Positions 1 through 64,000 of a DNA stretch of 64,000 nt are shown here, one piece after another. The stretch is from Gaiellaceae bacterium (GTDB lineage: Bacteria > Actinomycetota > Thermoleophilia > Gaiellales > Gaiellaceae). The notes under the pieces were generated by a model. The model worked only from the letters and a program-made list of their open reading frames with translations. It had not been told where the DNA came from and made no database searches. Each line of letters starts with the position of its first letter. Positions within the stretch are counted from its first letter, which is position 1. The stretch lies in assembly GCA_035456125.1 (NCBI GenBank), contig DATIDT010000029.1, positions 8,694 to 72,693 of the forward strand. The letters are read 5' to 3'. The position numbers and the translations under genes were made by a program.

Positions 1-1740
1 GCGGCTGCGCAGGCAGTGGTCGGCGACGGACAGCAGCGTGTTCGCATCCGGCGGCAGGTAGACGCGGATGATCTCGGCCTTCTTGTTGACGACGTGGTCG
101 ATGAAGCCGGGATCCTGATGCGAGAAGCCGTTGTGATCCTGTCGCCAGACATGCGAGCTGAGCAGGTAGTTCAGCGACGCGATCGGCCGGCGCCACGGAA
201 GCGCACGCGTCACCTTCAGCCACTTCGCATGCTGGTTGAACATCGAGTCCACGATGTGGATGAACGCCTCGTAGCAGTTGAAGAGGCCGTGCCGGCCGGT
301 CAGCAGGTAGCCCTCGAGCCAGCCCTGGCAGAGGTGCTCCGAAAGGACCTCCATGACGCGACCGTCCGATGCGAGGTCGGCGTCCGTCGGCTCTCGCTCC
401 GCGTCCCAGGCGCGAGCGGTCGCCTCGAAGACGTCACCGAGCCGGTTCGACGCCGTCTCATCGGGGCCGAACAGCCGGAAGTTGCCGGGATTCCGGCGGA
501 TCACGTCGCGCAAGAACGTGCCCAGGACGCGCGTCGACTCCGCGAGCGCACGTCCCGGCTCCTGCACATCGAACGCGTAGTCGCGGAAATCCGGAAGGTC
601 GAGGTCGCGCAGAAGCAGACCGCCGTTCGCCTGCGGGACGGCGCTCATGCGGCGTTCGCCGGTCGGAGGAAGCTTCATGAGCTCGGGCCGCAGGCGCCCG
701 TCCTCGTCGAACAGCTCGTCCGGGTGGTAGCTGCGCATCCACTCCTCCAGCAGGCGGAGGTGGTCGGCGTTCGTTCGCACATCCGTCATCGGCACCTGAT
801 GCGACCGCCACGTGCCTTCCATGGGCAAGCCGTCGACCTCGCGCGGCCCGGTCCAGCCTTTCGGCGAGCGCAGCACGATCATCGGCCACGTCGGTCGTTC
901 GACGGTGCCCTTCCCGCGCGCGCGCGTCTGGATCTCGGCAATGCGGTCGAGCGCTCGGCCGAGGACGTCGGCGAAGCGGCGATGCACGTCGAGGTGGTCG
1001 TCCTCTGCGTCGATCGAGACGAACAGCGGCTCGTGGCCGTAGCCGCGCATGAGCGCCGCAAGCTCCTGCTCCGGGATGCGCGCGAGGATCGTCGGGTTCG
1101 CGATCTTGTAGCCGTTCAGGTGCAGGATCGGGAGAACGGCCCCGTCGGCCTGGGGACTCAGCAGCTTGTTCGCGTGCCAGCTCGCTGCGAGCGGGCCCGT
1201 CTCTGCCTCACCGTCGCCGACGACACAGGCGACGAGCAGCTCGGGGTTGTCGAATGCCGCGCCGTACGCGTGCGTGAGCGCGTACCCGAGCTCCCCGCCC
1301 TCGTGAATCGAGCCGGGCGTCTCCGGAGCGACGTGGCTCGGTATGCCGCCGGGGAACGAGAACTGCCGGAACAGCTTCCGCAGCCCTTCCTCGTCTCGCC
1401 CGATGTGTGGATACACCTCGCTGTACGTCCCCTCGAGGTACGCGTTCGCGACGATGCCGGGCCCGCCGTGCCCGGGCCCGGTCACGTAGAGAACCCGGAG
1501 GTCGCGCTCTCTGATCGCCTGATTCAGGTGCGCGTAGATCAGGTTGAGACCGGGCGTCGTCCCGAAGTGACCGAGCAGCCGGGGCTTCACGTGCTCGGGC
1601 CGGAGCGGTTCGCGCAGCAACGGGTTGTCGAGCAGGTAGATCTGGCCGACGGACAGGTAGTTCGCCGCCCGCCAGTGGGCATCGAGCAGCTCGGCCTCGA
1701 CCGCCGTCAGGGGCTCGCTGCGCAGAGTCGTCTCGGCCAC
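1..1740 (-). CDS. xfp: Phosphoketolase (xylulose-5-P/fructose-6-P), N-terminal ~580 aa; 3' end leaves the window
   Basis: My minus-strand translation from GTG at 1738-1740 reads [46 protein letters not shown]...[10 protein letters not shown]...[10 protein letters not shown] and stays open to base 1. The track ORF 16..1755(+) is its antisense shadow. Confidence 0.85.
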
Positions 1741-2436
1741 TCAGTGGAACGCTAGTCGCTCACGGCCGGGACGAAACGTCTCCGGCACGATCTCCGCGAA
1801 CACCATCCAGACCATTGCGCCTCCCGCGAAGCCGAGGCCGACCGGCAGCGCGGCACTGAAGGCTTCGACGAACAGGAATGCCGGCAGCGCCAGCAGCGGC
1901 TGCGGAACGCTCGAGAAGATGCTCCAGAGAGCGGAGCGCCAGACCGTGACGCCGCGCGGCACGAGCACGAGGCTGATCGCGAGACCCTCGGGGATGTTGT
2001 GCACCGCGATGGCGGCTGCCGTCGCCAGGCCGACCGAGGAGCCACCACCGAACGAGACGCCGACCCCGATTCCTTCGGCCATGGAGTGAACCGTCATCAC
2101 GCCGACGATGATCAGCGCGCTGCGCGCGTGTGCGCCGCGGAGCGTGTCGAAACGCCAGTCGGCACGCGACCGCAGCCAGCGGGTCGAGAGCACGATCGCG
2201 ACAATGCCGGCGACCGCTCCGACAGACGTCTTCGGGAGCGACTTCACGACCCCCTCGTAGAACAGCAGGCCGCTCGCAAGCAGCATCAGCGCCGCAGCAG
2301 CCCCGTTCGCGCCGCGCAGCCACGTTTCGGTCTTGCCGTCCGCGAACGCGAGCGGAATCGCACCGAGACCGGTTGCGAGCGCGGTGACCAGAGCCGCCGC
2401 GGTGACCGTCAGCGCGGTTGCGTCCACGCGCGGCAC
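1741..2436 (-). CDS. ZIP (ZupT-like) divalent metal transporter
   Basis: 231 aa multi-TM protein with HSMAEGIGVG and HNIPEGLAI motifs. Its stop abuts the phosphoketolase start. Confidence 0.8.
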   Translation of the reverse strand: MPRVDATALTVTAAALVTALATGLGAIPLAFADGKTETWLRGANGAAAALMLLASGLLFYEGVVKSLPKTSVGAVAGIVAIVLSTRWLRSRADWRFDTLRGAHARSALIIVGVMTVHSMAEGIGVGVSFGGGSSVGLATAAAIAVHNIPEGLAISLVLVPRGVTVWRSALWSIFSSVPQPLLALPAFLFVEAFSAALPVGLGFAGGAMVWMVFAEIVPETFRPGRERLAFH

Positions 2437-2445
2437 ACCTTCCGA

Positions 2446-2925
2446 TCAGGCACGGATCTTCTCGGCAGCCCCCGTCCCGTTCTTCACCGCCGCGTCCTCA
2501 CCGCGGACGACGAGCACCGGGCAGTGTGCGTGGTGGAGGACACCGGTCGAGACGCTGCCGAAGAGCGTGCGTCGAACGATGCCCCAGCCGTGCGAGCCGA
2601 TGACGAGGAAGCGCGGGTCGAACGTCTGGGCCGCCGTGCAGAGCTCCTGCACGGTGATCCCTCGCAGGATGACCGTGCGTGTCTCGACACCCGCCTCCTC
2701 GGCGCGCGCCGCCGCCCCGGCAGCAACCTTTCGCGCGTCCTCCTCGCCCAGCTGAGCGAGCTCGCCGGTGACCGGCGCCGGTGCGAGCCCGACGGTGGTG
2801 TACGGGATCTCCCAGACGGTCACGACGACGAGATCCGTGCCGAGCGCCTTGGCGAGCTCGATCGCGGTCGCGGTCGCGTGCTCCGCCGTGGGCGATCCGT
2901 CCGTGGCAAGCATGATCGGCTTCAT
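2446..2925 (-). CDS. Universal stress protein (single USP domain)
   Basis: Internal start MKPIMLATDGS... preceded by GGGAGGAAACG. C-terminal GSHGWG...GSVS...HHAHCPVLVV USP signature. The upstream part of track ORF 2446..3075 is discarded. Confidence 0.85.
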   Translation of the reverse strand: MKPIMLATDGSPTAEHATATAIELAKALGTDLVVVTVWEIPYTTVGLAPAPVTGELAQLGEEDARKVAAGAAARAEEAGVETRTVILRGITVQELCTAAQTFDPRFLVIGSHGWGIVRRTLFGSVSTGVLHHAHCPVLVVRGEDAAVKNGTGAAEKIRA

Positions 2926-2938
2926 CGTTTCCTCCCTT

Positions 2939-3211
2939 CTAGACATCCTTGCCGAGCCGGTGCGCGAACTCGCGATGCGCCGCCTCGACATCGTCTCTCT
3001 CACGCGCGCCCTCGAGCCGCTCGCGCACGCTGACGAGGTACTCGGCCAGACCCGGCCGCTCGAGATCGACCGCAAGCCGTTCGAGCACGCAGGTGCCGGC
3101 GACGACGGCTCCGCCCGGCTCCCAGAACGCGCAGCGGTCGCCTGAGCACGACTCGGCGCAGCCGCGCGCCGCGAGCTGCAGCCTGCAGATCTTCGGCTCG
3201 TTCCCTGTCAC
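2939..3211 (-). CDS. Small Cys-rich hypothetical protein (90 aa)
   Basis: GTG start and high GC3. Cys pattern C-x8-C-x3-C-x4-C-x13-C (KICRLQLAARGCAESCSGDRCAFWE...GTC). Family not recognised. Confidence 0.5.
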   Translation of the reverse strand: MTGNEPKICRLQLAARGCAESCSGDRCAFWEPGGAVVAGTCVLERLAVDLERPGLAEYLVSVRERLEGARERDDVEAAHREFAHRLGKDV

Positions 3212-3289
3212 GTCTTAAGTGTCCGCGTGGCGCGAAGCGTGGACATCGGGCGCCGCACTGATTGCGGTGCGGCGTTCTACGGAGGGCGC

Positions 3290-4027
3290 CTATGCCGTTC
3301 GGCGGCGCAGCGTCGCGGCGCCCAGCGCGAGCGCCGCGCCGATCGCCGTCAAGACGAGCACGACGTCCAGGAGCCCCGCTGCGCCGAGGGTGCCGTCGTG
3401 CGTGATGCGGTCGAGTGCGTCGTACGCGTAGGTCAGCGGGAAGCAGTACGAGAGCAGCTCGAGCGGGCGCGCCATCGCCGCCCGCGGCGCCAGCAGGCCG
3501 CACAGGATCAACTGCGGGAAGACGACGGCCGGCATGAACTCGACCGCCTGGAACTCGGTGCGCGCAAAGGCGCTCAGGAGCAGGCCGAGCGACATCCCGA
3601 GCAGGGCGTTCGTCACGGCCAGCGCGCCGACAGCCCACGCCGGCCCAGCGACATGGAGGTCGAGCGCGCCCAGGGCGAGCGCCGAGACGACGGTTGCCTG
3701 CACCGCCCCGATCAGACCGAACGCCACGCCATATCCGATCAGCAGGTCGAGCTTGTGCAGCGGCAGGGTCATCAGCCGCTCGAGCGTGCCGCTCGTGCGC
3801 TCGCGCAGCATCGTGATCGACGCGACGAGGAACATCATGCTGAACGGAAAGAGGCCCAGCAGCGGCCCGCCGATGCGGTCGAAGATCGCCGGCTGCCCGA
3901 CGAACACGTACTTCAGCAGCGTCACGAGCAGGCACGGGACTGCGAGCAGCAGGGCGATCGTCCGCGGATCGCGCCGCAACTGCATGAGCACACGCACCGA
4001 CGTGCCGCCGGCAGCCGCGAGGCTCAT
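3290..4027 (-). CDS. ABC-2 type transporter permease
   Basis: 245 aa, six predicted TM segments, ...ERTSGTLERLMTLP... ABC-2 signature. ATGA overlap with the upstream ATPase. Confidence 0.8.
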   Translation of the reverse strand: MSLAAAGGTSVRVLMQLRRDPRTIALLLAVPCLLVTLLKYVFVGQPAIFDRIGGPLLGLFPFSMMFLVASITMLRERTSGTLERLMTLPLHKLDLLIGYGVAFGLIGAVQATVVSALALGALDLHVAGPAWAVGALAVTNALLGMSLGLLLSAFARTEFQAVEFMPAVVFPQLILCGLLAPRAAMARPLELLSYCFPLTYAYDALDRITHDGTLGAAGLLDVVLVLTAIGAALALGAATLRRRTA

Positions 4028-4737
4028 CGTCCGTCCACCGCCGACAGGGCCAGCAGCGCCGCGTCGAGGTCGTCCTCGCCGGTCTGGCGGCGCAACGCGC
4101 CGACGGTGGTGGCCGCGAGCAGGGCCCCTTCACGCAGGAGCACCAGGTCGTCGCAGCGCTCCGCCTCGTCCATGACATGGCTGGAGACGATCAGCGTCGC
4201 GCCTCGCGCGGCGAGTTCGGCCAGGTGCGCCCAGAGGTCGCGGCGCAGGACGGGGTCGAGGCCGACGGTCGGCTCGTCGAGCACGAGCACCTCGGGGCTC
4301 CCGATCAACGCGGTTGCGAGAGCCGCACGCGCACGCTGGCCGCCGGAGAGCCGGTTGACGACGCGGTCGGCATCCTCCGCGAGCCCGACCGTCTCGATCA
4401 CATCGTCGACCTGCGCGTCACCGGCGCGGAGCAGGCGCGCAAAGTACCTCAGGTTCTCGCGGACGGTCAGATCGCCGTAGACGGACGGCGCCTGTGTCGT
4501 GTACGCGACCCGCGAGCGGAGCTCCGGCGCGCCGGCGGGCAGCCCGAGGACGCTGACGGCGCCGCGCTCGATCCTTTGGACGCCGACGATCGACCGCATC
4601 AACGTGCTCTTGCCGCTGCCGTTCGGACCGAGCAAGCCGGTGATCGCGCCGCGGCGGACTTCGACGTCCAGGTCCGCAAGTGCGAGGCGGCCGCCGCGAA
4701 CGACTCGCAGCCGCTCGACGACGACGGCGCTCTGCAT
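4024..4737 (-). CDS. ABC transporter ATP-binding protein
   Basis: Walker A GPNGSGKST, signature LSGGQRAR, Walker B LVLDEPT. Confidence 0.9.
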   Translation of the reverse strand: MQSAVVVERLRVVRGGRLALADLDVEVRRGAITGLLGPNGSGKSTLMRSIVGVQRIERGAVSVLGLPAGAPELRSRVAYTTQAPSVYGDLTVRENLRYFARLLRAGDAQVDDVIETVGLAEDADRVVNRLSGGQRARAALATALIGSPEVLVLDEPTVGLDPVLRRDLWAHLAELAARGATLIVSSHVMDEAERCDDLVLLREGALLAATTVGALRRQTGEDDLDAALLALSAVDGR

Positions 4738-4741
4738 GGGA

Positions 4742-6130
4742 CTAGCCGGCGGCGGCGGCGGCTACGGCAGCGGCGACGCGGGGCGCAACGTCTCGGTTGA
4801 AGACGCTCGGGATGATGTAGTCGGCGCTCAGCTCGTCGAGCTGGATCGCGCCCGCGATGGCCTCGGCGGCCGCAACCTTCATCTCCTCCGTGATATCGGA
4901 GGCCCGCGCGTCCAGCGCGCCGCGGAAGATGCCGGGGAAGGCGAGGACGTTGTTGATCTGGTTCGGGTAGTCGGAGCGCCCGGTCGCGATGACGGCGGCG
5001 CGCCCCTGGATCTCCTCGGGCAAGACCTCGGGCGTCGGGTTGGCCATCGCGAAGACGATCGCGTCGCCGGCCATCCGCGCGATCCCGCGCGCGCTCACCG
5101 CGCCGGGCGCGGAGAGGCCGATGTACACATCCGCGCCTGCGAGCACGTCGTCGCCGGTGCCGCGCTCCCGGTTGGGATTCGTCTTCGCGGCGAATTCGGC
5201 CTTGATCCCGCTGAGGGCCGGATCGCCCGCCGAGAGCGCACCGTGCCGGTCGACGCCGACGATGTTGGTGACGCCGGCCGCGAGCAGAATGTTCGCCGTC
5301 GCGATGCCGGCGGCGCCGACGCCGGTGATGACGACCTTGACGTCCTCGGCGCCCTTGTCGACGACGCGCAAGGCGTTCAGGAACGCCGCGAGGACGACGA
5401 CTGCCGTCCCGTGCTGGTCGTCGTGGAAGACGGGGATGTCGAGCACATCGCGCAGCTCCCGCTCGATCGTGAAGCAGCGCGGCGCCGAGATGTCCTCGAG
5501 GTTGATCCCGCCGAACACAGGGGCGATCGCGCGGACGGCGGCGACGATCTCGGCCTCGTCTTTCGTCGCGAGGCAGAGCGGCCATGCGTCTACGCCGCCG
5601 AACTCCTTGAACAGCAGCGCCTTGCCCTCCATCACCGGCAGCGCCGCCTCCGGGCCGATGTCGCCCAGGCCGAGCACGGCGGTGCCGTCGGTGACGATCG
5701 CGACGGCGTTCCGCTTGACGGTCAGGTTCCAGACGAGCTCCGGGTCCTCTGCGATGGCCGAGCAGACCCGCGCAACGCCCGGCGTGTAGGCCATCGAGAG
5801 GTCGTCCCGCGTCTTCAGCGGCACCTTCCCGTTGACCTCGATCTTGCCGCCGAGGTGCATGAGGTACGTCCGGTCGGACACGTGCTCGACTTCCACGCCG
5901 GGAACGGAGCGCGCCGCGGCGACGATGCGCTCGAGATGGTCGGCATCCCCGGCGAACACCGTCACGTCGCGCACCTTCTTGCCGGTCTCGACGCGCACGA
6001 GGTCGATCGCCCCGAGCGAGCCGCCGGCGTCGCCGATCGCGCGCGCGAGGTCGGCGAACGCTCCCGGCCGGTCGTCGAGGTGCGCGCGCAGCGTCGCGCT
6101 GAACGAGGCGGATGGATGAATCGCAACCAT
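4742..6130 (-). CDS. NAD(P)-dependent malic enzyme with N-terminal ACT-like domain
   Basis: TPGVARVC, TDGTAVLGLGDIG, FGGINLEDI and VITGVGAAGIA motifs. Start placed at MVAIHP (6130); an ATG at 6181 is an alternative. Confidence 0.85.
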   Translation of the reverse strand: MVAIHPSASFSATLRAHLDDRPGAFADLARAIGDAGGSLGAIDLVRVETGKKVRDVTVFAGDADHLERIVAAARSVPGVEVEHVSDRTYLMHLGGKIEVNGKVPLKTRDDLSMAYTPGVARVCSAIAEDPELVWNLTVKRNAVAIVTDGTAVLGLGDIGPEAALPVMEGKALLFKEFGGVDAWPLCLATKDEAEIVAAVRAIAPVFGGINLEDISAPRCFTIERELRDVLDIPVFHDDQHGTAVVVLAAFLNALRVVDKGAEDVKVVITGVGAAGIATANILLAAGVTNIVGVDRHGALSAGDPALSGIKAEFAAKTNPNRERGTGDDVLAGADVYIGLSAPGAVSARGIARMAGDAIVFAMANPTPEVLPEEIQGRAAVIATGRSDYPNQINNVLAFPGIFRGALDARASDITEEMKVAAAEAIAGAIQLDELSADYIIPSVFNRDVAPRVAAAVAAAAAG

Positions 6131-6258
6131 GCTCCAACGATCGCGGTACGGGGTGCATGCGCCATCGGTGAGAAGCCGCACGTCCGCTCCGAGATTGCCC
6201 CGATGCCCGCGGGGCGCCGGAGCGACAAGCTCGAACCAAATACCCGAAGGAGGCGACC

Positions 6259-6951
6259 ATGGTCAAGCAAGTGGCGACACCACCTCGGGCTGCTCCCGGC
6301 GACGTGCTCGTGATCGCCGGACACCACGTCGGCGAGGCGCCGCAGCTCGCCGAGATCCTGGAGGTCATCGGCGAGCCCGGTCGCGGCGAGCACTTCCGCG
6401 TGCGGTGGGAAAGCGGGCGCGAGACGACGATCTACCCCGGCAGCGACGCCGTCGTGCGGCACGCGGGGTCGGCGAAAGGAGAGGCGATGATCACCGCGTT
6501 CGTCGACGAGCTGAGCGCGAAGCACGTCGACTACACCGTCGTGCCTCACCCGCGGACGGAGACCGCGCGGGCCGAGGCGAAAGCCGTCGGAGTCGCACCG
6601 CACGAGGTGGCGAAGACCGTCGTCGTCGTGACGGACGACGGGTTCATCCGTGCGGTGGTGCCGGCGTCACAGCGACTCGACCTGCACAAGCTCCGGATGG
6701 CGGTCGGCACGGTCGACAAGCCGCGGCTGGCCACCGAGGCCGAGCTGAGCGCCGCCTATCCGGGCTTCGAGCTCGGCGCGGTGCCGCCGTTCGGCGGCCC
6801 GTCCGGCGATCGCGTCGTCGTCGACAACCGCCTCGCCTGGGAAGACGAGGTCGTGCTGGAGGCCGGCACGCACTCCCAGTCGATCAAGCTGCACACGCGC
6901 GATCTGCTCGAGCTGTCAGGCGCTGACGTGGCGGACATCTCCGCCGACTGA
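6259..6951 (+). CDS. DUF1918-like N-terminal domain fused to a YbaK/aminoacyl-tRNA deacylase-like domain
   Basis: GAAGGAGG RBS before 6259. N-terminus GDVLVIAGHHVG...RVRWESGRETTIYPGSDAVV. There is no stop before the YbaK-like part, which has its own AAAGGAGAGG plus ATG at 6487. Confidence 0.7.
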   Translation: MVKQVATPPRAAPGDVLVIAGHHVGEAPQLAEILEVIGEPGRGEHFRVRWESGRETTIYPGSDAVVRHAGSAKGEAMITAFVDELSAKHVDYTVVPHPRTETARAEAKAVGVAPHEVAKTVVVVTDDGFIRAVVPASQRLDLHKLRMAVGTVDKPRLATEAELSAAYPGFELGAVPPFGGPSGDRVVVDNRLAWEDEVVLEAGTHSQSIKLHTRDLLELSGADVADISAD

Positions 6952-7788
6952 GCTCCCGCGAAGCCCGAGCCCGGCGGCGGCGTCGAGGTAGACGTCGCCG
7001 CCGGGCAGCGCATACCGCCCGTCGAACTCGGCGGCGCCGTTCAGTTCGATCACGGTGTAGGCATCCCCCTCCAACGGCAGCAGGTCGACCCCGACGAGAT
7101 CCATGCCGACCGCGGCAGCGGCGGCGAGTGCGAGCGCTCGTGCGGTGCGGTCGAGCTCGACGGGAGACAATTCGCCGCCGAGCGAGACGTTCGTCCGCCA
7201 CTCGCCGGTCGCAGCCCGGCGGCGGGCGGCGCCGACGATGCGCCCACCGCCGACGATCACGCGCACATCGTGGAAACGCGGCGGCACGAGCGCTTGCACC
7301 AGCGCACCGTCGCGCCTGAACCAGCGCCGCGCCCACACGTCCGCCAGGCACTCGTCCAGCTCGCTCGCGTCGCGGCACAGAAAGACGTCCCTCCCCCAGC
7401 TCCCGAAGCGGGGCTTCACGACGAGCGGCGGCGCGAGCGGGACGGGCTCGTGAGCCGTCCGCACGTGGAACGTCTGCGGATGGGGCACATGCGCTCGCCG
7501 CAACAGGTCCGCGGTCTCGAGCTTGTCATGAGCGGCGAGCAACGCCGCCCCCGGATTGAGGACACGGACGCCGCGCTTCGAGAGGAGGTCGAGCACGTGG
7601 ATGCCCGGCTCGACGCCGTCGAGCGTCGGGAGCACGTCGAGACGGCCGACCGCGACGTCACCCGCGTCGAGGAGGCGTGACGCTTCTTCGGGCGTGACGA
7701 CGAGCGCGTCGATTCCGGCGGCCCGCCACGCACGGGCGAGCGACCGACTCGTGACCTGCGCTTCCGATCCGATCACGCCGACGCGCAT
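6916..7788 (-). CDS. RimK-family ATP-grasp ligase
   Basis: 290 aa, ...VVKPRFGSWGRDV...RTNVSLGG...VGVDLLP...VIELNGA... ATP-grasp pattern. Starts 10 nt after the porB stop. 36-nt convergent overlap with 6259..6951. Confidence 0.75.
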   Translation of the reverse strand: MRVGVIGSEAQVTSRSLARAWRAAGIDALVVTPEEASRLLDAGDVAVGRLDVLPTLDGVEPGIHVLDLLSKRGVRVLNPGAALLAAHDKLETADLLRRAHVPHPQTFHVRTAHEPVPLAPPLVVKPRFGSWGRDVFLCRDASELDECLADVWARRWFRRDGALVQALVPPRFHDVRVIVGGGRIVGAARRRAATGEWRTNVSLGGELSPVELDRTARALALAAAAAVGMDLVGVDLLPLEGDAYTVIELNGAAEFDGRYALPGGDVYLDAAAGLGLRGSSVGGDVRHVSA

Positions 7789-7797
7789 GACCGCGCC

Positions 7798-8745
7798 TCA
7801 GCTCGCCGCGTCTGCCGCGCAACGACGTTGCAGCGCCTCCCAGTCGCCGGCGACCTGGTGCCTGACCTGTTCCAGCTGCCCCGCCGCCTCCGGCTTCAGC
7901 AGGTGGGCGAAGCGCTTCTGCGGCCCGAGCCAGTCCTCGAGCGGCCGGATCCGCTCGGGCACGTAGGTGAGGCGATAGCGTCCTTCCCTCACCTCGTACA
8001 GCGGCCAGAAGCAGCTGTCGACCGCAGCATTGAGGATGTCGAGCGTCTCGCGCGGCTCGTGGCCCCAGCCGACGGGGCAGTTGGTCAGCACGTTCAGGAA
8101 CGCCGGCCCGTCGGCAGCCGCCGCGTTTTGCGCCTTCAGGCTGAGGTCGTGCCAGTGGACCGAAGCCGCCTGTGCGACGTACGGGACGTGATGGGCGACC
8201 GCGATCGCCGTCATGTCCTTGCGCATCTGCGCCTTGCCGAAGCTGTCGACGCCGGCGGGTGTCGTCGTGGTGCTCGCGCCGAACGGGGTCGCACCGGAGC
8301 GCTGCACGCCGGTGTTCATGTAGGCCTCGTTGTCGTAGCAGACGAAGACGAACCGGTGGCCGCGCTCGAGCGCGCCCGACAGCGCCTGCAGTCCGATGTC
8401 GTATGTGCCGCCGTCGCCGGCGAAGACGAGGAATGTCAGCGGCTCGTCGTCCGGAAGCGCTCCGCGCTTCACCAGCGCGCGGTAGGCCGTCTCGACGCCG
8501 CTCGCGACCGCAGCCGCGTTCTCGAACGCGACGTGCAGCCACGGGACGTTCCACGCAGTCGTCGGGAACCTGGTGGTCGCGACCTCGAGACAGCCGGTCG
8601 CGCTGACGACGACGGTCGGCGTCTCGATGCTGTCGACGATCGTGCGGACGACCATCGGGACGCCGCAGCCCTGGCAGAGGGCGTGACCGCCTCGCAGCGG
8701 CGGCACGCCGCCCTCGTTGCGGACGAGTGTCTTCAGGCGGGCCAC
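7798..8745 (-). CDS. porB: 2-oxoacid (pyruvate):ferredoxin oxidoreductase beta subunit (TPP-binding)
   Basis: GTG start at 8745 behind GAGGAG. HALCQGCG and FAGDGGTYDIGLQALSGA...NEAYMNTG TPP motif. Confidence 0.85.
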   Translation of the reverse strand: MARLKTLVRNEGGVPPLRGGHALCQGCGVPMVVRTIVDSIETPTVVVSATGCLEVATTRFPTTAWNVPWLHVAFENAAAVASGVETAYRALVKRGALPDDEPLTFLVFAGDGGTYDIGLQALSGALERGHRFVFVCYDNEAYMNTGVQRSGATPFGASTTTTPAGVDSFGKAQMRKDMTAIAVAHHVPYVAQAASVHWHDLSLKAQNAAAADGPAFLNVLTNCPVGWGHEPRETLDILNAAVDSCFWPLYEVREGRYRLTYVPERIRPLEDWLGPQKRFAHLLKPEAAGQLEQVRHQVAGDWEALQRRCAADAAS

Positions 8746-9911
8746 GTCTCTCCTCTCAGGCCGACATAGGCGGGGGCGGCGTGGGGCTCCTGCAGCGCCG
8801 AGAACAGAGCCGGGACGTCCTCCGGATGAAGCTCGCGCCCCCCGAGCCCGTACACGAAGGAATGCAGGTGAACGTCGGTGTCCGCGAGAACCGCCGCAAC
8901 GTCCGCGTAGAGCGGCGGCCGGCCGCCGGGCGAGTCCGCCCGGTCGAGCACGGCGATGTCGGCGACGTCGCACAGCGCGTCGCGCAGGGCGTCGACCGGG
9001 AGCGGGCGGAACGAGCGGAGCTCCAGCAGCCCCACGCGCTCGCCGTTTGCCCGCATCGCGTCGATCGCGTCCTTGATCGTCCCCGCCGTCGAGCCGAGAC
9101 AGACGATCGCGCGATCCGCGTCCTCCAGCTCGTACGGCTCGACGGCGTGGTACGCCCGGCCGGAGAGCTCCGCATATGCATCGGCCACTTCGTCGAAGAC
9201 GGCGAGCGCCGCCGCCATCGCCGCCACCTGCTGGTAGCGGACCTCGTAGTAGTAGTCGGGCATCGCGAACGGTCCGTGCGTCGCCGGGGCCCGCACGTCG
9301 AGCAGCGGGAAGGGAATCGCGTAGCCGCGCACGAAGCGGCGCGCGCGCCGGTCTGGGACCAGCTCGACGGGCTCGGCCGAATGCGTGATCGTAAAGCCGT
9401 CCTGGCAGACGAGCACGGGCAGGAGCACGTCGGGGTGCTCCGCAATCCGCGGCGCCATCAGCGTGAGGTCGTATGCCTCCTGCGCGTTCTCCGCGAAGAG
9501 CTGGATCGCGCCGGAGTCTCGAACGAGCATGCTGTCCGAGTGGTCGCAGTGGATGTTGATCGGGCCGGACAGCGCACGGTTCCCGAGGGCCATGACGATC
9601 GGTGCGCGCATCGCGGCGGCGATGTAGACGACCTCCGCCATCAACGCCAGCCCCTGTGACGACGTCGCCGTCATCGTCCGGGCGCCGGCGAGCGCCGAGC
9701 CGATCGCAGCGCTCATGGCGGAGTGCTCCGACTCGACGTTGACGATCTCCGTGTGTGCGCGACCGTCGGCGACGAACTTCGAGAACGTCTGGATGATCGG
9801 CGTCTGCGGCGTGATCGGATACACGGGGACGACGTCCGGATCCACCTGGCGCATTGCCTCGGCGACCGCTTCGCCGCCCGTCAGCACCGCAAGCGTGGGC
9901 TCAGTCGCCAT
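8733..9911 (-). CDS. porA: 2-oxoacid:ferredoxin oxidoreductase alpha subunit
   Basis: Internal start MATEPTLAVLTGGEAVAEA...YPITPQTPI...ESEHSAMSA. The 5' part of track ORF 8733..10163 is discarded. Confidence 0.85.
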   Translation of the reverse strand: MATEPTLAVLTGGEAVAEAMRQVDPDVVPVYPITPQTPIIQTFSKFVADGRAHTEIVNVESEHSAMSAAIGSALAGARTMTATSSQGLALMAEVVYIAAAMRAPIVMALGNRALSGPINIHCDHSDSMLVRDSGAIQLFAENAQEAYDLTLMAPRIAEHPDVLLPVLVCQDGFTITHSAEPVELVPDRRARRFVRGYAIPFPLLDVRAPATHGPFAMPDYYYEVRYQQVAAMAAALAVFDEVADAYAELSGRAYHAVEPYELEDADRAIVCLGSTAGTIKDAIDAMRANGERVGLLELRSFRPLPVDALRDALCDVADIAVLDRADSPGGRPPLYADVAAVLADTDVHLHSFVYGLGGRELHPEDVPALFSALQEPHAAPAYVGLRGETWPA

Positions 9912-10185
9912 CGCGCACCATCCTGATCGCGCCGGTCGGGCACACCGCCGCGCAGAGCTCACAACCCTTGCAGTAGTCGTCGTCGAAGCCGAGGAAGGTG
10001 GCGTCGTCGACGCGCACGGCTGAGTCGGGGCAGTAGAGCCAGCACAGCAGGCAGTTGACACAGGCGGAGAGATCGACCTCCGGCTTGAGACCCGTTCGCC
10101 AGCTGCCGGTTCGCGGCTGAACGGCCTCGCCCGGCAGCACGGTGCCGCCGACGCGGAGGTCACGCCACGCGCTCAGCTCAGACAT
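9901..10185 (-). CDS. porD: 2-oxoacid:ferredoxin oxidoreductase delta subunit (2x[4Fe-4S] ferredoxin)
   Basis: CVNCLLCWLYCP and CKGCELCAAVCP cluster motifs. GAGGAGGGG RBS. Confidence 0.85.
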   Translation of the reverse strand: MSELSAWRDLRVGGTVLPGEAVQPRTGSWRTGLKPEVDLSACVNCLLCWLYCPDSAVRVDDATFLGFDDDYCKGCELCAAVCPTGAIRMVRDGD

Positions 10186-10700
10186 GCGTACCCCTCCTCG
10201 ACGGCGGCTCGCACCTTCGCCGCGGGCACCTTCTTGCCGAGCAGCTCGACAGCCGCGTCCGCGACGTCGCCGACGCCCGGCTCGCCGACGGCCGCTGCGA
10301 GCGCTCCGACCATGATCAGGTTCGCGAACTTGGAGCCGTGGCGCTCCGCCAACCGGGTGGCCGGGATGCAGATCACGTCCTCGCCGGCAAGCTCCTCGGG
10401 CACGGCATCCGCGTTCAGCAGCACGACACCGTCGCGCTCGAGCCCGTCCGTCACGTCGACCTCGTGGAGCAGCGACGGCTCGAGCACCACGACGACGTCG
10501 GGATGGGTGATCGCGTCGTGCCTGCGGATCCGGACGTCGTCGACGCGGGTGTACGCCCGCAACGGCGCGCCGCGCCGTTCAGGCCCGTACTCCGGGAACG
10601 CCTGGACGCTCTTGCCGGCACGCAGCGCAGCGGTCGCGTACAGCTGCGACGCAGTCTTCGCGCCTTGTCCCGCGCGGGCGTGCCAGCGAATCTCTCTCAC
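10173..10700 (-). CDS. porG: 2-oxoacid:ferredoxin oxidoreductase gamma subunit
   Basis: MREIRWHARAGQGAKTASQLY..., typical gamma N-terminus. 4-nt overlap with the upstream gene. Confidence 0.85.
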   Translation of the reverse strand: MREIRWHARAGQGAKTASQLYATAALRAGKSVQAFPEYGPERRGAPLRAYTRVDDVRIRRHDAITHPDVVVVLEPSLLHEVDVTDGLERDGVVLLNADAVPEELAGEDVICIPATRLAERHGSKFANLIMVGALAAAVGEPGVGDVADAAVELLGKKVPAAKVRAAVEEGYACLS

Positions 10701-12070
10701 GGCTCACGCCTCCCCACGAACGCGTCGACGCCCGCGGCCGCGATCTTCGCGGCGCGTACGGCCTCGACGACAGTCGCGCCGCCGTTCGCAACGTCCCCCG
10801 CGGCGAAGTACTTCGGATTTGTCGTCTGGCCCGTCTCGCGGTCGATCCTCGGCCGCCCGCGCTCGAGCTCGAGCCGATCGATCAGCTCGAAGAGCTCGGT
10901 GCGGTTGCGCTGACCGATCGCCTTCACGACCGTGTCCGCCGGAAGCACGAACTCGGTTCCGGGCAGCTCCTCGGGGCTGCGCCTGCCGCTCTCGTCGGGC
11001 TCGCCCAGGCGGCAGCGCCGGCACTCGACCCCGGTCAAGGACTCGCTGCCGAGGAAGCGCAACGGAACGGTCAACCACTCGATCTGGACGCCCTCGTCGA
11101 GCGCCTCTTCGATCTCGTGCGGATAGGCCGGCATCTCGGCTTGCGTGCGGCGGTAGAGCATCGTGACCGTGCCCGCGCCGAGGATCTGCGCCTCGCGCGC
11201 GACGTCGACGGCCGTGTTGCCGCCGCCGATCACCACGACCGACTCGCCGACGTCGGGCGGCGCGCCGTTCTTGATCGCGTCGATGAACGGCAGCGAGTTC
11301 CAAACCCCGGGAAGCGAGTCGCCGGGATACACAACGTCGGCGTCCGCGCCCATGCCGACCGCGAGCACGACGGCGTCGTTGAACGACTCGATGTACGCGA
11401 GAGCGTCGCGCGTGTCGATTGCGACGCCGAGCTCGAACTTCACGCCGAGATGCGTGAGCGCGCGGAGCTCCTCCGGCAGCGGCTCCTGCTGCAACCTGTA
11501 CGGGGCGATCGCGAACCGCGCCAGCCCGCCGCCCTCGACGCGCTCGTCGTACACGGTGACGTCGAAGCCGCGGGCCGCAAGCTCACCGGCGCAGACGAGG
11601 CCGGCCGGGCCTGCGCCGATGACAGCCACGCTGTACCAGTTGCGCGGACACGCGCGGCGCAGCGGCCTGTCGGCGTCGAGCGCGGCGTCGGTCGCGAACC
11701 GCTGCAGCCGTGCGATCTCGAGAGGTCGCCGCCCCTCGTGCGCAAGCAGGCACGCCGCTTCGCAGAGCGTCTCGACCGGGCAGACCCGCGCGCACGTGCC
11801 GCCGAGCAGGTTCTCCGCGAAGATCGTTGCCGCGGCCGCCTGGCGGTCGCCGCGCGCGAGCGCCCCGACGAATGCGGGAACGTCGACGTTCGCAGGGCAT
11901 GCCGTCACGCACGGCGCCGGTGCGTACGGGCCGCCGCACTCGAGGCAACGGTCGGCCTCGAGCAGCGCCTCGCCCTCGGTCAAGGGCGGGCGGAGCTCCT
12001 CGAAGACTGTTCGGTGGTCCGCGGTGGCGGTCATCGCTTCGAGTGTGGTCTCCGCGGAAGACCTGGACAT
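10697..12070 (-). CDS. GltD/SudA-like NAD(P)H-dependent FAD + Fe-S oxidoreductase
   Basis: N-terminal Cys clusters (CLECGGPYAPAPCVTACP; CARVCPVETLCEAAC), then VAVIGAGPAGL and VVVIGGGNTAVD dinucleotide folds. Start could instead be M13 (12034). Confidence 0.8.
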   Translation of the reverse strand: MSRSSAETTLEAMTATADHRTVFEELRPPLTEGEALLEADRCLECGGPYAPAPCVTACPANVDVPAFVGALARGDRQAAAATIFAENLLGGTCARVCPVETLCEAACLLAHEGRRPLEIARLQRFATDAALDADRPLRRACPRNWYSVAVIGAGPAGLVCAGELAARGFDVTVYDERVEGGGLARFAIAPYRLQQEPLPEELRALTHLGVKFELGVAIDTRDALAYIESFNDAVVLAVGMGADADVVYPGDSLPGVWNSLPFIDAIKNGAPPDVGESVVVIGGGNTAVDVAREAQILGAGTVTMLYRRTQAEMPAYPHEIEEALDEGVQIEWLTVPLRFLGSESLTGVECRRCRLGEPDESGRRSPEELPGTEFVLPADTVVKAIGQRNRTELFELIDRLELERGRPRIDRETGQTTNPKYFAAGDVANGGATVVEAVRAAKIAAAGVDAFVGRREP

Positions 12071-12088
12071 CGGTAGGGCTACGGAGGG

Positions 12089-12418
12089 CTATCCGTGGAA
12101 AGGCGCAAGCTTTTCGCGACTCTGCGCGGCCCAGGAATAAGCCACGCGTGCGATCCGCGGCTGCTCCTCGACGATGTCTCGCCAGTCCTCGAAGGCCGCG
12201 TGGAGGTCCCAGTGGAACGGCTCGTCGACGAGCCCGTCGACGGTCCACTCGACCTCGTCGCCCTCGAAGACGAAAACGACCTCGCCGGCGGAGAGGAAGA
12301 TCGTGTGGCGTCGCAATCCGATCGCTTCGGGATCGAACGGCGCGCCGCGTCCGATCAGCTCCGCGGCTCGTGGCTCCGCGCCCGGCTTCAAGCGGGCGAC
12401 GATTGCAAGCTGATCCAT
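12089..12418 (-). CDS. Small alpha+beta protein, TcmI/polyketide-cyclase-like family (paralog of 36792..37112)
   Basis: GAGGAGGAGC RBS. MDQLAIVARLKPG...VVFVFEGDEVEW...RVAYSW. Family call is from memory of the TcmI pattern. Confidence 0.6.
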   Translation of the reverse strand: MDQLAIVARLKPGAEPRAAELIGRGAPFDPEAIGLRRHTIFLSAGEVVFVFEGDEVEWTVDGLVDEPFHWDLHAAFEDWRDIVEEQPRIARVAYSWAAQSREKLAPFHG

Positions 12419-13212
12419 GAGCTCCTCCTCGCTCTGCTCTGACGTTGGGATGGGAGACGCAGGGGAATGAGCAGCACCGGCGTCCGGCCGCGTTCGAGCA
12501 GCTCGTGCACGATCGGCGCGCGTCCGGCCGCCAGCTTCTGCGCCCACCCGATTGCGATCAGATCGGCCTTGGCCTCGGCGGCCGCCCGGAGGATCTCCTC
12601 CTCGCGGCGCCCCACGCGCACGTCGACCCTGACGCTGCCGATGCCCCAGGGGCAGTAGCGCGCCACGAACTCCTCACGCCATGCATCGGCTTCGTGCTGG
12701 GGCTGGTCGGTGAACAAGGGCAAGGTCGCCTCGTCGTGGACGTGCAGAACGACGACCTCGATCTGCGCGTCGTCGGCGAGCTGGATGAGCGTCTTGGGCG
12801 CGAGCGAGGTCAGCGGCGTCCCCTCGAGCGGCACGAGCACCCGCTCGAGCCTGCCGGGCCGCTCCGCGTCGGGCGGAACGACGACGACCGGCTTCGGTTG
12901 CGACGTGATCACCTCCAGCGCGGTCGAGCCGAGCTCGCGCCCGCTGGGAAGACCTCGAGCGCCGACGACGAGCACGACCGCGTCCTCCTTCGCTGCCGCG
13001 CCGGCGAGCGCCGGGACGACGTCGCCCTCGAGTCGCCGCAGCTCCAATCCGGCGGCCGCGGCCGCTGCGGCCGCAATGCGGTCTCCGTCCTCTCCGACGT
13101 GAACCGCGTCGATCTCGGCACCGAAGACCGAGCCGAGCTTCTGCGCCGTCGCAAGCACGGTGGCCGCGGCGGCACTGTTGTCGAGCGCTGCAATCACCTT
13201 TTTCATGGTCAT
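12388..13212 (-). CDS. Tandem universal stress protein (two USP domains)
   Basis: ATGA coupling to the GH65 gene stop, AAGGGAG RBS. MTMKKVIAALDNS...VVVVP... then ...VLVPLEGT...IAIGW...TPVLLIP. Confidence 0.8.
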   Translation of the reverse strand: MTMKKVIAALDNSAAAATVLATAQKLGSVFGAEIDAVHVGEDGDRIAAAAAAAAGLELRRLEGDVVPALAGAAAKEDAVVLVVGARGLPSGRELGSTALEVITSQPKPVVVVPPDAERPGRLERVLVPLEGTPLTSLAPKTLIQLADDAQIEVVVLHVHDEATLPLFTDQPQHEADAWREEFVARYCPWGIGSVRVDVRVGRREEEILRAAAEAKADLIAIGWAQKLAAGRAPIVHELLERGRTPVLLIPLRLPSQRQSRARRSSWISLQSSPA

Positions 13213-16148
13213 GCTCCCTTCGAGAAGACTCTGTGCCGCGTGCCGAGGACCGACACCGGCACCTTCGGATCGGCGTCGACCGCGATCGCGTCGTGCTCGA
13301 TCCGGATGCGGACGGGGAAACCGCGAAAGCTGAGCCGGACTTCGAGCGCATCCCACGCGTCCGGCAAGACGGGATCGACGGTGAGGCGGCGCGGGGTCGC
13401 ACGCACGCCGGCGAAGCCGAAGACGAGCGCCTGCCAGACGCCGCCCATCGTCGCGAGGTGCACTCCACCCGACGTCGTGCCGGTCAGGTCGTCGACGTCG
13501 AGCCGGCACGAGAGCTTCAAAGCGTCGAGCGCGGCGCCCAGCCTGCGGGCGCGCGCGAACAGCGCAGCGTGAATCGCGGGCGAGAGCGAGCTCCCGTGCG
13601 CCGTCCGCGGCTCGTAGTGCGACAGGTTGGCCTCGAGCGACCCGGCTGCGACCTCCTCCGGCACGAGGTGGTGCAACATCAGCACGTCCGCCTGCTTCAC
13701 GACCTGTGCGCGGGCGACTCGCTCGTGACCGAGCAGCAAGTCGGCGGCAAACGGCCGCCTGGCGAGGTCGGCCACGACCAGCGGCTCCAGCCGATGAAAG
13801 CCCGCGAACTGCTCGTAGATCTGGGTCGCGGGGTCGAAGCCGTCGACAAGCCGATCCGCAAGCTCCTGCCACAGGCGCCGTTCGTCCTCCGCGACGGCTC
13901 CCGCAGCGACGGCGGCTGCATGACGGAGGTTCCAGCGGGCCATGACGTTCGTGAACGCATTGTCGTCGACGGGCTCGTGGTATTCGTCCGGGCCGATCAC
14001 GCGGTCGATGTGCGCGCGGCCGACGGCGTCCCGGCGAATCCTCGAGGCCCAGTAGCGAGCTGTCTCGACGAGGAGCTCCCGTCCAGGGCCGTGCGCAAAC
14101 GCAGAGTCGTCGGTCCAGTCGACGTAGAAGCTGGCCGCCCAGGCGACGTCCGCGACGATGTGCTCTTCGAGCTCGCCGGTGCGAATCGGCACGTCGCGGC
14201 CCGCCTGGTCGAAGGCATGAGACGGCGTCACGTCCGCCCCCGACGCCGCAGACTCCCACGGAAACCGCGCACCGGCACGACCGAGACGCGCCGCGTTCGC
14301 ACGCGCGGCATCGAGGCGACGCAGCCGGTACTCGAGCATCGCGCGTGCCGCCGGCGGGTGGGTCGCGGCCAGGAAAGGCAACACGAACACGTCGCTGTCC
14401 CAGAAGACATGCCCGCGGTACGCCGGGCCGCTCAACCCACGTGCGCCGACCGCGGCTTCGCCTGTGTCCGCCGCCGAGCTCATCAGGTGGAAGAGCGCGA
14501 AGCGCACGAGCCGCTGCAGCTCGTCGTCACCCTCGATGACGACATCGGCGGTGTGCCAGCGCTGTGCCCACCGCGCCCGGTGCTCGCCGAGCAGGCCGTC
14601 GAACCCAGCGAGTCGCGCGCCGGCGACGAGGTCGACTGCATCCTCGGGATCGGGAGCCGCCGTCGCGTCCACGACATATGCGGCAAACCTGTCGAGCACG
14701 CCGCCCTCCAGCCGATCGCGCGCCGCGGCGACGACGCCTCCGTCGCCGGCCTGCGCCCGCGCCCATTCGACACCGTCGACGACGCCGTCCTCGATCCCAC
14801 TCTCGACCGCGCTCAGCGGGCGGTCGGACTCGAGCAGCTCGGGCAGGCCGCGCGCTCGCAGGACGGGCGTGCCCGGACGCGCGAGCGACGAGAAGAGGAG
14901 CGCATCGACCTCGCCGTTCCGTCCGAGCCGCTGGCGCAGCGTCCCGGTTCGAAGGTCGAGGCGGCGCTCGAACCACAATGGCTCGGGCAGCTCGCCGTCG
15001 AGGCGCGTCCAGACGGGACAAAGCGGAAGCTCGCTCTCCGCCCCTGCACCGGCGTACACGCCGGCGGCGAGCACCCGCGGCCGCGCGGCCGCGTGCTCGC
15101 CGACGGGGCTGCCGCTCGTCCCGATGACGCCGTCGGCGAGGGTCAGCAGCGCTGCGTGCGCGCGCTCGCGCTCCGGATCGAAGCCCCGGACCGTCACCGA
15201 CCAGCGTTCGTCGTCGACGAGCTGCGGCAGCTCGCGCGCGCGCCGGCGAGCCAGCTGGTCCTCGAGGACGCCCGCGAAGGCGTCAGGGCCGCCGGGGAAA
15301 GCCACGACTCCCGGCGGCGTCCCGGTCGGCTCGCGACCGACCGAGAACGCGGTGGCGTCCCCGAGCAGCAGATACGAGTCACTGCCCGGGATCCCGCCCA
15401 GCGGCCCGAACTCGTCTCCCGCGACGAGCACCTGGGACGCAGCGACGCCGAGCCCCCAGAGCTCGGCGAGGACCCAGCGCGCGGAATCGGCCTTGTCCGT
15501 GAGTCCGATCTCGACGTGCTTCGCATCGCTCGTCACCTTGGCTGCAGGCAGGCCCGCCGCGGTTGCGGCGCCCTCTGCGATGGCGACAGCGTCCCGGAGA
15601 CCGTCGAGGCCGGCCTGCCGCAGCCGCCCCTCGACGGCCGCCAGCAGCTCTGCGATCCGCGCCTTCGGCGGATCCGCCCACTCCGGCTCGGGAATGAGAT
15701 CCACCTTCCGCCGGTTGAGCCGCTGCGAGACGACGGCCGCACGCACGCCTCGCGCGGCGAGCGCCGCGACCGTCGCCGCGGCGGCCGCGTCCAGCGCGGC
15801 GTCCTCTTCCGACGTCGCCTGACGGCGGAAGACGAGCTCCGCGCCATCGAGGCCGACGCGATACACCTCGGAGCCACGATTCAGGCACAGATAGAGCAGC
15901 CCAGGGCCGGAGGGCCTCGCCCTGAGCTGGCCGTCGACGTTGCCGACGTGCGTTCCCGTCACGACGGCGAGGTGGAGCCCCGCCCGCGAGAGCTGCTCGA
16001 CGAGGTCGCGCACCTGTGACGCGTCCGCTTTGCGGTCGGGGACGGCAGTGCCGTCCCAGTCGAACACGATCGCCTCGAAGCGCCGCGCGAGCTCCTCGGG
16101 CAGGTTTCGACCGGGCGGGACGAGCGGCGGCGACTCGGCGACGGTCAT
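13209..16148 (-). CDS. HAD-phosphatase-like domain fused to a GH65 glycoside phosphorylase/hydrolase (OtsB1-like architecture)
   Basis: 979 aa. N-terminus IVFDWDGTAV...VVTGT (HAD motifs I/II). C-terminal GH65 core ...GARGLSGPAYRGHVFWDSDVF...IGPDEYHEPVDDNAFTN...KQADVLML. Confidence 0.85.
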   Translation of the reverse strand: MTVAESPPLVPPGRNLPEELARRFEAIVFDWDGTAVPDRKADASQVRDLVEQLSRAGLHLAVVTGTHVGNVDGQLRARPSGPGLLYLCLNRGSEVYRVGLDGAELVFRRQATSEEDAALDAAAAATVAALAARGVRAAVVSQRLNRRKVDLIPEPEWADPPKARIAELLAAVEGRLRQAGLDGLRDAVAIAEGAATAAGLPAAKVTSDAKHVEIGLTDKADSARWVLAELWGLGVAASQVLVAGDEFGPLGGIPGSDSYLLLGDATAFSVGREPTGTPPGVVAFPGGPDAFAGVLEDQLARRRARELPQLVDDERWSVTVRGFDPERERAHAALLTLADGVIGTSGSPVGEHAAARPRVLAAGVYAGAGAESELPLCPVWTRLDGELPEPLWFERRLDLRTGTLRQRLGRNGEVDALLFSSLARPGTPVLRARGLPELLESDRPLSAVESGIEDGVVDGVEWARAQAGDGGVVAAARDRLEGGVLDRFAAYVVDATAAPDPEDAVDLVAGARLAGFDGLLGEHRARWAQRWHTADVVIEGDDELQRLVRFALFHLMSSAADTGEAAVGARGLSGPAYRGHVFWDSDVFVLPFLAATHPPAARAMLEYRLRRLDAARANAARLGRAGARFPWESAASGADVTPSHAFDQAGRDVPIRTGELEEHIVADVAWAASFYVDWTDDSAFAHGPGRELLVETARYWASRIRRDAVGRAHIDRVIGPDEYHEPVDDNAFTNVMARWNLRHAAAVAAGAVAEDERRLWQELADRLVDGFDPATQIYEQFAGFHRLEPLVVADLARRPFAADLLLGHERVARAQVVKQADVLMLHHLVPEEVAAGSLEANLSHYEPRTAHGSSLSPAIHAALFARARRLGAALDALKLSCRLDVDDLTGTTSGGVHLATMGGVWQALVFGFAGVRATPRRLTVDPVLPDAWDALEVRLSFRGFPVRIRIEHDAIAVDADPKVPVSVLGTRHRVFSKGA

Positions 16149-16149
16149 C

Positions 16150-16524
16150 TCAAGCCCTCGAGGACGCCGCCTCCACCAGATCGAGGACGGAGATCACGCC
16201 CAGCGGCCGATACAGGCGGTCGACGGCAACGGCATGCGTCGACGCCGTCTCGTGCATCCGCGCGAGCGCGTCGTCCACCGTGTCCGAAAGCCTGACGAGC
16301 GGCGCGCTGCCCGCGATATCCCTGGCGCGAAGCGAGTCGAGACCTTCCGTGTACAGCGCCGATGCGATGTCCGAATCCGTCACGAGCCGGGGCACGTCAC
16401 CGGCCGCGACGACGACGACGGCGTGAATCCGATGCGCGGCCATCATTCCCGCGACCTTCACCGCCGGCGTGTCCGGCGTGCAGGTGACGACGCCGCGATG
16501 CATCACGTCGCGAACGCGGTCCAT
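16150..16524 (-). CDS. CBS-domain pair protein
   Basis: GAGGAGG RBS then MDRVRDVMHRGVVTC.... Two CBS repeats. Stop is 1 nt from the GH65 start. Confidence 0.8.
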   Translation of the reverse strand: MDRVRDVMHRGVVTCTPDTPAVKVAGMMAAHRIHAVVVVAAGDVPRLVTDSDIASALYTEGLDSLRARDIAGSAPLVRLSDTVDDALARMHETASTHAVAVDRLYRPLGVISVLDLVEAASSRA

Positions 16525-16620
16525 GACTCCCACCTCCTCGCAGACGCTGTCGGCGCGATCATCGCTGCACACGTCGGATGCGCCATCCGCAGCGACGCGG
16601 AACCCGCGTGCGGCGAAGTA

Positions 16621-17436
16621 CTAGGCCACGAGCTCGCGGCGGTCGAATGCCACTGGACCGAGGGCCGCAGCAACGGCGGCGATCCCGACGAGCACGGCGA
16701 TGTGGCCGAGCGCGAGCCCGTGCCGGAGCGGATCGCTCGCCGTGTAGTGGTAGAAGGGCGACACCTTCTGCAGCGGCTCGAGCGCGTCGACCAGGGGCGC
16801 AAGGCCGTTCAGCACGTACGCCGCCACCGCGAGGGCGGCAGTGCCCGCGACCGCACGCGCGCGCCGCCCGGTGAGAGCGCCGAGCAGGAGCGCGATCGCC
16901 CCGAACCCCAGCGCAAGCACGACTGCGCTCGCGGTCGCGGCAGCGAGATGCGCAGCGGAGACGTCGAGACCGGCCGCGCGGCACCCGACCAGCAGCGCGA
17001 CGAACAGCACGGCTCCGAGCGCGACCACCTCGAGCAGGAGAGCGGCGAGCTTCTCGCCGGCAACGCGCCGGCGCGAAACGGGATTCGCCAGCAGAAGGTC
17101 GGCCGTTCCCGCCTCCTCCTCCCCTGCCAGCGCACGTGCTCCGGCGCCGATCGCCGCAACCAGCAGGAGGAGGGGAACCATCAGCGCGAAGAGCTCGCTG
17201 CCGAGATACCCGGCGCCCGACGTGTAGTCGAGCTCGCCGCCGAAGGCGACGAAGCCCTTCAGGGCCTGCGGGTAGTCGTGGACGAGCTTGTTCAGCGCCG
17301 GGTTCCCGTGGACGGACGGGTAGACGGAGACCATCAGCGCGACGAGCCCGATCAGGCCGAGCGACCACCAGATCAGCGCGCGCGTCGAGTCGCGCAGCGT
17401 CTTCAGGAGGACGTTACGCAGCACGCCGCTCGTCAC
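16621..17436 (-). CDS. ABC-2 family transporter permease
   Basis: 271 aa, six TM segments, GTG start overlapping the ATPase 3' end by 23 nt. Confidence 0.75.
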   Translation of the reverse strand: MTSGVLRNVLLKTLRDSTRALIWWSLGLIGLVALMVSVYPSVHGNPALNKLVHDYPQALKGFVAFGGELDYTSGAGYLGSELFALMVPLLLLVAAIGAGARALAGEEEAGTADLLLANPVSRRRVAGEKLAALLLEVVALGAVLFVALLVGCRAAGLDVSAAHLAAATASAVVLALGFGAIALLLGALTGRRARAVAGTAALAVAAYVLNGLAPLVDALEPLQKVSPFYHYTASDPLRHGLALGHIAVLVGIAAVAAALGPVAFDRRELVA

Positions 17437-18316
17437 CGCGGTAGAGGGACAAGAAGACGTCCTCGAGATCGGCCTCGTGGCTGTTCAGCGCCACGACTCG
17501 ATGCTGCGCGAGTGTCTTGACGAAGGCGTCGATCTCGCCGCGGACGTGAAACACGACCACCGCGCCGCGACGCTCGATTTCGCCAACGTGCTCGATGCCG
17601 TCGAAGGCCTGCAGCGGCGGCGGCGCCCCGAAGGTGACCTCGATGCGACTCAGCGCACGCGCGCGCAGACTGTCGACGTCGTCGACGAGCGCCAGGCGCC
17701 CGTCGCGGACGAGCGCGACGCGGTCGGCGACGTGCTGCACCTCCGACAGGACGTGCGACGAGAGAAAGACGGTTCGGCCGCTTGCGGCCGTCTCGCGCGC
17801 AAGGTCGTTGAACGTCTGCTGCACGAGCGGATCGAGGCCCGACGTCGGCTCGTCGAGGACGAGCAGGTCCGGCTCGTGCATGAACGCCTGCACCAGGCCG
17901 ACCTTCTGCCGCGTTCCGCGCGACAACGCTGCGATCGGCCGGTCGACCGGGAGCTCGAATCGCTCTGCAAGACGTTCCGCGCCGGCCAGCGAGCGCAGCC
18001 CGCGCAGCCCGCCGAAGTAGCGAAACAGCTCGCGCGGCGTCAGGCGGCCGTAGAGGCGAAGGTCGCCCGGAACGTAGCCGAGGCGCCGCCGGACCGCGAC
18101 GCCGTCACGCTGGGCGTCGAGGCCGAAGATCGTCACCCGCCCGGAGGTCGGGCGGATGAGGTCGAGCATCGTCCGGATCGTCGTCGTCTTCCCGGCCCCG
18201 TTCGGCCCGAGGAACCCGAAGACCTCCCCAGGCCGGACGGAGAGGTCGAGCTCGACGATGCCGCGCTCACGGCCGTACGACTTCGTCAGCTGCTCGAGCC
18301 GAACGACGTCCGTCAT
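17414..18316 (-). CDS. ABC transporter ATP-binding protein
   Basis: GPNGAGKTT Walker A, LSRGTRQKV signature, LVLDEPTSGLD Walker B. Confidence 0.9.
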   Translation of the reverse strand: MTDVVRLEQLTKSYGRERGIVELDLSVRPGEVFGFLGPNGAGKTTTIRTMLDLIRPTSGRVTIFGLDAQRDGVAVRRRLGYVPGDLRLYGRLTPRELFRYFGGLRGLRSLAGAERLAERFELPVDRPIAALSRGTRQKVGLVQAFMHEPDLLVLDEPTSGLDPLVQQTFNDLARETAASGRTVFLSSHVLSEVQHVADRVALVRDGRLALVDDVDSLRARALSRIEVTFGAPPPLQAFDGIEHVGEIERRGAVVVFHVRGEIDAFVKTLAQHRVVALNSHEADLEDVFLSLYRGDERRAA

Positions 18317-18328
18317 CAGACGCTGAGG

Positions 18329-18781
18329 CTAATCGCCCGCAGGAACGGGTGCTCGCACCGGCTGCACGACCAGCACGGGACGCCCGGCATGCGCGAGGAC
18401 CTCCCGCGACGTGCTGCCCAGGAAGACACCTTTGAGCCGACCCAGCCCACGCGAGCCGACGACGATCAGGTCCGCTCCGAGCTCGGACGCGAGACGAATG
18501 ATCTGCTTCGGCGGGTAGCCGACGAGCAGCTCGGACGTCGCCTCGACGCCGTGTGCGGCTGCGAGAGCGAGCGCATCCTGGAGAGCCGGATCGTCCTCCG
18601 CGCGCGGCAGGCGCTGCGGCCGCGCAGGCGCGCCTCCGTTCCCGTGCTCCGCGAAGTCGAGGATCGAGACGACGTGCACGACGACGATGCCGGCACCCTC
18701 GTCGGCCGCCAGCTCGACGCCGGCCTCTACCGCGGCCCGACCGGTGGGCGAGCCGTCGGTTGCGATCACGATCTTCCGCAT
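18329..18781 (-). CDS. Universal stress protein
   Basis: GGAAGGAGGTG RBS then MRKIVIATDGSPTG...VVGSRGLGRLKGVFLGSTS...HAGRPVLVV. Confidence 0.85.
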   Translation of the reverse strand: MRKIVIATDGSPTGRAAVEAGVELAADEGAGIVVVHVVSILDFAEHGNGGAPARPQRLPRAEDDPALQDALALAAAHGVEATSELLVGYPPKQIIRLASELGADLIVVGSRGLGRLKGVFLGSTSREVLAHAGRPVLVVQPVRAPVPAGD

Positions 18782-18844
18782 TTCACACCTCCTTCCCGCC
18801 CACTGTGTGACGCCGGAGCCGCACCCGCATCGGCAGAGACCACG

Positions 18845-18861
18845 AAGTACGATCAGTACTT
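18845..18861. promoter_or_regulatory. AT-rich inverted repeat AAGTAC-N5-GTACTT in a divergent promoter region
   Basis: Read directly. It is the most AT-rich patch of the 157-bp spacer between USP (minus) and the SQR-like gene (plus). Confidence 0.3.
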
Positions 18862-18880
18862 GTTCCGATGGCCGGGGCGT

Positions 18881-18930
18881 GGTGTGATGACACCATGAGG
18901 TCGGCTGCGGGAGGTGCAGGGACACGAGTC
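18881..18930. promoter_or_regulatory. Palindrome GGTGTGATGACACC (18881-18894) and a DosR-box-like core GGGAC-ACGA-GTCAC (18917-18930)
   Basis: Read directly. The second matches GGGAC-N4-GTCCC at 9 of 10 core positions. Confidence 0.25.
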
Positions 18931-18938
18931 ACGCCGCG

Positions 18939-20129
18939 TTGAAGGTCGTCGCCGCAGGAGCCGGCGTCGCGGGCCTCGAGCTCGCGCTGGCGCTTCGAGC
19001 GCTTGCTGAAGACGCCGTCACGGTCGAGCTCGTCGCCCCCGAGACCGAGTTCGTCTATCGGCCCCTGGCGGTGGCGGAGCCGTTCCGCACGGACGACGTC
19101 CGGCGGTTCGGGCTCGAGCGGCTCGTCGAGGCAGCGGGCGCTTCACTCCGACCGGGCCGCGTGACGCGTGTCGAACCCGAGCGGAAGCAGGCCGTTGTGG
19201 ACGACGGCGAGGCCGTCGACTACGACGCATTCGTCCTCGCCGTCGGGGCAGGGACGCACGACGCGATCGACGGCGCGCTCACGTTCCGCGGCCCGCAAGA
19301 CGACCCTGCGCTCGCAGGGCTGCTAGAGCGCGCGACCGACGGCGAGCTGCGGCGGATCGCGTTCGTCGTGCCTGCGGGCATCAGCTGGCCACTGCCGATG
19401 TACGAGCTCGCCCTCCAGACGGGCACGTACCTGAGCGACCACGTCACGCGCGGTGTCGAGCTCGTGCTAGTAACGGCGGAGGAGCATCCGCTCGGCGTGT
19501 TCGGCCGCGAGGCGAGCAGCGCGATCGCTGAGCTCCTCGAGATCCGCGGCATCGAGGTCGAGCCGGGGCTCGCGGCGATGGCCTGGCACGACGGCGTCCT
19601 CGCCGTGGCCGGCGACGTCTCGATCGAGGCGGACGCCGTCGTCGCGCTCCCGCAGCTCGTCGGCCCGGCGCTGCCGCGCCTGCCTCACGACCGACTCGGC
19701 TTCGTGCCGACAGACCTCGAAGGACGAGTTACCGGCTTGACGGATGTCTACGCCGCCGGCGACGCGACACAGTTCCGGCCGAAGCAGGGCGGCCTCGCGA
19801 CGCAGCAGGCGGACGCCGTCGCCGCCGCGATCGCCCGCGATGCGGGCGCCGATGTCGCGCCGATGCCGTTCCGGCCGGTCCTGCGCGGCGTCCTCCTCAC
19901 GGGCTTCGTCCCGCGGTTTCTGCGTGCGGACATTCGCGAGGGGACGTCCGTCGTGGACACCGAGGCGTTGTGGTGGCCGCCGGCCAAGATCGTCGGCCAC
20001 TATCTGGCGCCGTTCCTGGCGGCGGAGCTCGGTCTGAGCTCGGAGTTGCCGGAGAGCGCCCGCCGAGGAGCCGTCGAGATCGAGGTCGAGCTCGACCCGC
20101 ACAGCGCCTCCGCCCACACCGGCGTCTGA
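18939..20129 (+). CDS. FAD-dependent pyridine-nucleotide-disulfide oxidoreductase (SQR/NDH-2-like)
   Basis: TTG start. KVVAAGAGVAGLE Rossmann motif at the N-terminus, later VYAAGDAT. Confidence 0.7.
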   Translation: MKVVAAGAGVAGLELALALRALAEDAVTVELVAPETEFVYRPLAVAEPFRTDDVRRFGLERLVEAAGASLRPGRVTRVEPERKQAVVDDGEAVDYDAFVLAVGAGTHDAIDGALTFRGPQDDPALAGLLERATDGELRRIAFVVPAGISWPLPMYELALQTGTYLSDHVTRGVELVLVTAEEHPLGVFGREASSAIAELLEIRGIEVEPGLAAMAWHDGVLAVAGDVSIEADAVVALPQLVGPALPRLPHDRLGFVPTDLEGRVTGLTDVYAAGDATQFRPKQGGLATQQADAVAAAIARDAGADVAPMPFRPVLRGVLLTGFVPRFLRADIREGTSVVDTEALWWPPAKIVGHYLAPFLAAELGLSSELPESARRGAVEIEVELDPHSASAHTGV

Positions 20130-20171
20130 CACGAAAAGACCGCCCCGGTGCGAGCGGCCTTCGAAAGGAAG

Positions 20172-20212
20172 GGGGCCGGCGCGTTACGCGGAAACCACCG
20201 GGCGCCGGCCCC
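20172..20212. terminator. Bidirectional hairpin between convergent genes
   Basis: GGGGCCGGCGC (20172-82) pairs with GCGCCGGCCCC (20202-12). 11-bp GC stem, 19-nt loop, no clear T-tract. Confidence 0.45.
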
Positions 20213-20226
20213 GTGTCTCGACGCGA

Positions 20227-20907
20227 TTACGCCTGCGCCGCAACCCGCCTGCGATGCAGCACTGCGAACGCCAGGATCACGAACCCGATCCCGGTCAGCA
20301 GCAGCGCCACTCCGACGACGATGCCGAACAGCCCCAGCCTGTCCGCCATGTAGGACGTGTTCAGCGCGGTCGTCAGCGCGGTCTCGGTCACCCAAAGGTC
20401 ACGGGCGCCGTTTGCGACGGGCTGCCCAGTGGCCTTGTCGATCAGCGCCCACTGCGCGTTGTCCGTGCCTCCGCCGACGGCCAGCTGCGCCTTCGGCGCG
20501 TTGGGCTTCGCGGCGAAGCGGCCCATCTGCGCGTACGTGTAGCCACCCGTCGCCTCGAGGGCGTGGATGCGCATGTACCCAGCGAATGCGCGTGCCCGGT
20601 CGCCGCTGTTAATCGCCTTGCCGGCGACGGAAACGGTCGGCAGGCTGATCGCGTTCACGTCGAGCCCCGCCTTCTGCGCCTCGGTCTTGATCGTCGACGG
20701 CGTCATGTCGGAGCTGCCGACGATCTTCTCCTGCTTGAGGCTGTCGGACACGGTCGAGCGTCCCTGGAAGCCCATGAAGATCGCGACGACGCCGAAGGTG
20801 ATGAGAACGGCGCCTGCCACGAAGCCGCCCCATTCCAGCACCTTGCGGAATGTGTCGTTCTTGACGGGAGCGTCCGTCTCTACCCGGTTTGCTGCGATGG
20901 TGCTCAT
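20227..20907 (-). CDS. Bitopic/two-TM membrane protein with a ~150-aa extracytoplasmic domain, unknown function
   Basis: AAGGAGGATTC RBS then MSTIAANRV.... TM near the N-terminus (GGFVAGAVLITFGVVAIFMGF) and the C-terminus (LGLFGIVVGVALLLTGIGFVILAF). Confidence 0.7.
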   Translation of the reverse strand: MSTIAANRVETDAPVKNDTFRKVLEWGGFVAGAVLITFGVVAIFMGFQGRSTVSDSLKQEKIVGSSDMTPSTIKTEAQKAGLDVNAISLPTVSVAGKAINSGDRARAFAGYMRIHALEATGGYTYAQMGRFAAKPNAPKAQLAVGGGTDNAQWALIDKATGQPVANGARDLWVTETALTTALNTSYMADRLGLFGIVVGVALLLTGIGFVILAFAVLHRRRVAAQA

Positions 20908-21092
20908 CTTGAATCCTCCTTGGGTGGTGGTTCCGGGATTGCTCCGCAGTGAAGCCGCCGGCACGCGCGCCGCCATCCGCGAGCAGCCGCCGATCTGCTG
21001 GGGCTGAGCCGCGGAGTCGGTGCGGCTTTTCCGCAACGCCGTGCCGGGCAGAGACCGATGGCGGGCGGCCCGGGCGCGAGGAAGCTGAACGC

Positions 21093-22694
21093 ATGGGCGT
21101 CGCAACGGAGACCGCAATCCGGCCGATCGCGGCCGTCGCCGGCGACCTCGGCCTGGACGACGAGCACGTCGAGCCGCACGGCCGCTACACAGCGAAGATC
21201 AATCTCGCGGCGCTCGGCGCCGCACCGCGCGACGGCAAGCTCGTCTGCGTCACCGCGGTCACCCCGACGAAGGCCGGCGAGGGCAAGACGACCACTGCCA
21301 TCTCCCTGGCCGACGCGCTCGGACTGGGCGGCGACAACCCCGTCCTGTGCCTCCGGGAGCCGTCCCTCGGCCCGGTGTTCGGGCTGAAGGGCGGTGGGAC
21401 GGGCGGCGGCCGCGCGCAGGTCTTCCCGCCGGAGCTCGTGAACCTCCACTTCACCGGCGACATTCACGCCATCGGCGCGGCCAACAACCTGCTGGCCGCG
21501 CTCGTCGAAGCGCATCTGCTGCACGGCAACGAGCTGCGCATCGATCCTCTGTCGATCAGCTGGCGGCGCTGCCTCGACATGGACGACCGCGCCCTGCGTC
21601 GCATCGTCGTCGGGCTCGGAGGCCGTGCGAACGGAGCGCCGCGCGAGACGGGCTTCGACATCACCGCCGCCTCCGAGGTGATGGCGATCGTCGCAGTGTC
21701 GCAAGACTACGACGACCTCCGTGCGCGGCTCGGCGCAATCACCGTCGCGCGCGACGCCGCAGGCGAGCGGGTGACCGCGGAGCAGCTGCGCGCCGCCGGT
21801 GCGATGGCGGCGCTTCTGGTCGACGCCCTCAAGCCGAATCTCATCCAGACGCTCGAGGGCGTGCCGGCACTCGTCCACTGCGGACCGTTCGCGAACATCG
21901 CCCACGGCAACAACTCGATCGTCGCCGACATGCTCGGGCTCGAGCTCGGCGACTACGTCGTCACCGAGAGCGGCTTCGGCGCGGAGATGGGCTTCGAAAA
22001 GTTCGTCGACATCGTTTGCGGCCTCGGAGACATGCGCCCGGCGGCGGTCGTCGTCGTCGCGACGACGCAGGCGCTCGAGCATCACGGTGCCGACGGCGCG
22101 AACCTGGAAGCGAACCTGCGCATCGTCCGCGAGGTCGGGATCGAGCCGGTCGTGGCGATCAACCGCTTCCCGACTGACACGCGAAGCAAGACGAACGCGC
22201 TCAGGAAGGTGGCCCTCGAGCTCGGCGCGTACGCGGCCGAGGTCAACGACGGCTACGAGCACGGCGGCGCGGGCGCGGCGGCGCTGGCCGAGGCGGTGAA
22301 GGCGGCCGCCGCGCGGCCCGCGGAGGTCCGCCCGCTCTACGCCGGCGGCGACCCGTTGCGGCGCAAGCTCGAGGCGGTCGCACGGAAGGCCTACGGTGCC
22401 GCCGACGTCGAGCTGGCCCCGGCGGCCGTGAAGCAGCTGAGACAGCTCGAGGCGGACGGCCTCGACCACCTGCCGGTGTGCATCGCGAAAACGCATCTGT
22501 CGCTCTCGCACGACCCGAACGCCCTCGGCGCGCCGCGTGGTTTCACACTCCCCGTCAGAGAGCTCAGGCCGTATACGGGCGCCGGCTGGATCGTCGCGCT
22601 GTGCGGCGACATGCAGACGATGCCGGGCCTGCCCTCGAAGGCCGCTGCCTTCGAGATCGACGTCGACGGTGAGACGATTCGCGGCTTGCGTTGA
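21093..22694 (+). CDS. fhs: Formate--tetrahydrofolate ligase
   Basis: GAGGAAG RBS. VTAVTPTKAGEGKTTT P-loop, ...HCGPFANIAHGNNS..., ...ICIAKT.. pattern. Confidence 0.9.
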   Translation: MGVATETAIRPIAAVAGDLGLDDEHVEPHGRYTAKINLAALGAAPRDGKLVCVTAVTPTKAGEGKTTTAISLADALGLGGDNPVLCLREPSLGPVFGLKGGGTGGGRAQVFPPELVNLHFTGDIHAIGAANNLLAALVEAHLLHGNELRIDPLSISWRRCLDMDDRALRRIVVGLGGRANGAPRETGFDITAASEVMAIVAVSQDYDDLRARLGAITVARDAAGERVTAEQLRAAGAMAALLVDALKPNLIQTLEGVPALVHCGPFANIAHGNNSIVADMLGLELGDYVVTESGFGAEMGFEKFVDIVCGLGDMRPAAVVVVATTQALEHHGADGANLEANLRIVREVGIEPVVAINRFPTDTRSKTNALRKVALELGAYAAEVNDGYEHGGAGAAALAEAVKAAAARPAEVRPLYAGGDPLRRKLEAVARKAYGAADVELAPAAVKQLRQLEADGLDHLPVCIAKTHLSLSHDPNALGAPRGFTLPVRELRPYTGAGWIVALCGDMQTMPGLPSKAAAFEIDVDGETIRGLR

Positions 22695-23857
22695 GCGCCG
22701 CCAGCGCAAGCGGTAACGTCGAGCTGCTGAGTGAGCGCCCGGACTCCGCGCTTGTCATCCCGCTCGACGGGCTGGACGAGCTTGTCACGGTTCTGCGAGA
22801 GCGCGGCTACCGCGTGATCGGGCCGAAGGCCCGCGACGGCGCGATCGTCTACGACGACATCGCCGGCGCGGCCGACCTCCCGGCCGGCTGGGGCGACGAG
22901 CAGGACGCCGGCTCGTACCGGCTCGTCCGCCGCGCCGACGACGCGCGCTTCGGGTACGCCGTCGGTCCGCATTCGTGGAAGCAGTTCCTCCAGCCGCCGC
23001 ACGTCCGCCTCTGGCAGGCGGAGCACGACAGCGCGCTCGAGCAGGAACCGGAGCCCGACCGGCCGCTGGCGTTCGTCGGCGTGCGCGGGTGCGACCGGCA
23101 CGCGATCGCGATCCAGGATCGCGTACTGCTCGGAGGGCGCTACGCCGACGACGACTACGCCGCGCGCCGCGACGGCGCGTTCGTCGTCGCCGTCGACTGC
23201 GCGGAGCCCGCCGGCACGTGCTTCTGCGTCTCCATGGACACCGGCCCCGGCGTCGAGGACGGTTTCGACCTCGCGCTGACGGAGCTGCTGGACGGCGAGC
23301 ACCGCTTCCTCGTCCGCGTCGGCAGCGAACGGGGCGCCGACGTGCTGTCGGAGGTGTCCTCCCGCGCTGCCGAGCCCGACGAGCTCTCCGCGCGCGCGGG
23401 GATCGTCGAGCAGGCAGCCCAGCGGATGGGGCGCGAGCTGGACACGACAGGGCTGCGCGAGCTGCTGCAGGACGCGCTGGAGCATCCGCGCTGGGACGAG
23501 GTCGCCGAGCGCTGCCTCACGTGCGGGAACTGCACGATGGTCTGCCCCACCTGCTTCTGCACGACGGTCGAGGACGTGACGGATCTCGGCGGCGAGCACG
23601 CGGAGCGCTGGCGTTCGTGGGACACGTGCTTCTCGCTCGACCACTCGTACATGCACGGCGGCAGCGTGCGCGCGACCGGTCGCTCGCGTTACCGGCAGTG
23701 GCTGACGCACAAGCTCGGCACCTGGTGGGACCAGTTCGGGACGAGCGGCTGCGTCGGCTGCGGCCGGTGCATCGCGTGGTGCCCGGTCGGCATCGACATC
23801 ACGGAGGAGGCGGCGGCGCTGCGGGCGTCGCCGGCAGGCGATGGCGCGCGGGCTTGA
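22691..23857 (+). CDS. hyhB: Hydrogenase beta subunit, AsrA/HydB-like 2x[4Fe-4S] protein
   Basis: TTG start overlapping the fhs stop (TTGA). [16 protein letters not shown] and [12 protein letters not shown] motifs. Confidence 0.8.
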
Positions 23858-24305
23858 CGCGGTCGTCCTCGACGCGCCGGTCTTCTCCGGTATCGGCGAC
23901 GAGAATGCGGCGCAGCTCGCGGGTTGTGCCCGCACGACCGGCTGGGCCGACGGCGAGACGCTCTTCCGCGAGGGCGATTCCGCCGACACGTTCTACGTCG
24001 TCAGGCGCGGCCGCGTCGCGCTCGAGCTGTTCGTCCCGAACCGCGGGCCGCTGACGATCGAGACGATCGAGCCGGGCGAGGTGGTCGGCTGGTCGTGGTT
24101 GTTCCCGCCGTACCGCTGGCACTTCGACGGCCGCGCCGTCGGCGGGGTGCGAGCGATCCAGGTCGACGGCGCCTGCCTTCGGGACAAGTGCGACGCCGAC
24201 CCGGTGCTCGGCTACGAGCTGATGCGGCGCTTCTCCCAGGTGATGCTCGAACGGCTCCAGGCGACGCGCCTGCGGCTCGCCGACGTCTACGCGGTTCCGC
24301 GATGA
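23841..24305 (+). CDS. Stand-alone cyclic-nucleotide-binding (cNMP) domain protein, no HTH
   Basis: 154 aa. ...[22 protein letters not shown]...GEVVGWSWL... beta-roll pattern. Overlaps hyhB by 17 nt and is ATGA-coupled to hyhG. Confidence 0.75.
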
Positions 24306-25117
24306 GCGTCATGACGCCGAGCACCTATCTGGTCAGCGGCCGGCGGCGCGAGACGGCGGACACGTTCACGCTCGAGCTCGAGCCGCGGAACGGCGGCATC
24401 CCCGCGCCGCAGCCGGGTCAGTTCACGATGCTGTACGCGTGGGGCGTCGGCGAGGTGCCGATCTCCGTGAGTGCGGTCGAGAACGACGGGAGGCTCGTCC
24501 AGACGATTCGCGACGTCGGGGCCGTCACGCACACGCTCTGCGCGCTCGAGCAGGGAACGACGCTCGGAGTGCGCGGGCCGCTCGGCCGCGGCTGGCCGGT
24601 CGAGGAGCTCGCAGGCGCGGACGTCGTGGTCGTCGCGGGCGGGCTCGGTCTCGCGCCGCTGCGGCCGGCGGTGCACGCGCTGATCACGAAGCGCGACCTG
24701 TTCGAGCGGCTCGTGCTGCTGTACGGAGCGCGCACGCCGGGCGACCTGCTCTTCCTCGATGAGCTGGAGCGCTGGGCGGAGGGCGGCTTCGACGTGCAGC
24801 TGACCGTCGACGCAGCCGATGCGGACTGGGACGGCCCCGTGGGCGTGGTCGGCAAGCTCGTGGCCCGCGGCGAGTTCGACCCGGCATCCGCCGCCGCGTT
24901 GATGTGCGGGCCGGAGGTGATGATGCGGTTCACCGCAGCGGCGCTCGCGGAGCGCGGGGTCGCTCCGGAGCGGACGTACGTCTCGCTCGAGCGGTCGATG
25001 AAATGTGGCGTCGGGCAGTGCGGCCATTGCCAGATCGGCCCGACGCTCGTGTGTGTCGACGGGCCCGTGTACTCGTGGGCAGAGATGGCTCGATGGCTGT
25101 CGGTGCGGGAGCTCTAG
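24302..25117 (+). CDS. hyhG: Hydrogenase gamma subunit, FAD/NAD(P)-binding with C-terminal [2Fe-2S] (AsrB/PyrK-like)
   Basis: GQFTMLY...PISVS (FAD), [12 protein letters not shown] (NAD(P)), [14 protein letters not shown] cluster motif. Confidence 0.85.
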
Positions 25118-25872
25118 TGGGCGCGAAGCCGACGCTCGCCGTCTGGAAGTTCACGTCGTGCGACGGCTGCCAGCTCAGCCTGCTCGACCTCGAGGACGAG
25201 CTGCTCGCGATCGCCGGGGAGCTCGAGATCGCCCAGTTTCTCGAAGCGTCGAGCGCGACGGTCGCAGGGCCGTACGACGTGTCGCTCGTCGAGGGCTCGA
25301 TCACGACGCCCCACGACCGCGAGCGGATCCGCGAGATCCGCGACGCGTCCGGGTTCCTGATCTCGATCGGCGCGTGCGCCACTTCCGGCGGGATCCAGGC
25401 GCTCCGCAACTTCGCCGACGTCGAAGGCTTTCTCAGCGCTGTGTATGCAACGCCCGAGTACGTCGCGACGCTCGACACGTCGACGCCGATCTCCGATCAC
25501 GTCGCCGTCGACCTCGAGCTCCAGGGTTGCCCGATCAACAAGCGCCAGCTGCTCGAGGTGATCACCGCCTTCCTGCGCGGGCGACGGCCCAACGTCCCGG
25601 CGTACTCGGTGTGCGTCGAGTGCAAGCGCCGCGGGACGCCGTGCGTGATGGTGGCGCGGGGCGTCGCGTGCCTCGGGCCCGTCACGAACGCCGGCTGCGG
25701 CGCGCTCTGCCCGGCGTATGCCCGCGGCTGCTACGGCTGCTTCGGCCCGAAGGAGCAACCCAATCTCGCCTCCCTGACGGCGTGGTGGGTCGACGAGCTC
25801 GCCGTCGAGCCGCCGGCGGTCGATCGTGCGCTCCAGACGTTCAACGTCGAGAAGTTCAGGCGCACGGCATGA
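25117..25872 (+). CDS. hyhS: NiFe hydrogenase small (delta) subunit, group 3 type
   Basis: [45 protein letters not shown] Cys motifs. GTG at 25117 overlaps the hyhG stop; an ATG at 25093 is an alternative. Confidence 0.8.
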
Positions 25873-27164
25873 CCACCACGCGCCGGACGATCCAGACGGA
25901 CTATCTCGCGCGGGTCGAGGGCGAGGGCGCGATGACCGTCCGCCTGGTCGACGGCCAGGTGGAGGACGTCGAGCTCCGCATCTTCGAGCCGCCGAGGTTC
26001 TTCGAGGCGATGCTCCGCGGACGCTCGTTCCGCGAGGCTCCGGACATCACCGCGCGCATCTGCGGGATCTGCCCCGTCGCGTACCAGACGAGCGCCGTCA
26101 ACGCGATGGAGGACGTCTGCGGCGTGACGGTGCCCGAGCCGATCCGGATGCTGCGGCGGCTCCTCTACTGCGGCGAGTGGATCGAGAGCCACGCGCTGCA
26201 CGTCTACATGCTCCACGCACCCGACTTCCTGGGCTACGACGGCGCGGTGCAGATGGCACAGGAACATCCGCGCGAGGTGGAGCGCGGCCTCGCGCTGAAG
26301 AAAACGGGCAACGAGCTGATGGCTCTGATCGGAGGACGCGAGATCCATCCGATCAACGTCCGCGTCGGGGGCTTCTACCGCGCGCCGACGCAAGCCGAGC
26401 TCCGCACGCTCGTCGATCCGCTCGAGCGCGCGCGAGCGGCGGCGCTCGAGACCGTGCGCTGGACCGCGTCGTTCGGGTTCCCCGAGCGTGAGGTGCCCTG
26501 CGAGCTGGTCGCGCTCTCGGACCCGCGGGCCTACGCGATCGAGAACGGCCGCATCGTCTCCGACCGCGGCCTCGGAATCGGGCCCGGCGAGTACGACGGG
26601 CAGTTCGTCGAGGAGCACGTCGAGCGCTCGAACGCGCTCCATTCGCGGCGCACCGACGGGACGACGTACCTCTGCGGCCCGCTCGCGCGCTACACGCTCG
26701 GCTCCGACCGGCTGTCGCCGGCGGCGCGCGAGGCGGCACGCGCTGTCGGCCTCGGCGACGACTGCCGTGACGCCTTCCGCAGCATCGTCGTCCGCAGCGT
26801 CGAGCTCGTCTACGCGTGCGACGAAGCGCTGAGCCTGATCGCCGCCTACGAGGAGCCGGAGCAGCCCGCAGTCGACGTGGAGCCGGTGGCCGGCACCGGC
26901 TACGGCGTCAGCGAGGCACCGCGCGGGCTCCTGTACCACCGGTACCGCCTCGACGCCGACGGGACGATCCGCGATGCAAAGATCGTGCCGCCGACGTCGC
27001 AGAACCAGCTCGCGATCGAGGACGACCTGCGCGGCGTCGTCTCGAGCTACGCGGAGCTGCCGGACGACGACCTGCGGGACCTCTGCGAGCAGACGATCCG
27101 GAACTACGACCCGTGCATCTCGTGCGCGACGCACTTCCTCACGCTCGAGGTGGAGCGGCGGTGA
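25869..27164 (+). CDS. hyhL: NiFe hydrogenase large (alpha) subunit
   Basis: ATGA coupling. N-terminal [10 protein letters not shown] and C-terminal DPCISCATH Ni-Fe ligand motifs. Confidence 0.9.
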
Positions 27165-27625
27165 GCATCGTCGTGATCGGCGTAGGCAACCGCCTGCGCG
27201 GCGACGATGCGGCCGGCCCGGCGGTCGCCGACCGCGTCCGCGCACAGGCGCCCGGCAACGTCGACGTGCGCATCTGCGAGCAGGAGCCGTCGCGGCTGCT
27301 CGATGCGCTCGCGGGCGCCGACGTCGCCTTCGTCGTCGACGCCGTCTCGACCGGTGCCGCCCCGGGCACGCTCCACCGGTTCGACGCGAGCACCGCGCCG
27401 GTCCCGAGTCGCGAGCTGCGCTCGTCCACGCATGCGCTCGGCGTCGGGGAGTCCCTCGAGCTGGCACGGGCGCTCGGGCGCCTGCCCCGGCGAACCGTCG
27501 TCTTCGGCATCGAAGGCCGTGCCTTCCTCGCCGGCGGCGAGCTGAGCCGGGCAGTAGAAGAGAGCGTGGAGCGCGCCGCCGCGTCTGTCCTCGAGGAGGT
27601 GGCGCAGTGCACGAACGAGCCGTGA
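27161..27625 (+). CDS. Hydrogenase maturation endopeptidase (HycI/HyaD family)
   Basis: GTGA coupling. [19 protein letters not shown]..., ...VDAV...GTLHRF..., STHALG motif. Confidence 0.8.
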
Positions 27626-27876
27626 TGCGGCAGCTGGTGCGACGGGTGGTCGAAGTTGCGGGCGAGGAGAACGCCGACGCGGTGACAGCGATCCGGGTGC
27701 GCCTCGGAGCGCTGTCGCACTTCACGCCGGAGCATTTTCGCGAGCACTTCCTCGACGCAGCGCGCGGCACACCGGCGGAAGGCGCGGCCGTCGATGCCGT
27801 CGTCTCCACGGACCGAACTGCCGCGCACGCCGACGGCGTGGTGCTCGAGAACGTCGAACTGGAGGTGTCGCCCTGA
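27607..27876 (+). CDS. hypA: HypA-like nickel metallochaperone lacking the Zn(Cys)4 domain
   Basis: GTG start gives (M)HE N-terminus ([11 protein letters not shown]...). 89 aa with no CxxC pairs anywhere. Overlaps the protease gene by 19 nt. Confidence 0.6.
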   Translation: MHERAVMRQLVRRVVEVAGEENADAVTAIRVRLGALSHFTPEHFREHFLDAARGTPAEGAAVDAVVSTDRTAAHADGVVLENVELEVSP

Positions 27877-28091
27877 TGTGCATCGGATCGATCCAGGTGC
27901 TGGAGGACGCGTGGGAGGAGGGCGGCGCGCGCGTCGGTCGACTCGCAAACGGCACCCTCGTCACGCTCGCGTTCGTGCCTGCTGCAGAGCCCGGCGTGCA
28001 CGTCATCGTGCATCTGGGCATTCCCGTCGAGGTGCTCTCGGCCGAAGAGGCCGAGACCGCGCCCGACCTCCATGCAGGAGCGCAGCTGTGA
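27876..28091 (+). CDS. hypC: HypC/HupF hydrogenase assembly chaperone
   Basis: MCIGSIQVLE... N-terminal Cys2 motif, ...GVHVIVHLGIPVEVLSAEEA.... Confidence 0.8.
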   Translation: MCIGSIQVLEDAWEEGGARVGRLANGTLVTLAFVPAAEPGVHVIVHLGIPVEVLSAEEAETAPDLHAGAQL

Positions 28092-28984
28092 GCCGCCGCT
28101 CGACGGGAATCGCCATCGCGTTCGTGACCGCGTGCATCAGCGGCGTATCGATCTGGGTCAACTCCCACGCGGTCGCACGATTCGACGACGCCACCGTGTA
28201 TACGACGGCGAAGAACGCCGTCGCCGGCCTGCTCCTGCTCGCGCTCGCGCTTCCACTCCTCCGTCGCGCCGGTAACGGTGCTGCAGCCGTCCCCTCACGC
28301 CTCAGGCCGGCGCTGCTTGCCGTCGCCGTCGTCGGCGGCAGCGTGCCGTTCGTCCTCTTCTTCGAGGGGCTCGCCCGTGCCGAGGCGACGCAGGCGGCAT
28401 TCATCCAGAAGACACTCGTCGTCTGGGTGGCGTTGCTGGCGATCCCGCTGCGGCGCGAGCGGATCGGCATCGCCCACGTCGCCGCGATCGTGTTCGTGAT
28501 CGCCGGACAGGCCGTGCTGGCGGGCAGCGCGGGCACGGTCGTCTTCGGGACGGGCGAGGCCATGATCCTCGCGGCGACACTGCTCTGGGCAGTCGAGGTC
28601 ATGCTGGCGAAGCGACTGCTCGACGACGTCGCCGTACGCGTGTTGGCCGTGGCGCGGATGGTCCTGGGAACGGTCCTGCTGCTCGCGTGGCTCGTGGTGT
28701 CGGGGCGCGCGGACGACTTCGTCCGGCTCCCGGCGTCGCAATGGAGCTGGGCGCTGCTGACGGGCGTCCTGCTCGGCGCTTATGTCGCGACGTGGTACGC
28801 GGCGCTGGCGCGGGCTCAGTGCGTGGACGTGACCGCGGTGCTCGTCTTCGGGGCGGTCGTCACAGCGTTTCTCGCCCAGGCCGCCGACGGCGTGGCCTTC
28901 GACGCGCTCGGCGTCGTGCTCGTCACCGTCGGCGTCGCGCTCGCAGCCGTCGCCGGGAGCCGTCCGAGCTTGCGAACGGCATGA
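28088..28984 (+). CDS. EamA/DMT-family transporter (10 TM)
   Basis: GTGA coupling to hypC. Two EamA-like halves with about 10 hydrophobic helices. Confidence 0.8.
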   Translation: MSRRSTGIAIAFVTACISGVSIWVNSHAVARFDDATVYTTAKNAVAGLLLLALALPLLRRAGNGAAAVPSRLRPALLAVAVVGGSVPFVLFFEGLARAEATQAAFIQKTLVVWVALLAIPLRRERIGIAHVAAIVFVIAGQAVLAGSAGTVVFGTGEAMILAATLLWAVEVMLAKRLLDDVAVRVLAVARMVLGTVLLLAWLVVSGRADDFVRLPASQWSWALLTGVLLGAYVATWYAALARAQCVDVTAVLVFGAVVTAFLAQAADGVAFDALGVVLVTVGVALAAVAGSRPSLRTA

Positions 28985-29733
28985 CGCCCGGGCCGCTGCT
29001 CTTCGCGCGCTACGCGTACCCGCCGAACGCGCTCGGCCTTTGCGGCGCAGAGGAGTCCCGCACCCTGCTCGAGTACGGAACCGCCGGCGCTTCCGACGGC
29101 GGCCTCGCCGAGTTGGCGCAGGCCTTCGAGGGCGCCTGGCCGTACCTCACGCTCATCGCCGGCGCGAACGGCATCCACGACCCGCTCGACGCGCGCGTCG
29201 TCGAGGCGTACTGGGTCGGCAACGACCTGCTCGACCGCGTCTCCGGGCAGACGCTCGCGCGCCACATCGAGGACCGCTTCAGAGGGCGCGTAGGGCGCAC
29301 CTGGGAGCGCATCGTCGAGGCGGTGGCGGCAGGGGCGGTGCCGCACCACACGTTCCACGTCTTCGCCGTGTACCCGTGGCTCGGGCTGCTCCGGACCGGC
29401 GAAGCCGCGCAACCGCTGCTCGTGCTCGACCGTTGCCGCATCACGCCGGCCCTCGTCCAGAGCGTGGAGGGCGAAACCGTGAAGGTTCTGGCCCCGGCGC
29501 TCGACTGGGACGGCAGCCGGCTCTCACTCGGCTGGTGGAAGCAGCGGACCGCACGCTTCAGCGAAGACGGGCTCGGGTTCGTCACGCCGGCGCCCGGCGA
29601 CTGGGTATCGCTCCACTGGGATTTCGTCTGCGACCGCCTGACGCTCGCGCAGGCCACGAGCCTCTACCGGGCGACCGAGCGGGCGCTCGTGGCCGTGCAC
29701 GGCTCTGCCGGGACGAAGCTCGTGCTCGGTTAG
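28981..29733 (+). CDS. DUF6390-like protein with a C-terminal HypC-like domain
   Basis: ATGA coupling. N-terminus FARYAYPPNALGLCGAEE. C-terminus ...DRCRITPALVQSVEGETVKV...GDWVSLHWDFVCDRLTLAQA resembles HypC (MCxGxPxxV...GxWVLVHxGFA). Confidence 0.65.
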   Translation: MTPGPLLFARYAYPPNALGLCGAEESRTLLEYGTAGASDGGLAELAQAFEGAWPYLTLIAGANGIHDPLDARVVEAYWVGNDLLDRVSGQTLARHIEDRFRGRVGRTWERIVEAVAAGAVPHHTFHVFAVYPWLGLLRTGEAAQPLLVLDRCRITPALVQSVEGETVKVLAPALDWDGSRLSLGWWKQRTARFSEDGLGFVTPAPGDWVSLHWDFVCDRLTLAQATSLYRATERALVAVHGSAGTKLVLG

Positions 29734-29802
29734 CCGCAGTACTTCTCCGAATGGCGAATCCGGAGCCGCACCGATGCGCAGCGGGCGGGTTGCGGCGACG
29801 TT

Positions 29803-30222
29803 GTGCTCGTGAGCCTGACCGCGTCTGCCCATTCGATTGCCGGAACGTCGAGGCAGAGCGTGCTGATCGACGGCAGGCACCACCTGCTCACGGACGAGCC
29901 GGAGCATCTGGGCGGCACCGACCTGGGCCCGTCGCCGCACGAGCTACTGCCGGCCGCACTCGCGGCGTGCATCTCGCTCACGCTCGTGACGTACGCACGG
30001 ACGAAGAAATGGGACATCGGCGAGGTCACGGTCGACGTCGTGTACGACAGCAAGGCGGTGCCCCGCCGGTTCGACGTGGCGATCGACATCGAGCGGGACG
30101 TCGACGAAGCGCAGCTGGCGCGACTGGAGAAGGTGGCGGCGGCCTGCCCGTTGCGGCGCTCGCTCGAGACCGGCTTCGAGTTCCACGAGGTCGTCCGTCG
30201 CCGCGAGAGCATTGCGGCCTGA
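29803..30222 (+). CDS. OsmC/Ohr-family protein
   Basis: GTG start. ...GGTDLGPSPHELLPAALAACISLT...AACPLRRSL, two conserved Cys. Confidence 0.75.
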   Translation: MLVSLTASAHSIAGTSRQSVLIDGRHHLLTDEPEHLGGTDLGPSPHELLPAALAACISLTLVTYARTKKWDIGEVTVDVVYDSKAVPRRFDVAIDIERDVDEAQLARLEKVAAACPLRRSLETGFEFHEVVRRRESIAA

Positions 30223-30381
30223 GGCGGACATGCCGATCGACACCCGCGACCTGCGCGAGGCGAAGAGCTGCACTCGAAGCAGATCCGGATCCGCAGAAAC
30301 CCGCAGATCGTTCGCCGCCTCCCCCGATGTGGAACCGGAGCCGATGCGCGACGCTTCGTCTACCGAAACGGAGGTCCAGCG

Positions 30382-30891
30382 ATGAGCATCACCGAACGAC
30401 CACCGGCGAGCGCGCAGGCAGATGCGCTGCGCTCGGAGCACGAGCGCCTCGGCGAGCACGCAGAGGAGATTCGCGTCGCCGCGCTCGAGCTGCCCGTCCT
30501 GGCTCCGGAGGAGCGCCGCGTACTGGTCGATCGTATCGTCTCCTTCCTGAGCGGGCCTTTCGCGGCCTACGCCGAGAGCGAGGTGAGAGCCCTTTACCCG
30601 TATCTCGACCGCGTGCTGGACGATCCGCACGCCAGCGCGGGAATGCGCTACGACCTCGAGGCCGTCCGGCAGCTCACCGACCGCTTGCGTGAAGCCGACG
30701 TACGGAACACGCCGGGACTGCAGGAGCTCCTCTACGGGGTGCACGCGATCATCACGCTGCATCTCCGGAAGGAGGACGACCTGTACCTGCCGCGGCTGGC
30801 GCAGGAGCGGCCGGCACAGCTCGAGCACGTGCTGAGGGCGATGCGCGAGGTTCGGTTCGAGCACGACCATCCCGCGCGTGGCGACCTCTGA
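30382..30891 (+). CDS. Hemerythrin (HHE cation-binding)-like protein
   Basis: GGAGG RBS. ...LRSEHERLGEHAEEI... and ...HLRKEDDLYLP... His/Glu helices. Confidence 0.55.
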   Translation: MSITERPPASAQADALRSEHERLGEHAEEIRVAALELPVLAPEERRVLVDRIVSFLSGPFAAYAESEVRALYPYLDRVLDDPHASAGMRYDLEAVRQLTDRLREADVRNTPGLQELLYGVHAIITLHLRKEDDLYLPRLAQERPAQLEHVLRAMREVRFEHDHPARGDL

Positions 30892-30905
30892 AGGGAGGAG
30901 GAATC

Positions 30906-31070
30906 ATGCGCGACACACCTACGCACCCTCGTCGGCGAGTCGAGCACCTCATCGGGCGCGCGGATCGCCTCACGAGCTGGGCGCTCGCCCAGAGCTACCT
31001 GACAACACAGAAAGTCCCACCGAAACGACGGACACCGCCGTTCGTCGACGCTCGCGCACCGAGACGATGA
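30906..31070 (+). CDS. Unlisted 54-aa basic small ORF
   Basis: My translation reads MRDTPTHPRRRVEHLIGRADRLTSWALAQSYLTTQKVPPKRRTPPFVDARAPRR. GGGAGGAGG lies 5 nt before the ATG, and the stop overlaps the next gene start (ATGA). GC3 is only about 70%. Confidence 0.35.
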   Translation: MRDTPTHPRRRVEHLIGRADRLTSWALAQSYLTTQKVPPKRRTPPFVDARAPRR

Positions 31071-31681
31071 GAGCGCCGCCGGCTGCACCCGACCGGCGCC
31101 TGGTCGAGCTGCCGCCTGACGCACCCGTCTGGGAGCGCGTCTTCACCGTTGCGCCACTCGTGCTGATCGGGACGAAGGAGGGCGACGGGTACGACGTCGC
31201 CCCGAAGCATCTCGCGTCCCCATTCGGCTGGGAGAACTCGTTCGGCTTCGTCTGCACGCCGCGGCACGCGACGTACCGCAACGTGGTCGAGCACCGGGCA
31301 TTCACGGTGAGCTTCCCGCGCGCCGACCGCATCCTTCATGCGACGCTCGCCGCCGGCGGGAGACTGGACGACGGGTCGAAGCCGACGCTCGACGCGGTGC
31401 CGACGTTTCCGGCTCACCACATCGACGGTGTCTTCGTCGAAGGCTGTTACCTGTACCTCGAGTGCGAGCTCGACCGAGTCATCGGCGGGTTCGGCGACAA
31501 CGGTCTCATCGTCGGACGGATCGTCGCGAGCAGCGCATGCCAGGAGTTCGTGCGCCGCATCGATCAGGACGATGCCGACGTGCTCGAACGGCTGAATCCG
31601 ATCGTGTACGTCTCGCCCGGCCGATTCGGGATCGTGCGGGAGACGTATTCGTTCCCGTTCCCGATCGGCTTCAGCCGCTGA
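31067..31681 (+). CDS. Flavin reductase-like (FMN-binding split-barrel) protein
   Basis: Internal start MRAPPAAP.... ...VAPLVLIGTKEG.GYDVAPKH... pattern. Confidence 0.6.
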   Translation: MRAPPAAPDRRLVELPPDAPVWERVFTVAPLVLIGTKEGDGYDVAPKHLASPFGWENSFGFVCTPRHATYRNVVEHRAFTVSFPRADRILHATLAAGGRLDDGSKPTLDAVPTFPAHHIDGVFVEGCYLYLECELDRVIGGFGDNGLIVGRIVASSACQEFVRRIDQDDADVLERLNPIVYVSPGRFGIVRETYSFPFPIGFSR

Positions 31682-31683
31682 GC

Positions 31684-32892
31684 ATGCCCCGAGCGCGTGC
31701 GGCAGAGCTGCTCGCCTGGCTCGAGGAGCACGAGCTCGACTTCGTCCGCCTCGTCGAGCGGCTTGCGCGCACGGAGTCGCCCTCGCTCGACGCGTCTGCG
31801 CAGGCGGCCGTCTTCGCGGCGCTCGCGACCGAGCTCGAGAGTGTCGGCTACCGCGTCCGCCGCGTCGATCGGCCGCGCGCCGGCCCGCATCTGTACGCCC
31901 GACCCGCAAGCCGGTGCCGGCACGCCCCGTTCCAGCTCGTCGTCGGTCACATGGACACCGTCTGGCCGGTCGGAACGCTCCGGCAGATGCCCGTCTACCG
32001 GGAAGGCGACATCCTCTTCGGCCCCGGCACGTGCGACATGAAGGCCGGCCTGGCGCAGCTCGTCTTTGCCGTGAAGGCACTGGACGCGTGCCGCCTCGTC
32101 CCGACCGTCACGCCGATCGTCGTCATCAACGCCGACGAGGAGATCGGCAGCCCGACCTCGGAGCGGATGATCGAGCGCTTCGCGCGGCTCGCCGAGCGGG
32201 CGTTCGTGCTGGAGGCGGGCGACGGGCCGGACGGCCGCCTGAAGATCGCCCGCAAAGGCGTCGGCCGCTATGAGCTCAAGGTCCGCGGCCGCGCGTCGCA
32301 TGCCGGCACGAGCTTCGACGAGGGCGTCAGCGCGGTCCTCGAGCTCTCGCATCAGGTGCAGCGCCTGTTCGCGCTGAACGACCCGAGGCACGGTGTGACG
32401 GTCAACGTCGGGACTGTCGACGGCGGGATGCGTCCGAACGTCGTCGCGCCGGAAGCGAGCGCCGAGATCGGCGTTCGAGTGCCGACGGCTCGCGCCGCGC
32501 GCGACCTCGACCGCTCGCTGAGGAGCCTGCGGCCCGTCCTGCGCGGATCGATGCTCGAGCTGAGCGGCGGCATCGGGCGACCTCCGATGGAGGCAACGCC
32601 GCGAAATCGTGCGCTGTTCGCGGTCGCGCAGCGGCTCGGCCGCGACGTCGGGCTCTCGCTGGTCGACGCCGGGCTCGTCGGCGGCGGCTCCGATGCGAAC
32701 ACGACCAGCCGCTATACCGCGACGCTGGACGGCCTTGGCCCGATCGGCGACGGAGACCATGCGACGCACGAGCACATTCGGGTCCGCGCCACGACGCAGC
32801 GGACGGCGCTGCTCGCCCTGCTCCTGCTGGAGCCCGCCTTGCGCCCGGGGCGGCAGGCGCCGCCCCGGGCGGCAAGCGCTACGCCTTCGTGA
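31684..32892 (+). CDS. M20-family metallopeptidase (carboxypeptidase G2-like)
   Basis: VVGHMDTVWP, GTCDMKAG, NADEEIGS, ...GGGSDAN... metal-ligand motifs. Confidence 0.85.
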   Translation: MPRARAAELLAWLEEHELDFVRLVERLARTESPSLDASAQAAVFAALATELESVGYRVRRVDRPRAGPHLYARPASRCRHAPFQLVVGHMDTVWPVGTLRQMPVYREGDILFGPGTCDMKAGLAQLVFAVKALDACRLVPTVTPIVVINADEEIGSPTSERMIERFARLAERAFVLEAGDGPDGRLKIARKGVGRYELKVRGRASHAGTSFDEGVSAVLELSHQVQRLFALNDPRHGVTVNVGTVDGGMRPNVVAPEASAEIGVRVPTARAARDLDRSLRSLRPVLRGSMLELSGGIGRPPMEATPRNRALFAVAQRLGRDVGLSLVDAGLVGGGSDANTTSRYTATLDGLGPIGDGDHATHEHIRVRATTQRTALLALLLLEPALRPGRQAPPRAASATPS

Positions 32893-33301
32893 TCTCGACG
32901 GTCTTCGGCTCCAGGATCCTGGCCTTCGGCGCGTGCACCTCGAGCACGCCCTTCTCGAACGTGGCGCGCAGGTGCTCCGTGTCCGCCTCGGCCGGAAGCA
33001 CGAAGCGGCGCTCGAACTCGCGCGCGAGCCGCTCGTGCAGACGGAAGGCCTTCTCGCCCTGATCCTTCGCGTCGGTGCGCCGACCCTTGATGGTGAGCTG
33101 GTGATCCGACACTTCGATGCCGAGCTCCTCGCGCTCGAAGCCGGGCACCTCGAGCTCGACGACGTACTCGTCGCCGGTCTCGTAGATGTCGGTTGCCGGG
33201 AGCACGGCAGGCGGGACGGTCAGACCGTCCAGCAGTCGAAGCATGCGGCGCTCCATCGTGTCGAAGTCACGAAGAGGCGACCACAGCTGCAGCGTGGTCA
33301 T
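32879..33301 (-). CDS. Hsp20/alpha-crystallin small heat-shock protein
   Basis: AAGGGAGGTG RBS then MTTLQLWSPLRDFD...DIYETGDEYVVELEVPGF...GVLEVHAPK. Confidence 0.9.
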   Translation of the reverse strand: MTTLQLWSPLRDFDTMERRMLRLLDGLTVPPAVLPATDIYETGDEYVVELEVPGFEREELGIEVSDHQLTIKGRRTDAKDQGEKAFRLHERLAREFERRFVLPAEADTEHLRATFEKGVLEVHAPKARILEPKTVEITKA

Positions 33302-33342
33302 GTGTTCACCTCCCTTCGCGGACATGTTCATCCTCGCGCGCG

Positions 33343-33354
33343 CACACGCGTGTG
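33343..33354. promoter_or_regulatory. Perfect 12-bp palindrome CACACGCGTGTG in the hsp20 / CBS-BON divergent promoter
   Basis: Read directly from the sequence. Confidence 0.3.
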
Positions 33355-33501
33355 GCATCGGTTCGGCCACAGATCAGCTGTGTGGAGAAGTACGGAGGCA
33401 AAAAGCGAAGGCGCGCCGATGCCGATTCACGTCTCCGCCGGCACGATGAGGACGAAGCCGCCGGGCCCGGCTTCAGCATGTGCGAAAGGAGGGTGAACGT
33501 G

Positions 33502-34155
33502 ATGAGAGTCGAGGACGTGATGACCCGCGAGGTCGAGGTCGTCGAGAGGCGCACCGGCCTGAAGGACGTGGCGCATCTGCTGTCGATGCACGAGATCAGC
33601 GGCGTCCCCGTGGTCGAGCACGGCGTGCCCGTCGGCGTCGTCTCCGAGTCGGACCTCGTCGCCAAAGAGCAGGAGAGCGAGGCGGAGACGGTGCGGCAAC
33701 GACGGCGCTTGCTGCGGCAGCCCCCGCGCGCGGACGCCGTCGTCGCCGCCGACGTCATGACCGCGCCGCCGGTGACCGTCACGCCGCAGACCTCGGCGGT
33801 CGGAGCTGCGTGGCTGATGACGGAGCACGACATCGACCGCCTGCTCGTGGTGCAGAACGACCGCCTGGTCGGAATCGTCACGCGCAGCGATCTGGTGCGG
33901 GCATTCGGGCGCTCGGACGAGCAGATTCGAGCCGAGATCGTCGGCGACGTCCTGCCTGCGCTCGGCGTTTCGGCGAACAACGTGTCCGTCGCCGTCGACG
34001 ATGGAGTCGTGCTGCTCGCAGGAGAGGTCGAGGACGAGCTCGAGGCGCGCTGCCTGCCGCACGCGGTCCGCTCCGTGCTCGGCGTCGTCGAGGTGCGCTC
34101 CGAGCTGGCGGCGCGGCATCGGAAGCGGCCGCCGGTCGGCGTCTATACGTACTGA
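33502..34155 (+). CDS. CBS-pair + BON domain protein
   Basis: AAAGGAGGG RBS; a GTG at 33499 is also possible. MRVEDVMTREV..., second CBS ...VMTAPPVTV..., C-terminal VAVDDGVVLLAGEVED...VVEVRSEL BON-like. Confidence 0.8.
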   Translation: MRVEDVMTREVEVVERRTGLKDVAHLLSMHEISGVPVVEHGVPVGVVSESDLVAKEQESEAETVRQRRRLLRQPPRADAVVAADVMTAPPVTVTPQTSAVGAAWLMTEHDIDRLLVVQNDRLVGIVTRSDLVRAFGRSDEQIRAEIVGDVLPALGVSANNVSVAVDDGVVLLAGEVEDELEARCLPHAVRSVLGVVEVRSELAARHRKRPPVGVYTY

Positions 34156-34174
34156 TCCCGGCGCCGGCGACCGT

Positions 34175-34408
34175 TCAGTCGGCCGGCGGGCGCAGCACGA
34201 ACTCGCCGTCGCGGAGTGCCGTCGGGACGAGCGGCCTGCGCTGCTCGGCCAGCCATGCGGTCACCGTGGCGCCGACCACGCACCTGGTGTCGAGGATCTC
34301 GACTGCCGTTCCGCGGCGCTGAGCGTGCAGCCCGAGGCCTTCGACGAAACCCTCGAAGTCGACGGCGTCCGTCTCACGCGCAAGCTCGATGGTTGTGCTT
34401 GACGACAT
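34175..34408 (-). CDS. Hypothetical 77-aa protein
   Basis: GAGGAGG RBS, good GC3, no recognised motif. Confidence 0.5.
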   Translation of the reverse strand: MSSSTTIELARETDAVDFEGFVEGLGLHAQRRGTAVEILDTRCVVGATVTAWLAEQRRPLVPTALRDGEFVLRPPAD

Positions 34409-34534
34409 GCATGCCTCCTCTCGAGCGAACCCTGGCAGCGACAGGCGGGGTCGACATCGGGAGAAGCGCGGAACGTCGCTGCGGGTTTCGCGCGTCTCGC
34501 CCCCACCCCGTCCGATTCTGCGAACATCATCTCG

Positions 34535-36154
34535 ATGAACATGCTGCGGGAGACCGACCGTCTCCGAGCGCTGGTCGAGACCGGGATCGCAATCAACTCA
34601 GAGCTTTCGCTGGACGGCGTGCTCGAGCGCATCGTCGAGGCGGCGGCACGCGTGACCGGCGCCCGCTACGCGGCGCTCGGCGTGATCGACCCGACCGGAA
34701 GCGGGCTCGAGCGCTTCGTCACCTACGGCCTGACGCCCGACGTCGAGTCCCAGATCGGGCACCCCCCGCACGGCAGGGGCATCCTCGGCGTCCTCATCGA
34801 GGACGCGCGGCCGTTGCGGCTGCACGACCTGACGCAGGATCCGCGCTCGGTCGGGTTTCCGCCGGGCCATCCCGCGATGCACTCGTTCCTCGGCGTGCCG
34901 ATCAAGCTGCGCGGCGTCGCCTTCGGGAACCTGTACATGACGGAGAAGGAGGGTGGCGACTTCACCGACGAGGACGCTGACCTCGTCTCGCTCCTCGCCG
35001 CGCAAGCAGCCGTGGCCGTTGAGAATGCGCGGCTCTACGAGGCTGCGACGGCATGGTCGAAGCAGCTCGAGTCGCTGAACGAGGTCGGCGCGGCGCTCGT
35101 CGGCGAGCTGGAGCTCGAGCCCTTGCTCGATCTCGTCGCCACGCGTCTGCGCGAGCTGATCGCGGCGCGCGTGGTCGCGATTGCGCTGCCCGCCGCAGGC
35201 GGGCTCCGGATGGCCGCCGCAGTCGGCGACGACGGCGACGTGATGACGGCGATCGGCAACCTTGCGGAATCGTCGAAGACGCAGCGCGTCCTGGAACGCG
35301 GCCAGAGCGAGCGAGTCGACTCGCTGTTCGAGGATCCGGAGGTGAACCAGGTCATTGCGCGGCGTCTCGGAGCGACCACGGGCCTGTACGTGCCGCTCCG
35401 CTCGCGCGAGCGCGCGATCGGCGTGCTCATCGCGCACGACAAGATCGGGCGGGACCAGCGCTTCACCAGCGGCGACCTGCGGCTCGCAGAGCAGTTCGCG
35501 CTCCGCGCGTCGATCGCGGTCGACCTCTCCCAGCGCGTCGCGCGCGACTCGCTGCGCCGGGTCGTCGCCGGCCAGGAGGTGGAGCGCCGCCGTCTCGCAC
35601 GCGAGCTGCACGACGAGACCGGTCAGGCGCTCACGTCGATCCTGCTCGGCCTGCGCGCACTCGAGGAGGGCGGCGACTCGGGTGTCGACGCGCTCCGTGA
35701 GCTCGTCGTGTCGACGTTGCAGGACGTGCGACGCCTGGCCGTGCAGCTCAGGCCGAAGGCGCTCGACGACTTCGGCCTGGTGCCGGCACTCGAGCGCCTC
35801 GCACAGACGTTCTCCGAGTCGAGCGGCATCACGACCGATCTCGAGGCACGACTCGGCGAGGAGCGGCTCCCGGCCGACGTCGAGACGACCGTCTACCGCA
35901 TCGTCCAGGAAGCGCTGACGAACGTCGTCAAGCACGCAGAGGCGAAGAACGTCAGCATCTTGCTCGTGCGACGCGGCTCGGTCGTCACCGCCGTCGTCGA
36001 GGACGACGGGCTCGGGTTCGACGCCCATGCGGTTCGCGACGACAATCTCGGACTCGAGGGGATGCGCGAGCGCGTCGAGCTGCACGACGGCCGTATGACG
36101 GTCGAGACGTCACCCGGTTCGGGCACGACGCTTCGCGTCGAGGTGCCGCTGTGA
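34535..36154 (+). CDS. GAF-GAF sensor histidine kinase (HisKA_3 + HATPase), DosS/DevS-like
   Basis: GAF-A: ...ARYAALGV...IGHPPHGRGILGV...DPRSVGFPPGHPAMHSFLGVPI..FGNLYMTE. H-box RELHDETGQ. G-boxes DDGLGF and GSGTTL. Confidence 0.85.
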   Translation: MNMLRETDRLRALVETGIAINSELSLDGVLERIVEAAARVTGARYAALGVIDPTGSGLERFVTYGLTPDVESQIGHPPHGRGILGVLIEDARPLRLHDLTQDPRSVGFPPGHPAMHSFLGVPIKLRGVAFGNLYMTEKEGGDFTDEDADLVSLLAAQAAVAVENARLYEAATAWSKQLESLNEVGAALVGELELEPLLDLVATRLRELIAARVVAIALPAAGGLRMAAAVGDDGDVMTAIGNLAESSKTQRVLERGQSERVDSLFEDPEVNQVIARRLGATTGLYVPLRSRERAIGVLIAHDKIGRDQRFTSGDLRLAEQFALRASIAVDLSQRVARDSLRRVVAGQEVERRRLARELHDETGQALTSILLGLRALEEGGDSGVDALRELVVSTLQDVRRLAVQLRPKALDDFGLVPALERLAQTFSESSGITTDLEARLGEERLPADVETTVYRIVQEALTNVVKHAEAKNVSILLVRRGSVVTAVVEDDGLGFDAHAVRDDNLGLEGMRERVELHDGRMTVETSPGSGTTLRVEVPL

Positions 36155-36795
36155 CCAGCGTCGTGCTGGTCGACGACCACCACGTCGTGCGGTCCGGCCT
36201 GCGGCTGCTGCTCGACAGCCAGCAGGACATCGAGGTCGTGGGCGAGGCGGGGAATGCGAAGGACGCTGTGTTCCGCGCACGCTCGTTGAAGCCGGACGTG
36301 ATCCTCCTCGACGTCGTCATGCCGGGGGAGAGCGGCATCGAGGTGCTGCCCAGGCTGCTCAAGGAGTCGCCGAGCACGAAGGTGCTCGTGCTCTCGATGC
36401 AGGACGACCCCAGCTACGTCCGCGAGGCGTTCGCGGCCGGAGCGAGCGGCTACGTGCTGAAGGAAGCAGCCGACGAGGAGGTCGTGTCCGCGGTGCGCGA
36501 GGTTGCGGCCGGCGGAAACTACGTCCATCCCGCGCTCGGTGCGCGGATGGTCGCAGCGGAGGCGAGGGAGCGCGCCGACGCGGAGGCCGACCCGCTCTCA
36601 GAGCGTGAGCGTGAGGTACTGCGGCTGCTCGCGCTCGGTCACACGAACCAGGAGATCGCGCAGCAGCTCTACATCTCGGTGCGCACGGCCGAATCGCACC
36701 GGGCGCACATCATGCAGAAGCTTCGTCTGACGACGCGCGCGGAGCTCGTGCGCTACGCGTTGACGCACGGCCTTCTCGCCGAAGAGCCCGACTAG
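36151..36795 (+). CDS. NarL/LuxR-family response regulator, DosR/DevR-like
   Basis: GTGA coupling. VVLVDDHHVVR...DVILLDVVMPG receiver domain. C-terminal LSEREREVLRLLALGHTNQEIA...SVRTAESH HTH. Confidence 0.9.
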   Translation: MTSVVLVDDHHVVRSGLRLLLDSQQDIEVVGEAGNAKDAVFRARSLKPDVILLDVVMPGESGIEVLPRLLKESPSTKVLVLSMQDDPSYVREAFAAGASGYVLKEAADEEVVSAVREVAAGGNYVHPALGARMVAAEARERADAEADPLSEREREVLRLLALGHTNQEIAQQLYISVRTAESHRAHIMQKLRLTTRAELVRYALTHGLLAEEPD

Positions 36796-37112
36796 AGCCC
36801 GAGTCCCAGCCCCAGCTTCTCCTCGCCGCGCTTCCAATGGTAGTGCTCGTGTGCGAGCCGCGGCGTACCGTCGATCAGCTTCTCCCACGGCGCGAAGAAC
36901 ACGGCGACCGACGGATCGTCGATGAGCTCGTTCACCTTCCACTCCACCTCCGGGGCGTCGAACACGAACACCACCTCAGAGGCGGTCAGGTAGGCCGAGT
37001 GTGCCTCCAGTCCCACCTCCTCGGGGTCGAAGGGTGGCCCCTCGAGCACCAGCGTCTTCGCCTCGTCGTATGCGTCGTCGCGCAGCCTTGCCACGATCAT
37101 CAACCGGTCCAT
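36792..37112 (-). CDS. TcmI-like small protein, paralog of 12089..12418
   Basis: AAGGAGGAGCG RBS. MDRLMIVARLRDD...EVVFVFDAPEVEW...HYHW. Roughly 40-45% identity by eye to the other copy. Confidence 0.6.
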   Translation of the reverse strand: MDRLMIVARLRDDAYDEAKTLVLEGPPFDPEEVGLEAHSAYLTASEVVFVFDAPEVEWKVNELIDDPSVAVFFAPWEKLIDGTPRLAHEHYHWKRGEEKLGLGLGL

Positions 37113-37192
37113 CGCTCCTCCTTCGTCTCCGCCTTTCGCCAAAGCCTCACGCCGGATGCAGCACGCGGCATCGGTGGATGGGCGCGACGCGC

Positions 37193-37516
37193 CTACGGAT
37201 TTTCCGCAGGTTTGCGCTCGAAGATCACCAGCACGCTCAGGTGCTCGTACGCGGTGAAGCGGTGGTCGGCACCTGCCTCCACGAAGACCGCCGTTCCTTC
37301 CGCGACGGGGACGCTCGTGCCCTCGACCTCGAGCACACCGGTGCCCTCGAGCACGACGTAGATCTCGTCGTCCTCATGCGGTTGCTGGCGGTCGGGCTCC
37401 GGCGCGACCAGGACGTAGACACCGATCTCGAGACCTGCGGACTCGTGAACGACCTCATAGCCTCCGCCGACTTCGGCAAGCCGCTGCCTGACAGCGGCGA
37501 TCTCGAACGCGTGCAC
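37193..37516 (-). CDS. Cupin-domain protein
   Basis: ...HEDDEIYVVLEGTGVLEVEG....AGADHRF... two-motif cupin pattern. Confidence 0.75.
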   Translation of the reverse strand: MHAFEIAAVRQRLAEVGGGYEVVHESAGLEIGVYVLVAPEPDRQQPHEDDEIYVVLEGTGVLEVEGTSVPVAEGTAVFVEAGADHRFTAYEHLSVLVIFERKPAENP

Positions 37517-37525
37517 GCCCGGACG

Positions 37526-37945
37526 CTACTTCACGCGTACCGTCAGGTGCAGCACGTTGTCCTTTCCGATCGTCTTCGCCATCGACTTCATCCACGGGTA
37601 GTCCTCGCCCGCCCTCGTCACGAAGCGATACGTGCCGGCGTGGCCGAACTTCACTGCCCTCGACGCGGACATGCGGTTCATGCCGGCGTGCCTCAGCGTG
37701 AGCTTCGGCCCGGCCTGCTGGATCAGACGGTGGGGCATGATGTCGTTGTTCACGAAGCGCAAGGTCGCACCGGCTCTGAGGGCGACCGTCAAGTTGACCT
37801 TCGGGTTCCCGTCGTTCAGCTGCCACAGGTGGCAGCCCTTCGTCTCATGGGTGATGGTGATCGTCCGTGCGCCGCCGGCGGGCGCCGCCGGAACGGCGAT
37901 CGCTGCTGCAGCCGCGACGACCACGAGCGGGCTCTTGATCGACAT
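37526..37945 (-). CDS. Secreted hypothetical protein with signal peptide
   Basis: AAGGAGGGACC RBS. MSIKSPLVVVAAAAAIAVPAAPAGGA signal-like N-terminus, then a beta-rich ~110-aa domain. Confidence 0.6.
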   Translation of the reverse strand: MSIKSPLVVVAAAAAIAVPAAPAGGARTITITHETKGCHLWQLNDGNPKVNLTVALRAGATLRFVNNDIMPHRLIQQAGPKLTLRHAGMNRMSASRAVKFGHAGTYRFVTRAGEDYPWMKSMAKTIGKDNVLHLTVRVK

Positions 37946-38071
37946 GGTCCCTCCTTCGGACAGTGCGCGCAGTGTGGTCGCCCGCCGCTGGGGAGCCATC
38001 CGCGCGGCGCCCGATCGGGTGTGCGGCTTTCTTCGGATGCCGCCCTACCCGCAGGCAATCATTCTTTCCGC

Positions 38072-38332
38072 ATGCGCCAGAAGACCTATGCGGTGTGGTG
38101 GCAGGAGCCCGAGGGGCCCCGACATGCAGGGAAGCTGCAGCTCGGGAGCCTTCATCTCCTTCTTTCCGGCAACGGGTCGGGTCGCATCGCCCTGCCCCTC
38201 GACCAGATCGTCTCGGTGGACTACCGCCGCGGCGAGCTGCACATCGAGCGCAAAGATGGCGCAGACCTTCAGATCGGCAACCTCGACGGCCCGGGGGCCT
38301 TGCTCGAGCTGAGCGAGGCGCTCGCGGCCTAG
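38072..38332 (+). CDS. Hypothetical 86-aa protein
   Basis: Terminal part of composite track ORF 37001..38332. No clear RBS. Its stop overlaps the convergent gene stop (CTAG). Confidence 0.4.
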   Translation: MRQKTYAVWWQEPEGPRHAGKLQLGSLHLLLSGNGSGRIALPLDQIVSVDYRRGELHIERKDGADLQIGNLDGPGALLELSEALAA

Positions 38333-38532
38333 TCGTCCGAGCCTTCGTTCTCGACCGGGCCGCGCGTCGGCGGAACGACGTCGGCAGGGGCGGCCGGGAA
38401 GTGCACCACCGGCCGGAACTTGCCGACCGGATCGTTGCTGGACGAGCCGTAGCCGAGCAACGCGAGGTTCGCAGCGACCGCCGCGGCGGCCGCGAGCGCG
38501 ACCAGCACCACCGTCAACAGCACACGCGTCAC
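38329..38532 (-). CDS. Small bitopic membrane protein (67 aa)
   Basis: GTG start overlapping the FdR stop (GTGA). VTRVLLTVVLVALAAAAAVAANLALL TM, then a Pro-rich acidic tail. Confidence 0.5.
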   Translation of the reverse strand: MTRVLLTVVLVALAAAAAVAANLALLGYGSSSNDPVGKFRPVVHFPAAPADVVPPTRGPVENEGSDD

Positions 38533-39548
38533 GCCGCCAACGCTAGCTCGCGCCGGAAGACGGCGATGTCGGCGGCTCGGTTCGCAGCGAGCGCTGCGAC
38601 CAGCCTGTCCTCGCGACTGAGGTAGCGGGCGGTGAAGCTGTCGTCCGAGCCTTCGCATTCGACCCGTGCCGCTGCACGCGTGTCGCCGACGAGCTGGAGC
38701 CTCAAGCCGAACTGATCCGACCAGAAGAACGGCGGTTGCGCCGGAAGGGGATCGAGCCCGAGGATCCGACGGGCCGCGGCGACGCCGCCCGCGGCGGCGG
38801 ACGTCCAATGGCCGGGGCCGCCGGCAACATCGCCGCACGCGGTGAAGCCCGCGCGCACGAGCTCGCGCGCAGGCTCGGCTCCGACGGACAGCAGCACGGC
38901 GTCGCAGGAGACGGCTGTGCCGTCGGCGACCGCAACTCGTGTCGGAGCGAGCGCCACTGCGGGCGCACCGGTGCGCAAGTCGACGCCGTTCGCCCGATAG
39001 CGACGGGCGAGGACGTCGCCGACCTCCACGCCGAGCGTTCCGGCGAACGGCGCCGCCCCCGCCTCGAGCATCGTCACGTCCACGCCGAGACGCCGGGCCG
39101 TGGAGGCAACCTCCGCGCCCACGAAGCCGCCGCCGACAACGACGAGGCGCCGCCCCGGCCGGAGCTGTTCCCGAAGCGCGACGGCGTCCCCGAGTGACCG
39201 CAAGACGTACACCGCCTCCGCGCCCGGGACGGGAATGCGACGCGCACGTGCACCGGTGGCGATGACGACCGCTTCGCCGGCACGGCGGCGGATCGCTTCC
39301 ACGCGGCAGCCGAGCACGAGCTCGATCTCGTTCTCGTGCCAGTACTGCGGCGAGCGAAGGAGGAGCTCGCCGGCGGAACGCTCCCCGGCGAGGAACTCCT
39401 TCGAGAGCGCCGGACGTTCGTACGGGGCGGTCTGCTCCTCGCCGACCAGCCTGATCCGGCCGTCGTATCCCTCTGCGCGTAACGTCTCCGCGCACCGCGC
39501 ACCGGCGAGCCCGGCGCCGACGATCAGCACTGACCATGGCCGCTTCAT
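38529..39548 (-). CDS. NAD(P)H-dependent ferredoxin reductase (FAD, putidaredoxin-reductase type)
   Basis: ATGA coupling to the ferredoxin stop. VLIVGAGLAGARCAE, YERPALSK, LVVVGGGFVGAEVA, CGDVA motifs. Confidence 0.85.
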   Translation of the reverse strand: MKRPWSVLIVGAGLAGARCAETLRAEGYDGRIRLVGEEQTAPYERPALSKEFLAGERSAGELLLRSPQYWHENEIELVLGCRVEAIRRRAGEAVVIATGARARRIPVPGAEAVYVLRSLGDAVALREQLRPGRRLVVVGGGFVGAEVASTARRLGVDVTMLEAGAAPFAGTLGVEVGDVLARRYRANGVDLRTGAPAVALAPTRVAVADGTAVSCDAVLLSVGAEPARELVRAGFTACGDVAGGPGHWTSAAAGGVAAARRILGLDPLPAQPPFFWSDQFGLRLQLVGDTRAAARVECEGSDDSFTARYLSREDRLVAALAANRAADIAVFRRELALAA

Positions 39549-39742
39549 GCCGCCTGGATCTCGATCACGCTGATCGCTGCCATGGGACACGCCGCGGCTG
39601 CGTCGCGCACGCGCGGATCGCCGGACTCCCCGACGCGCACGGACGCTGTGCCGCCGGCGTCGAGCTCGAAGATCTCCGGTGCGAGGTCGGCGCAGGCGCC
39701 GAAGCCGCTACACAGGTTGCGGTCGATCTCGATTCGATACAT
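39545..39742 (-). CDS. Small single-cluster ferredoxin (3Fe-4S/4Fe-4S type)
   Basis: AAGGAGGAAG RBS. 65 aa, CSGFGAC...CP motif. Confidence 0.8.
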   Translation of the reverse strand: MYRIEIDRNLCSGFGACADLAPEIFELDAGGTASVRVGESGDPRVRDAAAACPMAAISVIEIQAA

Positions 39743-40292
39743 GACTTCCTCCTTGGAGTGCTGGACGAACGGGACGCATCAGAACGCGCCAGGCAGTTGC
39801 GAAGACGACTGCCGCGACGGCAGCGAGGTAGAGCGTGAAGACCCACGGCCGCGACGTATCCGTGCCGGCCGCGAGACCGTGCACCGTCACGGCGGCGAAG
39901 ACGACGTACGTGGCCCAGTGGAGGCGGCGCCAAAGGCGCGCACCGATTCGCCTGCGCAGGGAAAACGACAGGACGATGACGGCAGCGAGCTCGGCGGCGA
40001 GCACCCCGAGCGCCGTCGGGACCGGCCTGTACGGGCTCAGGCCTGGAACGAGCAACGCAGGCAGTCGGATCCGGACGGTCGAATCGAGCGTCAGCGCAAG
40101 CCCATGCACTGCGACCGCGCCGAGCGCAAGCACCGTCAGGAAGCGGTGGGTGTCGGTCGCGGCAGCCGCGCGGACGCGCGTTCCAAGCGGCCGCGACTTC
40201 ACGACGAGCCCCGCGAGCATCGACAGCGTCAGCAGGACGTACGCGGTGAGGCCGCTCGCCCGCGCGAGGATCCAGAACGTCGGATCCTTCAC
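39708..40292 (-). CDS. Ferric-reductase-like transmembrane (bis-heme b) protein without a dehydrogenase domain
   Basis: GTG start overlapping the upstream stop (GTGA). 5-6 TM. His pairs HRFLTVLALGAVAVH (H-x13-H) and HWATYVVFAAVTVH (H-x12-H) lie in hydrophobic helices. Confidence 0.75.
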   Translation of the reverse strand: MKDPTFWILARASGLTAYVLLTLSMLAGLVVKSRPLGTRVRAAAATDTHRFLTVLALGAVAVHGLALTLDSTVRIRLPALLVPGLSPYRPVPTALGVLAAELAAVIVLSFSLRRRIGARLWRRLHWATYVVFAAVTVHGLAAGTDTSRPWVFTLYLAAVAAVVFATAWRVLMRPVRPALQGGSHVSNRDRPQPV

Positions 40293-40609
40293 GACGTCCG
40301 CGTCACGGTCAGGGGCGGCAAGGTCACGAAGCGCACCGACGGTGCCGCCGCGGGCTGCGCCCGCCGGGCTGCGATCTGAGCGTGTCGCTTCTTCAGCTCG
40401 GCGCGGTAAACCGCCCAGCGCTTCTGCACGATTCGGTGGACGACGAGGCTCTCGTGCCTGATCCGCTGCTCTCTCGCGGCGAGGGCCGCAACCCGCGGAT
40501 CGGCCTTGGCGGCCGCCACCCAGGGGCGCGCGGCGAAGACGCTCCACGCGAGGAAGAAGACGAGCAGCGCGAGGGCGAGCGCGTAGAGCCGGCCGACGTG
40601 GCTAGTCAT
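40289..40609 (-). CDS. Small bitopic membrane protein B (106 aa)
   Basis: MTSHVGRLYALALALLVFFLAWSVF TM, basic helical region, Ala/Pro linker, terminal VRFVTLPPLTVT strand. 8-nt overlap with the upstream gene. Confidence 0.55.
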   Translation of the reverse strand: MTSHVGRLYALALALLVFFLAWSVFAARPWVAAAKADPRVAALAAREQRIRHESLVVHRIVQKRWAVYRAELKKRHAQIAARRAQPAAAPSVRFVTLPPLTVTRTS

Positions 40610-40943
40610 CGGACTCTCGCTCGTGCTCGGCTTCCGAGTTCGGGCGGTGCTTGACGACGACGAGCGGCGCGGGACGTCGATAGACGACCTGCGGCGGCGC
40701 TGGCGCCGCAGCACGCGCGGCCGGCAGCGCCGGCAGCGCAGGCGGCTTCGCGCGCAAGGCGTGGCGCAGCGACGCCTCGACGCGGTCGAGCCTGTGCGCA
40801 CGGGCGGTCAGGGCCGCGGAGGAGGCGGAGGCCGCGCTTGCGTTGCCCGACCGCAACCCTGCTGTCTTCGTCGCGGCCAGGAAGCCGAAGACCGCCGACA
40901 CGGCGAGGATCGCGGCGACTGTGAGTGCGTGGATCGTTTTCAT
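40602..40943 (-). CDS. Small bitopic membrane protein A (113 aa)
   Basis: MKTIHALTVAAILAVSAVFGFLAA TM/signal, helical region, Ala/Pro linker, VVYRRPAPLVVV strand, acidic tail. Same architecture as protein B. Confidence 0.55.
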   Translation of the reverse strand: MKTIHALTVAAILAVSAVFGFLAATKTAGLRSGNASAASASSAALTARAHRLDRVEASLRHALRAKPPALPALPAARAAAPAPPQVVYRRPAPLVVVKHRPNSEAEHERESDD

Positions 40944-41008
40944 GTTCCGACCGTACGACGTTCGCTGCCAGAGCCGGGACAGGCGCACGTAAGGCTTCGG
41001 AAGCCGAC

Positions 41009-41026
41009 GGCAAAGATTTGGCAAAG
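41009..41026. promoter_or_regulatory. Direct repeat GGCAAAG-N4-GGCAAAG (11-bp phasing) in a divergent promoter
   Basis: Read directly. AT-richer patch caaagatttggcaaag. The adjacent palindrome GGCTTCGGAAGCC is at about 40993-41005. Confidence 0.35.
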
Positions 41027-41066
41027 GCCGCGCTGCGCGGTCGTGCTCGTGCGTCAGGATGCGAAC

Positions 41067-41717
41067 GTGCGCGTGCTGATCGTCGAGGACGAGGACGCGA
41101 TTGCAGAGCCACTTGCAGAGGGGCTTCGTCGCGAGGGATTCGACGTCACCCGCGCCGCCACCGGTGCCGAGGCGCTCGCTGCGACGGCCGCCGACGTGGT
41201 GCTGCTCGATCTTCGGCTGCCGGACCGAGACGGTTTCGACGTCTGCCGCGAGCTTCGCTCGCGCTCCGCTGTGCCGATCATCGTCGTCACCGCGCGCGGC
41301 GAGGAGGCCGACCGAGTCGCCGGCCTCGAGCTCGGCGCCGACGACTACGTCGTCAAGCCGTTCGGGCTCCGCGAGCTGATCGCGCGCATCCGCGCCGTCA
41401 CGCGAAGGGCACGGGGTGACCACGCCGGCTCGACGACCCGCATCGGCGACCTCGAGGTCGACGTTCGCGCACGTCGCGCGACACTGGGCGGTCGCAGGCT
41501 CGAGCTGACGCAGAAAGAGTTCGACCTGCTTGCCGCGCTCGCGCGCGACCCGGGCGCAGTGCTGAGCCGCCGCCGGCTACTCGAGGACGTCTGGGACACG
41601 AGCTGGTACGGCTCGTCGAAGACGATCGACGTCCACGTCGCCGCGCTGCGCCGCAAGCTCGGCGACCCATCGTGGATCGAGACGGTGCGCGGCGTCGGCT
41701 TTCGCCTGCGAGCGTGA
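41067..41717 (+). CDS. OmpR/PhoB-family response regulator
   Basis: GTG start VRVLIVEDEDAI..., DVVLLDLRLPDRDG, winged-helix C-terminus ...TVRGVGFRL. Confidence 0.9.
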   Translation: MRVLIVEDEDAIAEPLAEGLRREGFDVTRAATGAEALAATAADVVLLDLRLPDRDGFDVCRELRSRSAVPIIVVTARGEEADRVAGLELGADDYVVKPFGLRELIARIRAVTRRARGDHAGSTTRIGDLEVDVRARRATLGGRRLELTQKEFDLLAALARDPGAVLSRRRLLEDVWDTSWYGSSKTIDVHVAALRRKLGDPSWIETVRGVGFRLRA

Positions 41718-43087
41718 GCCGACGCATTCTCCTCGGGTACCTCGGCCTCGTGATCGTCGTGCTCGTGGCGCTCGAGGTGCCGCTCGGGATCCAGAACGCG
41801 CGCACCGAACGGCGCGATCTCGAGGCGAAGGTCGAGCGGGATGCGACTGCGCTGGCGTCCGTCTCGCAGGATGCCCTCCGCTCGGGTGGCAACCGGAACC
41901 TTCGCGCACTCGGGGCCGTCGCGTACGGCTATGACCGTGCGACAGGCGGCCGGGTCGTGATCGTCAACCGTCGCGGGATCGCCGTCGTCGACACGCGCCC
42001 GCGCGGCAGCGGAGCGGAGAGCTTTGCCTCGCGGCCGGAGATTGCGGCGGCGCTTCGCGGGCGCGTGGCGGTCGGCACGCGTCACTCTGCAACCCTCGCC
42101 CGGACGCTGCTGTACGTCGCGGTTCCTGCCGCAGCCGCGGGACGTGTCGCCGGTGCGGTGCGAATCACCTATCCGACGTCGGCCGTCGACGCGCGCGTGC
42201 GGCGGTACTGGCTCGTGCTCGGAGCCATCGCGGCGATCGCCCTGGCGGGGGCGGCAGTCGTCGGGTTCCTGCTGGCCCGTTTCGTCTCGCGCCCGCTCGC
42301 CCGGCTCGAAGACGCCGCGGCCGCCGTCGGTCGCGGCGACCTCGGCGCCCGCGCGCCGGAGGACCTCGGGCCGCCGGAGGTGCGGTCGCTCGCAGCGGTC
42401 TTCAACGAGACCAACGCGAAGCTCGAGCAGCTGCTCAAGTCCCACGAAGAGTTCGTGGCCGATGCGTCGCACCAGCTGCGCACGCCGCTGACGGCAGTGC
42501 GCCTGCGGCTGGAGAACCTGGAGCGCGACGTCGACCCTGCCGGGCAGCGGGAGCTCGACGGCGCGATCGGGGAGGTCGAACGGCTCGGTGTGCTCGTCGA
42601 CGGGCTGCTCGCCCTCTCGCGCGCGGCCGCCGAAGCCGCGCCCGCGGAGGCCGTCGACGTCGAGAGCGCTGTCCGCGAGCGTGTGGAGGCGTGGTCGGCG
42701 CTCGCGCAGGAGCGCGGCCTGAAGCTCGTGACGACAATGGACGAAGGGGCGGGGCGTGTGCGCGCAGCGCCGGAACGTCTCCGGCAGGTTCTCGACAACC
42801 TGATCGAGAACGCGTTCGAGGTGTCGAGCACAGGCGGCAGCGTCACGGTCGCCGCGCGCACGGCGCCGCCGTGGATCGAGCTGCGCGTCCAGGACGAGGG
42901 GCCCGGGCTCGACGCCGAGGGCCGGCGGCGAGCCTTCGACCGTTTCTGGCGCGGGCGCACGGGCGAGGGAAGCGGTCTCGGCCTCGCAATCGCACGGCGT
43001 CTCGTCGAGGCCGACGCAGGAGAGATCGAGCTCGTGCCCTCACCGAACGGAGGGCTCGAAGCGGTCGTCCGGCTGCGGCCCGCTTAA
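41714..43087 (+). CDS. Sensor histidine kinase (2 TM, ~150-aa extracytoplasmic domain, HAMP, HisKA, HATPase)
   Basis: GTGA coupling. H-box FVADASHQLRTPL, N-box LDNLIENA, G-box DEGPGL...GSGLGLAI. Confidence 0.9.
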   Translation: MSRRILLGYLGLVIVVLVALEVPLGIQNARTERRDLEAKVERDATALASVSQDALRSGGNRNLRALGAVAYGYDRATGGRVVIVNRRGIAVVDTRPRGSGAESFASRPEIAAALRGRVAVGTRHSATLARTLLYVAVPAAAAGRVAGAVRITYPTSAVDARVRRYWLVLGAIAAIALAGAAVVGFLLARFVSRPLARLEDAAAAVGRGDLGARAPEDLGPPEVRSLAAVFNETNAKLEQLLKSHEEFVADASHQLRTPLTAVRLRLENLERDVDPAGQRELDGAIGEVERLGVLVDGLLALSRAAAEAAPAEAVDVESAVRERVEAWSALAQERGLKLVTTMDEGAGRVRAAPERLRQVLDNLIENAFEVSSTGGSVTVAARTAPPWIELRVQDEGPGLDAEGRRRAFDRFWRGRTGEGSGLGLAIARRLVEADAGEIELVPSPNGGLEAVVRLRPA

Positions 43088-43368
43088 GCCTGGCCCGACT
43101 TATTGGCCCAGTCGGCTTTCGCGTCTTCCTCCATCCGCTCGAGCCGCTCGTAGTAGTCCGGGAACTCCTTCATGTGCGCGAGCGCGATCTTGCCGGTGAC
43201 GATCGGATCGTCACCCGTCACGTCCGTCTGAGGATCGTGACTCCCGTGCTCGTACTCGATGTCCATGCCGGCGCGAAACTGCTCGAGATCGAACCTGCTC
43301 CAGTCGATGCCGATCGCGTCGCCGACGCGACGCGCTTCCTCCACGCTTGTCCGACGCGTCTCCGTCAT
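43084..43368 (-). CDS. DUF5661-like small protein
   Basis: TAGGAGG RBS. ...GMDIEYEHGSHDPQTDVTGDDPIVTGKIALAHMKEFPDYYERL. Family name is from memory. Confidence 0.55.
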   Translation of the reverse strand: MTETRRTSVEEARRVGDAIGIDWSRFDLEQFRAGMDIEYEHGSHDPQTDVTGDDPIVTGKIALAHMKEFPDYYERLERMEEDAKADWANKSGQA

Positions 43369-43377
43369 GCGGGCCTC

Positions 43378-43473
43378 CTAGTGGTCGATGTGGTGCGTGT
43401 ACAGAGCGAACGCGAGCAGGAGCAGCAGGCATGCAGCGAGGGCGACCATCAGGCTGAGAGGCACAACGTGCAT
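43378..43473 (-). CDS. Unlisted 31-aa hydrophobic peptide
   Basis: My translation reads MHVVPLSLMVALAACLLLLLAFALYTHHIDH. AAAGGAGGGATC lies directly before the ATG. Its TAG stop forms part of the RBS of the next gene. Confidence 0.45.
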   Translation of the reverse strand: MHVVPLSLMVALAACLLLLLAFALYTHHIDH

Positions 43474-43619
43474 GATCCCTCCTTTCGTCGAGCTCATGAT
43501 CGTGGACGTGCGCGTCCCGGCCATCGGCAATGTGACGCGATCCCCCGGTCGGTTTCCCGCAGCCCGTTTCAGTGCATCCGCGGATGTGCCTCGACCGGCT
43601 CGACGGAAGACTCGGAGCC

Positions 43620-44645
43620 ATGGATACCTCAATCGCAATCAACGGCTTCGGTCGCGTCGGACGCGCCGCCTTCCGCGCTGCGCACGAGCGCGGGCTCGAG
43701 CTCGAATGGGTGGGCATCAACGATCTCGCCGATGCGGAGACGCTCGCACACCTCCTGAAGTACGACTCTGTCTACGGCCGCTTCCCCGGCAGCGTTGTCG
43801 CCGGGCCCGACTACATCGACGTCGACGGCAAACGGATCCGCGTCTTCAACGAAGCGGAGCCGACGCGCCTCGACTGGGGCGACCCGGGTGTCGAGGTCGT
43901 GCTCGAGTCCACCGGGCGCTTTCGGACGCGCGCGGCGGCCGCAGGACACCTCGAGGCCGGGGCACGCAAGGTGATCGTGTCGGCGCCGATGAAGGATGCG
44001 GATGCGACCGTCGTCCTCGGCGTCAACTACGACGACGCGTACGACCCCGCGGAGCATCACGTCATCTCGAACGCGTCGTGCACGACCAACTGCCTGGCCC
44101 CCGTGGCGTCCCTCATCCACGAGGCGGTGGGGATCCGCCACGGGCTGATGACCACGATTCACGCGTACACGGCGGACCAGCGGCTGATCGACCTTCCGCA
44201 CAAGGACCTCAGGCGTGGGCGTGCGGCGGCGCTCAACCTCGTCCCCACCTCGACGGGCGCTGCGAAGGCCATCGGGCTCGTCATTCCGGAGCTGGCCGGG
44301 AAGCTGCACGGCTTCGCGGTGCGAGCTCCGATCCCGACGGGATCGATCGTCGACCTGACCCTCGAGACGGAACGCGCGACCGACGTGGAAGAGATCACCT
44401 CGCTCTTCCGGGAGCGTTGCGACGTCGACGAGCTCAGCGGGATCCTCGCGTACAGCGACGAGCCGCTCGTCTCGTCCGACATCGTCAAGTCGACGTACTC
44501 CGCCGTCTTCGACGCGCCTCTGACGAGCGTGGTGGACGGGACACAACTGAAGGTCGTCGCCTGGTACGACAACGAGTGGGGGTACTCGAACAGGCTGGTC
44601 GAGCTCGCCGCGCGTGTTGTGAGCGCCGAGCGCGTCCCGGCCTAG
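43620..44645 (+). CDS. gap: Glyceraldehyde-3-phosphate dehydrogenase
   Basis: INGFGRVGR, SNASCTTNCLAP active site, WYDNEWGYS. Confidence 0.9.
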   Translation: MDTSIAINGFGRVGRAAFRAAHERGLELEWVGINDLADAETLAHLLKYDSVYGRFPGSVVAGPDYIDVDGKRIRVFNEAEPTRLDWGDPGVEVVLESTGRFRTRAAAAGHLEAGARKVIVSAPMKDADATVVLGVNYDDAYDPAEHHVISNASCTTNCLAPVASLIHEAVGIRHGLMTTIHAYTADQRLIDLPHKDLRRGRAAALNLVPTSTGAAKAIGLVIPELAGKLHGFAVRAPIPTGSIVDLTLETERATDVEEITSLFRERCDVDELSGILAYSDEPLVSSDIVKSTYSAVFDAPLTSVVDGTQLKVVAWYDNEWGYSNRLVELAARVVSAERVPA

Positions 44646-44671
44646 GACGCGACAGCGCTCGCCGCTCGCCC

Positions 44672-44704
44672 GCAGCCCCGAGCTGCCCGTGCTCTCGGGG
44701 CTGC
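44672..44704 (+). terminator. Hairpin downstream of gap
   Basis: GCAGCCCCGAG (44672-82) pairs with CTCGGGGCTGC (44694-704). 11-bp stem, 11-nt loop, no T-tract. Confidence 0.45.
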
Positions 44705-44834
44705 TCGCACGTGCGGTGGAGCTTGCGCAGAGAGATCAGGGTGCGGGATCAGGGTTGCACCCCGATGTCGGCGCCGCCGTCGAGGAGCATGCTCCGTCGG
44801 CACAGCTCACGAGCAACGAGAAGAGGTGAGGAAG

Positions 44835-45068
44835 ATGTCGACGCGCGTCGCGGCAACCGGAAGCTTCGACACGCTTTACGGGCTCTGGGTCAGGAGCTGG
44901 GAAACGGCGCTCGCGGCCCTCGCAACGGCGACGCAGACGCGGATCCTCGCTCCGGGCACGGCAGCGGGACACGCGGCCGCGATCGCGTCCGAGCGCAAGC
45001 TCGTCGTCAACGAGCTCACGCTGCTTTCGGGTCAGGCCTTGGCCGTAGGGACAGAGGAACCGTCATGA
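44835..45068 (+). CDS. Hypothetical 77-aa protein
   Basis: AAGAGGTGAGGAAG before the ATG at 44835. No motif recognised. Confidence 0.4.
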   Translation: MSTRVAATGSFDTLYGLWVRSWETALAALATATQTRILAPGTAAGHAAAIASERKLVVNELTLLSGQALAVGTEEPS

Positions 45069-45093
45069 GCACGGTCACTCGGCCGTCGAAGGC

Positions 45094-46071
45094 CTAGCGC
45101 CGGCGGAACAAGCGGCGGCCGCCGTCCTCCGCGACCTCGGGCTCGTCGCCCTCGCCGACTTCCTCGGCCTCTGCCGTCACCGGCGCATCGAAGCCCCGCT
45201 CCCACGGGTCGCCGTCGCCCTGCGAGAGCACGCGCACGTGGCGCGGCGGCTCGGCGTCCGGTGACTCTGCCGTGTCCTCGTCGGGCTCGGAACCGCGGCG
45301 CCACCAGCGGCGCTTCGACTCCACCGCCGACTGCTCCTCGGCTGCGGGCGGCAACTCCGGCTCCGGCTCGCTCTCCGGCTCCGGCTCCGGCTCGGGCTCT
45401 TCGTGCTCGATCACGTCGGCGACGGGCTCGTCTTCTTCGCGCGGCGCGTCGCCGATCATCGTCATCGCGTCCGAGGGCTCCTGCGCCTCCTCGAACGCGG
45501 TCCAGCCGAGCGCGTCGTGCTCCTCCGTGTCCTCTGCCCGCTGCGCCTCCACGACGGGATGCGAGGGTGCGGTGGACGCGGGCTGCGCGAAGGTCAGCTC
45601 GTCGCGGCCTGCCGCCCATTCGATCGCGCAGACGATCAGAAGCGCCCCGGCCATCGCGAGCAGGATCGTCCACCACGCCAGGTTCGCGAGCCCGAGGGCG
45701 ACGGCGACGGCGATGAGGAACGCCACCTCGCCCGCGACGCGCCAGACGACCGGAGACACGCCCTCCCGCGGGCCGCGGGCACCGTAGCCGTATGCCGGCG
45801 GCGAGCTCGGCCACGACTGCTGCGTCCACCCGGCCGAGCGCAGGTGCCGCAGGTCGGCGCGGAGCGCCGCCGCGTGCCGGTGGAACGAATCGACCGACTC
45901 GAGCGTCCGCAGCGCGGCGTCGAGCTGCGCCGCATGGCGGTAGAACGCGTCGAACGCGGCTCGAACGCTCTCCTGCTCGTAGCCCTGGTCGGCGAGCGGC
46001 AGGTCCTCGACGCGCGGCAGCGGCTCGCGCGACGGAGTCTGCGGAGTGGGCCAGGCCTCGTTCTCCATCAC
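45094..46071 (-). CDS. Membrane protein with a DivIVA-motif-like N-terminus, 2 TM and an acidic Pro/Glu-repeat tail
   Basis: ...GYEQESVRAAFDAFY...; TMs VAGEVAFLIAVAVALGLANLAWWTILLAMAGALLIVCAI; tail EEPEPEPEPESEPEPE. Confidence 0.6.
   Translation of the reverse strand: MMENEAWPTPQTPSREPLPRVEDLPLADQGYEQESVRAAFDAFYRHAAQLDAALRTLESVDSFHRHAAALRADLRHLRSAGWTQQSWPSSPPAYGYGARGPREGVSPVVWRVAGEVAFLIAVAVALGLANLAWWTILLAMAGALLIVCAIEWAAGRDELTFAQPASTAPSHPVVEAQRAEDTEEHDALGWTAFEEAQEPSDAMTMIGDAPREEDEPVADVIEHEEPEPEPEPESEPEPELPPAAEEQSAVESKRRWWRRGSEPDEDTAESPDAEPPRHVRVLSQGDGDPWERGFDAPVTAEAEEVGEGDEPEVAEDGGRRLFRRR
45355..45396. repeat. Hexamer microsatellite (CTCCGG)n, 7 units with 2 variants, coding for the PE repeat
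   Basis: Read directly: ctccgg ctccgg ctcgct ctccgg ctccgg ctccgg ctcggg. Confidence 0.9.
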
Positions 46072-46114
46072 CGAATTATGCGCAGAGGCGTCGACTTTGG
46101 CGGCGCCGGAGAAA

Positions 46115-46141
46115 GGCCGCGCGAGCCTTGCTCGTGCGGCC
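46115..46141 (-). terminator. Hairpin plus U-rich tail after the ABC operon
   Basis: GGCCGCGCGAG / CTCGTGCGGCC arms (one mismatch), 5-nt loop. On the minus strand it is followed by TTTCTCC. Confidence 0.4.
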
Positions 46142-46205
46142 GTCTAACCCCGATTGCTTGGTGTCGTGCCAGATGAGCCCTCCGATGGCGCTCTGTCGAG
46201 TTCCT

Positions 46206-46976
46206 TCAGGCCGCAGCCTCGGCGCGCCAGAGGCCGCGGATCGCCCAGACGCCGAAGCAGATGAGCAGGAGGAACAGGATGGCAAATGCCAGCAGCGTCT
46301 TGTCCGGCGAGCCGGAGATCAATCCCCGTCCCTCCTCGAGCAGCGGGGTGATCGGGTTGACGCGGGCAACGGCGTGCAGCCAGCCCTGCAGCAGCCCGAG
46401 CGGGACGTAGACAGGGGCGAAGAAGAGCAGGATGAAGACCGGCATCTGGATGACCGGAAACGCCTGCTGCGTGCGGAGGCGCATGGCCACGCCTGCGGAC
46501 CACAACGTCCCGACGATGCTGAGCAGGAAGCCGAGCGCGTACAGCGCAAAGAGGTCGGCGCCGTCACCGCCGACTCTCATCTGCGCGGCGAAGGCGACTC
46601 CGGTGACGACGACGATCACGGTGATCCAGCGAACGAGGCCGGCGATCGCGTAGCCGATCACGATTCCGACGCGATTCGGCGCGGCGAGCATCAGCCGCCG
46701 CATGAAGCCCGTCTCCCAGTCGCGTGCGATCCCGAAGCCGGTGAAGACGCCGGAGAAGGCCGCCGACTGCAGCAGCACGAAGACGAACTGGAACGCCGTG
46801 TACCCCTGCGGGAAGTCGAACCCGGGCACCTCGGTGATCCGGGACAGCCCACCGACGAACGCCGTGAAGAAGAAGAGCGGGAACAGGAGCGACGGCAGCA
46901 GGAACGACGGGTTCGTGAAGAAGTTGTGCGCCTGCCGCCACGCCACGCCCTTCGCAACGTTGAACGTATCTGTCAC
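46206..46976 (-). CDS. ABC-2 type transporter permease
   Basis: 256 aa, six TM, GTG start. Confidence 0.8.
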   Translation of the reverse strand: MTDTFNVAKGVAWRQAHNFFTNPSFLLPSLLFPLFFFTAFVGGLSRITEVPGFDFPQGYTAFQFVFVLLQSAAFSGVFTGFGIARDWETGFMRRLMLAAPNRVGIVIGYAIAGLVRWITVIVVVTGVAFAAQMRVGGDGADLFALYALGFLLSIVGTLWSAGVAMRLRTQQAFPVIQMPVFILLFFAPVYVPLGLLQGWLHAVARVNPITPLLEEGRGLISGSPDKTLLAFAILFLLLICFGVWAIRGLWRAEAAA

Positions 46977-47082
46977 GAGGATGTCTTCTTCAATTCCAGC
47001 CTTGGCTCGCCCGACGGCGGGCGTCGGACGGCTCCACGAGCAAAGCTCGCAGAGCCTCTAGACGGCATCGCAGGACGATGCC

Positions 47083-47859
47083 TCAGGAACGGGCCATCCT
47101 CTGGATCAGCGCGTGCGCGGCAAGCGTGAAGCCGATCAGGCACATCGCGAGCGCGACCGCGAACCCGAGCAGGATCGGCTCCCAGTGCCAGTCGTAGATG
47201 ACGAGCGCGCGCACCGCCTCGATCAGGTACGAGACCGGGTTGACCGTCGCGACCCAGCGGAACCAGTCCGTCTCGATCAGGTTGCGCGGGATGTTCATCG
47301 AGGACAGGAACAGGAAGACGAAGAAGACGGGAAAGAGCCCCTGCACCGCCTCGGTCGAGCCCGTGCGCAACGCGGCCCACGTCCCGAACGACGCGAACGC
47401 GAGCGCGATCACGGCCTCGAGGACGAGCAGCATCACCGCACCGGGCGGGCCTGTCTCCAGACGCACGCCGAACGCGTAGCCGACGACGAGATAGAAGACC
47501 GCCTGTACGAGCGCGATGGTGAGAAGGCCGCCGAGCTGCCCGACCAGGAGGACCATGCCGCGCACCGGCGTCAGCGCGAGGCGATTGAGGAAGCCAGTCT
47601 GGATGTCGCGCGCGAACTCGACATTCGCATTCACCGTCGCGAGCAGCGCGCCCTGGATGAACGGCACCGCGATCGCGAAGGCGACGAACGAGTCGGTCGG
47701 GAACCCCGGCAGCTCCGTCTCGGATCGGAGCCCGCCCGAGTTCACCGCGAACAGCAGCATCGGGAAGATGAGCGGAAAGACGACGTTCGCCGGTTGACGG
47801 GCCGTGCGGATGACGGCACGGCGGCCGAGCGTGGCGGCTTGCAACACAGCCATCTCCAT
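47083..47859 (-). CDS. ABC-2 type transporter permease
   Basis: 258 aa, six TM. Its start overlaps the ATPase stop by 1 nt. Confidence 0.8.
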   Translation of the reverse strand: MEMAVLQAATLGRRAVIRTARQPANVVFPLIFPMLLFAVNSGGLRSETELPGFPTDSFVAFAIAVPFIQGALLATVNANVEFARDIQTGFLNRLALTPVRGMVLLVGQLGGLLTIALVQAVFYLVVGYAFGVRLETGPPGAVMLLVLEAVIALAFASFGTWAALRTGSTEAVQGLFPVFFVFLFLSSMNIPRNLIETDWFRWVATVNPVSYLIEAVRALVIYDWHWEPILLGFAVALAMCLIGFTLAAHALIQRMARS

Positions 47860-48848
47860 CAGCCGATCCCCGCCTCCTCTTGCTCGCGCTCACCGGCGCC
47901 TTCAAGGTGGCGCCCGGTCTTCGCGAGGAAGACGTCGTCGAGCGTCGGCTCGTGGATCTGCAGCTGCGAGATGCGGAGGTTCTCGGAGTCGAGCGCGCGG
48001 ACGATCTGCGCGACATCCCCGTCATTCGACGCGAGCTGCACCGCGACCCCCTGCGGGCCGAACCCGGGCGTCGGCGTGCCGAAGCGCTCGAGCACCGCGG
48101 CGACCGCCCCCTTCTGCCCGAGATCCGCTGGCACCGCCTCGATCGTCGAGCGCGAGATGTCGGCCTTGAGCTGCTCGGGCGTCCCCTCGGCGACGATGTG
48201 ACCGTGGTCGATGATGCCGACGCGATCGGCGAGAACGTCGGCCTCTTCCAAATACTGCGTCGTGAGGAAGACGGTGACGCCGTCCTCTTTCGCGAGGCGT
48301 CCGACCTCTTCCCACAGTGCGGTGCGGCTCTGGATGTCGAGGCCGGTCGTCGGCTCGTCCAGGAAGAGGATGCGAGGATGGTGGACGAGCGCCAGAGCGA
48401 GATCGAGGCGGCGCTTCATCCCGCCGGAGTAGGTGCGGATCTTCCGGTCGGCTGCCTCCGTGAGGCCGACCCGCTGCAGCAGCTCGGCGCTGCGCTCCGT
48501 GCGCTCCTCACCCGTGATGCCGTGCATCGTCGCCTGCAGCCGCAGGTGCTCGCGACCGGTCAGGTAGGGGTCGAGCGCGGCTTCCTGGAGCGCCGCGCCG
48601 ATCGTCTTGCGCACCTGCGGGCCTTCGTGGACGACGTCGTAGCCGCCGACGGTCGCCGTGCCGGCGGTCGGCGGGAGCAGCGTCGTGAGCATGTGCACCG
48701 TCGTCGACTTGCCGGCGCCGTTCGGGCCGAGGAAGCCGTAGATCTCGCCGGCGTCGACGTGCAGGTCGATGCCGTCGACGGCGCGCGGGCCTTTCTTGAA
48801 GTCACGGACGAGCCCGTGAGCTTCGATGCTGTTCTCGCGAGGGGCCAA
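47859..48848 (-). CDS. ABC transporter ATP-binding protein (DrrA-like, with C-terminal extension)
   Basis: GPNGAGKSTT, YSGGMKRRLDLA, LFLDEPTTGLD. Confidence 0.9.
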   Translation of the reverse strand: MAPRENSIEAHGLVRDFKKGPRAVDGIDLHVDAGEIYGFLGPNGAGKSTTVHMLTTLLPPTAGTATVGGYDVVHEGPQVRKTIGAALQEAALDPYLTGREHLRLQATMHGITGEERTERSAELLQRVGLTEAADRKIRTYSGGMKRRLDLALALVHHPRILFLDEPTTGLDIQSRTALWEEVGRLAKEDGVTVFLTTQYLEEADVLADRVGIIDHGHIVAEGTPEQLKADISRSTIEAVPADLGQKGAVAAVLERFGTPTPGFGPQGVAVQLASNDGDVAQIVRALDSENLRISQLQIHEPTLDDVFLAKTGRHLEGAGEREQEEAGIG

Positions 48849-48860
48849 CCCCCTCGGAGG

Positions 48861-49697
48861 CTACCCGTGCGGCGACTCGCGCCGAAGCACCGATGCGACG
48901 GCCGTCAACGCGACGCGCGTCTCGTGCAGCTCCGGCTCGCGCGTCGTGATGCGCTGCAGCCCGAGGCCCGGCAACAACACGATGCGGGCAAGCCGGCGCG
49001 AGCCCTGCACGAGCAGCCACAGCTCCATCGTCAGCGCGAGCGCAAGGACGGAGACGACGAGCGGTGTGAACGCCGTCGCCGGGAGCGGCCAGACGCGGCC
49101 GCCGAGCACGGCCACCGGCATCAGCAGCGCGGCGAAGTTGGTGCCGCAGCGGAGCGAGAAGCGCGACGGCCGCGCGAGGCCGTCCCACGTGTCGACCAGG
49201 CGCCGTTCCTCGGCCGCGGCGATGGCGCGGTGCTCGGCGCCGTGGAGGTACAGCGTGCGGCCGCGCAGGAGCCAGCCGAGCAAGGCGAACGTGATCACGA
49301 CTCCGACGGGGAGGCCGACCCAGTGCGGCGCGAAGACGAGCGCGAGCGGGGCGAAGATCGCGGCGAGCAGGAAGAGGCGCTCGCGACCGCGCGCGACGCC
49401 CGTGCGCCTGAAGAGCGGCGACAGCGACGCGGCGAGCCGAACGAGGCCGCGGGCAAACGGAACGGCGCGCAGCGCCCGCGGCGCCTGCGGCATCGTCCCT
49501 TCCCGCAGGCTGCCGTCCACGCCCGCGTACGCCCAGTAGCGCTGGCTGACGATCACGACGCCGTGCGAGCGGGCCATCCCGCCGAGGCGCGGCGAGGAGG
49601 TCGCATCGGCCAGCTCGAGCTGGCGGAGGACGGCGGCGTGGTCCACCCAGCCATGATTGCCGCACGACGGCCGCCCGGCAAGTGCCGGGCGGCCCAT
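48861..49697 (-). CDS. DUF1385-like membrane-associated protein
   Basis: ...LGGMARSHGVVIVS... N-terminal motif, HGAEHRAI motif, 4-5 TM. Family name is from memory. Confidence 0.6.
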   Translation of the reverse strand: MGRPALAGRPSCGNHGWVDHAAVLRQLELADATSSPRLGGMARSHGVVIVSQRYWAYAGVDGSLREGTMPQAPRALRAVPFARGLVRLAASLSPLFRRTGVARGRERLFLLAAIFAPLALVFAPHWVGLPVGVVITFALLGWLLRGRTLYLHGAEHRAIAAAEERRLVDTWDGLARPSRFSLRCGTNFAALLMPVAVLGGRVWPLPATAFTPLVVSVLALALTMELWLLVQGSRRLARIVLLPGLGLQRITTREPELHETRVALTAVASVLRRESPHG

Positions 49698-49714
49698 CCT
49701 GCAGAAGTTCCGGT

Positions 49715-49742
49715 CCTAGTGGGTTACCCCTAGTGGGTTACC
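49715..49742. repeat. Perfect tandem duplication 2 x 14 bp (CCTAGTGGGTTACC)
   Basis: Read directly. Unit 2 contains the TAA stop of the 25-aa ORF. It lies between that ORF and the DUF1385 start. Confidence 0.9.
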
Positions 49743-49815
49743 AGTAGCCGCGCGAGAAGAAGCCTAGGAGCGCGAGCACGAGGACCACGATGAGGATGAT
49801 CCAGAGAATGCCCAT
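49738..49815 (-). CDS. Unlisted 25-aa hydrophobic peptide
   Basis: My translation reads MGILWIILIVVLVLALLGFFSRGYW. GGGAGG lies 11 nt upstream. Confidence 0.45.
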   Translation of the reverse strand: MGILWIILIVVLVLALLGFFSRGYW

Positions 49816-49940
49816 GCGTTCTCTTGCCTCCCTTTAGGTTAGTCGACCTGGCGGAGTACGTCTCCGCACGGGTTGAACGGCGAACCCCGGGCTTTCGTTA
49901 CGGCCCACCCCCTGCGGGTGACGGCATCAGCTACCCCGGT

Positions 49941-49958
49941 CCGTCACAAGTCTGTAAC
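49941..49958 (+). promoter_or_regulatory. Pho-box-like pair CCGTCAC-N4-CTGTAAC (11-bp phasing) upstream of ppk
   Basis: Read directly. The same 7-mers occur as in the pstS array (CTGTCAC, CCGTCAC). Confidence 0.35.
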
Positions 49959-50004
49959 CCACATGCCCAAGTCCGTACGAGAAGATGGATCGGTGGCGCG
50001 CGCC

Positions 50005-52092
50005 ATGACGGCCTCCGTGACCGACGAGGCGCGACTGCTCAACCGGGAGTTGTCCTGGCTGGATTACGACGCACGCGTCCTGGCGCGGGCGGCGGATCCC
50101 TCGCTCCCGGTCCTCGAGCGGTCGCGCAGCTGCGCCTACTTCTCGTCCAACCTCGACGAGTTCTTCCAGGTGCGCGTGGCCGGCCTGATGGGCCAGGAGG
50201 AGTCGGGGCTGCTCGTGCGCTCGCCCGACGGACGAACGCCGCACGAGACGCTCGCGGCGATTCGCGAGCGAACACTCGAGCTCACCGCCGAGCAGGCGAA
50301 GCTCTGGAAGCGCGACCTTCGGCCCGCCCTCGAGGAGGCCGGCATCATCGTCGGCGACGTCGCCGATGCGACGAAGAAAGAGCTCGAGGAGCTCGAGGAC
50401 CGCTTCGAGCGCGACATCTTTCCGATCCTGACGCCGCTCGCCGTCGGCCCCGGCCAGCCCTTCCCGTACATCTCGCCGCTCTCGCTCAGCCTCGGCATCT
50501 TCGTTCGCGACCAGGAAACGGCGGAAGAGCGCTTCGCGCGGGTCAAGGTCCCGGAGCTGCTCCCGCGCTTCCTCTCCATCGGCGAGCGCGGCCTGTTTCT
50601 GCCGCTCGAGCGCGTCATCCGGCACTACCTGCCGCGCCTCTTCAACGGCATGGAGATCGCCGAGTGCTGCACGTTCCGTGTCACGCGCGACGCGGACTTC
50701 GAGGTTTCGGACGAGGCCGACGACCTGCTCGAGGCCGTGGAGGACGAGCTCCGCCGCCGCCGGTTCGGCGACGTCGTCCGCGTGGAAGTCTCCGGTTCCG
50801 TGTCGAACCGCATGCTCGACCGCCTCAAGCGCGGCCTGCGGGCGGCGGACGATCAGATCTATCTGATCGCGGGACTGCTCGACCTCGCGGAGCTGCAGGA
50901 GCTCGTACGGCTCGACCGCCCGGACCTCAAGGACGAGCCGTGGTATCCCGTCGTGCACCCGCGCTTCACGGCGGCCGCCGAGGCAGAGGATCTGTTCGCC
51001 GAGATCAAGCGCGGCGACATCCTCGTGCACCACCCGTTCGATTCGTTCGTCTCGAGCTTCGAGTCGTTCCTCAAAGCGACTGCCGCCGACCCCTCGGTGG
51101 TCGCGCTGAAGACAGCGCTCTACCGGACGAGCGAGGACTCGCCGGTCGTGCCGGCGCTCATCGACGCCGCCGAAGACGGCAAGCAGAGCGTGTCGCTGAT
51201 CGAGCTCAAGGCGCGCTTCGACGAGCGCCGCAACATCGGCTGGTCACGCTCGCTCGAGCAGTCGGGCGTCCACGTCGTCTACGGCTTCCCGCATCTCAAG
51301 ATTCACGCAAAGACGACACTCGTCGTGCGGCGCGAGGGCGACGAGCTACGCCGGTACGTCCACCTCGGCACCGGCAACTACAACATCCTGACCGCCCGCA
51401 CGTACGAGGACTACGGCCTGTTCACGGCCGACCCCGAGATCGGCGCCGACGTCGCCGACCTGTTCAACTTCCTCACGGGCTTCTCGCGCCCGCAGCCGTT
51501 CCGCAAGCTGCTCGTCGCCCCGTTCACGCTGCGCGAGGGTCTCGTGGAGCAGATCCGCGCCGTCCGGCGCGCGGCCGCCGCAGGCGAACAGGCACGCATC
51601 CGCATCAAGGTGAACAACCTCAACGACGAGGAGATCATCAGCGAGCTGTACCGCGCGTCTCAGGAAGGCGCAAAAATCGACATCGTCGCGCGCAGCATCT
51701 GCACGTTGCGACCCGGCGTGCCCGGTCTGAGCGAAGCGATCCGCGTCCGTAGCATCCTCGGACGGTTCCTGGAGCACAGCCGTCTGTTCGTCTTCGACGC
51801 AGGGAAGACGTCGACGTACTGGCTCGGGAGTGCCGACCTGATGCCGCGGAACCTCGACCACCGCATCGAGCTCGTCACACCCGTGGAGGACGCACGAGCG
51901 CAGAACGACATCGTGCGCGCGTTCGACGTCATGCTCGCCGACAACGCGACGGCGTGGGAGCTCAGTCCGGACGGCCGTTGGATGAAGATGCGGCCGCGAA
52001 AGGGCGATCGCGGACGCGCTGCGCAGCTGGTGTTCATGCGCAGCGCGAGGGCCCGCGCCAGCCGGCGCGCGTCGAACGTACGAACGCGCTGA
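50005..52092 (+). CDS. ppk: Polyphosphate kinase 1
   Basis: ...LLNRELSWLDYDARVL...YFSSNLDEFFQVRV...; 2 PLD-like C domains (HAKTTLV..., ...GSADLMPRNL..RIE). An ATG at 49963 is an alternative start. Confidence 0.9.
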   Translation: MTASVTDEARLLNRELSWLDYDARVLARAADPSLPVLERSRSCAYFSSNLDEFFQVRVAGLMGQEESGLLVRSPDGRTPHETLAAIRERTLELTAEQAKLWKRDLRPALEEAGIIVGDVADATKKELEELEDRFERDIFPILTPLAVGPGQPFPYISPLSLSLGIFVRDQETAEERFARVKVPELLPRFLSIGERGLFLPLERVIRHYLPRLFNGMEIAECCTFRVTRDADFEVSDEADDLLEAVEDELRRRRFGDVVRVEVSGSVSNRMLDRLKRGLRAADDQIYLIAGLLDLAELQELVRLDRPDLKDEPWYPVVHPRFTAAAEAEDLFAEIKRGDILVHHPFDSFVSSFESFLKATAADPSVVALKTALYRTSEDSPVVPALIDAAEDGKQSVSLIELKARFDERRNIGWSRSLEQSGVHVVYGFPHLKIHAKTTLVVRREGDELRRYVHLGTGNYNILTARTYEDYGLFTADPEIGADVADLFNFLTGFSRPQPFRKLLVAPFTLREGLVEQIRAVRRAAAAGEQARIRIKVNNLNDEEIISELYRASQEGAKIDIVARSICTLRPGVPGLSEAIRVRSILGRFLEHSRLFVFDAGKTSTYWLGSADLMPRNLDHRIELVTPVEDARAQNDIVRAFDVMLADNATAWELSPDGRWMKMRPRKGDRGRAAQLVFMRSARARASRRASNVRTR

Positions 52093-52111
52093 TCACCCGG
52101 ATCCTGCGACG

Positions 52112-52146
52112 CCTGACGGCGTCAGGTTTGACAACCGACGCGTCGG
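52112..52146 (+). other. Short hairpin CCTGAC-GGC-GTCAGG-TTT and 12-bp palindrome CCGACGCGTCGG between ppk and ppx
   Basis: Read directly. Possible attenuator or operator. Confidence 0.3.
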
Positions 52147-52160
52147 CCAGAATCGCTGGC

Positions 52161-53048
52161 GTGAGAGTGGGAATCGTCGACGTCGGCGCGAACACCGTGC
52201 GCCTCCTCGTGGCAACACACGACGACGCGCGCCTCGTTGCGGTGCGTGAGGAGCGAGCCCAGCTGGGTCTCGGCGAGGAGATCGAACGCAACGGCCGTAT
52301 CTCGGACGAGCAGCTCGACGAGGCCGCCGCCACCGCCGCGACCTGTGTGCGACGGGCGCGAAAGCTCGGCAGCGCGGCCGTCGAGATCCTCGTGACCTCT
52401 CCCGGCCGACAGGCGGACAACGGCGCCGAGCTCGTGTCGCGGCTCGCCGCCGCTACGCGTGCACCGACGCGCGTCCTCAGCGCCGAAGAAGAAGCCGAGC
52501 TGGCGTGGCGCGGGGCGGTCCGCGCCGCGGACGACACTCCCCCCACCGTCGCCGTTTGCGACGTCGGCGGCGGCTCCGCGCAGATCGCCGTCGGCTCGAA
52601 GGCGACTGGGCCGACGTGGGTTCGCTCGGTCGACATCGGCTCGCTCCGCTTGACCGAGCGCGCTCTTCGCGACGACCCGCCGACCCCCGGCGACATCGCG
52701 CGTGCCACGCGCGCGATCGCGGAGGCATTCGACGACGTCAGGCCGCCGCGTCCGGACGGCGCGCTCGCCGTCGGCGGAACTGCCCGCGCACTGCGGCGTG
52801 TCGCAGGCGAGCCGCTCTCCGAGCACGACCTCGCCGACGCGCTCGACGAGTTGAGCTTGCTGCCGTCACGGCAGATCGCGAAGACGTACAAGCTCGACCG
52901 CCGGCGCGCCCGCACGATCACGGCAGGAGCGCTCATTCTCGGCGAGATCCAGCGGCGTCTCGACGTGTCGCTCGAAGTCGGCCGCGGCGGCCTCAGGGAA
53001 GGCGCCGCTCTGCAGCTGCTCGACGCGAACGTCGCAGCGACCGCGTAG
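52161..53048 (+). CDS. ppx: Ppx/GppA-family exopolyphosphatase (N-terminal ASKHA domains only)
   Basis: GTG start VRVGIVDVGANTVRLLV..., ...VCDVGGGSAQI..., ...AVGGTARAL.... Confidence 0.8.
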   Translation: MRVGIVDVGANTVRLLVATHDDARLVAVREERAQLGLGEEIERNGRISDEQLDEAAATAATCVRRARKLGSAAVEILVTSPGRQADNGAELVSRLAAATRAPTRVLSAEEEAELAWRGAVRAADDTPPTVAVCDVGGGSAQIAVGSKATGPTWVRSVDIGSLRLTERALRDDPPTPGDIARATRAIAEAFDDVRPPRPDGALAVGGTARALRRVAGEPLSEHDLADALDELSLLPSRQIAKTYKLDRRRARTITAGALILGEIQRRLDVSLEVGRGGLREGAALQLLDANVAATA

Positions 53049-53537
53049 TCAGACGCGAAAGCGCCGCACAACGCGGCCGCCCGCGCCGACGACGAGCGTC
53101 TCTGCCTTCTTCAGCCGCTCGCCGAAGGCCACGTCGCTCAGGCCGCCGTGCACGCAGAGCACGACGGGGTCGCCCGCGAGCGAACGCGCGAGCTCGACAC
53201 CGTCGCCACGCCCTTCGCCGAGCTCGTCGCGCAGCTCGAGCTCGATTTCGCGGCTCGCCGCAAGCGGCTCGACCGTCTGCACGCACCGCACGTACGGGCT
53301 CGAGAGGATGCGCTCGATCGCGAACGGCTCGAGTGCCTCGAGGAGCGAGCGCGCTTGTGCCCGACCCCGTTTGTCGAGCGGCCGCAGGCGGTCGTCCCCA
53401 TGCCACGCGGATCTGTCGCCGGCCCGCGCATGGCGGACGACGAGCAGCTCAGCCCCAGATCTTCGTCGCGCGCCGCTCGAGGTGCTTCCACGCCTCCGGC
53501 AGGCCGGCACGCGCCTCCACGCGCCGTGCACGTTCAC
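53049..53537 (-). CDS. SixA-like histidine phosphatase; start uncertain
   Basis: LLVVRHARAGD catalytic RHx motif and a later ..VLCVHGG.. motif. The only canonical starts (53537/53531) overlap the CHAD gene by about 85 nt. Confidence 0.6.
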   Translation of the reverse strand: MNVHGAWRRVPACRRRGSTSSGARRRSGAELLVVRHARAGDRSAWHGDDRLRPLDKRGRAQARSLLEALEPFAIERILSSPYVRCVQTVEPLAASREIELELRDELGEGRGDGVELARSLAGDPVVLCVHGGLSDVAFGERLKKAETLVVGAGGRVVRRFRV

Positions 53538-54666
53538 GTTCGATCAGGCGGCCGGCGGCGATACCGGCGCCGACGCCGCGGCTACGGCGCACGGCATGAC
53601 GGATGTACTGCTCCGCGACGACTGCGTCCTGATGCGCGCCGACAACGTCCTGGAATGTCTTCGCCGCCGACACGACGCCGTCGCCCTTCTTGCCGAGCAA
53701 CTGAGACGACAGCTCGGTGGCATACCGCAGCCGCTTGGCCTGGATGCGTGCGCGGTGGAGCGCGTCGTTCGACGCGGTCGGACCGAGAGTGTCGACCTGA
53801 CGCTTCAGCTTCCTGAACTCGCGCCGGGTCAGGTCGGTGAGCGAGATGTCGCTCGTCGTCACCTGAGGCGTGTCCACGACCTGCCCGAGCAGCGCGAGCA
53901 CGTTCGCGTAGCGCTCCGACTCGAGCGTCTCGAGCAGCTCGCGCTGTGCAGCCTCACGCTCCTGCTCGAGCTGCGCGACGATCTTGGTCGCCGGCACGGC
54001 ATCCGGCCCGTCCAGCTCGGCGACCTCGCGGCGCAGGCGTGCGATCAGGACGTCGAGATCGCGCGCGGGGCCGAGCCGGCCGCCGAGCCACTCGAGCTCG
54101 TCTCGCAGCGTACGTCCCTGCTCGTCGCCGAGCAGCGCGCGCGCTTCGCGAAGCGCGGCTCGGGAGCGGCGGACGGCGACGCGCAGCTTGTGCAGGTCCT
54201 CGGCGTCCGAGCCGACGCGGACGGCCGGATCATGGCGCTCGATCGCCTCGAGCTGCGCCCGCAGGTAGGCGCGCAGATGCTCGACCGCAGGCGCACTCTT
54301 CGGCGGCGCCGCCTCCTGCGAGGGACGCTCGAGCGCCTCGGCGAGCGCCGCGTCCATGTCGTCGTAGCTCGCGAGCACGCGCTGGCCGTCGAGGAGCACG
54401 ACGTCGTCCTCGCCGCGGCGCAGCCGCGCAACCTGCACGACGTCGTCACCGCGCAGGAGCGCAGCGAGGACGCGTTGCAGCTCGGCGGGCGGCTTCGCCG
54501 GACCGCCGGGCGCCGACACCGTCGTGTCGCCGATCCGGGCTTCCCAGGTGCTCTTGCCCTTCTCGACGCGCCGGCGCAGCGGAATTCCTGCGCGGGTCAG
54601 GCGCCGGTCGGGCGTGTCGAGGTAGGTGGCGGTGAAGGTCGGCTCCGATCCGCTCTCGATCGCCAC
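53449..54666 (-). CDS. CHAD-domain protein with a truncated/degenerate CYTH-like N-terminus
   Basis: GTG start at 54666. ...YLDTPDRRLTRAGIPLRRR... (CYTH strands 2-3) but no ExExK. Then CHAD helices HKLRVAVRRSRAAL...HRARIQAKRLRYA. Confidence 0.8.
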   Translation of the reverse strand: MAIESGSEPTFTATYLDTPDRRLTRAGIPLRRRVEKGKSTWEARIGDTTVSAPGGPAKPPAELQRVLAALLRGDDVVQVARLRRGEDDVVLLDGQRVLASYDDMDAALAEALERPSQEAAPPKSAPAVEHLRAYLRAQLEAIERHDPAVRVGSDAEDLHKLRVAVRRSRAALREARALLGDEQGRTLRDELEWLGGRLGPARDLDVLIARLRREVAELDGPDAVPATKIVAQLEQEREAAQRELLETLESERYANVLALLGQVVDTPQVTTSDISLTDLTRREFRKLKRQVDTLGPTASNDALHRARIQAKRLRYATELSSQLLGKKGDGVVSAAKTFQDVVGAHQDAVVAEQYIRHAVRRSRGVGAGIAAGRLIERERARRVEARAGLPEAWKHLERRATKIWG

Positions 54667-54685
54667 GGTCCGGCGATCGTACCGG

Positions 54686-55681
54686 TCAGAAGATCGCTTG
54701 GATCGGCCAGTAGAACGCCGCTGCAACGAGTGCCGCCGCCGGGAGCGTGAGGATCCACGCGACGACGATGTTGCCCGCGACGCCCCAGCGCACAGCCGAC
54801 AGCCGGCGTGTCGCGCCGGCGCCCATCACGGCACCCGAGACGACATGTGTCGTCGACAGCGGATACCCCAACTTCGTCGCGAGGTAGATGGTCGTCCCCG
54901 CCGTGGCCTGCGCGGCGAAGCCGCTCTCGGGCTCCATCTGGAAGACGCGTTGTCCGAGCGTGCGGATGATTCGCCAACCACCGACGTAGGTGCCGAGGCC
55001 GATCGCGGCACCGGCTGACACCTTCACCCACGTCGGGATCGTGAGATCGGCGACGTCACCGTTGTCGTGGAGGACGAGCGCCAGGGCGATCACCCCCATC
55101 GTCTTCTGCGCGTCGTTCGCCCCATGGGTGAACGCGACCCACGTTCCGGTTCCGAGCTGGCCCAGACGGAAGCCGCGTGCCGCGAATCCCGGGTTGAGCC
55201 AGCGAAAGAGCCAGTAGAGGAAGAGCAGGAGCAGAAAGGCCCCGGCAAACGCGATCGCAGGTGCGAAGAGCGCGGGGATCACGACCTTGTGCGCGACGCT
55301 ATGCCACTCGACGCCCGCCTCGCCGGACTGAACGAGCGCGGCTCCGATGAGCCCGCCGATGAGCGCGTGCGACGAGCTCGACGGCAAGCCCAGCCGCCAC
55401 GTCAACAGGTTCCAGGCGATCGCGCCGATGAGCGCCGCGAACAGCGTTCCCAGCGTCGCGAGATTGCCGTCGATGATGCCGGTCGCGATGTTCTTGGCCA
55501 CCGCCGTCGTCACGAATGCGCCCGCGAGATTCGCGACCGCAGCGATCAGCACCGCCGCACGCGGCGAGAGCGCGCGCGTGCCCACCGACGTCGCGATCGC
55601 GTTGGCGGTGTCGTGAAAGCCGTTGGTGAAGTCGAACCCGAGCGCGATGACGACGACCAGGACGAACAGGACGTCGTTCAC
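54686..55681 (-). CDS. pitA: PiT-family inorganic phosphate transporter
   Basis: GFDFTNGFHDTANAIATSV and a second GANDAQKTMG motif. Confidence 0.9.
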   Translation of the reverse strand: MNDVLFVLVVVIALGFDFTNGFHDTANAIATSVGTRALSPRAAVLIAAVANLAGAFVTTAVAKNIATGIIDGNLATLGTLFAALIGAIAWNLLTWRLGLPSSSSHALIGGLIGAALVQSGEAGVEWHSVAHKVVIPALFAPAIAFAGAFLLLLFLYWLFRWLNPGFAARGFRLGQLGTGTWVAFTHGANDAQKTMGVIALALVLHDNGDVADLTIPTWVKVSAGAAIGLGTYVGGWRIIRTLGQRVFQMEPESGFAAQATAGTTIYLATKLGYPLSTTHVVSGAVMGAGATRRLSAVRWGVAGNIVVAWILTLPAAALVAAAFYWPIQAIF

Positions 55682-55687
55682 GCCCGC

Positions 55688-56308
55688 CTAACGGTTCTTG
55701 ACGAGGATCGCTTCGAGCACGTCGGCGGCGTTCTCGCAGGCGTCGACGGCTTCCTCGAGCTGCTCGTGGATGTCCTTCCAGCGGATGATGGTGATCGCAT
55801 CCGTTTCCGTCCTGAACAACTCCGACACGGCCTCGCGGTTCAGCCGGTCGCCCTCGTCCTCGAGATCGCGCAGCTCGTGCAGCTGGCGGTCGGCGTCCTT
55901 GAAGCCGTCGATCCGTTCGACGGCCTCGCAGAGCTTCTGCGTCGCGCGGAGGATGACGTGCGCCTGCTCCTTCGCCGCCGGTCGAATCTCAGCGATCCCG
56001 TAACCGGCGATCTTCCCGGCCGCCTCGTCGATGTGGTCACAGGTGTCGTCGAGCACGCTCGCAAGCTCGTACATGTCGTCGCGGTCGAACGGCGTGACGA
56101 ACGTGCGGTTGAGCAGGTCCACGACCTCGCGCGTCAGCCGATCGCCTTCGTGCTCCAGCTCTTTGATGTCGCGGAGCCGCCCCTCGCTCGGGGGGAAATC
56201 CTCGAGTAGCTCGACCAGGAGGCGCGCGATCTCGACGGCATTTCGTGCCGCACGGCTGTAGAGCACGAAGAACTCGCGCTTCTGCGGGACGAGCGAGAGC
56301 CGGGCCAC
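55688..56308 (-). CDS. DUF47 (PhoU-like) Pit accessory protein
   Basis: ...EHEGDRLTRE... and ...EDEGDRLNRE... repeated helical motifs. Immediately upstream of pitA. Confidence 0.85.
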   Translation of the reverse strand: MARLSLVPQKREFFVLYSRAARNAVEIARLLVELLEDFPPSEGRLRDIKELEHEGDRLTREVVDLLNRTFVTPFDRDDMYELASVLDDTCDHIDEAAGKIAGYGIAEIRPAAKEQAHVILRATQKLCEAVERIDGFKDADRQLHELRDLEDEGDRLNREAVSELFRTETDAITIIRWKDIHEQLEEAVDACENAADVLEAILVKNR

Positions 56309-56329
56309 CGGCGGCGGAGTCTCGCAGGT

Positions 56330-56542
56330 CTAGCCGGACGCGGCCAGACGAAGGTTCTCGCGGACGTGGCGATGCACCAGGACCGGCACGAAGTCCACGA
56401 CTCTCGCATTGCGCATCAGCTCGTCGGTCACGCGGACGAACTCGCGGTGCACCAGATCGCGATCCAACGCGACGAACTCGCGCGCAACCTCGGACTCGGC
56501 TTGCCGCATGCGCTGGTCGAAGTTCTCGTCGCGTTCAGTCAC
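56330..56542 (-). CDS. Small three-helix-bundle-type protein (70 aa)
   Basis: ...ARVVDFVPVLVHRHVRENL, a motif I recall from N-terminal dimerisation domains of actinobacterial phosphatase-family proteins. Tentative. Confidence 0.45.
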   Translation of the reverse strand: MTERDENFDQRMRQAESEVAREFVALDRDLVHREFVRVTDELMRNARVVDFVPVLVHRHVRENLRLAASG

Positions 56543-56555
56543 GAGGGACGCCGAT

Positions 56556-56583
56556 CTTGACTTCGGTCGCGGACGGAGTCAAG
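56556..56583 (-). terminator. Hairpin CTTGACT-N14-AGTCAAG spanning the phoU stop codon
   Basis: Read directly. 7-bp arms. Possible intercistronic attenuator. Confidence 0.3.
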
Positions 56584-57259
56584 ACCCGCGCGCCGGCGGG
56601 TGCGTTGCGTCCGTGAACTCACGAAACTCCGCAGTGAGCAGGTAGGCGACCTGCTCCCCGATGTCGACCGCGTGGTCGCCGATGCGCTCCAGCGAGCGCG
56701 AGACGAGCACCATCCGGAGACCGTACTCGCGCATCGCCGCCGCTTCGCCGAGCTCGAGGATCCGCTCGACGACACGGCGGTTGGCGCGGTCGACGAGCTC
56801 GTCGAGCGCGACAAGCGACTCCGCAGCCTCGAGGTCGCGATTCGCGAACGAGTCGAGCGCGATCTTGATCATCTCCTCGCAGCGCGCACCCATCTCTTCG
56901 AAGCCCTCGATGAAGCGAGGCGACGGCTCGACGTCCGGCACGAGCTTCGACAGCTTCGCGATCGTGACGCAGTAATCGGCCATGCGCTCGAGATGCAGGT
57001 TGACGTGGAGGATGGCGAGCACGAGGCGGAGGTCGCTCGCGACTGGCGTCTGCCGCGCCAGCAGCGTCTGGATCCCCTCTTCGATCGCGATGTACCGCTG
57101 GTCGACGTCGTCGTCGAACGCGATCACCTCGTCTGCGAGCTCGTGGTCGCGCTGCTCGAGCGCGTTGAGCGCGCCGCGGAGCGCCCGCAGGACGAGGTCG
57201 CCCTCCTCGTGGAGCGTCGCCTCGAGCACATCCAGCTCATCCTGAAACGTCGTCCTCAC
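56579..57259 (-). CDS. phoU: Phosphate signalling regulator PhoU
   Basis: GTG start behind GGAGGAC. Two PhoU repeats, ...DDDVDQRY... and ...ERIGDHAVDIGE.... Confidence 0.9.
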   Translation of the reverse strand: MRTTFQDELDVLEATLHEEGDLVLRALRGALNALEQRDHELADEVIAFDDDVDQRYIAIEEGIQTLLARQTPVASDLRLVLAILHVNLHLERMADYCVTIAKLSKLVPDVEPSPRFIEGFEEMGARCEEMIKIALDSFANRDLEAAESLVALDELVDRANRRVVERILELGEAAAMREYGLRMVLVSRSLERIGDHAVDIGEQVAYLLTAEFREFTDATHPPARGS

Positions 57260-57410
57260 GTCCTCCGCCGCCTTTCGCTCCCGCCCGGCGGAGCCGGGCT
57301 CCGCGAAAAGCTGCGGCCGCTGGCGCCGCGACCCTCTCCGGGCCCGTGCCGGTAAGCACTGTGCCCTCCGGGCTCCCGGCGCCCGCGGCCATTCGAGAAC
57401 GTGAGCAAGC

Positions 57411-58268
57411 TCATCCGAACCGGCCGGTGACGTAGTCCTCCGTGCGCTGGTCGGCAGGGTTCGTGAAGAGCTTGTCCGTCTTGTCGTACTCCACCAGGAT
57501 TCCCGAGCGCTTCCCGTCGTCGACCTGCAGCGAGAAGAACGCCGTCATGTCGGCGACGCGCGCGGCCTGCTGCATGTTGTGCGTGACGATCACGATCGTG
57601 TACTCGTTCTTGAGGTCGTGCATCAGCTCCTCGATCGCGGCCGTCGCGATCGGGTCGAGCGCCGACGCCGGCTCGTCGAGCAGCAGCACCTCCGGCTCGA
57701 TCGCGATCGCGCGCGCGATGCAAAGCCGCTGCTGCTGGCCGCCTGACAGCGAGAGGGCGCTCTTCTTCAGCCGGTCCTTGACCTCGTCCCACAATGCTGC
57801 GCCGGTCAGCGCCTTCTCGACGCGCTCGTCGAGGCCCTTCTTCATCCCGAGCACCCGCGGGCCCCACGCGACGTTGTCGTAGATCGACTTCGGGAACGGA
57901 TTCGCACGCTGGAACACCATCCCGATCCGCCGTCGCACCTCGACCGGATCGACGCCGTCGGCGTACATGTCCTGGCCGTGATAGAGCAGCTCCCCGTGGA
58001 CGCGAGCTCCGGGAACGAGGTCGTTCATGCGGTTCAGGCAGCGAATGAAGGTGCTCTTGCCGCACCCCGACGGGCCGATGAACGCAGTGATGAGGTTGCC
58101 GTAGATCTCGAGGTTGACGCCGCTGATGGCGGTGACCGGCCCGTAGGTGACGGCGAGATCGTTGATGTCGAAGACGATCTCGCGCTGCATCGGTGCGGCC
58201 GGCGCGCGTTCTTGGGCGATCTCCACGTGCGCCACGTCGACGGGGATCGTAACGTCGTCGGTCATCAT
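57411..58268 (-). CDS. pstB: Phosphate ABC transporter ATP-binding protein
   Basis: [45 protein letters not shown]. Confidence 0.95.
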
Positions 58269-59152
58269 CGTCCGAGCTTCCTCCTGGAGCGGGCGAGCAG
58301 GGCCTTCGCGAGCAGGCTCGACACGAGCACGAACACCATCAGCACGAGCGCGGCGCCCCACGCCTGCTCGTGCAGCGCCTGGTCGGGCTGCTCGGAGTAC
58401 GTGAAGATCAGGACGGGGATGTTCGGCATCGCCTTCGAGACGTCGGTCGTAACCGTGCCGAGCTGGAAGATCGAGCTCGTGAAGAGCAGCGGCGCGGTCT
58501 CGCCGGCGGCGCGCGCGACGGCGAGGACGGCGCCGGTGAGGATGCCGCCAACGGCAGTCGGCAGGATCACGCCCATGACGCTCCGCCAGCGGCTGACGCC
58601 GAGCGCGAGACTGGCCTCGCGCAGCGCCGACGGCACGAGCAGCAGCGTCTCCTGTGCCGCGCGGGCGACGAGCGGCAGCATCACGATCGCGAGTGCGAAT
58701 GCGCCCGCGTACGCGCTCTGCCCGTTGCCGATGACGAGCAGGCCGTACACGAAGATGCCGGTGATGATCGTGGGCAGCCCGTTGAGGACGTCGAGCACGA
58801 GCTGAACCGGCTGAGCGACGGAGCGCGGCGCGAACTCCGTGAGGTAGATCCCGATCAGGACGCCGACCGGCAGCGCCAGCGCCGTCGCCATCGCGACGAT
58901 GATCGCCGAGCCGACGATCGCGCTGGAGATGCCGCCGCCGGGCTGGCCGAAGAGCGCAGGGGGCTTCGTGAGGAAGTTCCAGCTCAGCGCCGGCCAGGCG
59001 CGCAGGAGCACGGAGACGATGACGACGAAGAGCACAGCGACCGCCGCCAGCGCTGCAGCCCAGCCGATGAACTCCATGATCTTGTTGACGATCTTCCGCC
59101 GCCGCAGACCGCCGGAGGCTTTGAGCGTGACGGCAGGAGTGACGGCCGACAT
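58265..59152 (-). CDS. pstA: Phosphate ABC transporter permease PstA
   Basis: Internal start MSAVTPAV..., 1-nt overlap with the pstC stop. ...[12 protein letters not shown]... EAA loop. Confidence 0.9.
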
Positions 59153-60120
59153 CAATGGGCTCCCTTGAGCGGATCGAAGACGCGCACGATGACCTGCGCG
59201 GCAAGGTTCGTCAGCAGCCCGATCACCATCAGGATCGCGGCGAGGTAGAGCAGGGACGCCGCCTCGAGGCCTGAGGCCGCTCCCTGGTAGCTCGCGGCGA
59301 TCTTGCTCGCGAGCGTATCGATCGGCCCGAAGACGTTCGCGGAGATCGTCGTCCCGCCGCCGATCACCTGCGTCACGGCGATGGCCTCTCCGAGCGCGCG
59401 ACCCAGGCCGAGGATGATCGCTGCGGCGATCCCCGTCCTCGTCGACGGGATGATGACGCCGCGCACCATCTCCCAGCGCGTGGCGCCAAGGGCAAGCGCT
59501 CCTTCCTCGAGCTCGTTCGGGACCTGCAGGAACAGCTCGCGGCAGATGCTGGCGATGATCGGGACGATCATGATCGTCAGGATCAGGCCGGCGGTGAACA
59601 GCCCGGTTCCGGTCGCGGAAGGTGGGCCGAACAGCGGGATGAAGCCGAGATGGTCGTGCAGCCACGGTTCGAGGTGGTCCGCGAGGAACGGGCCGAGCAC
59701 GAGGATCCCCCAGAGCCCGAGGACGACGCTCGGGATGGCAGCGAGCATCTCGACGAGCGACCCCACGACGCCGCGGACGCCGCCGGGCGCCAGCTCGCTC
59801 AACCAGAGCGCGATCGCGATCGAGAGGGGCGTCGCGATGACGAGTGCGATCAGCGAGCTCATCGCGGTGCCGTAGATGAACGGGAGCGCGCCGAAGACAC
59901 CCTTGACGGGGTCCCACGTCTTGCCTGTGACGAAGCTCAGCCCGTAGTGCTGGATGGCCGGCCACGCCAGGTGGATGACCTTCCAGACGATCGCGCCGAG
60001 CAGGACCAGGGCCGCGAGCGCGGCGAGAGCCGTCACGACCCTGAGGGCGACGTCGCCGATCCGGTCGGTGAGTCGGCGGGTGCTGCTGCGGAGGGAGTAC
60101 CCGGACGGCACGGCGCTCAT
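59152..60120 (-). CDS. pstC: Phosphate ABC transporter permease PstC
   Basis: 322 aa. ...[12 protein letters not shown]... EAA loop, six TM. Confidence 0.9.
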
Positions 60121-60162
60121 CGGACGGCAACCCTAAACCGGAAGCCGCGCGACCAGACACCC

Positions 60163-60206
60163 GTTTACCAGCCTGTCACCACACCGTCACCTCGCGTCTG
60201 CCCACC
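60163..60206 (+). promoter_or_regulatory. Array of four 11-bp-phased direct repeats (Pho-box-like)
   Basis: GTTTACCagcc TGTCACCacac CGTCACCtcgc GTCTGCCcacc, read directly in the pstC/pstS divergent spacer. Confidence 0.55.
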
Positions 60207-60272
60207 CCTGCTCCGACGGGCGGCATGCTCGCCGCGATCGACTCCACGCCGACATACGGGAAGGAGGGCGAC

Positions 60273-61313
60273 TTGAGCAGGAAAACCATCACGCTGCTGA
60301 CGGGCGTCCTTGCGGCGCTCGCGGCAACTGCGATCGCCGGCTCCGCAGGAACGGCACAGGCTCGGCCGCAGGCGACCGAGTTGACGGGCGCCGGGAGCAC
60401 GTTCGTCGCTCCGCTCGTCGCCGTCTGGACGCAGAAGGTCGACTCGCTCGGCCTCAAGGTCACGTACGGGCCGATCGGATCCGGCGGCGGGATCAACGCC
60501 GTCACGAGCCGGACCGTCGATTTCGGCGCGAGCGACGCGCCGCTGACCCCGGATCAGTTCGCCGCCTGCAAGGGTTGCGTGCAGATCCCCTGGGCGCTCT
60601 CCGCAACGGCGATCGCGTACAAGGGCGACGCGCTGCCGAACCATGTCCACCTGACAGGTCAGGTGCTCGCGAGCATCTTCGCCGGCCGGATCACGAGCTG
60701 GACCGACCCGGCGATCAAGAAGCTGAACAAGGGCAAGTCGCTCCCGAACCTGAAGATCACCGTGATCCACCGCTCCGACAACAGCGGCACGACCTACAAC
60801 CTCACCGACTATCTGTCGCACGTCAGCCCGTCGTGGAAGAGCGCCCAGGGCAAGGGCGTCGCCGTCAACTGGCCGACCGGCATCGGCGCCCGCGGCAGCT
60901 CCGGCGTTGCGGCCGCGCTCAGCTCGACCGACGGCGGCATCACCTACGTCGACGTCGCGTACACGCTCAAGAACCACCTCAAGTTCGCGACCGTGAGGAA
61001 CAGGGCCGGGACGTACGCGCTCCCCGGGCTGACGGGAATCAAATCGGCGGCCGCAACCATCAACCGCGTTGCCCCCGACAACGGCGGGATCTCGATCGTG
61101 AACCCGGCGAGAACGCAGAAGCTCGCCTACCCGATCTGCACGTTCACGTACGTGATCGTCCCCAAGCAGACGTCGAAGGCAGCCGACCTGAAGAAGTTCG
61201 TGAACTGGGCGTTGACGAAGGGCCAGGCCGACGCGCCGAAGCTGCTCTTCGTGCCGATCCCAAAGGTCGTGCTCAGGGCGTCACTCAAGACGACCGCTCT
61301 GATCCACGGCTAG
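60273..61313 (+). CDS. pstS: Phosphate-binding protein PstS (Sec-type signal peptide, AQA cleavage site)
   Basis: GGAAGGAGGG RBS then a TTG start. GAGSTFVAP, YGPIGSGGG, FGASDAPL, RSDNSGTT motifs. Confidence 0.9.
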   Translation: MSRKTITLLTGVLAALAATAIAGSAGTAQARPQATELTGAGSTFVAPLVAVWTQKVDSLGLKVTYGPIGSGGGINAVTSRTVDFGASDAPLTPDQFAACKGCVQIPWALSATAIAYKGDALPNHVHLTGQVLASIFAGRITSWTDPAIKKLNKGKSLPNLKITVIHRSDNSGTTYNLTDYLSHVSPSWKSAQGKGVAVNWPTGIGARGSSGVAAALSSTDGGITYVDVAYTLKNHLKFATVRNRAGTYALPGLTGIKSAAATINRVAPDNGGISIVNPARTQKLAYPICTFTYVIVPKQTSKAADLKKFVNWALTKGQADAPKLLFVPIPKVVLRASLKTTALIHG

Positions 61314-61326
61314 CTTCGACGAGGCC

Positions 61327-62001
61327 CTACGGGGCGGGGAAGCTGCACACGACGCGCAGCCCCCGCCCCGGGCCGCCCGTCGCTTCCACCTGACCCCCCG
61401 CGGAGGCCACGACGTGCTTGACGATCGCGAGACCCAGCCCCGTCCCGCGCGAAGCACGCGCGCGGTCGCTGCGGTAGAACCGCTCGAACAACCGCGGCAG
61501 CTCCTCCTCGTCGACTCCGCGGCCGTCGTCCGAGACCTCGAGCAAGCCCGGCCGCGCAACGAGACGGAGGCTCGTGCCGGGGCCTGCGTACCGGATGGAG
61601 TTCAGCGCCAGGTTCTCGACGACGATCTGCAGCATGCGGCGGCGGAGCGGGATGACGACGTCAGGCGACGTGTCGATGAGGATCTCGACATCGGCACGCT
61701 CCGCGCTGTCCGCGAGCCGGTCACGTGTCTCCTCGAGTACCGGCAGCGCCGGCGTGCCCCCGAGCGAGACGACGAGGCGGCCGCTCTCGAGCTCGGACAG
61801 AAACAGCACGTCGTCGATCAGCTCGCGCATCTCCTCGACCTGCTCGCGCGCCTCGGCAAGCAGGGCGTCGCGGTCTGCTCCGGGCAGGTCGGCCGAGTCC
61901 AGGAGTGCCAGCAACCGCGCCAGCGGCGTCCGCAGCTCGTGCGAGACCGCAGCTGTAAAACCCACCCGGAGCTCCTCGTACGCCCGCGCGTCCTCCATCA
62001 T
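61327..62001 (-). CDS. Histidine kinase core only (HisKA + HATPase), no sensor or TM region
   Basis: 224 aa. The H-box AAVSHELRTPL begins at residue 17. N-box VENLALNSIRY, G-box DDGRGV...GTGLGLAI. The ORF cannot extend upstream. Confidence 0.8.
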   Translation of the reverse strand: MMEDARAYEELRVGFTAAVSHELRTPLARLLALLDSADLPGADRDALLAEAREQVEEMRELIDDVLFLSELESGRLVVSLGGTPALPVLEETRDRLADSAERADVEILIDTSPDVVIPLRRRMLQIVVENLALNSIRYAGPGTSLRLVARPGLLEVSDDGRGVDEEELPRLFERFYRSDRARASRGTGLGLAIVKHVVASAGGQVEATGGPGRGLRVVCSFPAP

Positions 62002-62012
62002 TCGGAGCGAGT

Positions 62013-62717
62013 ATGGCCAAAGTCCTGATCGTCGAAGACGACCGCGTCATCGCAGAGGGCATGGCGCGACACCTCTCCACCGCCGGCTTCGACCCGGTGG
62101 TCGTCGGCAAAGGCGAGCAGGGGCTTGCGCGCCTGCGCTTCGAGCGCCCGGACGTCGTCGTGCTCGACTTGATGCTTCCCGAGCGCGACGGCTGGAGCGT
62201 CATCCAGGAGGCACGGTCCGAGGGCATTGCGACGCCGATCGTCGTCGTCTCCGCGCGCGGCACCGAGCACGACCGCGTGCACGCGCTCGAGATCGGCGCG
62301 GACGACTACCTCGTCAAGCCGTTCTCGATGAAGGAGCTCGTTGCACGCGTCCGTGCGGCGACGCGCCGCGCGAACCGCCGCGACGACGCGCCACGCGGCG
62401 AGCCGATCGAAATCGAGGAGCTGCGCATCGACCCACGCGAAGTGCAGGCGTTCGTCGACGGCGAGAGCGCGGAGCTGACGCCGACCGAGTTCCGGCTCCT
62501 GTATCAGCTCGCGCTGGAGCGGGGCCGTGTCGTCACCCGTGACGAGCTGTTGCAGAAGATCTGGGGGCGCCGCGAGACGCATCGCGACCGCACCGTCGAC
62601 GTGTTCGTGCGGCGGCTGCGCGACAAGATCGACCGTCGCGCCTCGCGGCACACGTTCATCCAGACGCGGTACGGCGTCGGTTACCGACTCGAACCAGCGG
62701 ACAAAGACGGGGCGTGA
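62013..62717 (+). CDS. OmpR/PhoB-family response regulator (PhoP/RegX3-like by context)
   Basis: MAKVLIVEDD..., DVVVLDLMLPERDG, ...TRYGVGYRL. Confidence 0.9.
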   Translation: MAKVLIVEDDRVIAEGMARHLSTAGFDPVVVGKGEQGLARLRFERPDVVVLDLMLPERDGWSVIQEARSEGIATPIVVVSARGTEHDRVHALEIGADDYLVKPFSMKELVARVRAATRRANRRDDAPRGEPIEIEELRIDPREVQAFVDGESAELTPTEFRLLYQLALERGRVVTRDELLQKIWGRRETHRDRTVDVFVRRLRDKIDRRASRHTFIQTRYGVGYRLEPADKDGA

Positions 62718-63739
62718 GACCGCTCGTGCTCGTCGCCGGCGTCCTGCTGCTTGCAGGCTGCGGCGGCAAGGGCAAGAGCAGCGACTCGAGCTCCGGCGGC
62801 GCCCTCGTCGGCGCCGGCTCGACACTCGTCTTCCCTCTCGTCGCGAAGTGGATTCCGGACTATGCGAAGACGCACGGCGTCGCGATCACGTACGGGCCGA
62901 TCGGCAGCGGCGGCGGCATTCGGCAACTGACGAACCGCGCCGTCGACTTCGGGGCGAGCGATGCACCACTGACGGCGAATGAGCAGAGCGCGTGCAAGGG
63001 CTGCGTCGAGATCCCCTGGGCGCTCGCCGGTACCGCGATCACGTACAACGTGCCGGGCGCGCCGAAGCACCTCAGGCTGACGGGCCCCGTCATCGCCGAC
63101 ATGTTCCTCGGGAAGATCACGTCATGGAACGACGCGGCGATTGCCAAGCTGAACCCCGGCGCCAAGCTCTCGACCATCCCGGTGACCCCGATCTTCCGGA
63201 GGGACTCGAGCGGCACGACGTACACCTTCACCGACTTCCTGTCGCGCGTGAGCCCGACGTGGAAGCGCCGTCTGGGTACGGGCACGTCCGTCGAGTTCCC
63301 GACGGGCGCGGGCGGCGAAGGAAGCTCCGGAGTCGCGGCCGCGCTCTCCCGTGCGCGCGGGGCGATCGGCTATCTCGACGCGGCCTACGCGATCGAGAAC
63401 GGCCTCTCGTCCGCGGCCGTCCGGAACCGCGCCGGGAACTACGTCCTCCCGGTCCGCCGCGCGGTGAGCGCAGCTGCAGCGACCGTCACGAGCGTACGGC
63501 CCGGGAAGGCGGTCTCGATCGTCGACCCCCCTGCGTCGGCCGCAGCCGCCTACCCGATCTCGACGTTCACCTACGCCGTCGTCCCGCAGAAGTCGGCGAA
63601 GGCGAATCTGCTCAGTCCGTTCCTGACGTACGCCATCGGCCCCGGCCAGCGATTCGCCGCCGCGCTGCAGTTCGCGGTGCTCCCGCCGAAGATCCTCGCC
63701 GCCGACAAGGCGACGATCGCGAAGCTTCGAACGTCTTGA
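62714..63739 (+). CDS. pstS: Phosphate-binding lipoprotein PstS paralog
   Basis: GTGA coupling to the regulator. Lipobox LLLAGC. GAGSTLVFP, YGPIGSGGG, FGASDAPL, RRDSSGTT. Confidence 0.9.
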   Translation: MRPLVLVAGVLLLAGCGGKGKSSDSSSGGALVGAGSTLVFPLVAKWIPDYAKTHGVAITYGPIGSGGGIRQLTNRAVDFGASDAPLTANEQSACKGCVEIPWALAGTAITYNVPGAPKHLRLTGPVIADMFLGKITSWNDAAIAKLNPGAKLSTIPVTPIFRRDSSGTTYTFTDFLSRVSPTWKRRLGTGTSVEFPTGAGGEGSSGVAAALSRARGAIGYLDAAYAIENGLSSAAVRNRAGNYVLPVRRAVSAAAATVTSVRPGKAVSIVDPPASAAAAYPISTFTYAVVPQKSAKANLLSPFLTYAIGPGQRFAAALQFAVLPPKILAADKATIAKLRTS

Positions 63740-63747
63740 AGGCTGGG

Positions 63748-64000
63748 TCAGACCCCTGCGGGGTCAGACCCCGGGGTAAGCGTCGCGACGGTCCGTCGGC
63801 CGTTGAGCTCGTAGATCACGTCGACGTTCTCATGCTTCCGGTAGGTGCCAGCGATACCGAGCAGCATCGACAGCCAGCGGATCGGGCCGAGCCGCCCCTC
63901 CTGCGCGAGCGGCCGCCGGAAGACGAGCTCGTCCCCGAGGCGGTCGAAGTCGCGGCCGGGCTGCTGCGGGACGCCGTTCACGTACACCTCGTAACGATCT
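63748..64000 (-). CDS. Hypothetical protein, 5' end probably outside the window
   Basis: The reading frame stays open from 63748 to base 64000. C-terminal 79+ aa, no motif recognised. Confidence 0.35.
   Translation of the reverse strand, partial: DRYEVYVNGVPQQPGRDFDRLGDELVFRRPLAQEGRLGPIRWLSMLLGIAGTYRKHENVDVIYELNGRRTVATLTPGSDPAGV

Follow-up and report, generated by a model that had tools for sequence, protein, structure and literature searches.

A formate-tetrahydrofolate ligase gene (fhs) and the ten-gene unit of a group 3b [NiFe] hydrogenase (hyh) form a genuine 11-cistron operon in an uncultured soil actinobacterium of the family Gaiellaceae. We propose, with a probability of about 0.45, that this operon is a low-oxygen survival module like Hyh of M. 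smegmatis, with Fhs running toward formate and ATP. The layout points to a link between one-carbon and hydrogen metabolism, a pairing that appears not to have been described before, as a literature search agrees with the first-pass annotation. Judged from the genomes compared, the fusion is young and restricted to one sub-clade of the genus.

The operon lies within a 64,000-nt window, the whole stretch of DNA analysed here and the frame for all coordinates, of contig DATIDT010000029.1 (Gaiellaceae bacterium, GCA_035456125.1). Its eleven plus-strand genes, from fhs (21093) to DUF6390 (29733), are linked by ten stop/start overlaps, all of them at the positions listed in the first-pass annotation (Table 1). 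The eleven genes credited there to the hydrogenase hold for this chain with fhs included, but the hydrogenase unit itself comprises ten, in the order beta subunit, cNMP-binding protein, gamma, delta, alpha, endopeptidase, short HypA, HypC, EamA, and DUF6390.

Table 1 Features of the fhs-hyh locus in the window, with the overlap that joins each cistron to the next.
Feature	Coordinates	Strand	Length	Match or remark	Overlap with next cistron
Pyridine-nucleotide-disulphide oxidoreductase	18939-20129				
Divergent gene	20227-20910	-	227 aa	Apparent hydrophobic segment at either end; no Pfam family	
Intergenic region	20911-21092		182 nt		
Conserved non-coding element	~20911-21045				
fhs, formate-tetrahydrofolate ligase	21093-22694	+	533 aa	PF01268 701 bits; NF010030 671 bits (cut-off 652)	TTGA at 22691
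hyhB, AsrA/ShyB-like Fe-S beta subunit	22691-23857	+	388 aa	Start is the TTG in TTGA	17 nt at 23841
cNMP-binding-domain-only protein	23841-24305	+	154 aa	PF00027	ATGA at 24302
hyhG, AsrB/ShyC-like FAD/NAD(P) and [2Fe-2S] gamma subunit	24302-25117	+	271 aa		TAGTG (1 nt shared) at 25117
hyhS, small (delta) subunit	25117-25872	+	251 aa	PF01058; ShyD 175 bits	ATGA at 25869
hyhL, group 3b [NiFe] large (alpha) subunit	25869-27164	+	431 aa		GTGA at 27161
HycI-type hydrogenase maturation endopeptidase	27161-27625	+	154 aa	TIGR00072 123 bits	19 nt at 27607
Short HypA	27607-27876	+	89 aa	PF01155, positions 1-64 only	1 nt at 27876
HypC	27876-28091	+	71 aa	PF01455; TIGR00074 35 bits, under the 48-bit cut-off	GTGA at 28088
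EamA/DMT transporter	28088-28984	+	298 aa	PF00892	ATGA at 28981
DUF6390	28981-29733	+	250 aa	PF19927 298 bits	
OsmC, hemerythrin, flavin reductase, M20 peptidase	29803-32892	+			
Dormancy-type neighbours: Hsp20 (-), CBS-CBS-BON (+), DosS-like kinase, DosR-like regulator	32879-36795				
GAF-GAF-HisKA_3 kinase, DosS-resembling	34403/34535-36154				
NarL-type regulator, DosR-resembling	36151-36795				

That fhs is the first cistron, as proposed earlier, is borne out by the start of hyhB, which lies inside the fhs stop codon with neither a ribosome-binding site nor a promoter-like motif of its own. The hyhB genes of native operons have an AGGAGG-type site 4-8 nt ahead of their ATG or TTG, and five native operons carry the promoter-like motif GATGTAGGGT ~40 nt upstream of hyhB; both signals are missing from the fused operon, where the hyhB N-terminus is ~12 codons longer than in native homologues. 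Because hyhB starts within the fhs stop and its own signals are lost, synthesis of the hydrogenase should depend on transcription, and probably on translation, of fhs. Neither a terminator-like site nor a significant hairpin was found at the fhs/hyhB junction. The two parts are probably co-transcribed, although a promoter within the 3′-terminal part of fhs may drive hyh instead. A stoichiometric tie between C1 metabolism and the hydrogenase, as first suggested, goes too far, since overlapping cistrons mean co-expression rather than a fixed ratio or a complex.

The source genome is a metagenome-assembled genome (57% complete, 89 contigs), a quality that leaves room for a chimeric assembly at the junction or for an fhs that is a decaying remnant, but either is extremely improbable. 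The same TTGA junction is kept in genomes G050 and G068, and thus in three species of the genus including the source; one of the two further genomes is 98% complete in 7 contigs. Near-identical unitigs and contigs (0-4 mismatches) from four independent soil metagenome studies span position 22691, and Fhs is complete, with a score exceeding its equivalog cut-off (NF010030).

The group 3b layout put forward at first holds, with the large-subunit motifs, the subunit set, and the best solved-structure matches all in agreement. HyhL retains the C-terminal tail and all four Ni-Fe cysteines, within RICGIC (C65, C68) and DPCISCATH (C416, C419), and profile matches likewise uphold the AsrA-like beta, AsrB-like gamma, small, and large subunits. 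Its best solved-structure matches are the alpha subunit of P. furiosus sulfhydrogenase I and the cytosolic hydrogenase of T. kodakarensis (~222 bits, full length), while the best NCBIfam models for the subunits are ShyA/B/C/D and HydA/B/D/G. The four subunit types are thus shared with P. furiosus sulfhydrogenases I and II and the T. kodakarensis hydrogenase (HydBGDA/ShyBCDA; PDB 9nez, 9e15, 5yxy). However, the Gaiellaceae proteins score far under the Shy equivalog cut-offs (ShyA 275 versus 700 bits), which makes this Hyh a distant bacterial relative, and its operon, unlike those of the Pyrococcus and Thermococcus enzymes, includes an additional cNMP-domain gene and the maturation genes.

Those maturation genes are an unusual set, with no HypB, HypD, HypE, or HypF in the ten-gene unit. 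The short HypA keeps the MHE nickel motif at its N-terminus and appears to lack the zinc domain, judging from its length and from a profile match confined to the first 64-66 positions out of 112-116; this form also occurs 3′ of the protease gene in many phyla. The operon ends in hypC-EamA-DUF6390, a trio for which a literature search found no paper and in which the EamA gene travels with the DUF6390 gene. DUF6390 is predicted to combine a helical N-terminal domain with a HypC-like C-terminal domain (best PDB fold match HypC, 2z1c), and residues C21, H122, H123, H126, C152, H212, and C217 are invariant (alignment A4). Every genome found with an intact DUF6390 lacks HypD, a mutual exclusion quantified within one family; the subsets of these genomes tested for the other factors, 7 in all for HypE and HypF and 3 for HypB, lack those as well.

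The hypC-EamA-DUF6390 genes imply a HypB/D/E/F-independent maturation route, and Fhs could feed it, its N10-formyl-THF being turned into a diatomic ligand for the NiFe cofactor, CO or another one. There is a precedent in HypX, which makes the CO ligand from N10-formyl-THF, the anaerobic CO source being an open question (PMC12134894, PMC6802093). HypX-dependent aerobic maturation in Cupriavidus necator likewise places a folate C1 enzyme gene in a [NiFe]-hydrogenase/maturation cluster, with N10-formyl-THF as the common metabolite. Moreover, G216, G197, and L040 have fhs 0.3-1.4 kb 3′ of DUF6390, and clade A has it fused on the upstream side. Yet Fhs acts as a formyl-THF-forming ligase rather than as a formyl-transferase or decarbonylase, the unit has no HypX-like gene for either activity, and the link is hypothetical. 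The cofactor would require a mere trace of CO, fhs is far away in 9 of the 13 intact-DUF6390 genomes sampled, and fhs also abuts hyh in clade B, whose genomes carry hypF-hypD-hypE-hypB (tested in G062). A maturation role for Fhs is accordingly improbable.

A survey of related genomes showed that the fhs-hyh adjacency is not unique to the source genome and recurs within the family in several arrangements. Of the 39 Gaiellaceae genomes with HyhL, 8, which represent 7 genera, have less than 20 kb between fhs and hyhL, and the other 31 do not; given a chance expectation of ~1.3% for each genome, this has a binomial probability of ~6e-7, although relatives are not independent. No fhs was found within 10 kb of hyh at ~66 loci from groups outside Gaiellaceae. 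In four sister species fhs converges on hyh of a different, 6-gene lineage, and in two more it lies elsewhere, so a single transcript is not required for any fhs-hyh link; nor does the earlier suggestion that formate is coupled to H2 or NADPH stand as a conserved design. In the HyhL tree the 10-gene clade (100/100) is separate from the 6-gene clade of the genus (100/96), and both lineages occupy one locus within the genus. In the Fhs tree the fused, abutting, and DUF6390-flanking genes, including that of the source, form one lineage ("H"), linked to hyh and dormancy islands and distinct from the other lineage of the genus. The latter sits 3′ of genes of the DAO/GCV_T demethylase type; there, Fhs would release formate and thereby regenerate THF. 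Each genome examined yielded a single fhs, which must therefore also serve ordinary C1 metabolism.

This history bears on whether the two parts are metabolically coupled at all. Both could simply belong to a rearrangement-prone hypoxia/dormancy island in which cassette replacement set hyhB flush with fhs, an arrangement kept as harmless or mildly convenient. The convergent, absent, or distant fhs of sister species, the two hyh lineages at one locus, the lack of fhs near hyh outside the family, and the fhs of G197 and L040, which is flanked by CBS-BON and Hsp20 and unattached to hyh, all fit such an origin. It nevertheless seems unlikely, given that fhs-hyh proximity in 7 genera is far above chance, that the closest links are carried by a distinct Fhs lineage, and that the precise fusion junction is kept in three species.

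In our preferred reading of a low-oxygen module, the 10-gene hyh lineage would have been placed directly behind fhs in one sub-clade, where sisters have the convergent 6-gene hyh, and hyhB would have lost its ribosome-binding site and promoter-like motif during the fusion. When oxygen is low, Hyh would re-oxidise NAD(P)H to H2 and the co-expressed Fhs would run its reversible reaction to formate, THF, and ATP, drawing substrate-level ATP from folate-bound C1 units, with Hyh disposing of the NADPH from the methylene-THF dehydrogenase step. The formate-forming direction and hypoxic induction are inferred. The fhs-containing Wood-Ljungdahl pathway of syntrophic acetate oxidisers runs both ways (PMC3584212), and in M. 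smegmatis DosR induces the group 3b enzyme Hyh, which gets rid of NAD(P)H as H2 under hypoxia (preprints 10.1101/2023.09.11.557286 and 10.64898/2026.10.24.761498). That fermentative hydrogenase (Hyd3) is likewise actinobacterial, and the proposed role is the same, disposal of NAD(P)H as H2 once oxygen runs out. The island of the operon holds a DosS/DosR-like two-component system, Hsp20 (HspX-like), CBS-BON, hemerythrin, and universal-stress-type genes, dormancy-type content shared with the M. smegmatis type. In contrast to M. smegmatis, fhs is the first cistron, beta and gamma are separated by a cNMP-binding gene, relatives with the 10-gene unit yielded no HypB, D, E, or F, and the mycobacterial DosR box is neither enriched in the window nor present upstream of fhs.

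Group 3b hydrogenases are reversible, and the operon could also work reductively, Hyh oxidising H2 to give NADPH while Fhs passes formate to 10-formyl-THF and, through FolD, to serine and glycine. In favour of this, G050 and G068 encode a candidate selenocysteine formate dehydrogenase, a molybdopterin enzyme whose gene has a single in-frame TGA close to the N-terminus, but it lies ~175 kb away. No fdh, folD, glyA, or gcv was found in or beside the operon, nor any recognisable glyA or gcv among the annotated genes of the window, and folD of G068 is on another contig. With both the surrounding island and the example of M. smegmatis favouring hypoxic H2 evolution, H2-driven formate assimilation is quite unlikely. 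Formate hydrogenlyase (group 4a with FdhF) and hydrogen-dependent CO2 reductase also encode formate metabolism with a hydrogenase, but there a formate dehydrogenase is directly joined to it, whereas the Gaiellaceae operon has none, handles formate by an ATP-dependent folate ligase, and uses a soluble NAD(P)-type group 3b enzyme.

Upstream, the divergent gene always adjoins the oxidoreductase gene and marks the locus as conserved, as synteny comparison of G003 and G005 with clades A and B showed. The non-coding element between this gene and fhs is strongly conserved (alignments A2, A5) and was assigned to the divergent gene because G003 and G005 keep it although both lack fhs at that place. Only the final ~50 nt of the intergenic region, including GAGGAAG ahead of the ATG, is specific to fhs, and the region has no Rfam match. 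Downstream, the same-strand genes from OsmC to the M20 peptidase may extend the transcription unit; no terminator-like site was found there, and the gaps fold no better than shuffled sequence. The cNMP-binding protein goes unnamed in the first-pass annotation; across many phyla, almost every one of the 80 related loci having the region from hyhB to hyhG encodes a homologue there.

The eleven genes running from fhs, which encodes formate–tetrahydrofolate ligase, to the DUF6390 gene form a chain in which every junction is a stop/start overlap, and all ten overlaps match those listed in the first-pass annotation. That annotation placed an eleven-gene hydrogenase unit behind fhs; the eleven-gene chain stands when fhs is included, and the hydrogenase unit proper has ten genes. 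The word "stoichiometric", which it applied to the tie between fhs and the hydrogenase, is dropped here because overlapping cistrons do not justify it. Fhs (EC 6.3.4.3) is full-length, matching PF01268 with 701 bits over positions 6–555 of 556, and lies above the curated threshold of the NF010030 equivalog model (671 bits, cut-off 652). The window has a G+C content of ~70% and its metagenome-assembled genome (MAG) of 1.94 Mb is 57% complete; the closest public relatives are soil MAGs labelled Gaiellaceae or Thermoleophilia.

Coordinates and gene content of the fhs-hyh operon, its surroundings and related loci (L, surveyed locus; G, genome; C, contig)
Feature	Location	Strand	Content
Genes upstream of the operon			pyruvate/2-oxoacid:ferredoxin oxidoreductase, GltD-like protein, GH65 enzyme, ABC exporter
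GGGACACGAGTCAC	18919–18932	+	one mismatch from the mycobacterial DosR core GGGACN4GTCCC; immediately 5′ of the oxidoreductase gene that starts at 18939
Conserved non-coding element	20911–21050	-	~140 nt, upstream of a 227-aa membrane-protein gene
Eleven-gene operon	21093–29733	+	fhs, hyhB (AsrA-like beta), 154-aa cNMP-binding-domain-only protein, hyhG, hyhS, hyhL; 3′ part, to 29733: HycI-type endopeptidase, 89-aa HypA, HypC, EamA transporter, DUF6390
fhs/hyhB junction	22691		TTGA
cNMP-binding-domain-only gene	23841–24305	+	between hyhB and hyhG
Short hypA	27607–27876	+	
hypC-EamA-DUF6390	27876–29733	+	
Island genes downstream of the operon			OsmC, hemerythrin, flavin reductase, M20 peptidase, Hsp20, CBS-CBS-BON, GAF-GAF-HisKA_3 kinase, NarL-type regulator
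fhs in a methylated-amine C1-oxidation context	L024:4250–7004	-	
fhs in a methylated-amine C1-oxidation context	L028:4323–7201	+	
Decayed hyh unit L119	G216:C10:293000–308000		fragmented hyhL, hyhG and DUF6390 with in-frame stops
OsmC–hemerythrin interval in G050 and G068	L016:14320–15836; L017:14561–16079		~1.5 kb
Candidate formate dehydrogenase alpha	G050:C83:7249–10122; G068:C6:208605–211475		molybdopterin oxidoreductase; single in-frame TGA in the N-terminal part

Assignment of the hydrogenase to group 3b, as the first-pass annotation proposed, is supported by its motifs, subunit set and best relatives. The Ni-Fe cysteine motifs of the large subunit HyhL, RICGIC (C65, C68) and DPCISCATH (C416, C419), are invariant in our alignment (A3), and the predicted four-subunit set is complete, with alpha, delta, an AsrA-like Fe-S beta and an AsrB-like FAD/NAD(P) gamma subunit. 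The ranking of relatives supports it as well: the best solved-structure matches are group 3b enzymes of P. furiosus (9nez, 9e15) and T. kodakarensis (5yxy), with the alpha subunits of sulfhydrogenase I and of the T. kodakarensis enzyme matched over the full length at 220–222 bits, ahead of MvhA (179 bits), HoxH (139 bits) and FrhA (130 bits). NCBIfam models rank HyhL in the same way (ShyA 275 and HydA 232 vs. frhA 147 and VhuA 138), and Shy/Hyd sulfhydrogenase models are the top hits for all four subunits, with scores far under their equivalog cut-offs. The Hyh enzyme is the sole [NiFe]-hydrogenase in all five genomes tested (G003, G050, G062, G068, G069). The core hyhB-cNMP-hyhG-hyhS-hyhL-protease occurs almost without exception in 80 HyhL loci that span many phyla, and nearly all of them keep the order beta-(cNMP)-gamma-delta-alpha. 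Where the region is present, almost every one of these loci has a homologue of the cNMP-binding-domain-only gene at this position; they come from Actinomycetota, Acidobacteriota, Pseudomonadota, Bacteroidota, Planctomycetota and others, and the gene product seems to be a fifth, conserved component of this bacterial group 3b class. A short HypA (~86–89 aa) follows the protease in group 3b loci across many phyla (L046–L117); genomes with HypD have it too, so it is not specific to the Hyp-less type described below.

The junction between fhs and hyhB is a genuine feature of a lineage. Two further species of the genus (G050 and G068, ~91% protein identity), which with the window's genome make up clade A, have identical gene order and the same TTGA junction; junction-spanning sequence is present in many soil metagenomes, and position 22691 is crossed by unitigs with 0–4 differences in runs of four different studies. 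An assembly artefact is excluded by the two relatives together with these unitigs. In both hyh lineages, an AGGAGG-type site accompanies the native hyhB, whose start lies 7–8 codons ahead of a conserved V-I-x-P segment, and five native operons carry a GATGTAGGGT motif ~40 nt upstream of hyhB. Both signals are gone in clade A, where the TTG within TTGA is the only canonical start and adds ~12 residues. No in-frame ATG, GTG or TTG occurs within ~50 codons after 22691, and the conserved CTG at codon 13, which corresponds to the native start position, was rejected as it lacks a preceding ribosome-binding site. The promoter-like GATGTAGGGT motif has no promoter-sited match in the window and none at one mismatch; its only two-mismatch match lies inside hyhG on the minus strand. 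A GGCTTGACT block, also considered, was not recurrent. Scans for sigma-70 promoters and intrinsic terminators found none, and folds showed no significant structure at the junction, simple scans and folds both being weak for DNA of 70% G+C. The hairpin that can be drawn around TTGA in the window does not outscore shuffled sequence and, by eye, is not conserved in G050 or G068. This loss of start signals is what one would expect if hyhB relied on fhs for both transcription and ribosome delivery, and from these sequence features we infer that fhs and hyh are co-transcribed across 22691.

We found no literature description of fhs with a group 3b hydrogenase or with DosR. Among the 80 HyhL loci, fhs is never upstream of hyhB, and it lies within 10 kb in two, both from Gaiellaceae. 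We therefore examined an even sample of 201 Gaiellaceae genomes, of which 39 encode HyhL and 129 encode Fhs; the latter tally takes in the unpublished genomes G109, G122, G190, G193 and G196, which fall outside the fhs-hyhL comparison because none bears HyhL. In eight of the 39 HyhL-bearing genomes, from seven genera, fhs lies at most 20 kb from hyhL. It is fused upstream of hyh in the window's genome and G068, follows DUF6390 by 1.4 kb in G197 (as in locus L040; a divergent CBS-BON gene separates the two, and Hsp20 lies farther on) and follows a decayed DUF6390 by 0.3 kb in G216; in G240, G142, G224 and G265 it is 9, 10, 14 and 17 kb from hyh, respectively. Chance proximity is expected in ~1.3% of genomes, giving a binomial P (≥7 in 38) of ~6e-7, a figure inflated by relatedness. 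In the decayed G216 unit (L119), the nearby fhs matches residues 1–362 only, and HypD is encoded elsewhere in that genome. The adjacency survey called for by the first-pass annotation thus has a two-sided outcome: the pairing recurs in several arrangements across seven genera and is restricted to Gaiellaceae. A pairing that is family-restricted yet recurrent favours a functional or regulatory link between fhs and hyh, as judged from gene order, over accident.

Within the genus, represented by 53 species genomes, nine encode HyhL and 26 encode Fhs, in single copy each; these tallies take in unpublished G044 and G045, and the conclusions do not rest on either. A quick Fhs tree separates two lineages. 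The first holds all fused and abutting copies together with that of G008, with the G197/L040 copies as sister. The second holds 16 copies in two settings, either gapless after DAO/GCV_T (sarcosine- or dimethylglycine-oxidase-like) genes or adjoining a GntR regulator and a DAO-FAO_M-GCV_T gene, where the expected role of Fhs would be to regenerate THF with release of formate. For most of the genus's remaining species this means that fhs is either directly 3′ of GCV_T-like and DAO (sarcosine-oxidase-like) genes, joined to them by TAGATG, or next to genes for a GntR-FCD regulator and a DAO-FAO_M-GCV_T dehydrogenase, a context of methylated-amine C1 oxidation in both cases.

Clade B (G011, G049, G062, G064) shares with clade A the oxidoreductase gene, the membrane-protein gene and fhs, and its six-gene hyh unit, encoded on the opposite strand, abuts the end of fhs; hsp20 is just upstream of hyhB in G049 and G062, with dosS-dosR beyond it in G062. 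Two other species, G003 and G005, have a six-gene hyh unit at the locus and fhs elsewhere. In a maximum-likelihood tree of 89 HyhL sequences, the ten-gene units, comprising clade A and seven other Gaiellaceae MAGs, form one clade (100/100 support), and the six-gene units of the genus form a separate clade (100/96 support). Simple inversion of the sister clade's operon is rejected on this basis; clade A therefore has a different hyh lineage now at the site. The fusion is young and clade-specific, yet mirrors a tendency, seen across the family, for fhs and hyh to be neighbours.

The intergenic region in front of fhs is strongly conserved, with compensatory pairs. An invariant TTGCGGRAAASCCGCA hairpin and GCGGATGGCG, GGCTTGACT and CCCGGAACCACCAC blocks occur in its non-coding element, which is conserved in nine genomes though their membrane proteins are only 66–90% identical to that of the window. 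It had no match in Rfam at the gathering threshold or at E≤1. A riboswitch in the fhs leader was rejected: G003 and G005 carry the same element upstream of the divergent membrane-protein gene without fhs there, so the element belongs to that gene and might serve it as a leader RNA or as a densely packed regulatory stretch.

The genes around the operon make up a DosR-type set, with Hsp20, CBS-BON and hemerythrin genes and a histidine kinase (two GAF domains, HisKA_3, HATPase) paired with a regulator (Response_reg, GerE). This island is similar in gene content to the DosR island of M. smegmatis that contains Hyh, and we class the system as a group 3b hydrogenase of the Hyh type within an island resembling that of DosR. 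With up to two mismatches allowed, the mycobacterial DosR box GGGACN4GTCCC shows no enrichment in the window and does not occur in 20911–21092 upstream of fhs, and was rejected as the control site of fhs-hyh; the Gaiellaceae motif may differ. The interval between the OsmC and hemerythrin genes is 160 nt in the window, as against ~1.5 kb in G050 and G068.

Few fermentative hydrogenases are as widespread in aerobic soil bacteria as those of group 3b, which are thought to help obligate aerobes outlast oxygen loss; to our knowledge, what feeds them and what supplies ATP concurrently is known for essentially one model organism. Hyh of M. smegmatis removes NAD(P)H under hypoxia by producing H2 (10.1101/2023.09.11.557286; 10.64898/2026.10.24.761498). 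By analogy, the best-supported reading of the fhs-hyh operon is a hypoxia module. Hyh would convert NAD(P)H to H2 as in M. smegmatis, the reversible Fhs would turn 10-formyl-THF into formate and ATP, and NADPH from the methylene-THF dehydrogenase step would feed Hyh. A pathway containing fhs runs in both directions in other anaerobic settings (PMC3584212). The opposite direction, H2-driven formate assimilation, might draw on a candidate selenocysteine formate dehydrogenase encoded ~175 kb away in G050 and G068, and appears improbable to us. Membership of one island could also reflect co-regulation without metabolic coupling, which we regard as rather unlikely. The observation of the first-pass annotation is confirmed, and its interpretation is partly supported. 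Gaiellaceae are common soil actinobacteria, and the recurrent tie between an Fhs lineage and hyh suggests that folate-bound C1 units may take part in their survival of oxygen loss; the hypoxia module would then yield formate as an end product, with Fhs as a source of ATP.

The 3′ end of the operon may point to an unusual maturation route. A current review holds HypABCDEF to be required for all [NiFe]-hydrogenases. Among the 39 HyhL-bearing genomes of the family sample (Gaiellaceae sample G083–G277), 24 have HypD only and 13 intact DUF6390 only; one has both (G216, in which hyhL and DUF6390 are broken) and one neither (G224). The HypD tally takes in unpublished G190, which lacks HyhL. Intact DUF6390, accompanied by EamA and usually hypC, and HypD are thus mutually exclusive among HyhL-bearing genomes, and both states occur inside genera g36 and g73. 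Outside the family sample, nine loci (L038–L044, L082, L083) have DUF6390 in genomes that lack HypD, and five (L045, L046, L048, L049, L072) have no DUF6390 in genomes with HypD. HypD was found in none of 22 genomes with intact DUF6390, including G068 (98% complete). Among DUF6390-type genomes tested, G068 included, HypF was found in none of nine, HypE above the cut-off in none of four and HypB in none of three; positive controls and HypD-type genomes gave clear matches in these searches. In G062 of clade B, hypF-hypD-hypE-hypB lies ~50 kb from hyh. DUF6390 has invariant Cys and His residues, and in a structural model of moderate quality (mean pLDDT 72), the best PDB fold match of its C-terminal domain is HypC (2z1c, target-normalised TM-score 0.67).

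These genes allow another role for Fhs, in which the hypC-EamA-DUF6390 route takes a diatomic ligand, at least CO, from N10-formyl-THF supplied by a dedicated hyh-linked Fhs lineage. Such a role would account for the fusion of fhs to DUF6390-type units, or its place directly beside them, in several Gaiellaceae genera, and N10-formyl-THF is the precursor from which HypX makes CO, the anaerobic CO source being unknown (PMC12134894, PMC6802093). However, clade B genomes with HypDEF likewise have fhs next to hyh, and in most DUF6390-type genomes fhs is elsewhere. Given the HypX precedent and the unknown anaerobic source, we consider ligand supply by Fhs a possibility of low probability and high value: in a unit without the supposedly universal HypB, HypD, HypE and HypF, the fhs link may offer a handle on the origin of the cofactor's CO ligand.

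We found no mention of DUF6390 in the literature. Among its neighbours in a protein atlas are HypC/DUF6390-like proteins from DPANN archaea and, from Omnitrophota, a cluster in which HypC is fused to a radical-SAM (biotin-synthase-like) domain; these are a lead to other non-canonical maturation routes.

Follow-up and report, generated by a model that had tools for sequence, protein, structure and literature searches.

The operon of a group 3b-type [NiFe]-hydrogenase in a Gaiellaceae bacterium raises the question of what role is played by a small open reading frame (ORF) with a cyclic-nucleotide-binding (CNB) fold that is inserted between the genes of the two diaphorase subunits, HyhB and HyhG. 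Group 3b hydrogenases rank with the most widespread hydrogenases of bacteria from soils and sediments. Under hypoxia they probably serve to dispose of, or to recover, reducing power, as Hyd3 does in Mycobacterium smegmatis, and both their nomenclature and the models of them follow the archaeal prototypes in assuming four subunits (HyhBGSL). Our analysis of the window (the whole stretch of 64,000 nucleotides from contig DATIDT010000029.1) leads us to consider it probable, with appreciable room for doubt, that the product of the CNB ORF is a fifth, non-catalytic subunit in the bacterial enzymes, working as a HoxI-like regulatory or organising module on the diaphorase. The genes concerned are the following:

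22691..23857, + strand: hyhB, Fe-S (beta) diaphorase subunit, AsrA/HydB-like (Pfam Fer4_22, 1.2e-32; NCBIfam sulfhyd_ShyB/HydB/AsrA, 1e-35 to 1e-47).
23841..24305, + strand: CNB-fold ORF of 154 aa with an HTH-less cNMP-binding-like domain, proposed fifth subunit (PF00027, AF2, Foldseek and locus survey).
24302..25117, + strand: hyhG, FAD/NAD(P)-binding [2Fe-2S] (gamma) diaphorase subunit, AsrB/HydG-like (Pfam NAD_binding_1 and DHODB_Fe-S_bind; NCBIfam cytochrome-c3 hydrogenase gamma/AsrB, 1e-53 to 1e-55).
25093..25872, + strand: hyhS, hydrogenase small (delta) subunit (HyhS profile, 499 bits).
25869..27164, + strand: hyhL, [NiFe] large (alpha) subunit, group 3b-type (Pfam NiFeSe_Hases; NCBIfam ShyA/HydA; best PDB match P. 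furiosus SHI alpha, 1.4e-64).
27161..27625, + strand: hydrogenase maturation protease (Pfam HycI; TIGR00072, 7e-36).

The genes that flank the CNB ORF therefore form a hyhBGSL set of group 3b type, with AsrA-like beta, AsrB-like gamma, delta and [NiFe] alpha subunits followed by the protease; this class is assigned here by gene content, and the HydDB class comes from papers on operons of the same content (PMC11879354, PMC12319191). The HyhS profile derives from annotated Burkholderia and Rhodococcus operons and supports the hyhS start at 25093. Upstream of the operon lies a formate-tetrahydrofolate ligase gene, a linkage that is not conserved in relatives.

The CNB ORF is a real gene. It begins with ATG, ends with TGA, includes a segment closing with GEVVGWSWL, and has a GC content at codon position 3 of 0.92, as its neighbours do. 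More than 4600 homologues share its length, and the start codon is supported by the fact that the nearest of them (90% identity) cover 100% of the ORF. The initial annotation had described a 17-nt overlap with hyhB and an ATGA shared with hyhG, and the coordinates agree on both: the start precedes the end of hyhB by that overlap, and the TGA at 24303-24305 is interlocked with the hyhG ATG at 24302. A second in-frame ATG at 24311 offers an alternative hyhG start, and in relatives the spacing between the two genes is usually +4 to +35 nt. The same annotation had allowed that the ORF might be nothing but the C-terminus of HyhB displaced by a frameshift; this is ruled out, since it is read from its own start in a frame other than that of hyhB, and 78 loci show the same arrangement, with HyhB terminating and the ORF in a frame apart.

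The Pfam scan of the protein identified a cNMP_binding domain (PF00027, residues 36-119, E=7.2e-12, 45.6 bits with a cut-off of 27.5 bits) and found neither an HTH, including the HTH_Crp family, nor any other second domain. The AF2 model (pLDDT 91.7, pTM 0.85) consists of a beta-roll and a C-helix of 30 residues, again with no HTH, and Foldseek matches to the CNB domains of CRP, PKG and CNG channels agree with the assignment of the fold. The best structural matches are 3mdp and the sensor domains of CRP/FNR proteins (M. tuberculosis CRP, C. glutamicum GlxR and E. coli CRP), the latter with E ~5e-12 and a TM-score of 0.72 over ~150 residues that include the C-helix:

24201..24290, + strand: long C-terminal helix, residues 121-150, equivalent of the dimerisation C-helix of CRP (AF2).

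Conserved residues in this region are G124, Y125, R138, L139, D148 and Y150, and the protein may be a dimer through this helix. The chain ends at residue 154, just past the C-helix, so that the winged HTH of the CRP/FNR factors is absent. This bears on a reading that is already present in public records, where the gene is annotated as a 'Crp/Fnr family transcriptional regulator', and in a Frankia paper, which names it a small transcriptional regulator (PMC11879354). The protein would then be a free-standing regulator acting in trans on expression of the hydrogenase, for instance by titrating away a partner that binds DNA, and the existence of paralogues outside hydrogenase operons is in its favour. 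We consider this very improbable, given the lack of a DNA-binding domain, the location of the gene between those of two subunits, where stop codons overlap starts, and its fusion to HyhG in several lineages.

The location is invariant among relatives. At least 600 genomic matches exist. Wherever the upstream DNA of a related genome locus could be read, in 78 of 78 cases, the order HyhB-CNB-HyhG-HyhS-HyhL was found; these loci belong to ~14 phyla, and their HyhL is 59-81% identical to that of the window. Plasmids of Burkholderia, Paraburkholderia, Pandoraea and Rhodococcus have an identical gene order. Across these loci the CNB ORF always measures 150-160 aa, and in most of them the hyhB stop and the CNB start overlap by 4, 14 or 17 nt. 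Mean pairwise identity is 0.52 for the CNB protein, 0.55 for HyhG and 0.59 for HyhB, which indicates that the ORF diverges about as fast as its two neighbours, at a rate like that of a subunit; its pairwise identities correlate with those of the other subunits at r=0.53-0.67, and the accepted subunits correlate among themselves at r=0.60-0.76. Two observations delimit the family. First, the CNB ORF is missing from a Streptomyces lineage (three strains by match coordinates; one operon, L091, read) whose HyhB-HyhG-HyhS-HyhL operon otherwise seems intact, so the ORF is dispensable at least there; in Streptomyces sp. NBC_01450 its loss is accompanied by that of ~90 residues at the N-terminus of HyhB. 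Second, related stand-alone CNB proteins encoded away from hydrogenase genes score 139-158 bits to the family models (among the copies scored), and the fold subfamily is therefore not exclusive to hydrogenases. In the case of M. smegmatis Hyd3 (MSMEG_3931-3927), the papers give no separate gene for a CNB ORF (PMC2799521), and a protein search on this point named only relatives from Nocardia.

In other lineages the two genes have become one. Single CNB-HyhG polypeptides stand in for them in otherwise identical operons, and these fusions form at least 10 distinct clusters at 90% identity, among them P0277 (16 contigs, the longest of 846 kb), P0154 (3 samples) and P0292 (one 121-kb contig). A tandem CNB-CNB-HyhG fusion (P0282) is present on 12 contigs and has the form that might be expected of two CNB protomers joined covalently into a dimer. 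The AF2 model of a natural CNB-HyhG fusion (pTM 0.62) shows a disordered linker of 26 residues and no confident CNB-HyhG interface. A candidate HyhB-CNB fusion (P0212) was rejected as an artefact, as nearly all genes are fragmented in its sole contig (L089). The initial annotation had argued from placement that the protein is a partner of the HyhB/HyhG module rather than a transcription factor, and had asked how the ORF is distributed in fused or split form; the invariant order, the conserved hyhB overlap, the HyhG fusions, the missing HTH and the subunit-like divergence all speak for its view. Its invariant place between subunit genes, together with its occasional fusion to one of them, makes the CNB ORF most likely an unrecognised fifth subunit.

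What such a subunit would bind is a separate matter. The most strongly conserved segment of the family, GWSWLxPPYRWxFDARA, coincides with a remodelled form of the cassette that holds the phosphate of cyclic nucleotides in CNB proteins:

24087..24137, + strand: remodelled phosphate-binding cassette, residues 83-99 (conservation in operon members).

Among operon members, G83 is conserved in 100%, W84 in 79%, S85 in 96%, W86 in 98%, P90 in 99% and W93 in 83%. In place of the canonical Gly-Glu ... Arg-[Ser/Thr]-Ala pattern, W84 aligns with E72 of CRP, the ribose-binding Glu, and is otherwise Val, Leu or Ala, never an acidic residue in 81 operon members. The phosphate-binding Arg (CRP R82) has no counterpart, being either deleted or replaced by Trp93, and the Ser/Thr next to it is mostly His94. 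The initial annotation had proposed allosteric control by cAMP or cGMP and a comparison of the cassette with CAP/PKA; the comparison with CRP shows that both Glu and Arg have been lost, and the proposal loses its footing with them. That the protein could be a genuine cAMP/cGMP receptor subunit, placing the hydrogenase under cyclic-nucleotide control, would be in line with the significant Pfam match, with a fold close to cAMP-bound CRP and GlxR, and with R92, an Arg located one position before the canonical site; nevertheless, R92 is poorly conserved (64% of members), and the pocket, judged from its sequence, appears to be without the residues needed to hold these nucleotides. The sequence thus argues against binding of cAMP or cGMP, and we give this possibility very little credence.

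The family also conserves cysteines:

23925..23927, + strand: codon of Cys29, which co-varies with Cys112 (present in 96% of operon members).
24174..24191, + strand: Cys112 to Cys117 (CLRDKC), start of helix B (C112 93% and C117 88% conserved in operon members).

Among representatives, 57 have both Cys29 and Cys112, 39 have neither and 25 have only one, and a few operon-embedded members are without the pair. The two residues map to positions 17 and 101 of CRP (C112 aligning with K101), beside the AR2 surface patch, which bears indirectly on whether they might touch. Trp-rich pockets of this kind could also belong to a ligand-less structural subunit, a pseudo-receptor with its pocket closed by Trp that would only dimerise or stabilise the complex through the C-helix. 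The bulky Trp at both polar ligand contacts, the long conserved C-helix and the CNB-CNB-HyhG fusion, which mimics a dimer, are compatible with it. Against this, the cassette is the most strongly conserved part of the protein and a co-varying Cys pair has been kept, which suggests more than a scaffold, even if an interface would explain both equally well. We regard a purely structural role as unlikely, while giving it more weight than a cyclic-nucleotide receptor.

A hydrogenase subunit with a CNB fold is not without precedent, the known case being HoxI of the group 3d soluble hydrogenase of Cupriavidus necator H16 (= Ralstonia eutropha; pHG1 locus PHG093), which high salt strips off its enzyme. 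According to papers that cite the primary study of HoxI (Burgdorf et al. 2005), two copies of this CNB protein form a homodimer on the HoxFU diaphorase, where they are described as the site of activation by NADPH (PMC3702609, PMC3189943), and HoxI dissociates easily from the enzyme (PMC3189943). The initial annotation had stated that no function was established for such a module, a statement that HoxI, an HTH-less CNB subunit bound to a diaphorase, contradicts. Similar to the CNB ORF, HoxI is a small (167 aa), HTH-less cNMP-binding protein encoded in the operon of a cytoplasmic NAD(P)-linked [NiFe]-hydrogenase, and both belong to the type of HTH-less CNB proteins of ~17-19 kDa found in structural operons.

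Orthology between the two is nevertheless ruled out. They are 28% identical, and the HMM of the 3b family gives HoxI 45 bits, near the 37 bits of E. coli CRP and far under its own members (178-250 bits for the 78 ORFs of the genome scan, 150-162 bits for Rhodococcus plasmid copies). In its cassette HoxI retains Gly-Glu, with His where Arg is expected, in contrast to Gly-Trp and Trp in the 3b family, whose Cys pair it lacks; hoxI follows the protease gene, whereas the 3b gene lies between diaphorase genes; and its partner HoxFU (Complex I NuoEFG-type, FMN) is unrelated to the AsrAB-type HyhBG. On these comparisons, the 3b CNB family is an analogue of HoxI and not an orthologue. The 3b gene is already labelled 'HoxI' in one paper (PMC12319191). 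The 3b CNB gene is mentioned in Frankia, Rhodococcus equi and a methanotroph (PMC11879354, PMC13332983, PMC12319191), in passing in all three papers and characterised in none, and a literature search for work on bacterial 3b enzymes by cryo-EM or biochemistry found nothing.

The remaining known systems are more distant. The top PDB sequence matches to the CNB ORF (E ~1e-11) are 3mdp (Geobacter metallireducens Gmet_1532) and 2pqq (N-terminal domain, Streptomyces coelicolor), structural-genomics stand-alone CNB proteins of unknown function with no known hydrogenase link. When TM-scores are normalised to the target, the former ranks first (0.85, rmsd 2.5 A); its cassette is of equal length and has the Pro-Tyr, but not the GWSW and Trp93 signature. 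The latter, unlike the CNB ORF, retains a canonical GE...PRT cassette. On the side of the hydrogenase, the nearest solved relatives of the large subunit in the window (E=1e-64) are the archaeal group 3b sulfhydrogenases of P. furiosus (SHI) and T. kodakarensis (PDB 9nez, 9e15 and 5yxy), which have the same alpha/beta/gamma/delta gene families and are described as four-subunit enzymes; a PDB sequence search found no chain resembling the CNB ORF in these entries.

On another reading the CNB protein is an assembly or maturation factor, which would serve HyhB/HyhG by inserting a cofactor or Fe-S cluster, or by holding HyhG before docking, and would stay outside the mature enzyme. Co-translation with the diaphorase genes, the conserved Cys residues, the easy loss of HoxI from its enzyme, and the absence of the protein from the Streptomyces operon and from the archaeal enzymes would all be understandable on these terms. 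Stable HyhG fusions, including the tandem one, imply instead that it is a lasting 1:1 or 2:1 component of the final protein, and we know of no chaperone role of the CNB fold. We therefore find an assembly role improbable, if less so than a regulator in trans.

Returning to the fifth subunit, its working may be pictured as follows. Translational coupling would produce the CNB protein in step with HyhB and HyhG, and its docking site would be the diaphorase module, with HyhG as the most direct contact, at its N-terminal side. Retaining the CNB fold and long C-helix, with the DNA-binding domain absent and the cyclic-nucleotide residues lost, it could act by analogy with HoxI, probably as a dimer, to regulate or organise the side of the enzyme that handles NAD(P)H. 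Activation or electron flow might then be tuned by a signal other than cAMP/cGMP, most plausibly the redox state of pyridine nucleotides or thiols, sensed by the pocket with its Trp lining, by the conserved pair of Cys29 and Cys112, or by both. A bolder version, which we offer as speculation with a small chance of being right in full, is that bacterial 3b hydrogenases are five-subunit enzymes whose CNB subunit is a redox/pyridine-nucleotide sensor, with that pocket and/or a Cys29-Cys112 switch, gating electron flow or reactivation at the HyhG flavin, and that CNB domains were recruited twice independently. The double recruitment would follow from the observation that the 3b family is unrelated to HoxI beyond the fold and that the two diaphorases are mutually unrelated.

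If the CNB ORF does encode a fifth subunit, thousands of 'Crp/Fnr family transcriptional regulator' entries at this position are misnamed, and protocols of heterologous expression or purification that omit or strip the protein may yield enzymes with altered activation. There would also be a definite molecule through which to approach the on/off switching of group 3b enzymes in the cell. That the fold was apparently recruited twice, as HoxI in group 3d and as the 3b family, bears on HTH-less CNB proteins in general and, if true, would point to a general role for them in redox enzymes that does not involve cyclic nucleotides.

The 154-aa ORF that lies between hyhB and hyhG (the CNB ORF) is a real gene, whose product has a cyclic-nucleotide-binding (CNB) fold without a helix-turn-helix and has lost the contacts for cyclic nucleotides. 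As the initial annotation had described, it lacks a DNA-binding domain: cNMP_binding (PF00027) was its sole domain in the Pfam scan (residues 36-119, E=7.2e-12, 45.6 bits against a 27.5-bit cut-off), and no DNA-binding family was found in it. Its third-position GC is 0.92, similar to that of its neighbour genes. The operon is arranged as follows:

22691-23857, upstream of the CNB ORF: hyhB, AsrA/HydB-like 4Fe-4S protein; last 17 nt shared with the CNB ORF
23841-24305, + strand: CNB ORF, 154 aa, ATG start, TGA stop; contains the protein sequence quoted in the initial annotation
ATG at 24302, overlapping the TGA of the CNB ORF: hyhG, AsrB/HydG-like FAD/NAD(P)/[2Fe-2S] protein
25093-25872, downstream of hyhG: small subunit gene (hyhS)
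25869-27164, downstream of hyhG: [NiFe] large subunit gene (hyhL)
downstream of hyhL: maturation protease gene

The coordinates also bear out the 17-nt overlap with hyhB and the TGA/ATG overlap with hyhG at 24302 that had been reported for this gene; hyhG may instead begin at the ATG at 24311, and among relatives a short positive spacer at the CNB-hyhG junction is commoner than an overlap. The closest solved relative of the large subunit is the alpha subunit of P. furiosus sulfhydrogenase I (E=1.4e-64).

The surroundings of the operon deserve a separate description. Upstream, the TGA of a formate-tetrahydrofolate ligase gene (20949-22694, +, probable start 21093; Pfam FTHFS 9e-211) runs into the TTG start codon of hyhB, an arrangement suggestive of co-transcription with the hydrogenase; this linkage is specific to the window genome, since only one of 80 related loci (L011) has such a gene nearby, and there it lies downstream. 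After the protease, an 83-aa HypA-like gene (27625-27876, +) aligns only with positions 2-64 of the HypA profile (112 positions); its C-terminal, zinc-site half therefore seems to be missing, and its stop codon is overlapped by one base by the start of HypC (71 aa, 27876-28091, +). Just 3' of an EamA transporter and the hyp genes is a DUF6390 protein gene (28981-29733, +, Pfam 1e-88). It recurs beside the 3b operon of 11 related actinobacterial loci and of the lineage with a CNB-CNB-HyhG protein (L009-L017, L054, L055, L100-L102), and may serve these hydrogenases as an accessory gene that is as yet uncharacterised. The flanks (18329-20129 and 29803-31681) carry stress and redox genes, including those for a universal stress protein (- strand), a pyridine-nucleotide-disulfide oxidoreductase and OsmC-like, hemerythrin-domain and flavin reductase-like proteins, a set reminiscent of hypoxia/dormancy islands; Burkholderia and Rhodococcus operons (L002, L003, L005) are likewise flanked by USP and CBS genes.

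The CNB ORF keeps an invariant position, is translationally coupled, diverges at a subunit-like rate and occurs naturally fused to HyhG. In a search of 5.8 billion proteins it had more than 4600 homologues; the 120 listed are nearly all of 153-160 aa, with a few shorter, and the nearest of them spans the full ORF at 90% identity. When 1.84 billion cluster representatives were searched exhaustively, 6173 relatives passed E<=1e-3 and 199 passed E<=1e-30, those listed being mostly single-domain proteins of ~155 aa. We then used an alignment of four HyhL sequences to scan one genome per GTDB species, retained the best 80 loci of at least 600 matching stretches (HyhL identity to the window 59-81%), and searched their six-frame translations with HyhB, CNB ORF, HyhG, HyhS and HyhL profiles. 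The closest loci belong to Gaiellaceae/Thermoleophilia MAGs, which places the organism of the window. We identified the CNB gene, in the order HyhB-CNB-HyhG-HyhS-HyhL, in all 78 loci with readable upstream DNA, the other two being cut by contig ends; its scores were 178-250 bits, whereas unrelated CRP-like genes of these loci reached 37-39 bits. This set includes Actinomycetota, Acidobacteriota, Alpha-, Gamma- and Deltaproteobacteria, SAR324, Planctomycetota (Brocadia, Jettenia), Bacteroidota, Ignavibacteriota, Chloroflexota, Binatia, Sumerlaeota, Bipolaricaulia, Zixiibacteriota and Deinococcota, and the same order is found on annotated Burkholderia, Paraburkholderia, Pandoraea and Rhodococcus plasmids. 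In about three quarters of the loci hyhB runs 4, 14 or 17 nt into the CNB ORF, the spacer to hyhG is nearly always below 40 nt, and the ORF encodes 150-160 aa in every locus. Across 69 complete loci, mean pairwise identity was 0.52 for CNB, 0.55 for HyhG, 0.59 for HyhB, 0.65 for HyhL and 0.70 for HyhS; in pairwise identity, CNB correlated with the other four proteins at r=0.53-0.67, and the accepted subunits among themselves at r=0.60-0.76.

Fused forms occur as well. The CNB-HyhG family comprises at least 10 clusters at 90% identity (463-470 aa), together with the more divergent P0292 (455 aa, on a 121-kb contig) and P0296 (491 aa). They are not assembly errors: one fusion (P0154) is encoded identically in three samples. 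Another (P0277) recurs on 16 contigs, the longest of 846 kb, and one of them belongs to an NCBI Acidimicrobiales assembly. The P0277 operon, HyhB-[CNB-HyhG]-HyhS-HyhL-protease-HypC, has no separate CNB gene, and P0292 shares this context, as does P0282, a 613-aa CNB-CNB-HyhG protein on 12 contigs, an architecture to be expected of a CNB dimer with a covalent link. In the fusions, a ~30-residue linker joins the end of the C helix to HyhG; in an AlphaFold2 model of a natural fusion (pTM 0.62), the linker (154-179) is disordered and the domain arrangement carries no confidence. These fusions are the strongest available support for a CNB protein acting physically attached to HyhG. A tandem duplication, HyhB-CNB-HyhG-CNB-HyhG-HyhS-HyhL, was also observed in an alphaproteobacterial MAG (L084, 3424-9278). 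What looks like a HyhB-CNB fusion (P0212) is spurious and stems from a contig full of frameshifts (L089, ENA ERZ25039560 contig_11974), where nearly all hydrogenase and hyp genes are fragmented, suggesting a noisy assembly.

The only 3b operon that we read as lacking the CNB ORF is that of Streptomyces sp. NBC_01450 (L091, 17333-19106, NZ_CP109481.1), where HyhB-HyhG-HyhS-HyhL has a 62-nt gap in its place; two sister strains are alike by match coordinates. Its HyhB has 297 aa instead of about 388, the N-terminal ~90 residues being missing, and this joint loss, a single case, could point to docking at the HyhB N-terminus. A stand-alone CNB paralogue (158 bits) lies 18 kb from that operon on the opposite strand. 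Other Streptomyces keep the gene in the operon (BHT-5-2 by profile search, S. rimosus by match coordinates). No CNB-like chain was found in the PDB entries of archaeal 3b enzymes. The subunit is thus characteristic of the bacterial 3b clade and nearly universal there, yet not indispensable. The CNB subfamily probably has other partners as well: a paralogue on S. fungicidicus p1 (L004, 6019-7157, 139 bits) adjoins a CBS-domain gene near narGHJI, another adjoins a VIT1 gene, and further proteins carry two to five CNB domains in tandem, of which P0121, whose neighbours were looked up, adjoins an RND efflux system. The non-hydrogenase paralogues (L004; P0121-P0125, P0127, P0238) retain the GWSW motif and lack Cys29 and Cys112.

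The AlphaFold2 model of the CNB ORF (64 homologues; pLDDT 91.7, pTM 0.85) consists of a beta-roll with two helices, a short one, B (110-119), and one of 30 residues, C (121-150). Among PDB structures Foldseek ranks M. tuberculosis CRP and C. glutamicum GlxR highest, both through their sensor domains (E about 5e-12, TM 0.72), and the best full-length structural match is the stand-alone CNB protein 3mdp (Geobacter metallireducens Gmet_1532, structural genomics, function unassigned; target TM 0.85), which has the same cassette length and Pro-Tyr. The phosphate-binding cassette (residues G83-99) was mapped by ungapped alignment to the canonical cassette of 2pqq, GELSLFDPGPRTA, to HoxI, and to E. 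coli CRP, whose ligand contacts include E72 (ribose) and R82 (phosphate). The ribose-binding Glu is replaced by Trp84 (of 81 operon members, 64 have W here, 12 V, 4 L and 1 A, and none an acidic residue), and the phosphate-binding Arg has no counterpart; the nearby R92 is 64% and Trp93 83% conserved, and His94 aligns with CRP S83. Since G83, S85, W86 and P90 are 96-100% conserved, the cassette has been remodelled rather than decayed. With these contacts replaced or absent, canonical binding of cAMP or cGMP is unlikely, and the allosteric control by these nucleotides that the initial annotation had proposed is not supported.

That annotation also held that no function was established for such a module, which is incorrect: according to two reports (PMC3702609, PMC3189943), the Cupriavidus necator soluble hydrogenase is HoxFUYHI2, where HoxI is a small-subunit homodimer on the diaphorase module providing an NADPH activation site. 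The HoxI gene taken from pHG1 encodes a protein only 28% identical to the CNB ORF product, and its diaphorase partner is of a type unrelated to HyhB/HyhG. On the 3b family model it scores 45 bits, close to E. coli CRP (37) and far from the 78 genome-scan ORFs (178-250); we therefore reject orthology and regard HoxI as a functional analogue. The 3b gene has been noted in Frankia as a small transcriptional regulator (PMC11879354), listed in Rhodococcus equi (PMC13332983) and labelled plain HoxI in a methanotroph (PMC12319191); our literature search found no experimental work on it, and literature and PDB searches found no bacterial 3b enzyme structure.

Operon members conserve Cys29, Cys112 and Cys117 at 96%, 93% and 88%. 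None of these cysteines is present in HoxI, and the S. fungicidicus paralogue keeps only Cys117. Cys29 and Cys112 co-occur among 121 diverse representatives (57 have both, 39 neither and 25 only one), and the pair is missing in a few operon-embedded members. The AR2 surface patch of CRP comprises H19, H21, E96 and K101; Cys112 aligns with K101 and Cys29 two residues before the H19 equivalent, so that the two cysteines are probably adjacent, exposed and away from the pocket. The end of the C helix is also conserved (R138, L139, D148, Y150).

In our assessment the CNB protein is likely to dock on the HyhG/HyhB module as a stoichiometric subunit. By analogy with CRP and HoxI it would dimerise via its C helix, which the existence of the tandem CNB-CNB-HyhG form supports. 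Such a docked subunit might modulate activation or electron flow in a HoxI-like manner, responding to a signal other than a cyclic nucleotide, more likely a pyridine nucleotide or the thiol redox state; alternatively, it may only organise the complex. The finding is broader than could be seen from the window, to which the gene is not confined. The protein, uncharacterised and directly testable, is widely misannotated as a transcription factor; it is apparently a second CNB-fold accessory subunit of NAD(P)-linked [NiFe]-hydrogenases, recruited independently of HoxI.

Follow-up and report, generated by a model that had tools for sequence, protein, structure and literature searches.

A HypC-related two-domain protein of the DUF6390 family encoded next to a permease in a [NiFe]-hydrogenase operon of a Gaiellaceae bacterium

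The hydrogenase operon and its DUF6390 gene

The window, i.e. the complete stretch of 64,000 nucleotides from a Gaiellaceae bacterium that was analyzed here, contains a set of [NiFe]-hydrogenase genes on the plus strand. A gene for a group 3b/sulfhydrogenase-like small (delta) subunit (25093..25872; best NCBIfam match ShyD/HydD) is followed by that for the large (alpha) subunit (25869..27164; PF00374, best NCBIfam match ShyA/HydA), in which both Cys motifs, one of them DPCISCATH, and a cleavable C-terminal tail can be read from the sequence. Next comes a gene for a HycI/HybD-like maturation endopeptidase (27161..27625; TIGR00072, 123 bits), the GTG start of which overlaps the stop codon of the large subunit gene (GTGA). 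A short HypA of 89 amino acids with an MHE start (27607..27876) matches positions 1-66 of the HypA profile only and thus lacks the zinc-finger half; its GTG start codon is preceded by GAGGAGG. The hypC gene (27876..28091; PF01455, TIGR00074) shares one base with the hypA gene (TGATG) and encodes a canonical stand-alone HypC of 71 amino acids that starts with MCIGS and carries Cys2 and His46, both invariant in 37 homologs. An EamA/DMT-family permease of 298 amino acids (28088..28984; PF00892) overlaps with hypC (GTGA) on one side and with the DUF6390 gene (ATGA) on the other. The latter occupies exactly positions 28981-29733, with ATG at 28981 and TAG at 29731-29733, and encodes a protein of 250 amino acids. 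The genes for the large subunit, HycI, HypA, HypC, EamA and DUF6390 form one operon coupled by overlaps of 1-4 nt, and the same block recurs in relatives. A role of DUF6390 as the operon's own HypC is ruled out because the canonical HypC with its MC start, which had been overlooked in the first-pass annotation, is encoded three genes upstream of it.

DUF6390 had been described as the last gene of the operon. It is indeed the last conserved one, and yet 69 nt further downstream lies an OsmC/Ohr-like ORF (29803..30222, plus strand; NCBIfam OsmC-like), with no terminator-like site found in the gap. This ORF probably lies outside the conserved module, as tblastn detected an OsmC/Ohr-like gene within 10 kb in just one of 80 related loci; another is present in metagenome locus L017.

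The 250-residue ORF contains all of the motifs quoted earlier, i.e. FARYAYPPNALGLCGAEE at residues 8-25, CRITPALVQSVEGETVKV at residues 152-169 and GDWVSLHWDFVCDRLTLAQA at residues 206-225. The family name DUF6390, given earlier to the N-terminal part, proved correct as a name (PF19927, 298.5 bits versus a cut-off of 25, E 4.6e-89) and too narrow in its application. The match runs from residue 2 to residue 240 (profile positions 3-238 of 244) and therefore spans the whole protein including the HypC-like part, such that we are dealing with one family with two structural domains and not with DUF6390 plus HypC. In the literature that we searched, DUF6390 is nowhere mentioned, and it is an unstudied protein.

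A HypC-like domain behind a helical domain without known relatives

As an iron chaperone, HypC binds Fe(CN)2CO and moves to and fro between HypD and the hydrogenase large subunit. The proposed resemblance of the C-terminal ~95 residues of DUF6390 to this protein was borne out by profile searches, profile-profile comparison and structure prediction. The HypC-like OB-fold domain with its C-terminal helix comprises residues 152-250 (29434..29733, plus strand). When a profile of this region was compared with the PDB, the best matches were HypC chains (2z1c, E 0.013; 3vyr, E 0.017; 3d3r, E 0.17; 2ot2, E 1.2), with Cys152 (29434-29436) aligned on Cys2 and His212 (29614-29616) on the conserved His of HypC. 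The sequence GDWVSLH212W falls onto GDWVIVHTGFA of 2z1c, so that the conserved-His motif G-D-x-V-x-V-H is found at its expected place. Comparison with a HypC profile by hhalign gave an E value of 1.9e-5 at a probability of 78%, and Pfam model HupF_HypC (PF01455) is matched by 23 of 75 homologous C-terminal domains at E<=1, the best of them reaching 4e-5. The protein from the window itself stays below the family cut-off (PF01455, 12 bits and E 0.24 versus 28.5 bits) and did not match any model in an NCBIfam search, TIGR00074 included. The homology with HypC is thus visible at the profile level only. The AlphaFold2 (AF2) model (pLDDT 94.9) shows strands between residues 155 and 220 and a helix at residues 222-247, as expected for an OB fold followed by a C-terminal helix, and its top match in Foldseek is HypC 2z1c (probability 1.00, TM 0.67 when normalized by the length of HypC), with 2ot2 in fourth place. 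Residues ~152-247 are genuinely, if remotely, related to HypC. The position of the cysteine sets the two apart: in HypC the essential Cys is residue 2 and becomes N-terminal once Met has been removed, whereas the homologous Cys in DUF6390 is internal, as had been noted before, and is residue 152 rather than ~155.

The preceding residues 1-151 (28981..29433, plus strand) constitute an all-helical domain, as is apparent from the AF2 model and from conservation across 75 homologs. Here, Cys21 (29041-29043) is invariant, while His123 (29347-29349) and His126 (29356-29358) are near-invariant with 73 and 68 occurrences, respectively, among the 75 homologs. In the HypC-like domain His212 and Trp213 are invariant, and Cys152 and Cys217 (29629-29631) are kept in 74 and 71 of the homologs. 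With the HypC likeness established and Cys152 this well conserved, neither of the two observations that had been named as arguments against the relationship, a C-terminal region of 95 residues unrelated to HypC/HupF and a cysteine that varies among homologs, was made. The helical domain is novel and has no known relative: a profile search of PDB sequences returned a chance-level match alone (E 0.76), the Foldseek matches of the whole model were confined to the OB part, and an Atlas search with residues 1-150 yielded no match above 0.62. The presence of an invariant Cys and near-invariant His residues of its own suggests, on the basis of sequence conservation, that both domains act together. 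The protein does not match HypD (PF01924). It contains only three conserved Cys residues and features neither an Fe-S motif nor a nucleotide-binding motif. DUF6390 alone cannot replace HypD, HypE and HypF.

Gene neighborhood, fusions and the occurrence of HypD, HypE and HypF

In a set of related loci from 80 species genomes, hypC and the endopeptidase gene hycI each lie within 1.5 kb of the DUF6390 gene in 55 cases, and a transporter gene (EamA, Fbp-type ABC or PBP2/FecCD) does so in 68. EamA accounts for 46 of the 80 loci at this distance and for 39 when the limit is set at 150 nt. In none of these genomes were hypDEF genes found within 10 kb. An unbiased search for recurrent neighbor families in the same loci returned hydrogenase subunits, a cNMP-binding protein, transporter parts, DUF5947 and a protein of 510 amino acids without a Pfam match, the last two being limited to group-1-type clusters. 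In loci of layout B, DUF6390 follows directly after hypC. A homolog with 38% identity adjoins hypC without hydrogenase genes nearby, and some copies reside away from any hydrogenase gene, while in genomes encoding several hydrogenases DUF6390 is tied to one of them. Adjacency to transporters from three unrelated families in 68 of 80 loci speaks against an incidental linkage.

Natural fusions add to this picture. EamA and DUF6390 are joined in one polypeptide (P0238) that is encoded next to a hydrogenase. A GntR-DUF6390 fusion heads an operon for a substrate-binding protein, a permease and an ATPase, i.e. an ABC importer, a DUF6390-MarR fusion is situated directly after hypC, and two PadR-DUF6390 fusions were found. 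In all of these regulators DUF6390 takes the position usually held by the effector-binding domain.

Six Hyp proteins (A-F) have been stated to be required for every [NiFe]-hydrogenase (PMC12134894). Across the 55 carrier genomes that we inspected as a whole, many carriers being MAGs of unknown completeness, HypD is encoded in five. All five belong to a group of 50 genomes, while neither HypD nor HypF was detected in the five cultured strains Arthrobacter globiformis NBRC 12137, Blastococcus saxobsidens DSM 44509, Kribbella alba JCM 14306, Pedococcus cremeus and Fodinibacter luteus. A phylum sample of 301 genomes provided 13 high-quality genomes with DUF6390, five of which lack HypD, HypE and HypF. 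Six genomes of this sample have a solid HypC without HypD, and all six contain DUF6390; the enrichment of DUF6390 among HypC-positive, HypD-negative genomes is significant (Fisher p 4e-6) with the proviso that related genomes are not independent. Both Cys motifs are kept in 54 of 58 large subunits encoded next to DUF6390, and in dozens of genomes, the five cultured strains among them, an intact large subunit, endopeptidase, HypA and HypC occur without detectable HypD, HypE or HypF. What characterizes such clusters throughout is the DUF6390 gene together with a transporter gene next to it. Since most carriers do without these three Hyp proteins, the module is likely to be part of a maturation route that differs from the textbook one, and its carriers may build the hydrogenase metal center in an undescribed way. 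Our literature search returned nothing on hydrogenase hosts without hypDEF.

DUF6390 is not simply an alternative to HypD because G178, a hypDEF-positive genome, has it right behind hypC-hypD within one operon, and so do some others. A hydrogenase is also present in G122, where HypD, HypF and DUF6390 are all absent from an assembly of 360 contigs. A HydG-like radical-SAM protein as source of CO and CN is unsupported: proteins with a BATS domain are encoded in two of five hypDEF-less genomes and none of them near the cluster. Decay of DUF6390 in hypDEF-positive genomes was considered as well; the gene is intact in G148 and a remnant was seen in G243 only, an insufficient basis for any argument.

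A possible relay function in hydrogenase maturation and its alternatives

The reading that we favor, with a probability of roughly 60%, holds that DUF6390 descends from HypC and acts in [NiFe]-hydrogenase maturation as a two-domain factor, serving as a metal/ligand relay between an uptake system and HypC. Fusion of a novel helical domain ahead of the HypC-type OB barrel places the HypC cysteine at the domain junction and not at the N-terminus. Cys152, His212 and Cys217 may combine with Cys21, His123 and His126 of the N-terminal domain in one putative site for a metal species or a small ligand, with iron or an iron complex as the likeliest candidate. The bound species would be supplied by the adjoining uptake system, for which other lineages have an ABC importer of the Fbp or FecCD type in place of the EamA permease of the operon studied here, provided that transport is directed inward. 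DUF6390 would then hand it over to the neighboring stand-alone HypC, which in turn would load the hydrogenase large subunit; a part in the supply of the CN and CO ligands is conceivable. More tentatively, and with a chance somewhat below even, a second route to Fe(CN)2CO independent of HypD, HypE and HypF may exist in many soil Actinomycetota, Chloroflexota and other organisms. Its hallmark would be the combination of hypC, an uptake transporter and DUF6390, the latter accepting an iron species or a ligand precursor after its import and building or relaying the iron center together with HypC.

Fe(CN)2CO is thought to be held by Cys2 of HypC and Cys41 of HypD (PMC12134894), and each domain of DUF6390 offers one conserved cysteine, Cys21 in 75 and Cys152 in 74 of 75 homologs. 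Could DUF6390 therefore stand in, as a single chain, for the scaffold of HypC and HypD, with Cys152 in the role of HypC Cys2 and Cys21 in that of HypD Cys41? Fe(CN)2CO would then be assembled on DUF6390 itself, with ligands that would be either synthesized or taken up along some undescribed path. The strong enrichment in HypD-less genomes and the slot directly after hypC in layout B would agree with such a function, but we consider it unlikely: DUF6390 has no [4Fe-4S] motif, no Rossmann fold and no similarity to HypD, and in G178 it shares an operon with hypC-hypD. Furthermore, HypE and HypF are absent as well, so that a scaffold alone would yield no cyanide and the origin of this ligand would be unaccounted for. 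It is rather unlikely, too, that DUF6390 mainly senses the transported species and that the stand-alone form regulates or gates the permease instead of acting as a donor to HypC. Its effector position in fusions with GntR, PadR (twice) and MarR DNA-binding domains, the GntR fusion at the head of an ABC importer operon and the fusion to the EamA permease itself all invite this view. The stand-alone protein, however, lacks a DNA-binding domain and keeps the Cys/His pair of HypC, its translation within maturation operons is coupled to that of hypC or the permease gene, and even the MarR fusion is encoded directly after hypC.

HypC paralogs with extra parts, HupF and HoxL, hold the large subunit in aerobic hydrogen oxidizers (PMC12134894). 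This precedent, together with the link of DUF6390 to one hydrogenase in genomes with several, could be taken to indicate a HupF/HoxL-type chaperone that is specific for the large subunit, holds it and protects or presents its apo form, and is linked to transporters by chance. We regard this as improbable in view of the transporter adjacency across three unrelated families, the covalent fusion with EamA, the copies residing away from any hydrogenase gene and the regulator fusions, which point to binding of a small ligand. The first-pass annotation had left the choice between processing of the protein and a new scaffold or chaperone; the evidence favors the latter. Since HypC function is tied to an N-terminal Cys (PMC12134894) and a conserved L-D-x motif precedes Cys152, autocatalytic or protease-mediated cleavage at this point would set free a HypC-like fragment headed by Cys, which could work as an ordinary HypC paralog, and the N-terminal domain would be a pro-domain. 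This is highly improbable. Cys152 ends helix 143-152 and leads directly into strand 155-163 of the AF2 model, with pLDDT >90 and no loose linker, invariant or near-invariant residues such as Cys21, His123 and His126 would not be expected in a disposable pro-domain, and the operon already contains a gene for a normal HypC.

If DUF6390 is necessary for hydrogenase maturation, a new maturation factor can be named, the finding would bear on the still unsettled source of the active-site iron, and the CO and CN ligands possibly have a different origin. This is of relevance for hydrogenase expression in other hosts and for our understanding of how soils oxidize atmospheric H2, and the existence of cultured carriers makes the question directly testable.

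Among known systems, HypC, HybG and HupF (PF01455, TIGR00074; 2z1c, 3vyr, 3d3r, 2ot2) come closest. They share with DUF6390 the OB barrel followed by a C-terminal helix, the counterparts of Cys152 and His212 and a gene location within hydrogenase maturation clusters. They differ in size (70-100 versus 250 amino acids) and in the place of the Cys, which in DUF6390 is internal, behind a helical domain of 150 residues with its own invariant Cys and conserved His. DUF6390 moreover scores under the family cut-offs, is accompanied by a separate true HypC and is linked to transporters. HypD (PF01924), the [4Fe-4S] scaffold partner of HypC, resembles DUF6390 in that the latter is often encoded directly after hypC and could add a cysteine to one of the HypC type in a common site. 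The presence of DUF6390 goes along with the absence of HypD, but the two coexist in some operons, and neither sequence or fold similarity nor an Fe-S cluster motif or a Rossmann fold connects them. HupF, HoxL and HoxV of oxygen-tolerant hydrogenases are likewise additional scaffolds or relatives of HypC that serve one of several hydrogenases; in contrast to DUF6390, which mostly occurs where HypDEF are missing, they act downstream of HypCDEF and have no tie to transporters. In natural fusions, DUF6390 takes the place of the effector-binding domain in GntR, PadR and MarR regulators alike, whereas the protein from the window is a stand-alone one encoded inside a maturation operon, and we know of no HypC-derived effector domain in these regulator families.

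Gene, operon and family assignment

The 250-codon open frame at window positions 28981-29733 (+), which runs from ATG to TAG, encodes a protein that matches PF19927 (DUF6390) with 298.5 bits over residues 2-240 in a Pfam search, while NCBIfam holds no model for it. The first-pass annotation had given the name DUF6390 to the front part of the protein; the name is correct but not its restriction, as the extent of the match means that it covers the whole protein, HypC-like part included. The three peptide strings quoted at that stage are all found in the protein. The word DUF6390 is absent from the papers in the literature searched. In a clustered protein database, 4431 homologs were recovered at E≤1e-5 among 8000 candidates scored, yielding 1193 representatives at 50% identity, of which 75 full-length ones were aligned. 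The closest named homolog stems from Gaiella.

The genome is a MAG with a completeness of 57%. A group 3b, sulfhydrogenase-like hydrogenase is encoded 5' of DUF6390 on the same strand. The gene order is Fer4_22 subunit, cNMP-binding ORF, NAD-binding subunit, small subunit (25093-25872, +), large subunit (25869-27164, +, with a 10-letter motif and DPCISCATH), endopeptidase HycI (27161-27625, +), a short HypA starting with MHE (27607-27876, +), a canonical HypC of 71 aa (27876-28091, +, MCIGS..., Cys2 and His46 invariant in its family), an EamA permease (28088-28984, +) and DUF6390. From the large subunit through DUF6390 all junctions overlap by 1-4 nt (GTGA, TGATG, GTGA, ATGA) except for HycI/HypA (19 nt), and these genes thus form one coupled unit. 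An OsmC/Ohr-like peroxiredoxin ORF (29803-30222, +) follows 69 nt 3' of DUF6390, and no terminator-like site was found between the two. By tblastn it is present in one of 80 related loci; it is also conserved in the related locus L017.

Several neighboring genes deserve a description of their own. The HypA protein (89 aa) has the nickel-binding MHE start and matches HypA models at positions 1-66 only, i.e. the zinc-finger half is missing; this short form (87-89 aa) also occurs in the related loci L016 and L017. A gene for formate-tetrahydrofolate ligase (20949-22694, +) extends into the first hydrogenase subunit gene, whose start is at 22691; the ligase gene is absent at the corresponding position in L016 and L017. 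Formyl-THF is the substrate of HypX for aerobic synthesis of the CO ligand. The 154-aa ORF between the genes for the Fer4_22 and NAD-binding subunits (23841-24305, +) has counterparts in L016, L017 and L047 that are cyclic-nucleotide-binding proteins (Pfam cNMP_binding), a family recurring in 33/80 related loci.

The C-terminal domain is homologous to HypC

Homology of the C-terminal domain (residues 152-250) to HypC is established at the level of fold and profile. With the window sequence alone, Pfam HupF_HypC gives an E value of 0.24. When the C-terminal ~100 residues of the 75-homolog alignment were used as a profile against all PDB sequences, four of the six matches at E≤10 were HypC chains (2z1c, E 0.013; 3vyr, 0.017; 3d3r, 0.17; 2ot2, 1.2), and Cys152 was placed over HypC Cys2 (CrirwGrV over CLAVPGKV) and GDlValHWdwvCdrL over GDWVIVHTGFAIEKL. 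An hhalign comparison with a profile built from 37 relatives of the HypC encoded in this operon resulted in a probability of 78% (E 1.9e-5, 50 columns), and 23 of the 75 isolated C-terminal domains match PF01455 (best E 4e-5). The AlphaFold2 model built on the full-length alignment (mean pLDDT 94.9, pTM 0.92) is helical as far as residue 152, followed by a beta-barrel (155-220) and a further helix (222-247). Its top Foldseek match in the PDB is Thermococcus kodakarensis HypC 2z1c (probability 1.00, 26% identity over 90 columns and a TM-score of 0.67 normalized to target length); E. coli HypC 2ot2 is in fourth place and the remaining matches are generic OB folds. The ESM Atlas contains archaeal clusters that carry HupF_HypC and DUF6390 annotations together. 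The HypC likeness originally proposed for the rear segment is therefore recovered by separate C-terminal profile search and by structure prediction alike. The key Cys had been placed at about residue 155: it is indeed internal, but as the first letter of CRITPALV it has position 152.

Among the 75 homologs, which share 35-80% identity with the query, Pro15, Cys21, Gly22, Phe49, His212 and Trp213 are invariant, and Cys152 (74/75), His123 (73/75), Cys217 (71/75) and His126 (68/75) are nearly so. Both signature residues of HypC, Cys152 and His212, are thus retained, and the conservation of the Cys that the initial proposal called for is borne out. The N-terminal domain (residues 1-151), for which no relatives were detected in PDB sequences, PDB folds or the Atlas, contributes one invariant Cys (Cys21) and two near-invariant His (His123, His126), and we infer that the conserved Cys and His residues of both domains form one site.

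Gene neighborhoods and natural fusions

The L-HycI-HypA-HypC-EamA-DUF6390 block (L, hydrogenase large subunit) is also present on long metagenome contigs of two close relatives, in one of which the other hydrogenase subunits are relocated away from it. A 38%-identical homolog is encoded directly 3' of a 71-aa hypC with hydrogenase genes absent nearby. With one genome scanned per species, at least 592 relatives were found, and the best 80 loci, analyzed by tblastn, stem from Gaiellaceae, other Thermoleophilia, Acidimicrobiia, Micrococcales, Pseudonocardiales, Propionibacteriales, Geodermatophilaceae, Chloroflexota and one Steroidobacteraceae MAG. Within 1.5 kb of DUF6390, hypC and an endopeptidase gene are each found in 55/80 loci and EamA in 46/80; a large subunit resides within 10 kb in 58/80, and hypD, hypE or hypF in 0/80. 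An Fbp-type binding protein or double permease occurs in 17 and a PBP2/FecCD-type system in 8 of the 80 loci, and any of the three transporter types lies within 1.5 kb in 68. Recurrent layouts are L-HycI-(HypA)-HypC-EamA-DUF6390, HycI-HypC-DUF6390-SBP-permease, and DUF6390 oriented divergently from a PBP2 importer and convergently to HypC-HycI. Unbiased clustering of all neighbors in the 80 loci revealed no further recurrent family able to supply the missing chemistry. RxCGxC, DPCxxCxxH and the C-terminal tail are intact in 54 of the 58 neighboring large subunits; those of Arthrobacter and Kribbella bear RICGICGDNH and DPCLPCGVH, which we take to be the signature of group 1h hydrogenases. In group-1-type clusters (13/80 loci), a protein of 462-510 aa without Pfam match adjoins the endopeptidase gene, together with DUF5947 (e.g. 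L027 9804-11192, -; L108 12143-13675, -).

Five natural fusions were found among the 50%-identity representatives. An EamA-DUF6390 fusion (P0238) adjoins large and small hydrogenase subunits, which argues that DUF6390 works at a transporter. A GntR-DUF6390 fusion (P0129), present on 9 contigs, opens an operon that encodes a binding protein together with a double BPD_transp_1 permease and a TOBE-domain ABC ATPase, a DUF6390-MarR fusion (P0175) is located directly 3' of hypC, and two fusions involve PadR. DUF6390 hence occupies the usual position of the effector-binding domain in three unrelated regulator families, which argues for binding of a small ligand or metal.

Maturation genes in carrier genomes and a possible role for DUF6390

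DUF6390 is present in 14 of the 301 genomes that make up a sample of the phylum. All 14 encode a [NiFe] large subunit and HypC, and the same eight contain HypD, HypE (over cut-off) and HypF. The latter three are absent in G009, G017, G067 (a single contig), G116 and G140, which are 94-100% complete and represent five families, and also in the incomplete genome G000. HypD is present in 152 of the 301 genomes and a HypC match in 158, two unpublished genomes (G048, G120) being tallied solely as positive for both. HypC without HypD is confined to these six carriers plus G070 and G122, both with weak HypC matches. G070 is without hydrogenase; G122, a 360-contig assembly, is the one exception, with two large subunits and a HupF-like ORF and without HypD, HypF and DUF6390. 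This HupF-like ORF (L029 1054-1659, C308) has an internal CHGEVCVTC motif and resides near a group-1-type hydrogenase. The association of DUF6390 with HypC-without-HypD gives a Fisher p of 4e-6 in a 2x2 table of genomes that, being related, are not independent. HypD and HypF are likewise absent from all five named cultured carriers (F. luteus JCM 17809, P. cremeus CGMCC 1.6963, B. saxobsidens DSM 44509, A. globiformis NBRC 12137 and K. alba JCM 14306), and HypD is found in just five of another 50 carrier genomes. In G178, DUF6390 coexists with hypDEF in the order hypE-hypC-hypD-DUF6390, and its hypDEF-positive congener G243 retains a remnant of ~50 residues in the same slot (L015 1501-1620, between hypD and a phosphodiesterase gene). 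There is no indication of a HydG-like route in the hypDEF-less genomes: BATS-domain proteins occur in 2/5, none near the cluster. The ESM Atlas also holds a cluster of ~50 proteins, mostly from Omnitrophota, in which a biotin-synthase-like radical SAM domain (with BATS) is fused to a HypC domain, possibly a further non-canonical means to supply HypC.

According to a 2025 review (PMC12134894), HypA-F are necessary for [NiFe]-hydrogenase maturation, with HypC Cys2 and HypD Cys41 holding the Fe(CN)2CO unit between them. The strong enrichment of DUF6390 in genomes that lack hypDEF suggests that the module is part of a maturation route other than this textbook one. DUF6390 is genetically tied to HypC and uptake systems, and since two of the three transporter types rely on binding proteins, they are importers; their architectures (SBP_bac_1/6/11 with double permease and TOBE ATPase, or PBP2 with FecCD) are typical of iron or iron-chelate uptake. 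The most economical mechanism would be that DUF6390, as a cytoplasmic receiver or chaperone, accepts an iron species that has been imported, or some other ligand, and passes it to HypC. The origin of CN and CO lies beyond DUF6390 alone, which cannot explain it.

Rival readings of the same evidence are less probable. DUF6390 could be a sensor, a role in line with both the regulator fusions and the permease fusion. It could be a pro-HypC that is cleaved; processing had already been considered because of the internal Cys, and the N-terminal domain that would be removed carries invariant residues. It could also be a holding chaperone of the HupF kind. Finally, a single chain could substitute for HypC and HypD together. 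The initial observation of a HypC-like module with an internal Cys is confirmed, and its interpretation as a processed protein or a new scaffold or chaperone is supported in part. Transfer of an imported species to HypC is the preferred reading, and the module may be a marker of HypDEF-independent maturation. Compared with known systems, DUF6390 is no look-alike of HypD; it is a variant of the HypC kind, which keeps the Cys and His of HypC while its new domain brings a second invariant Cys.
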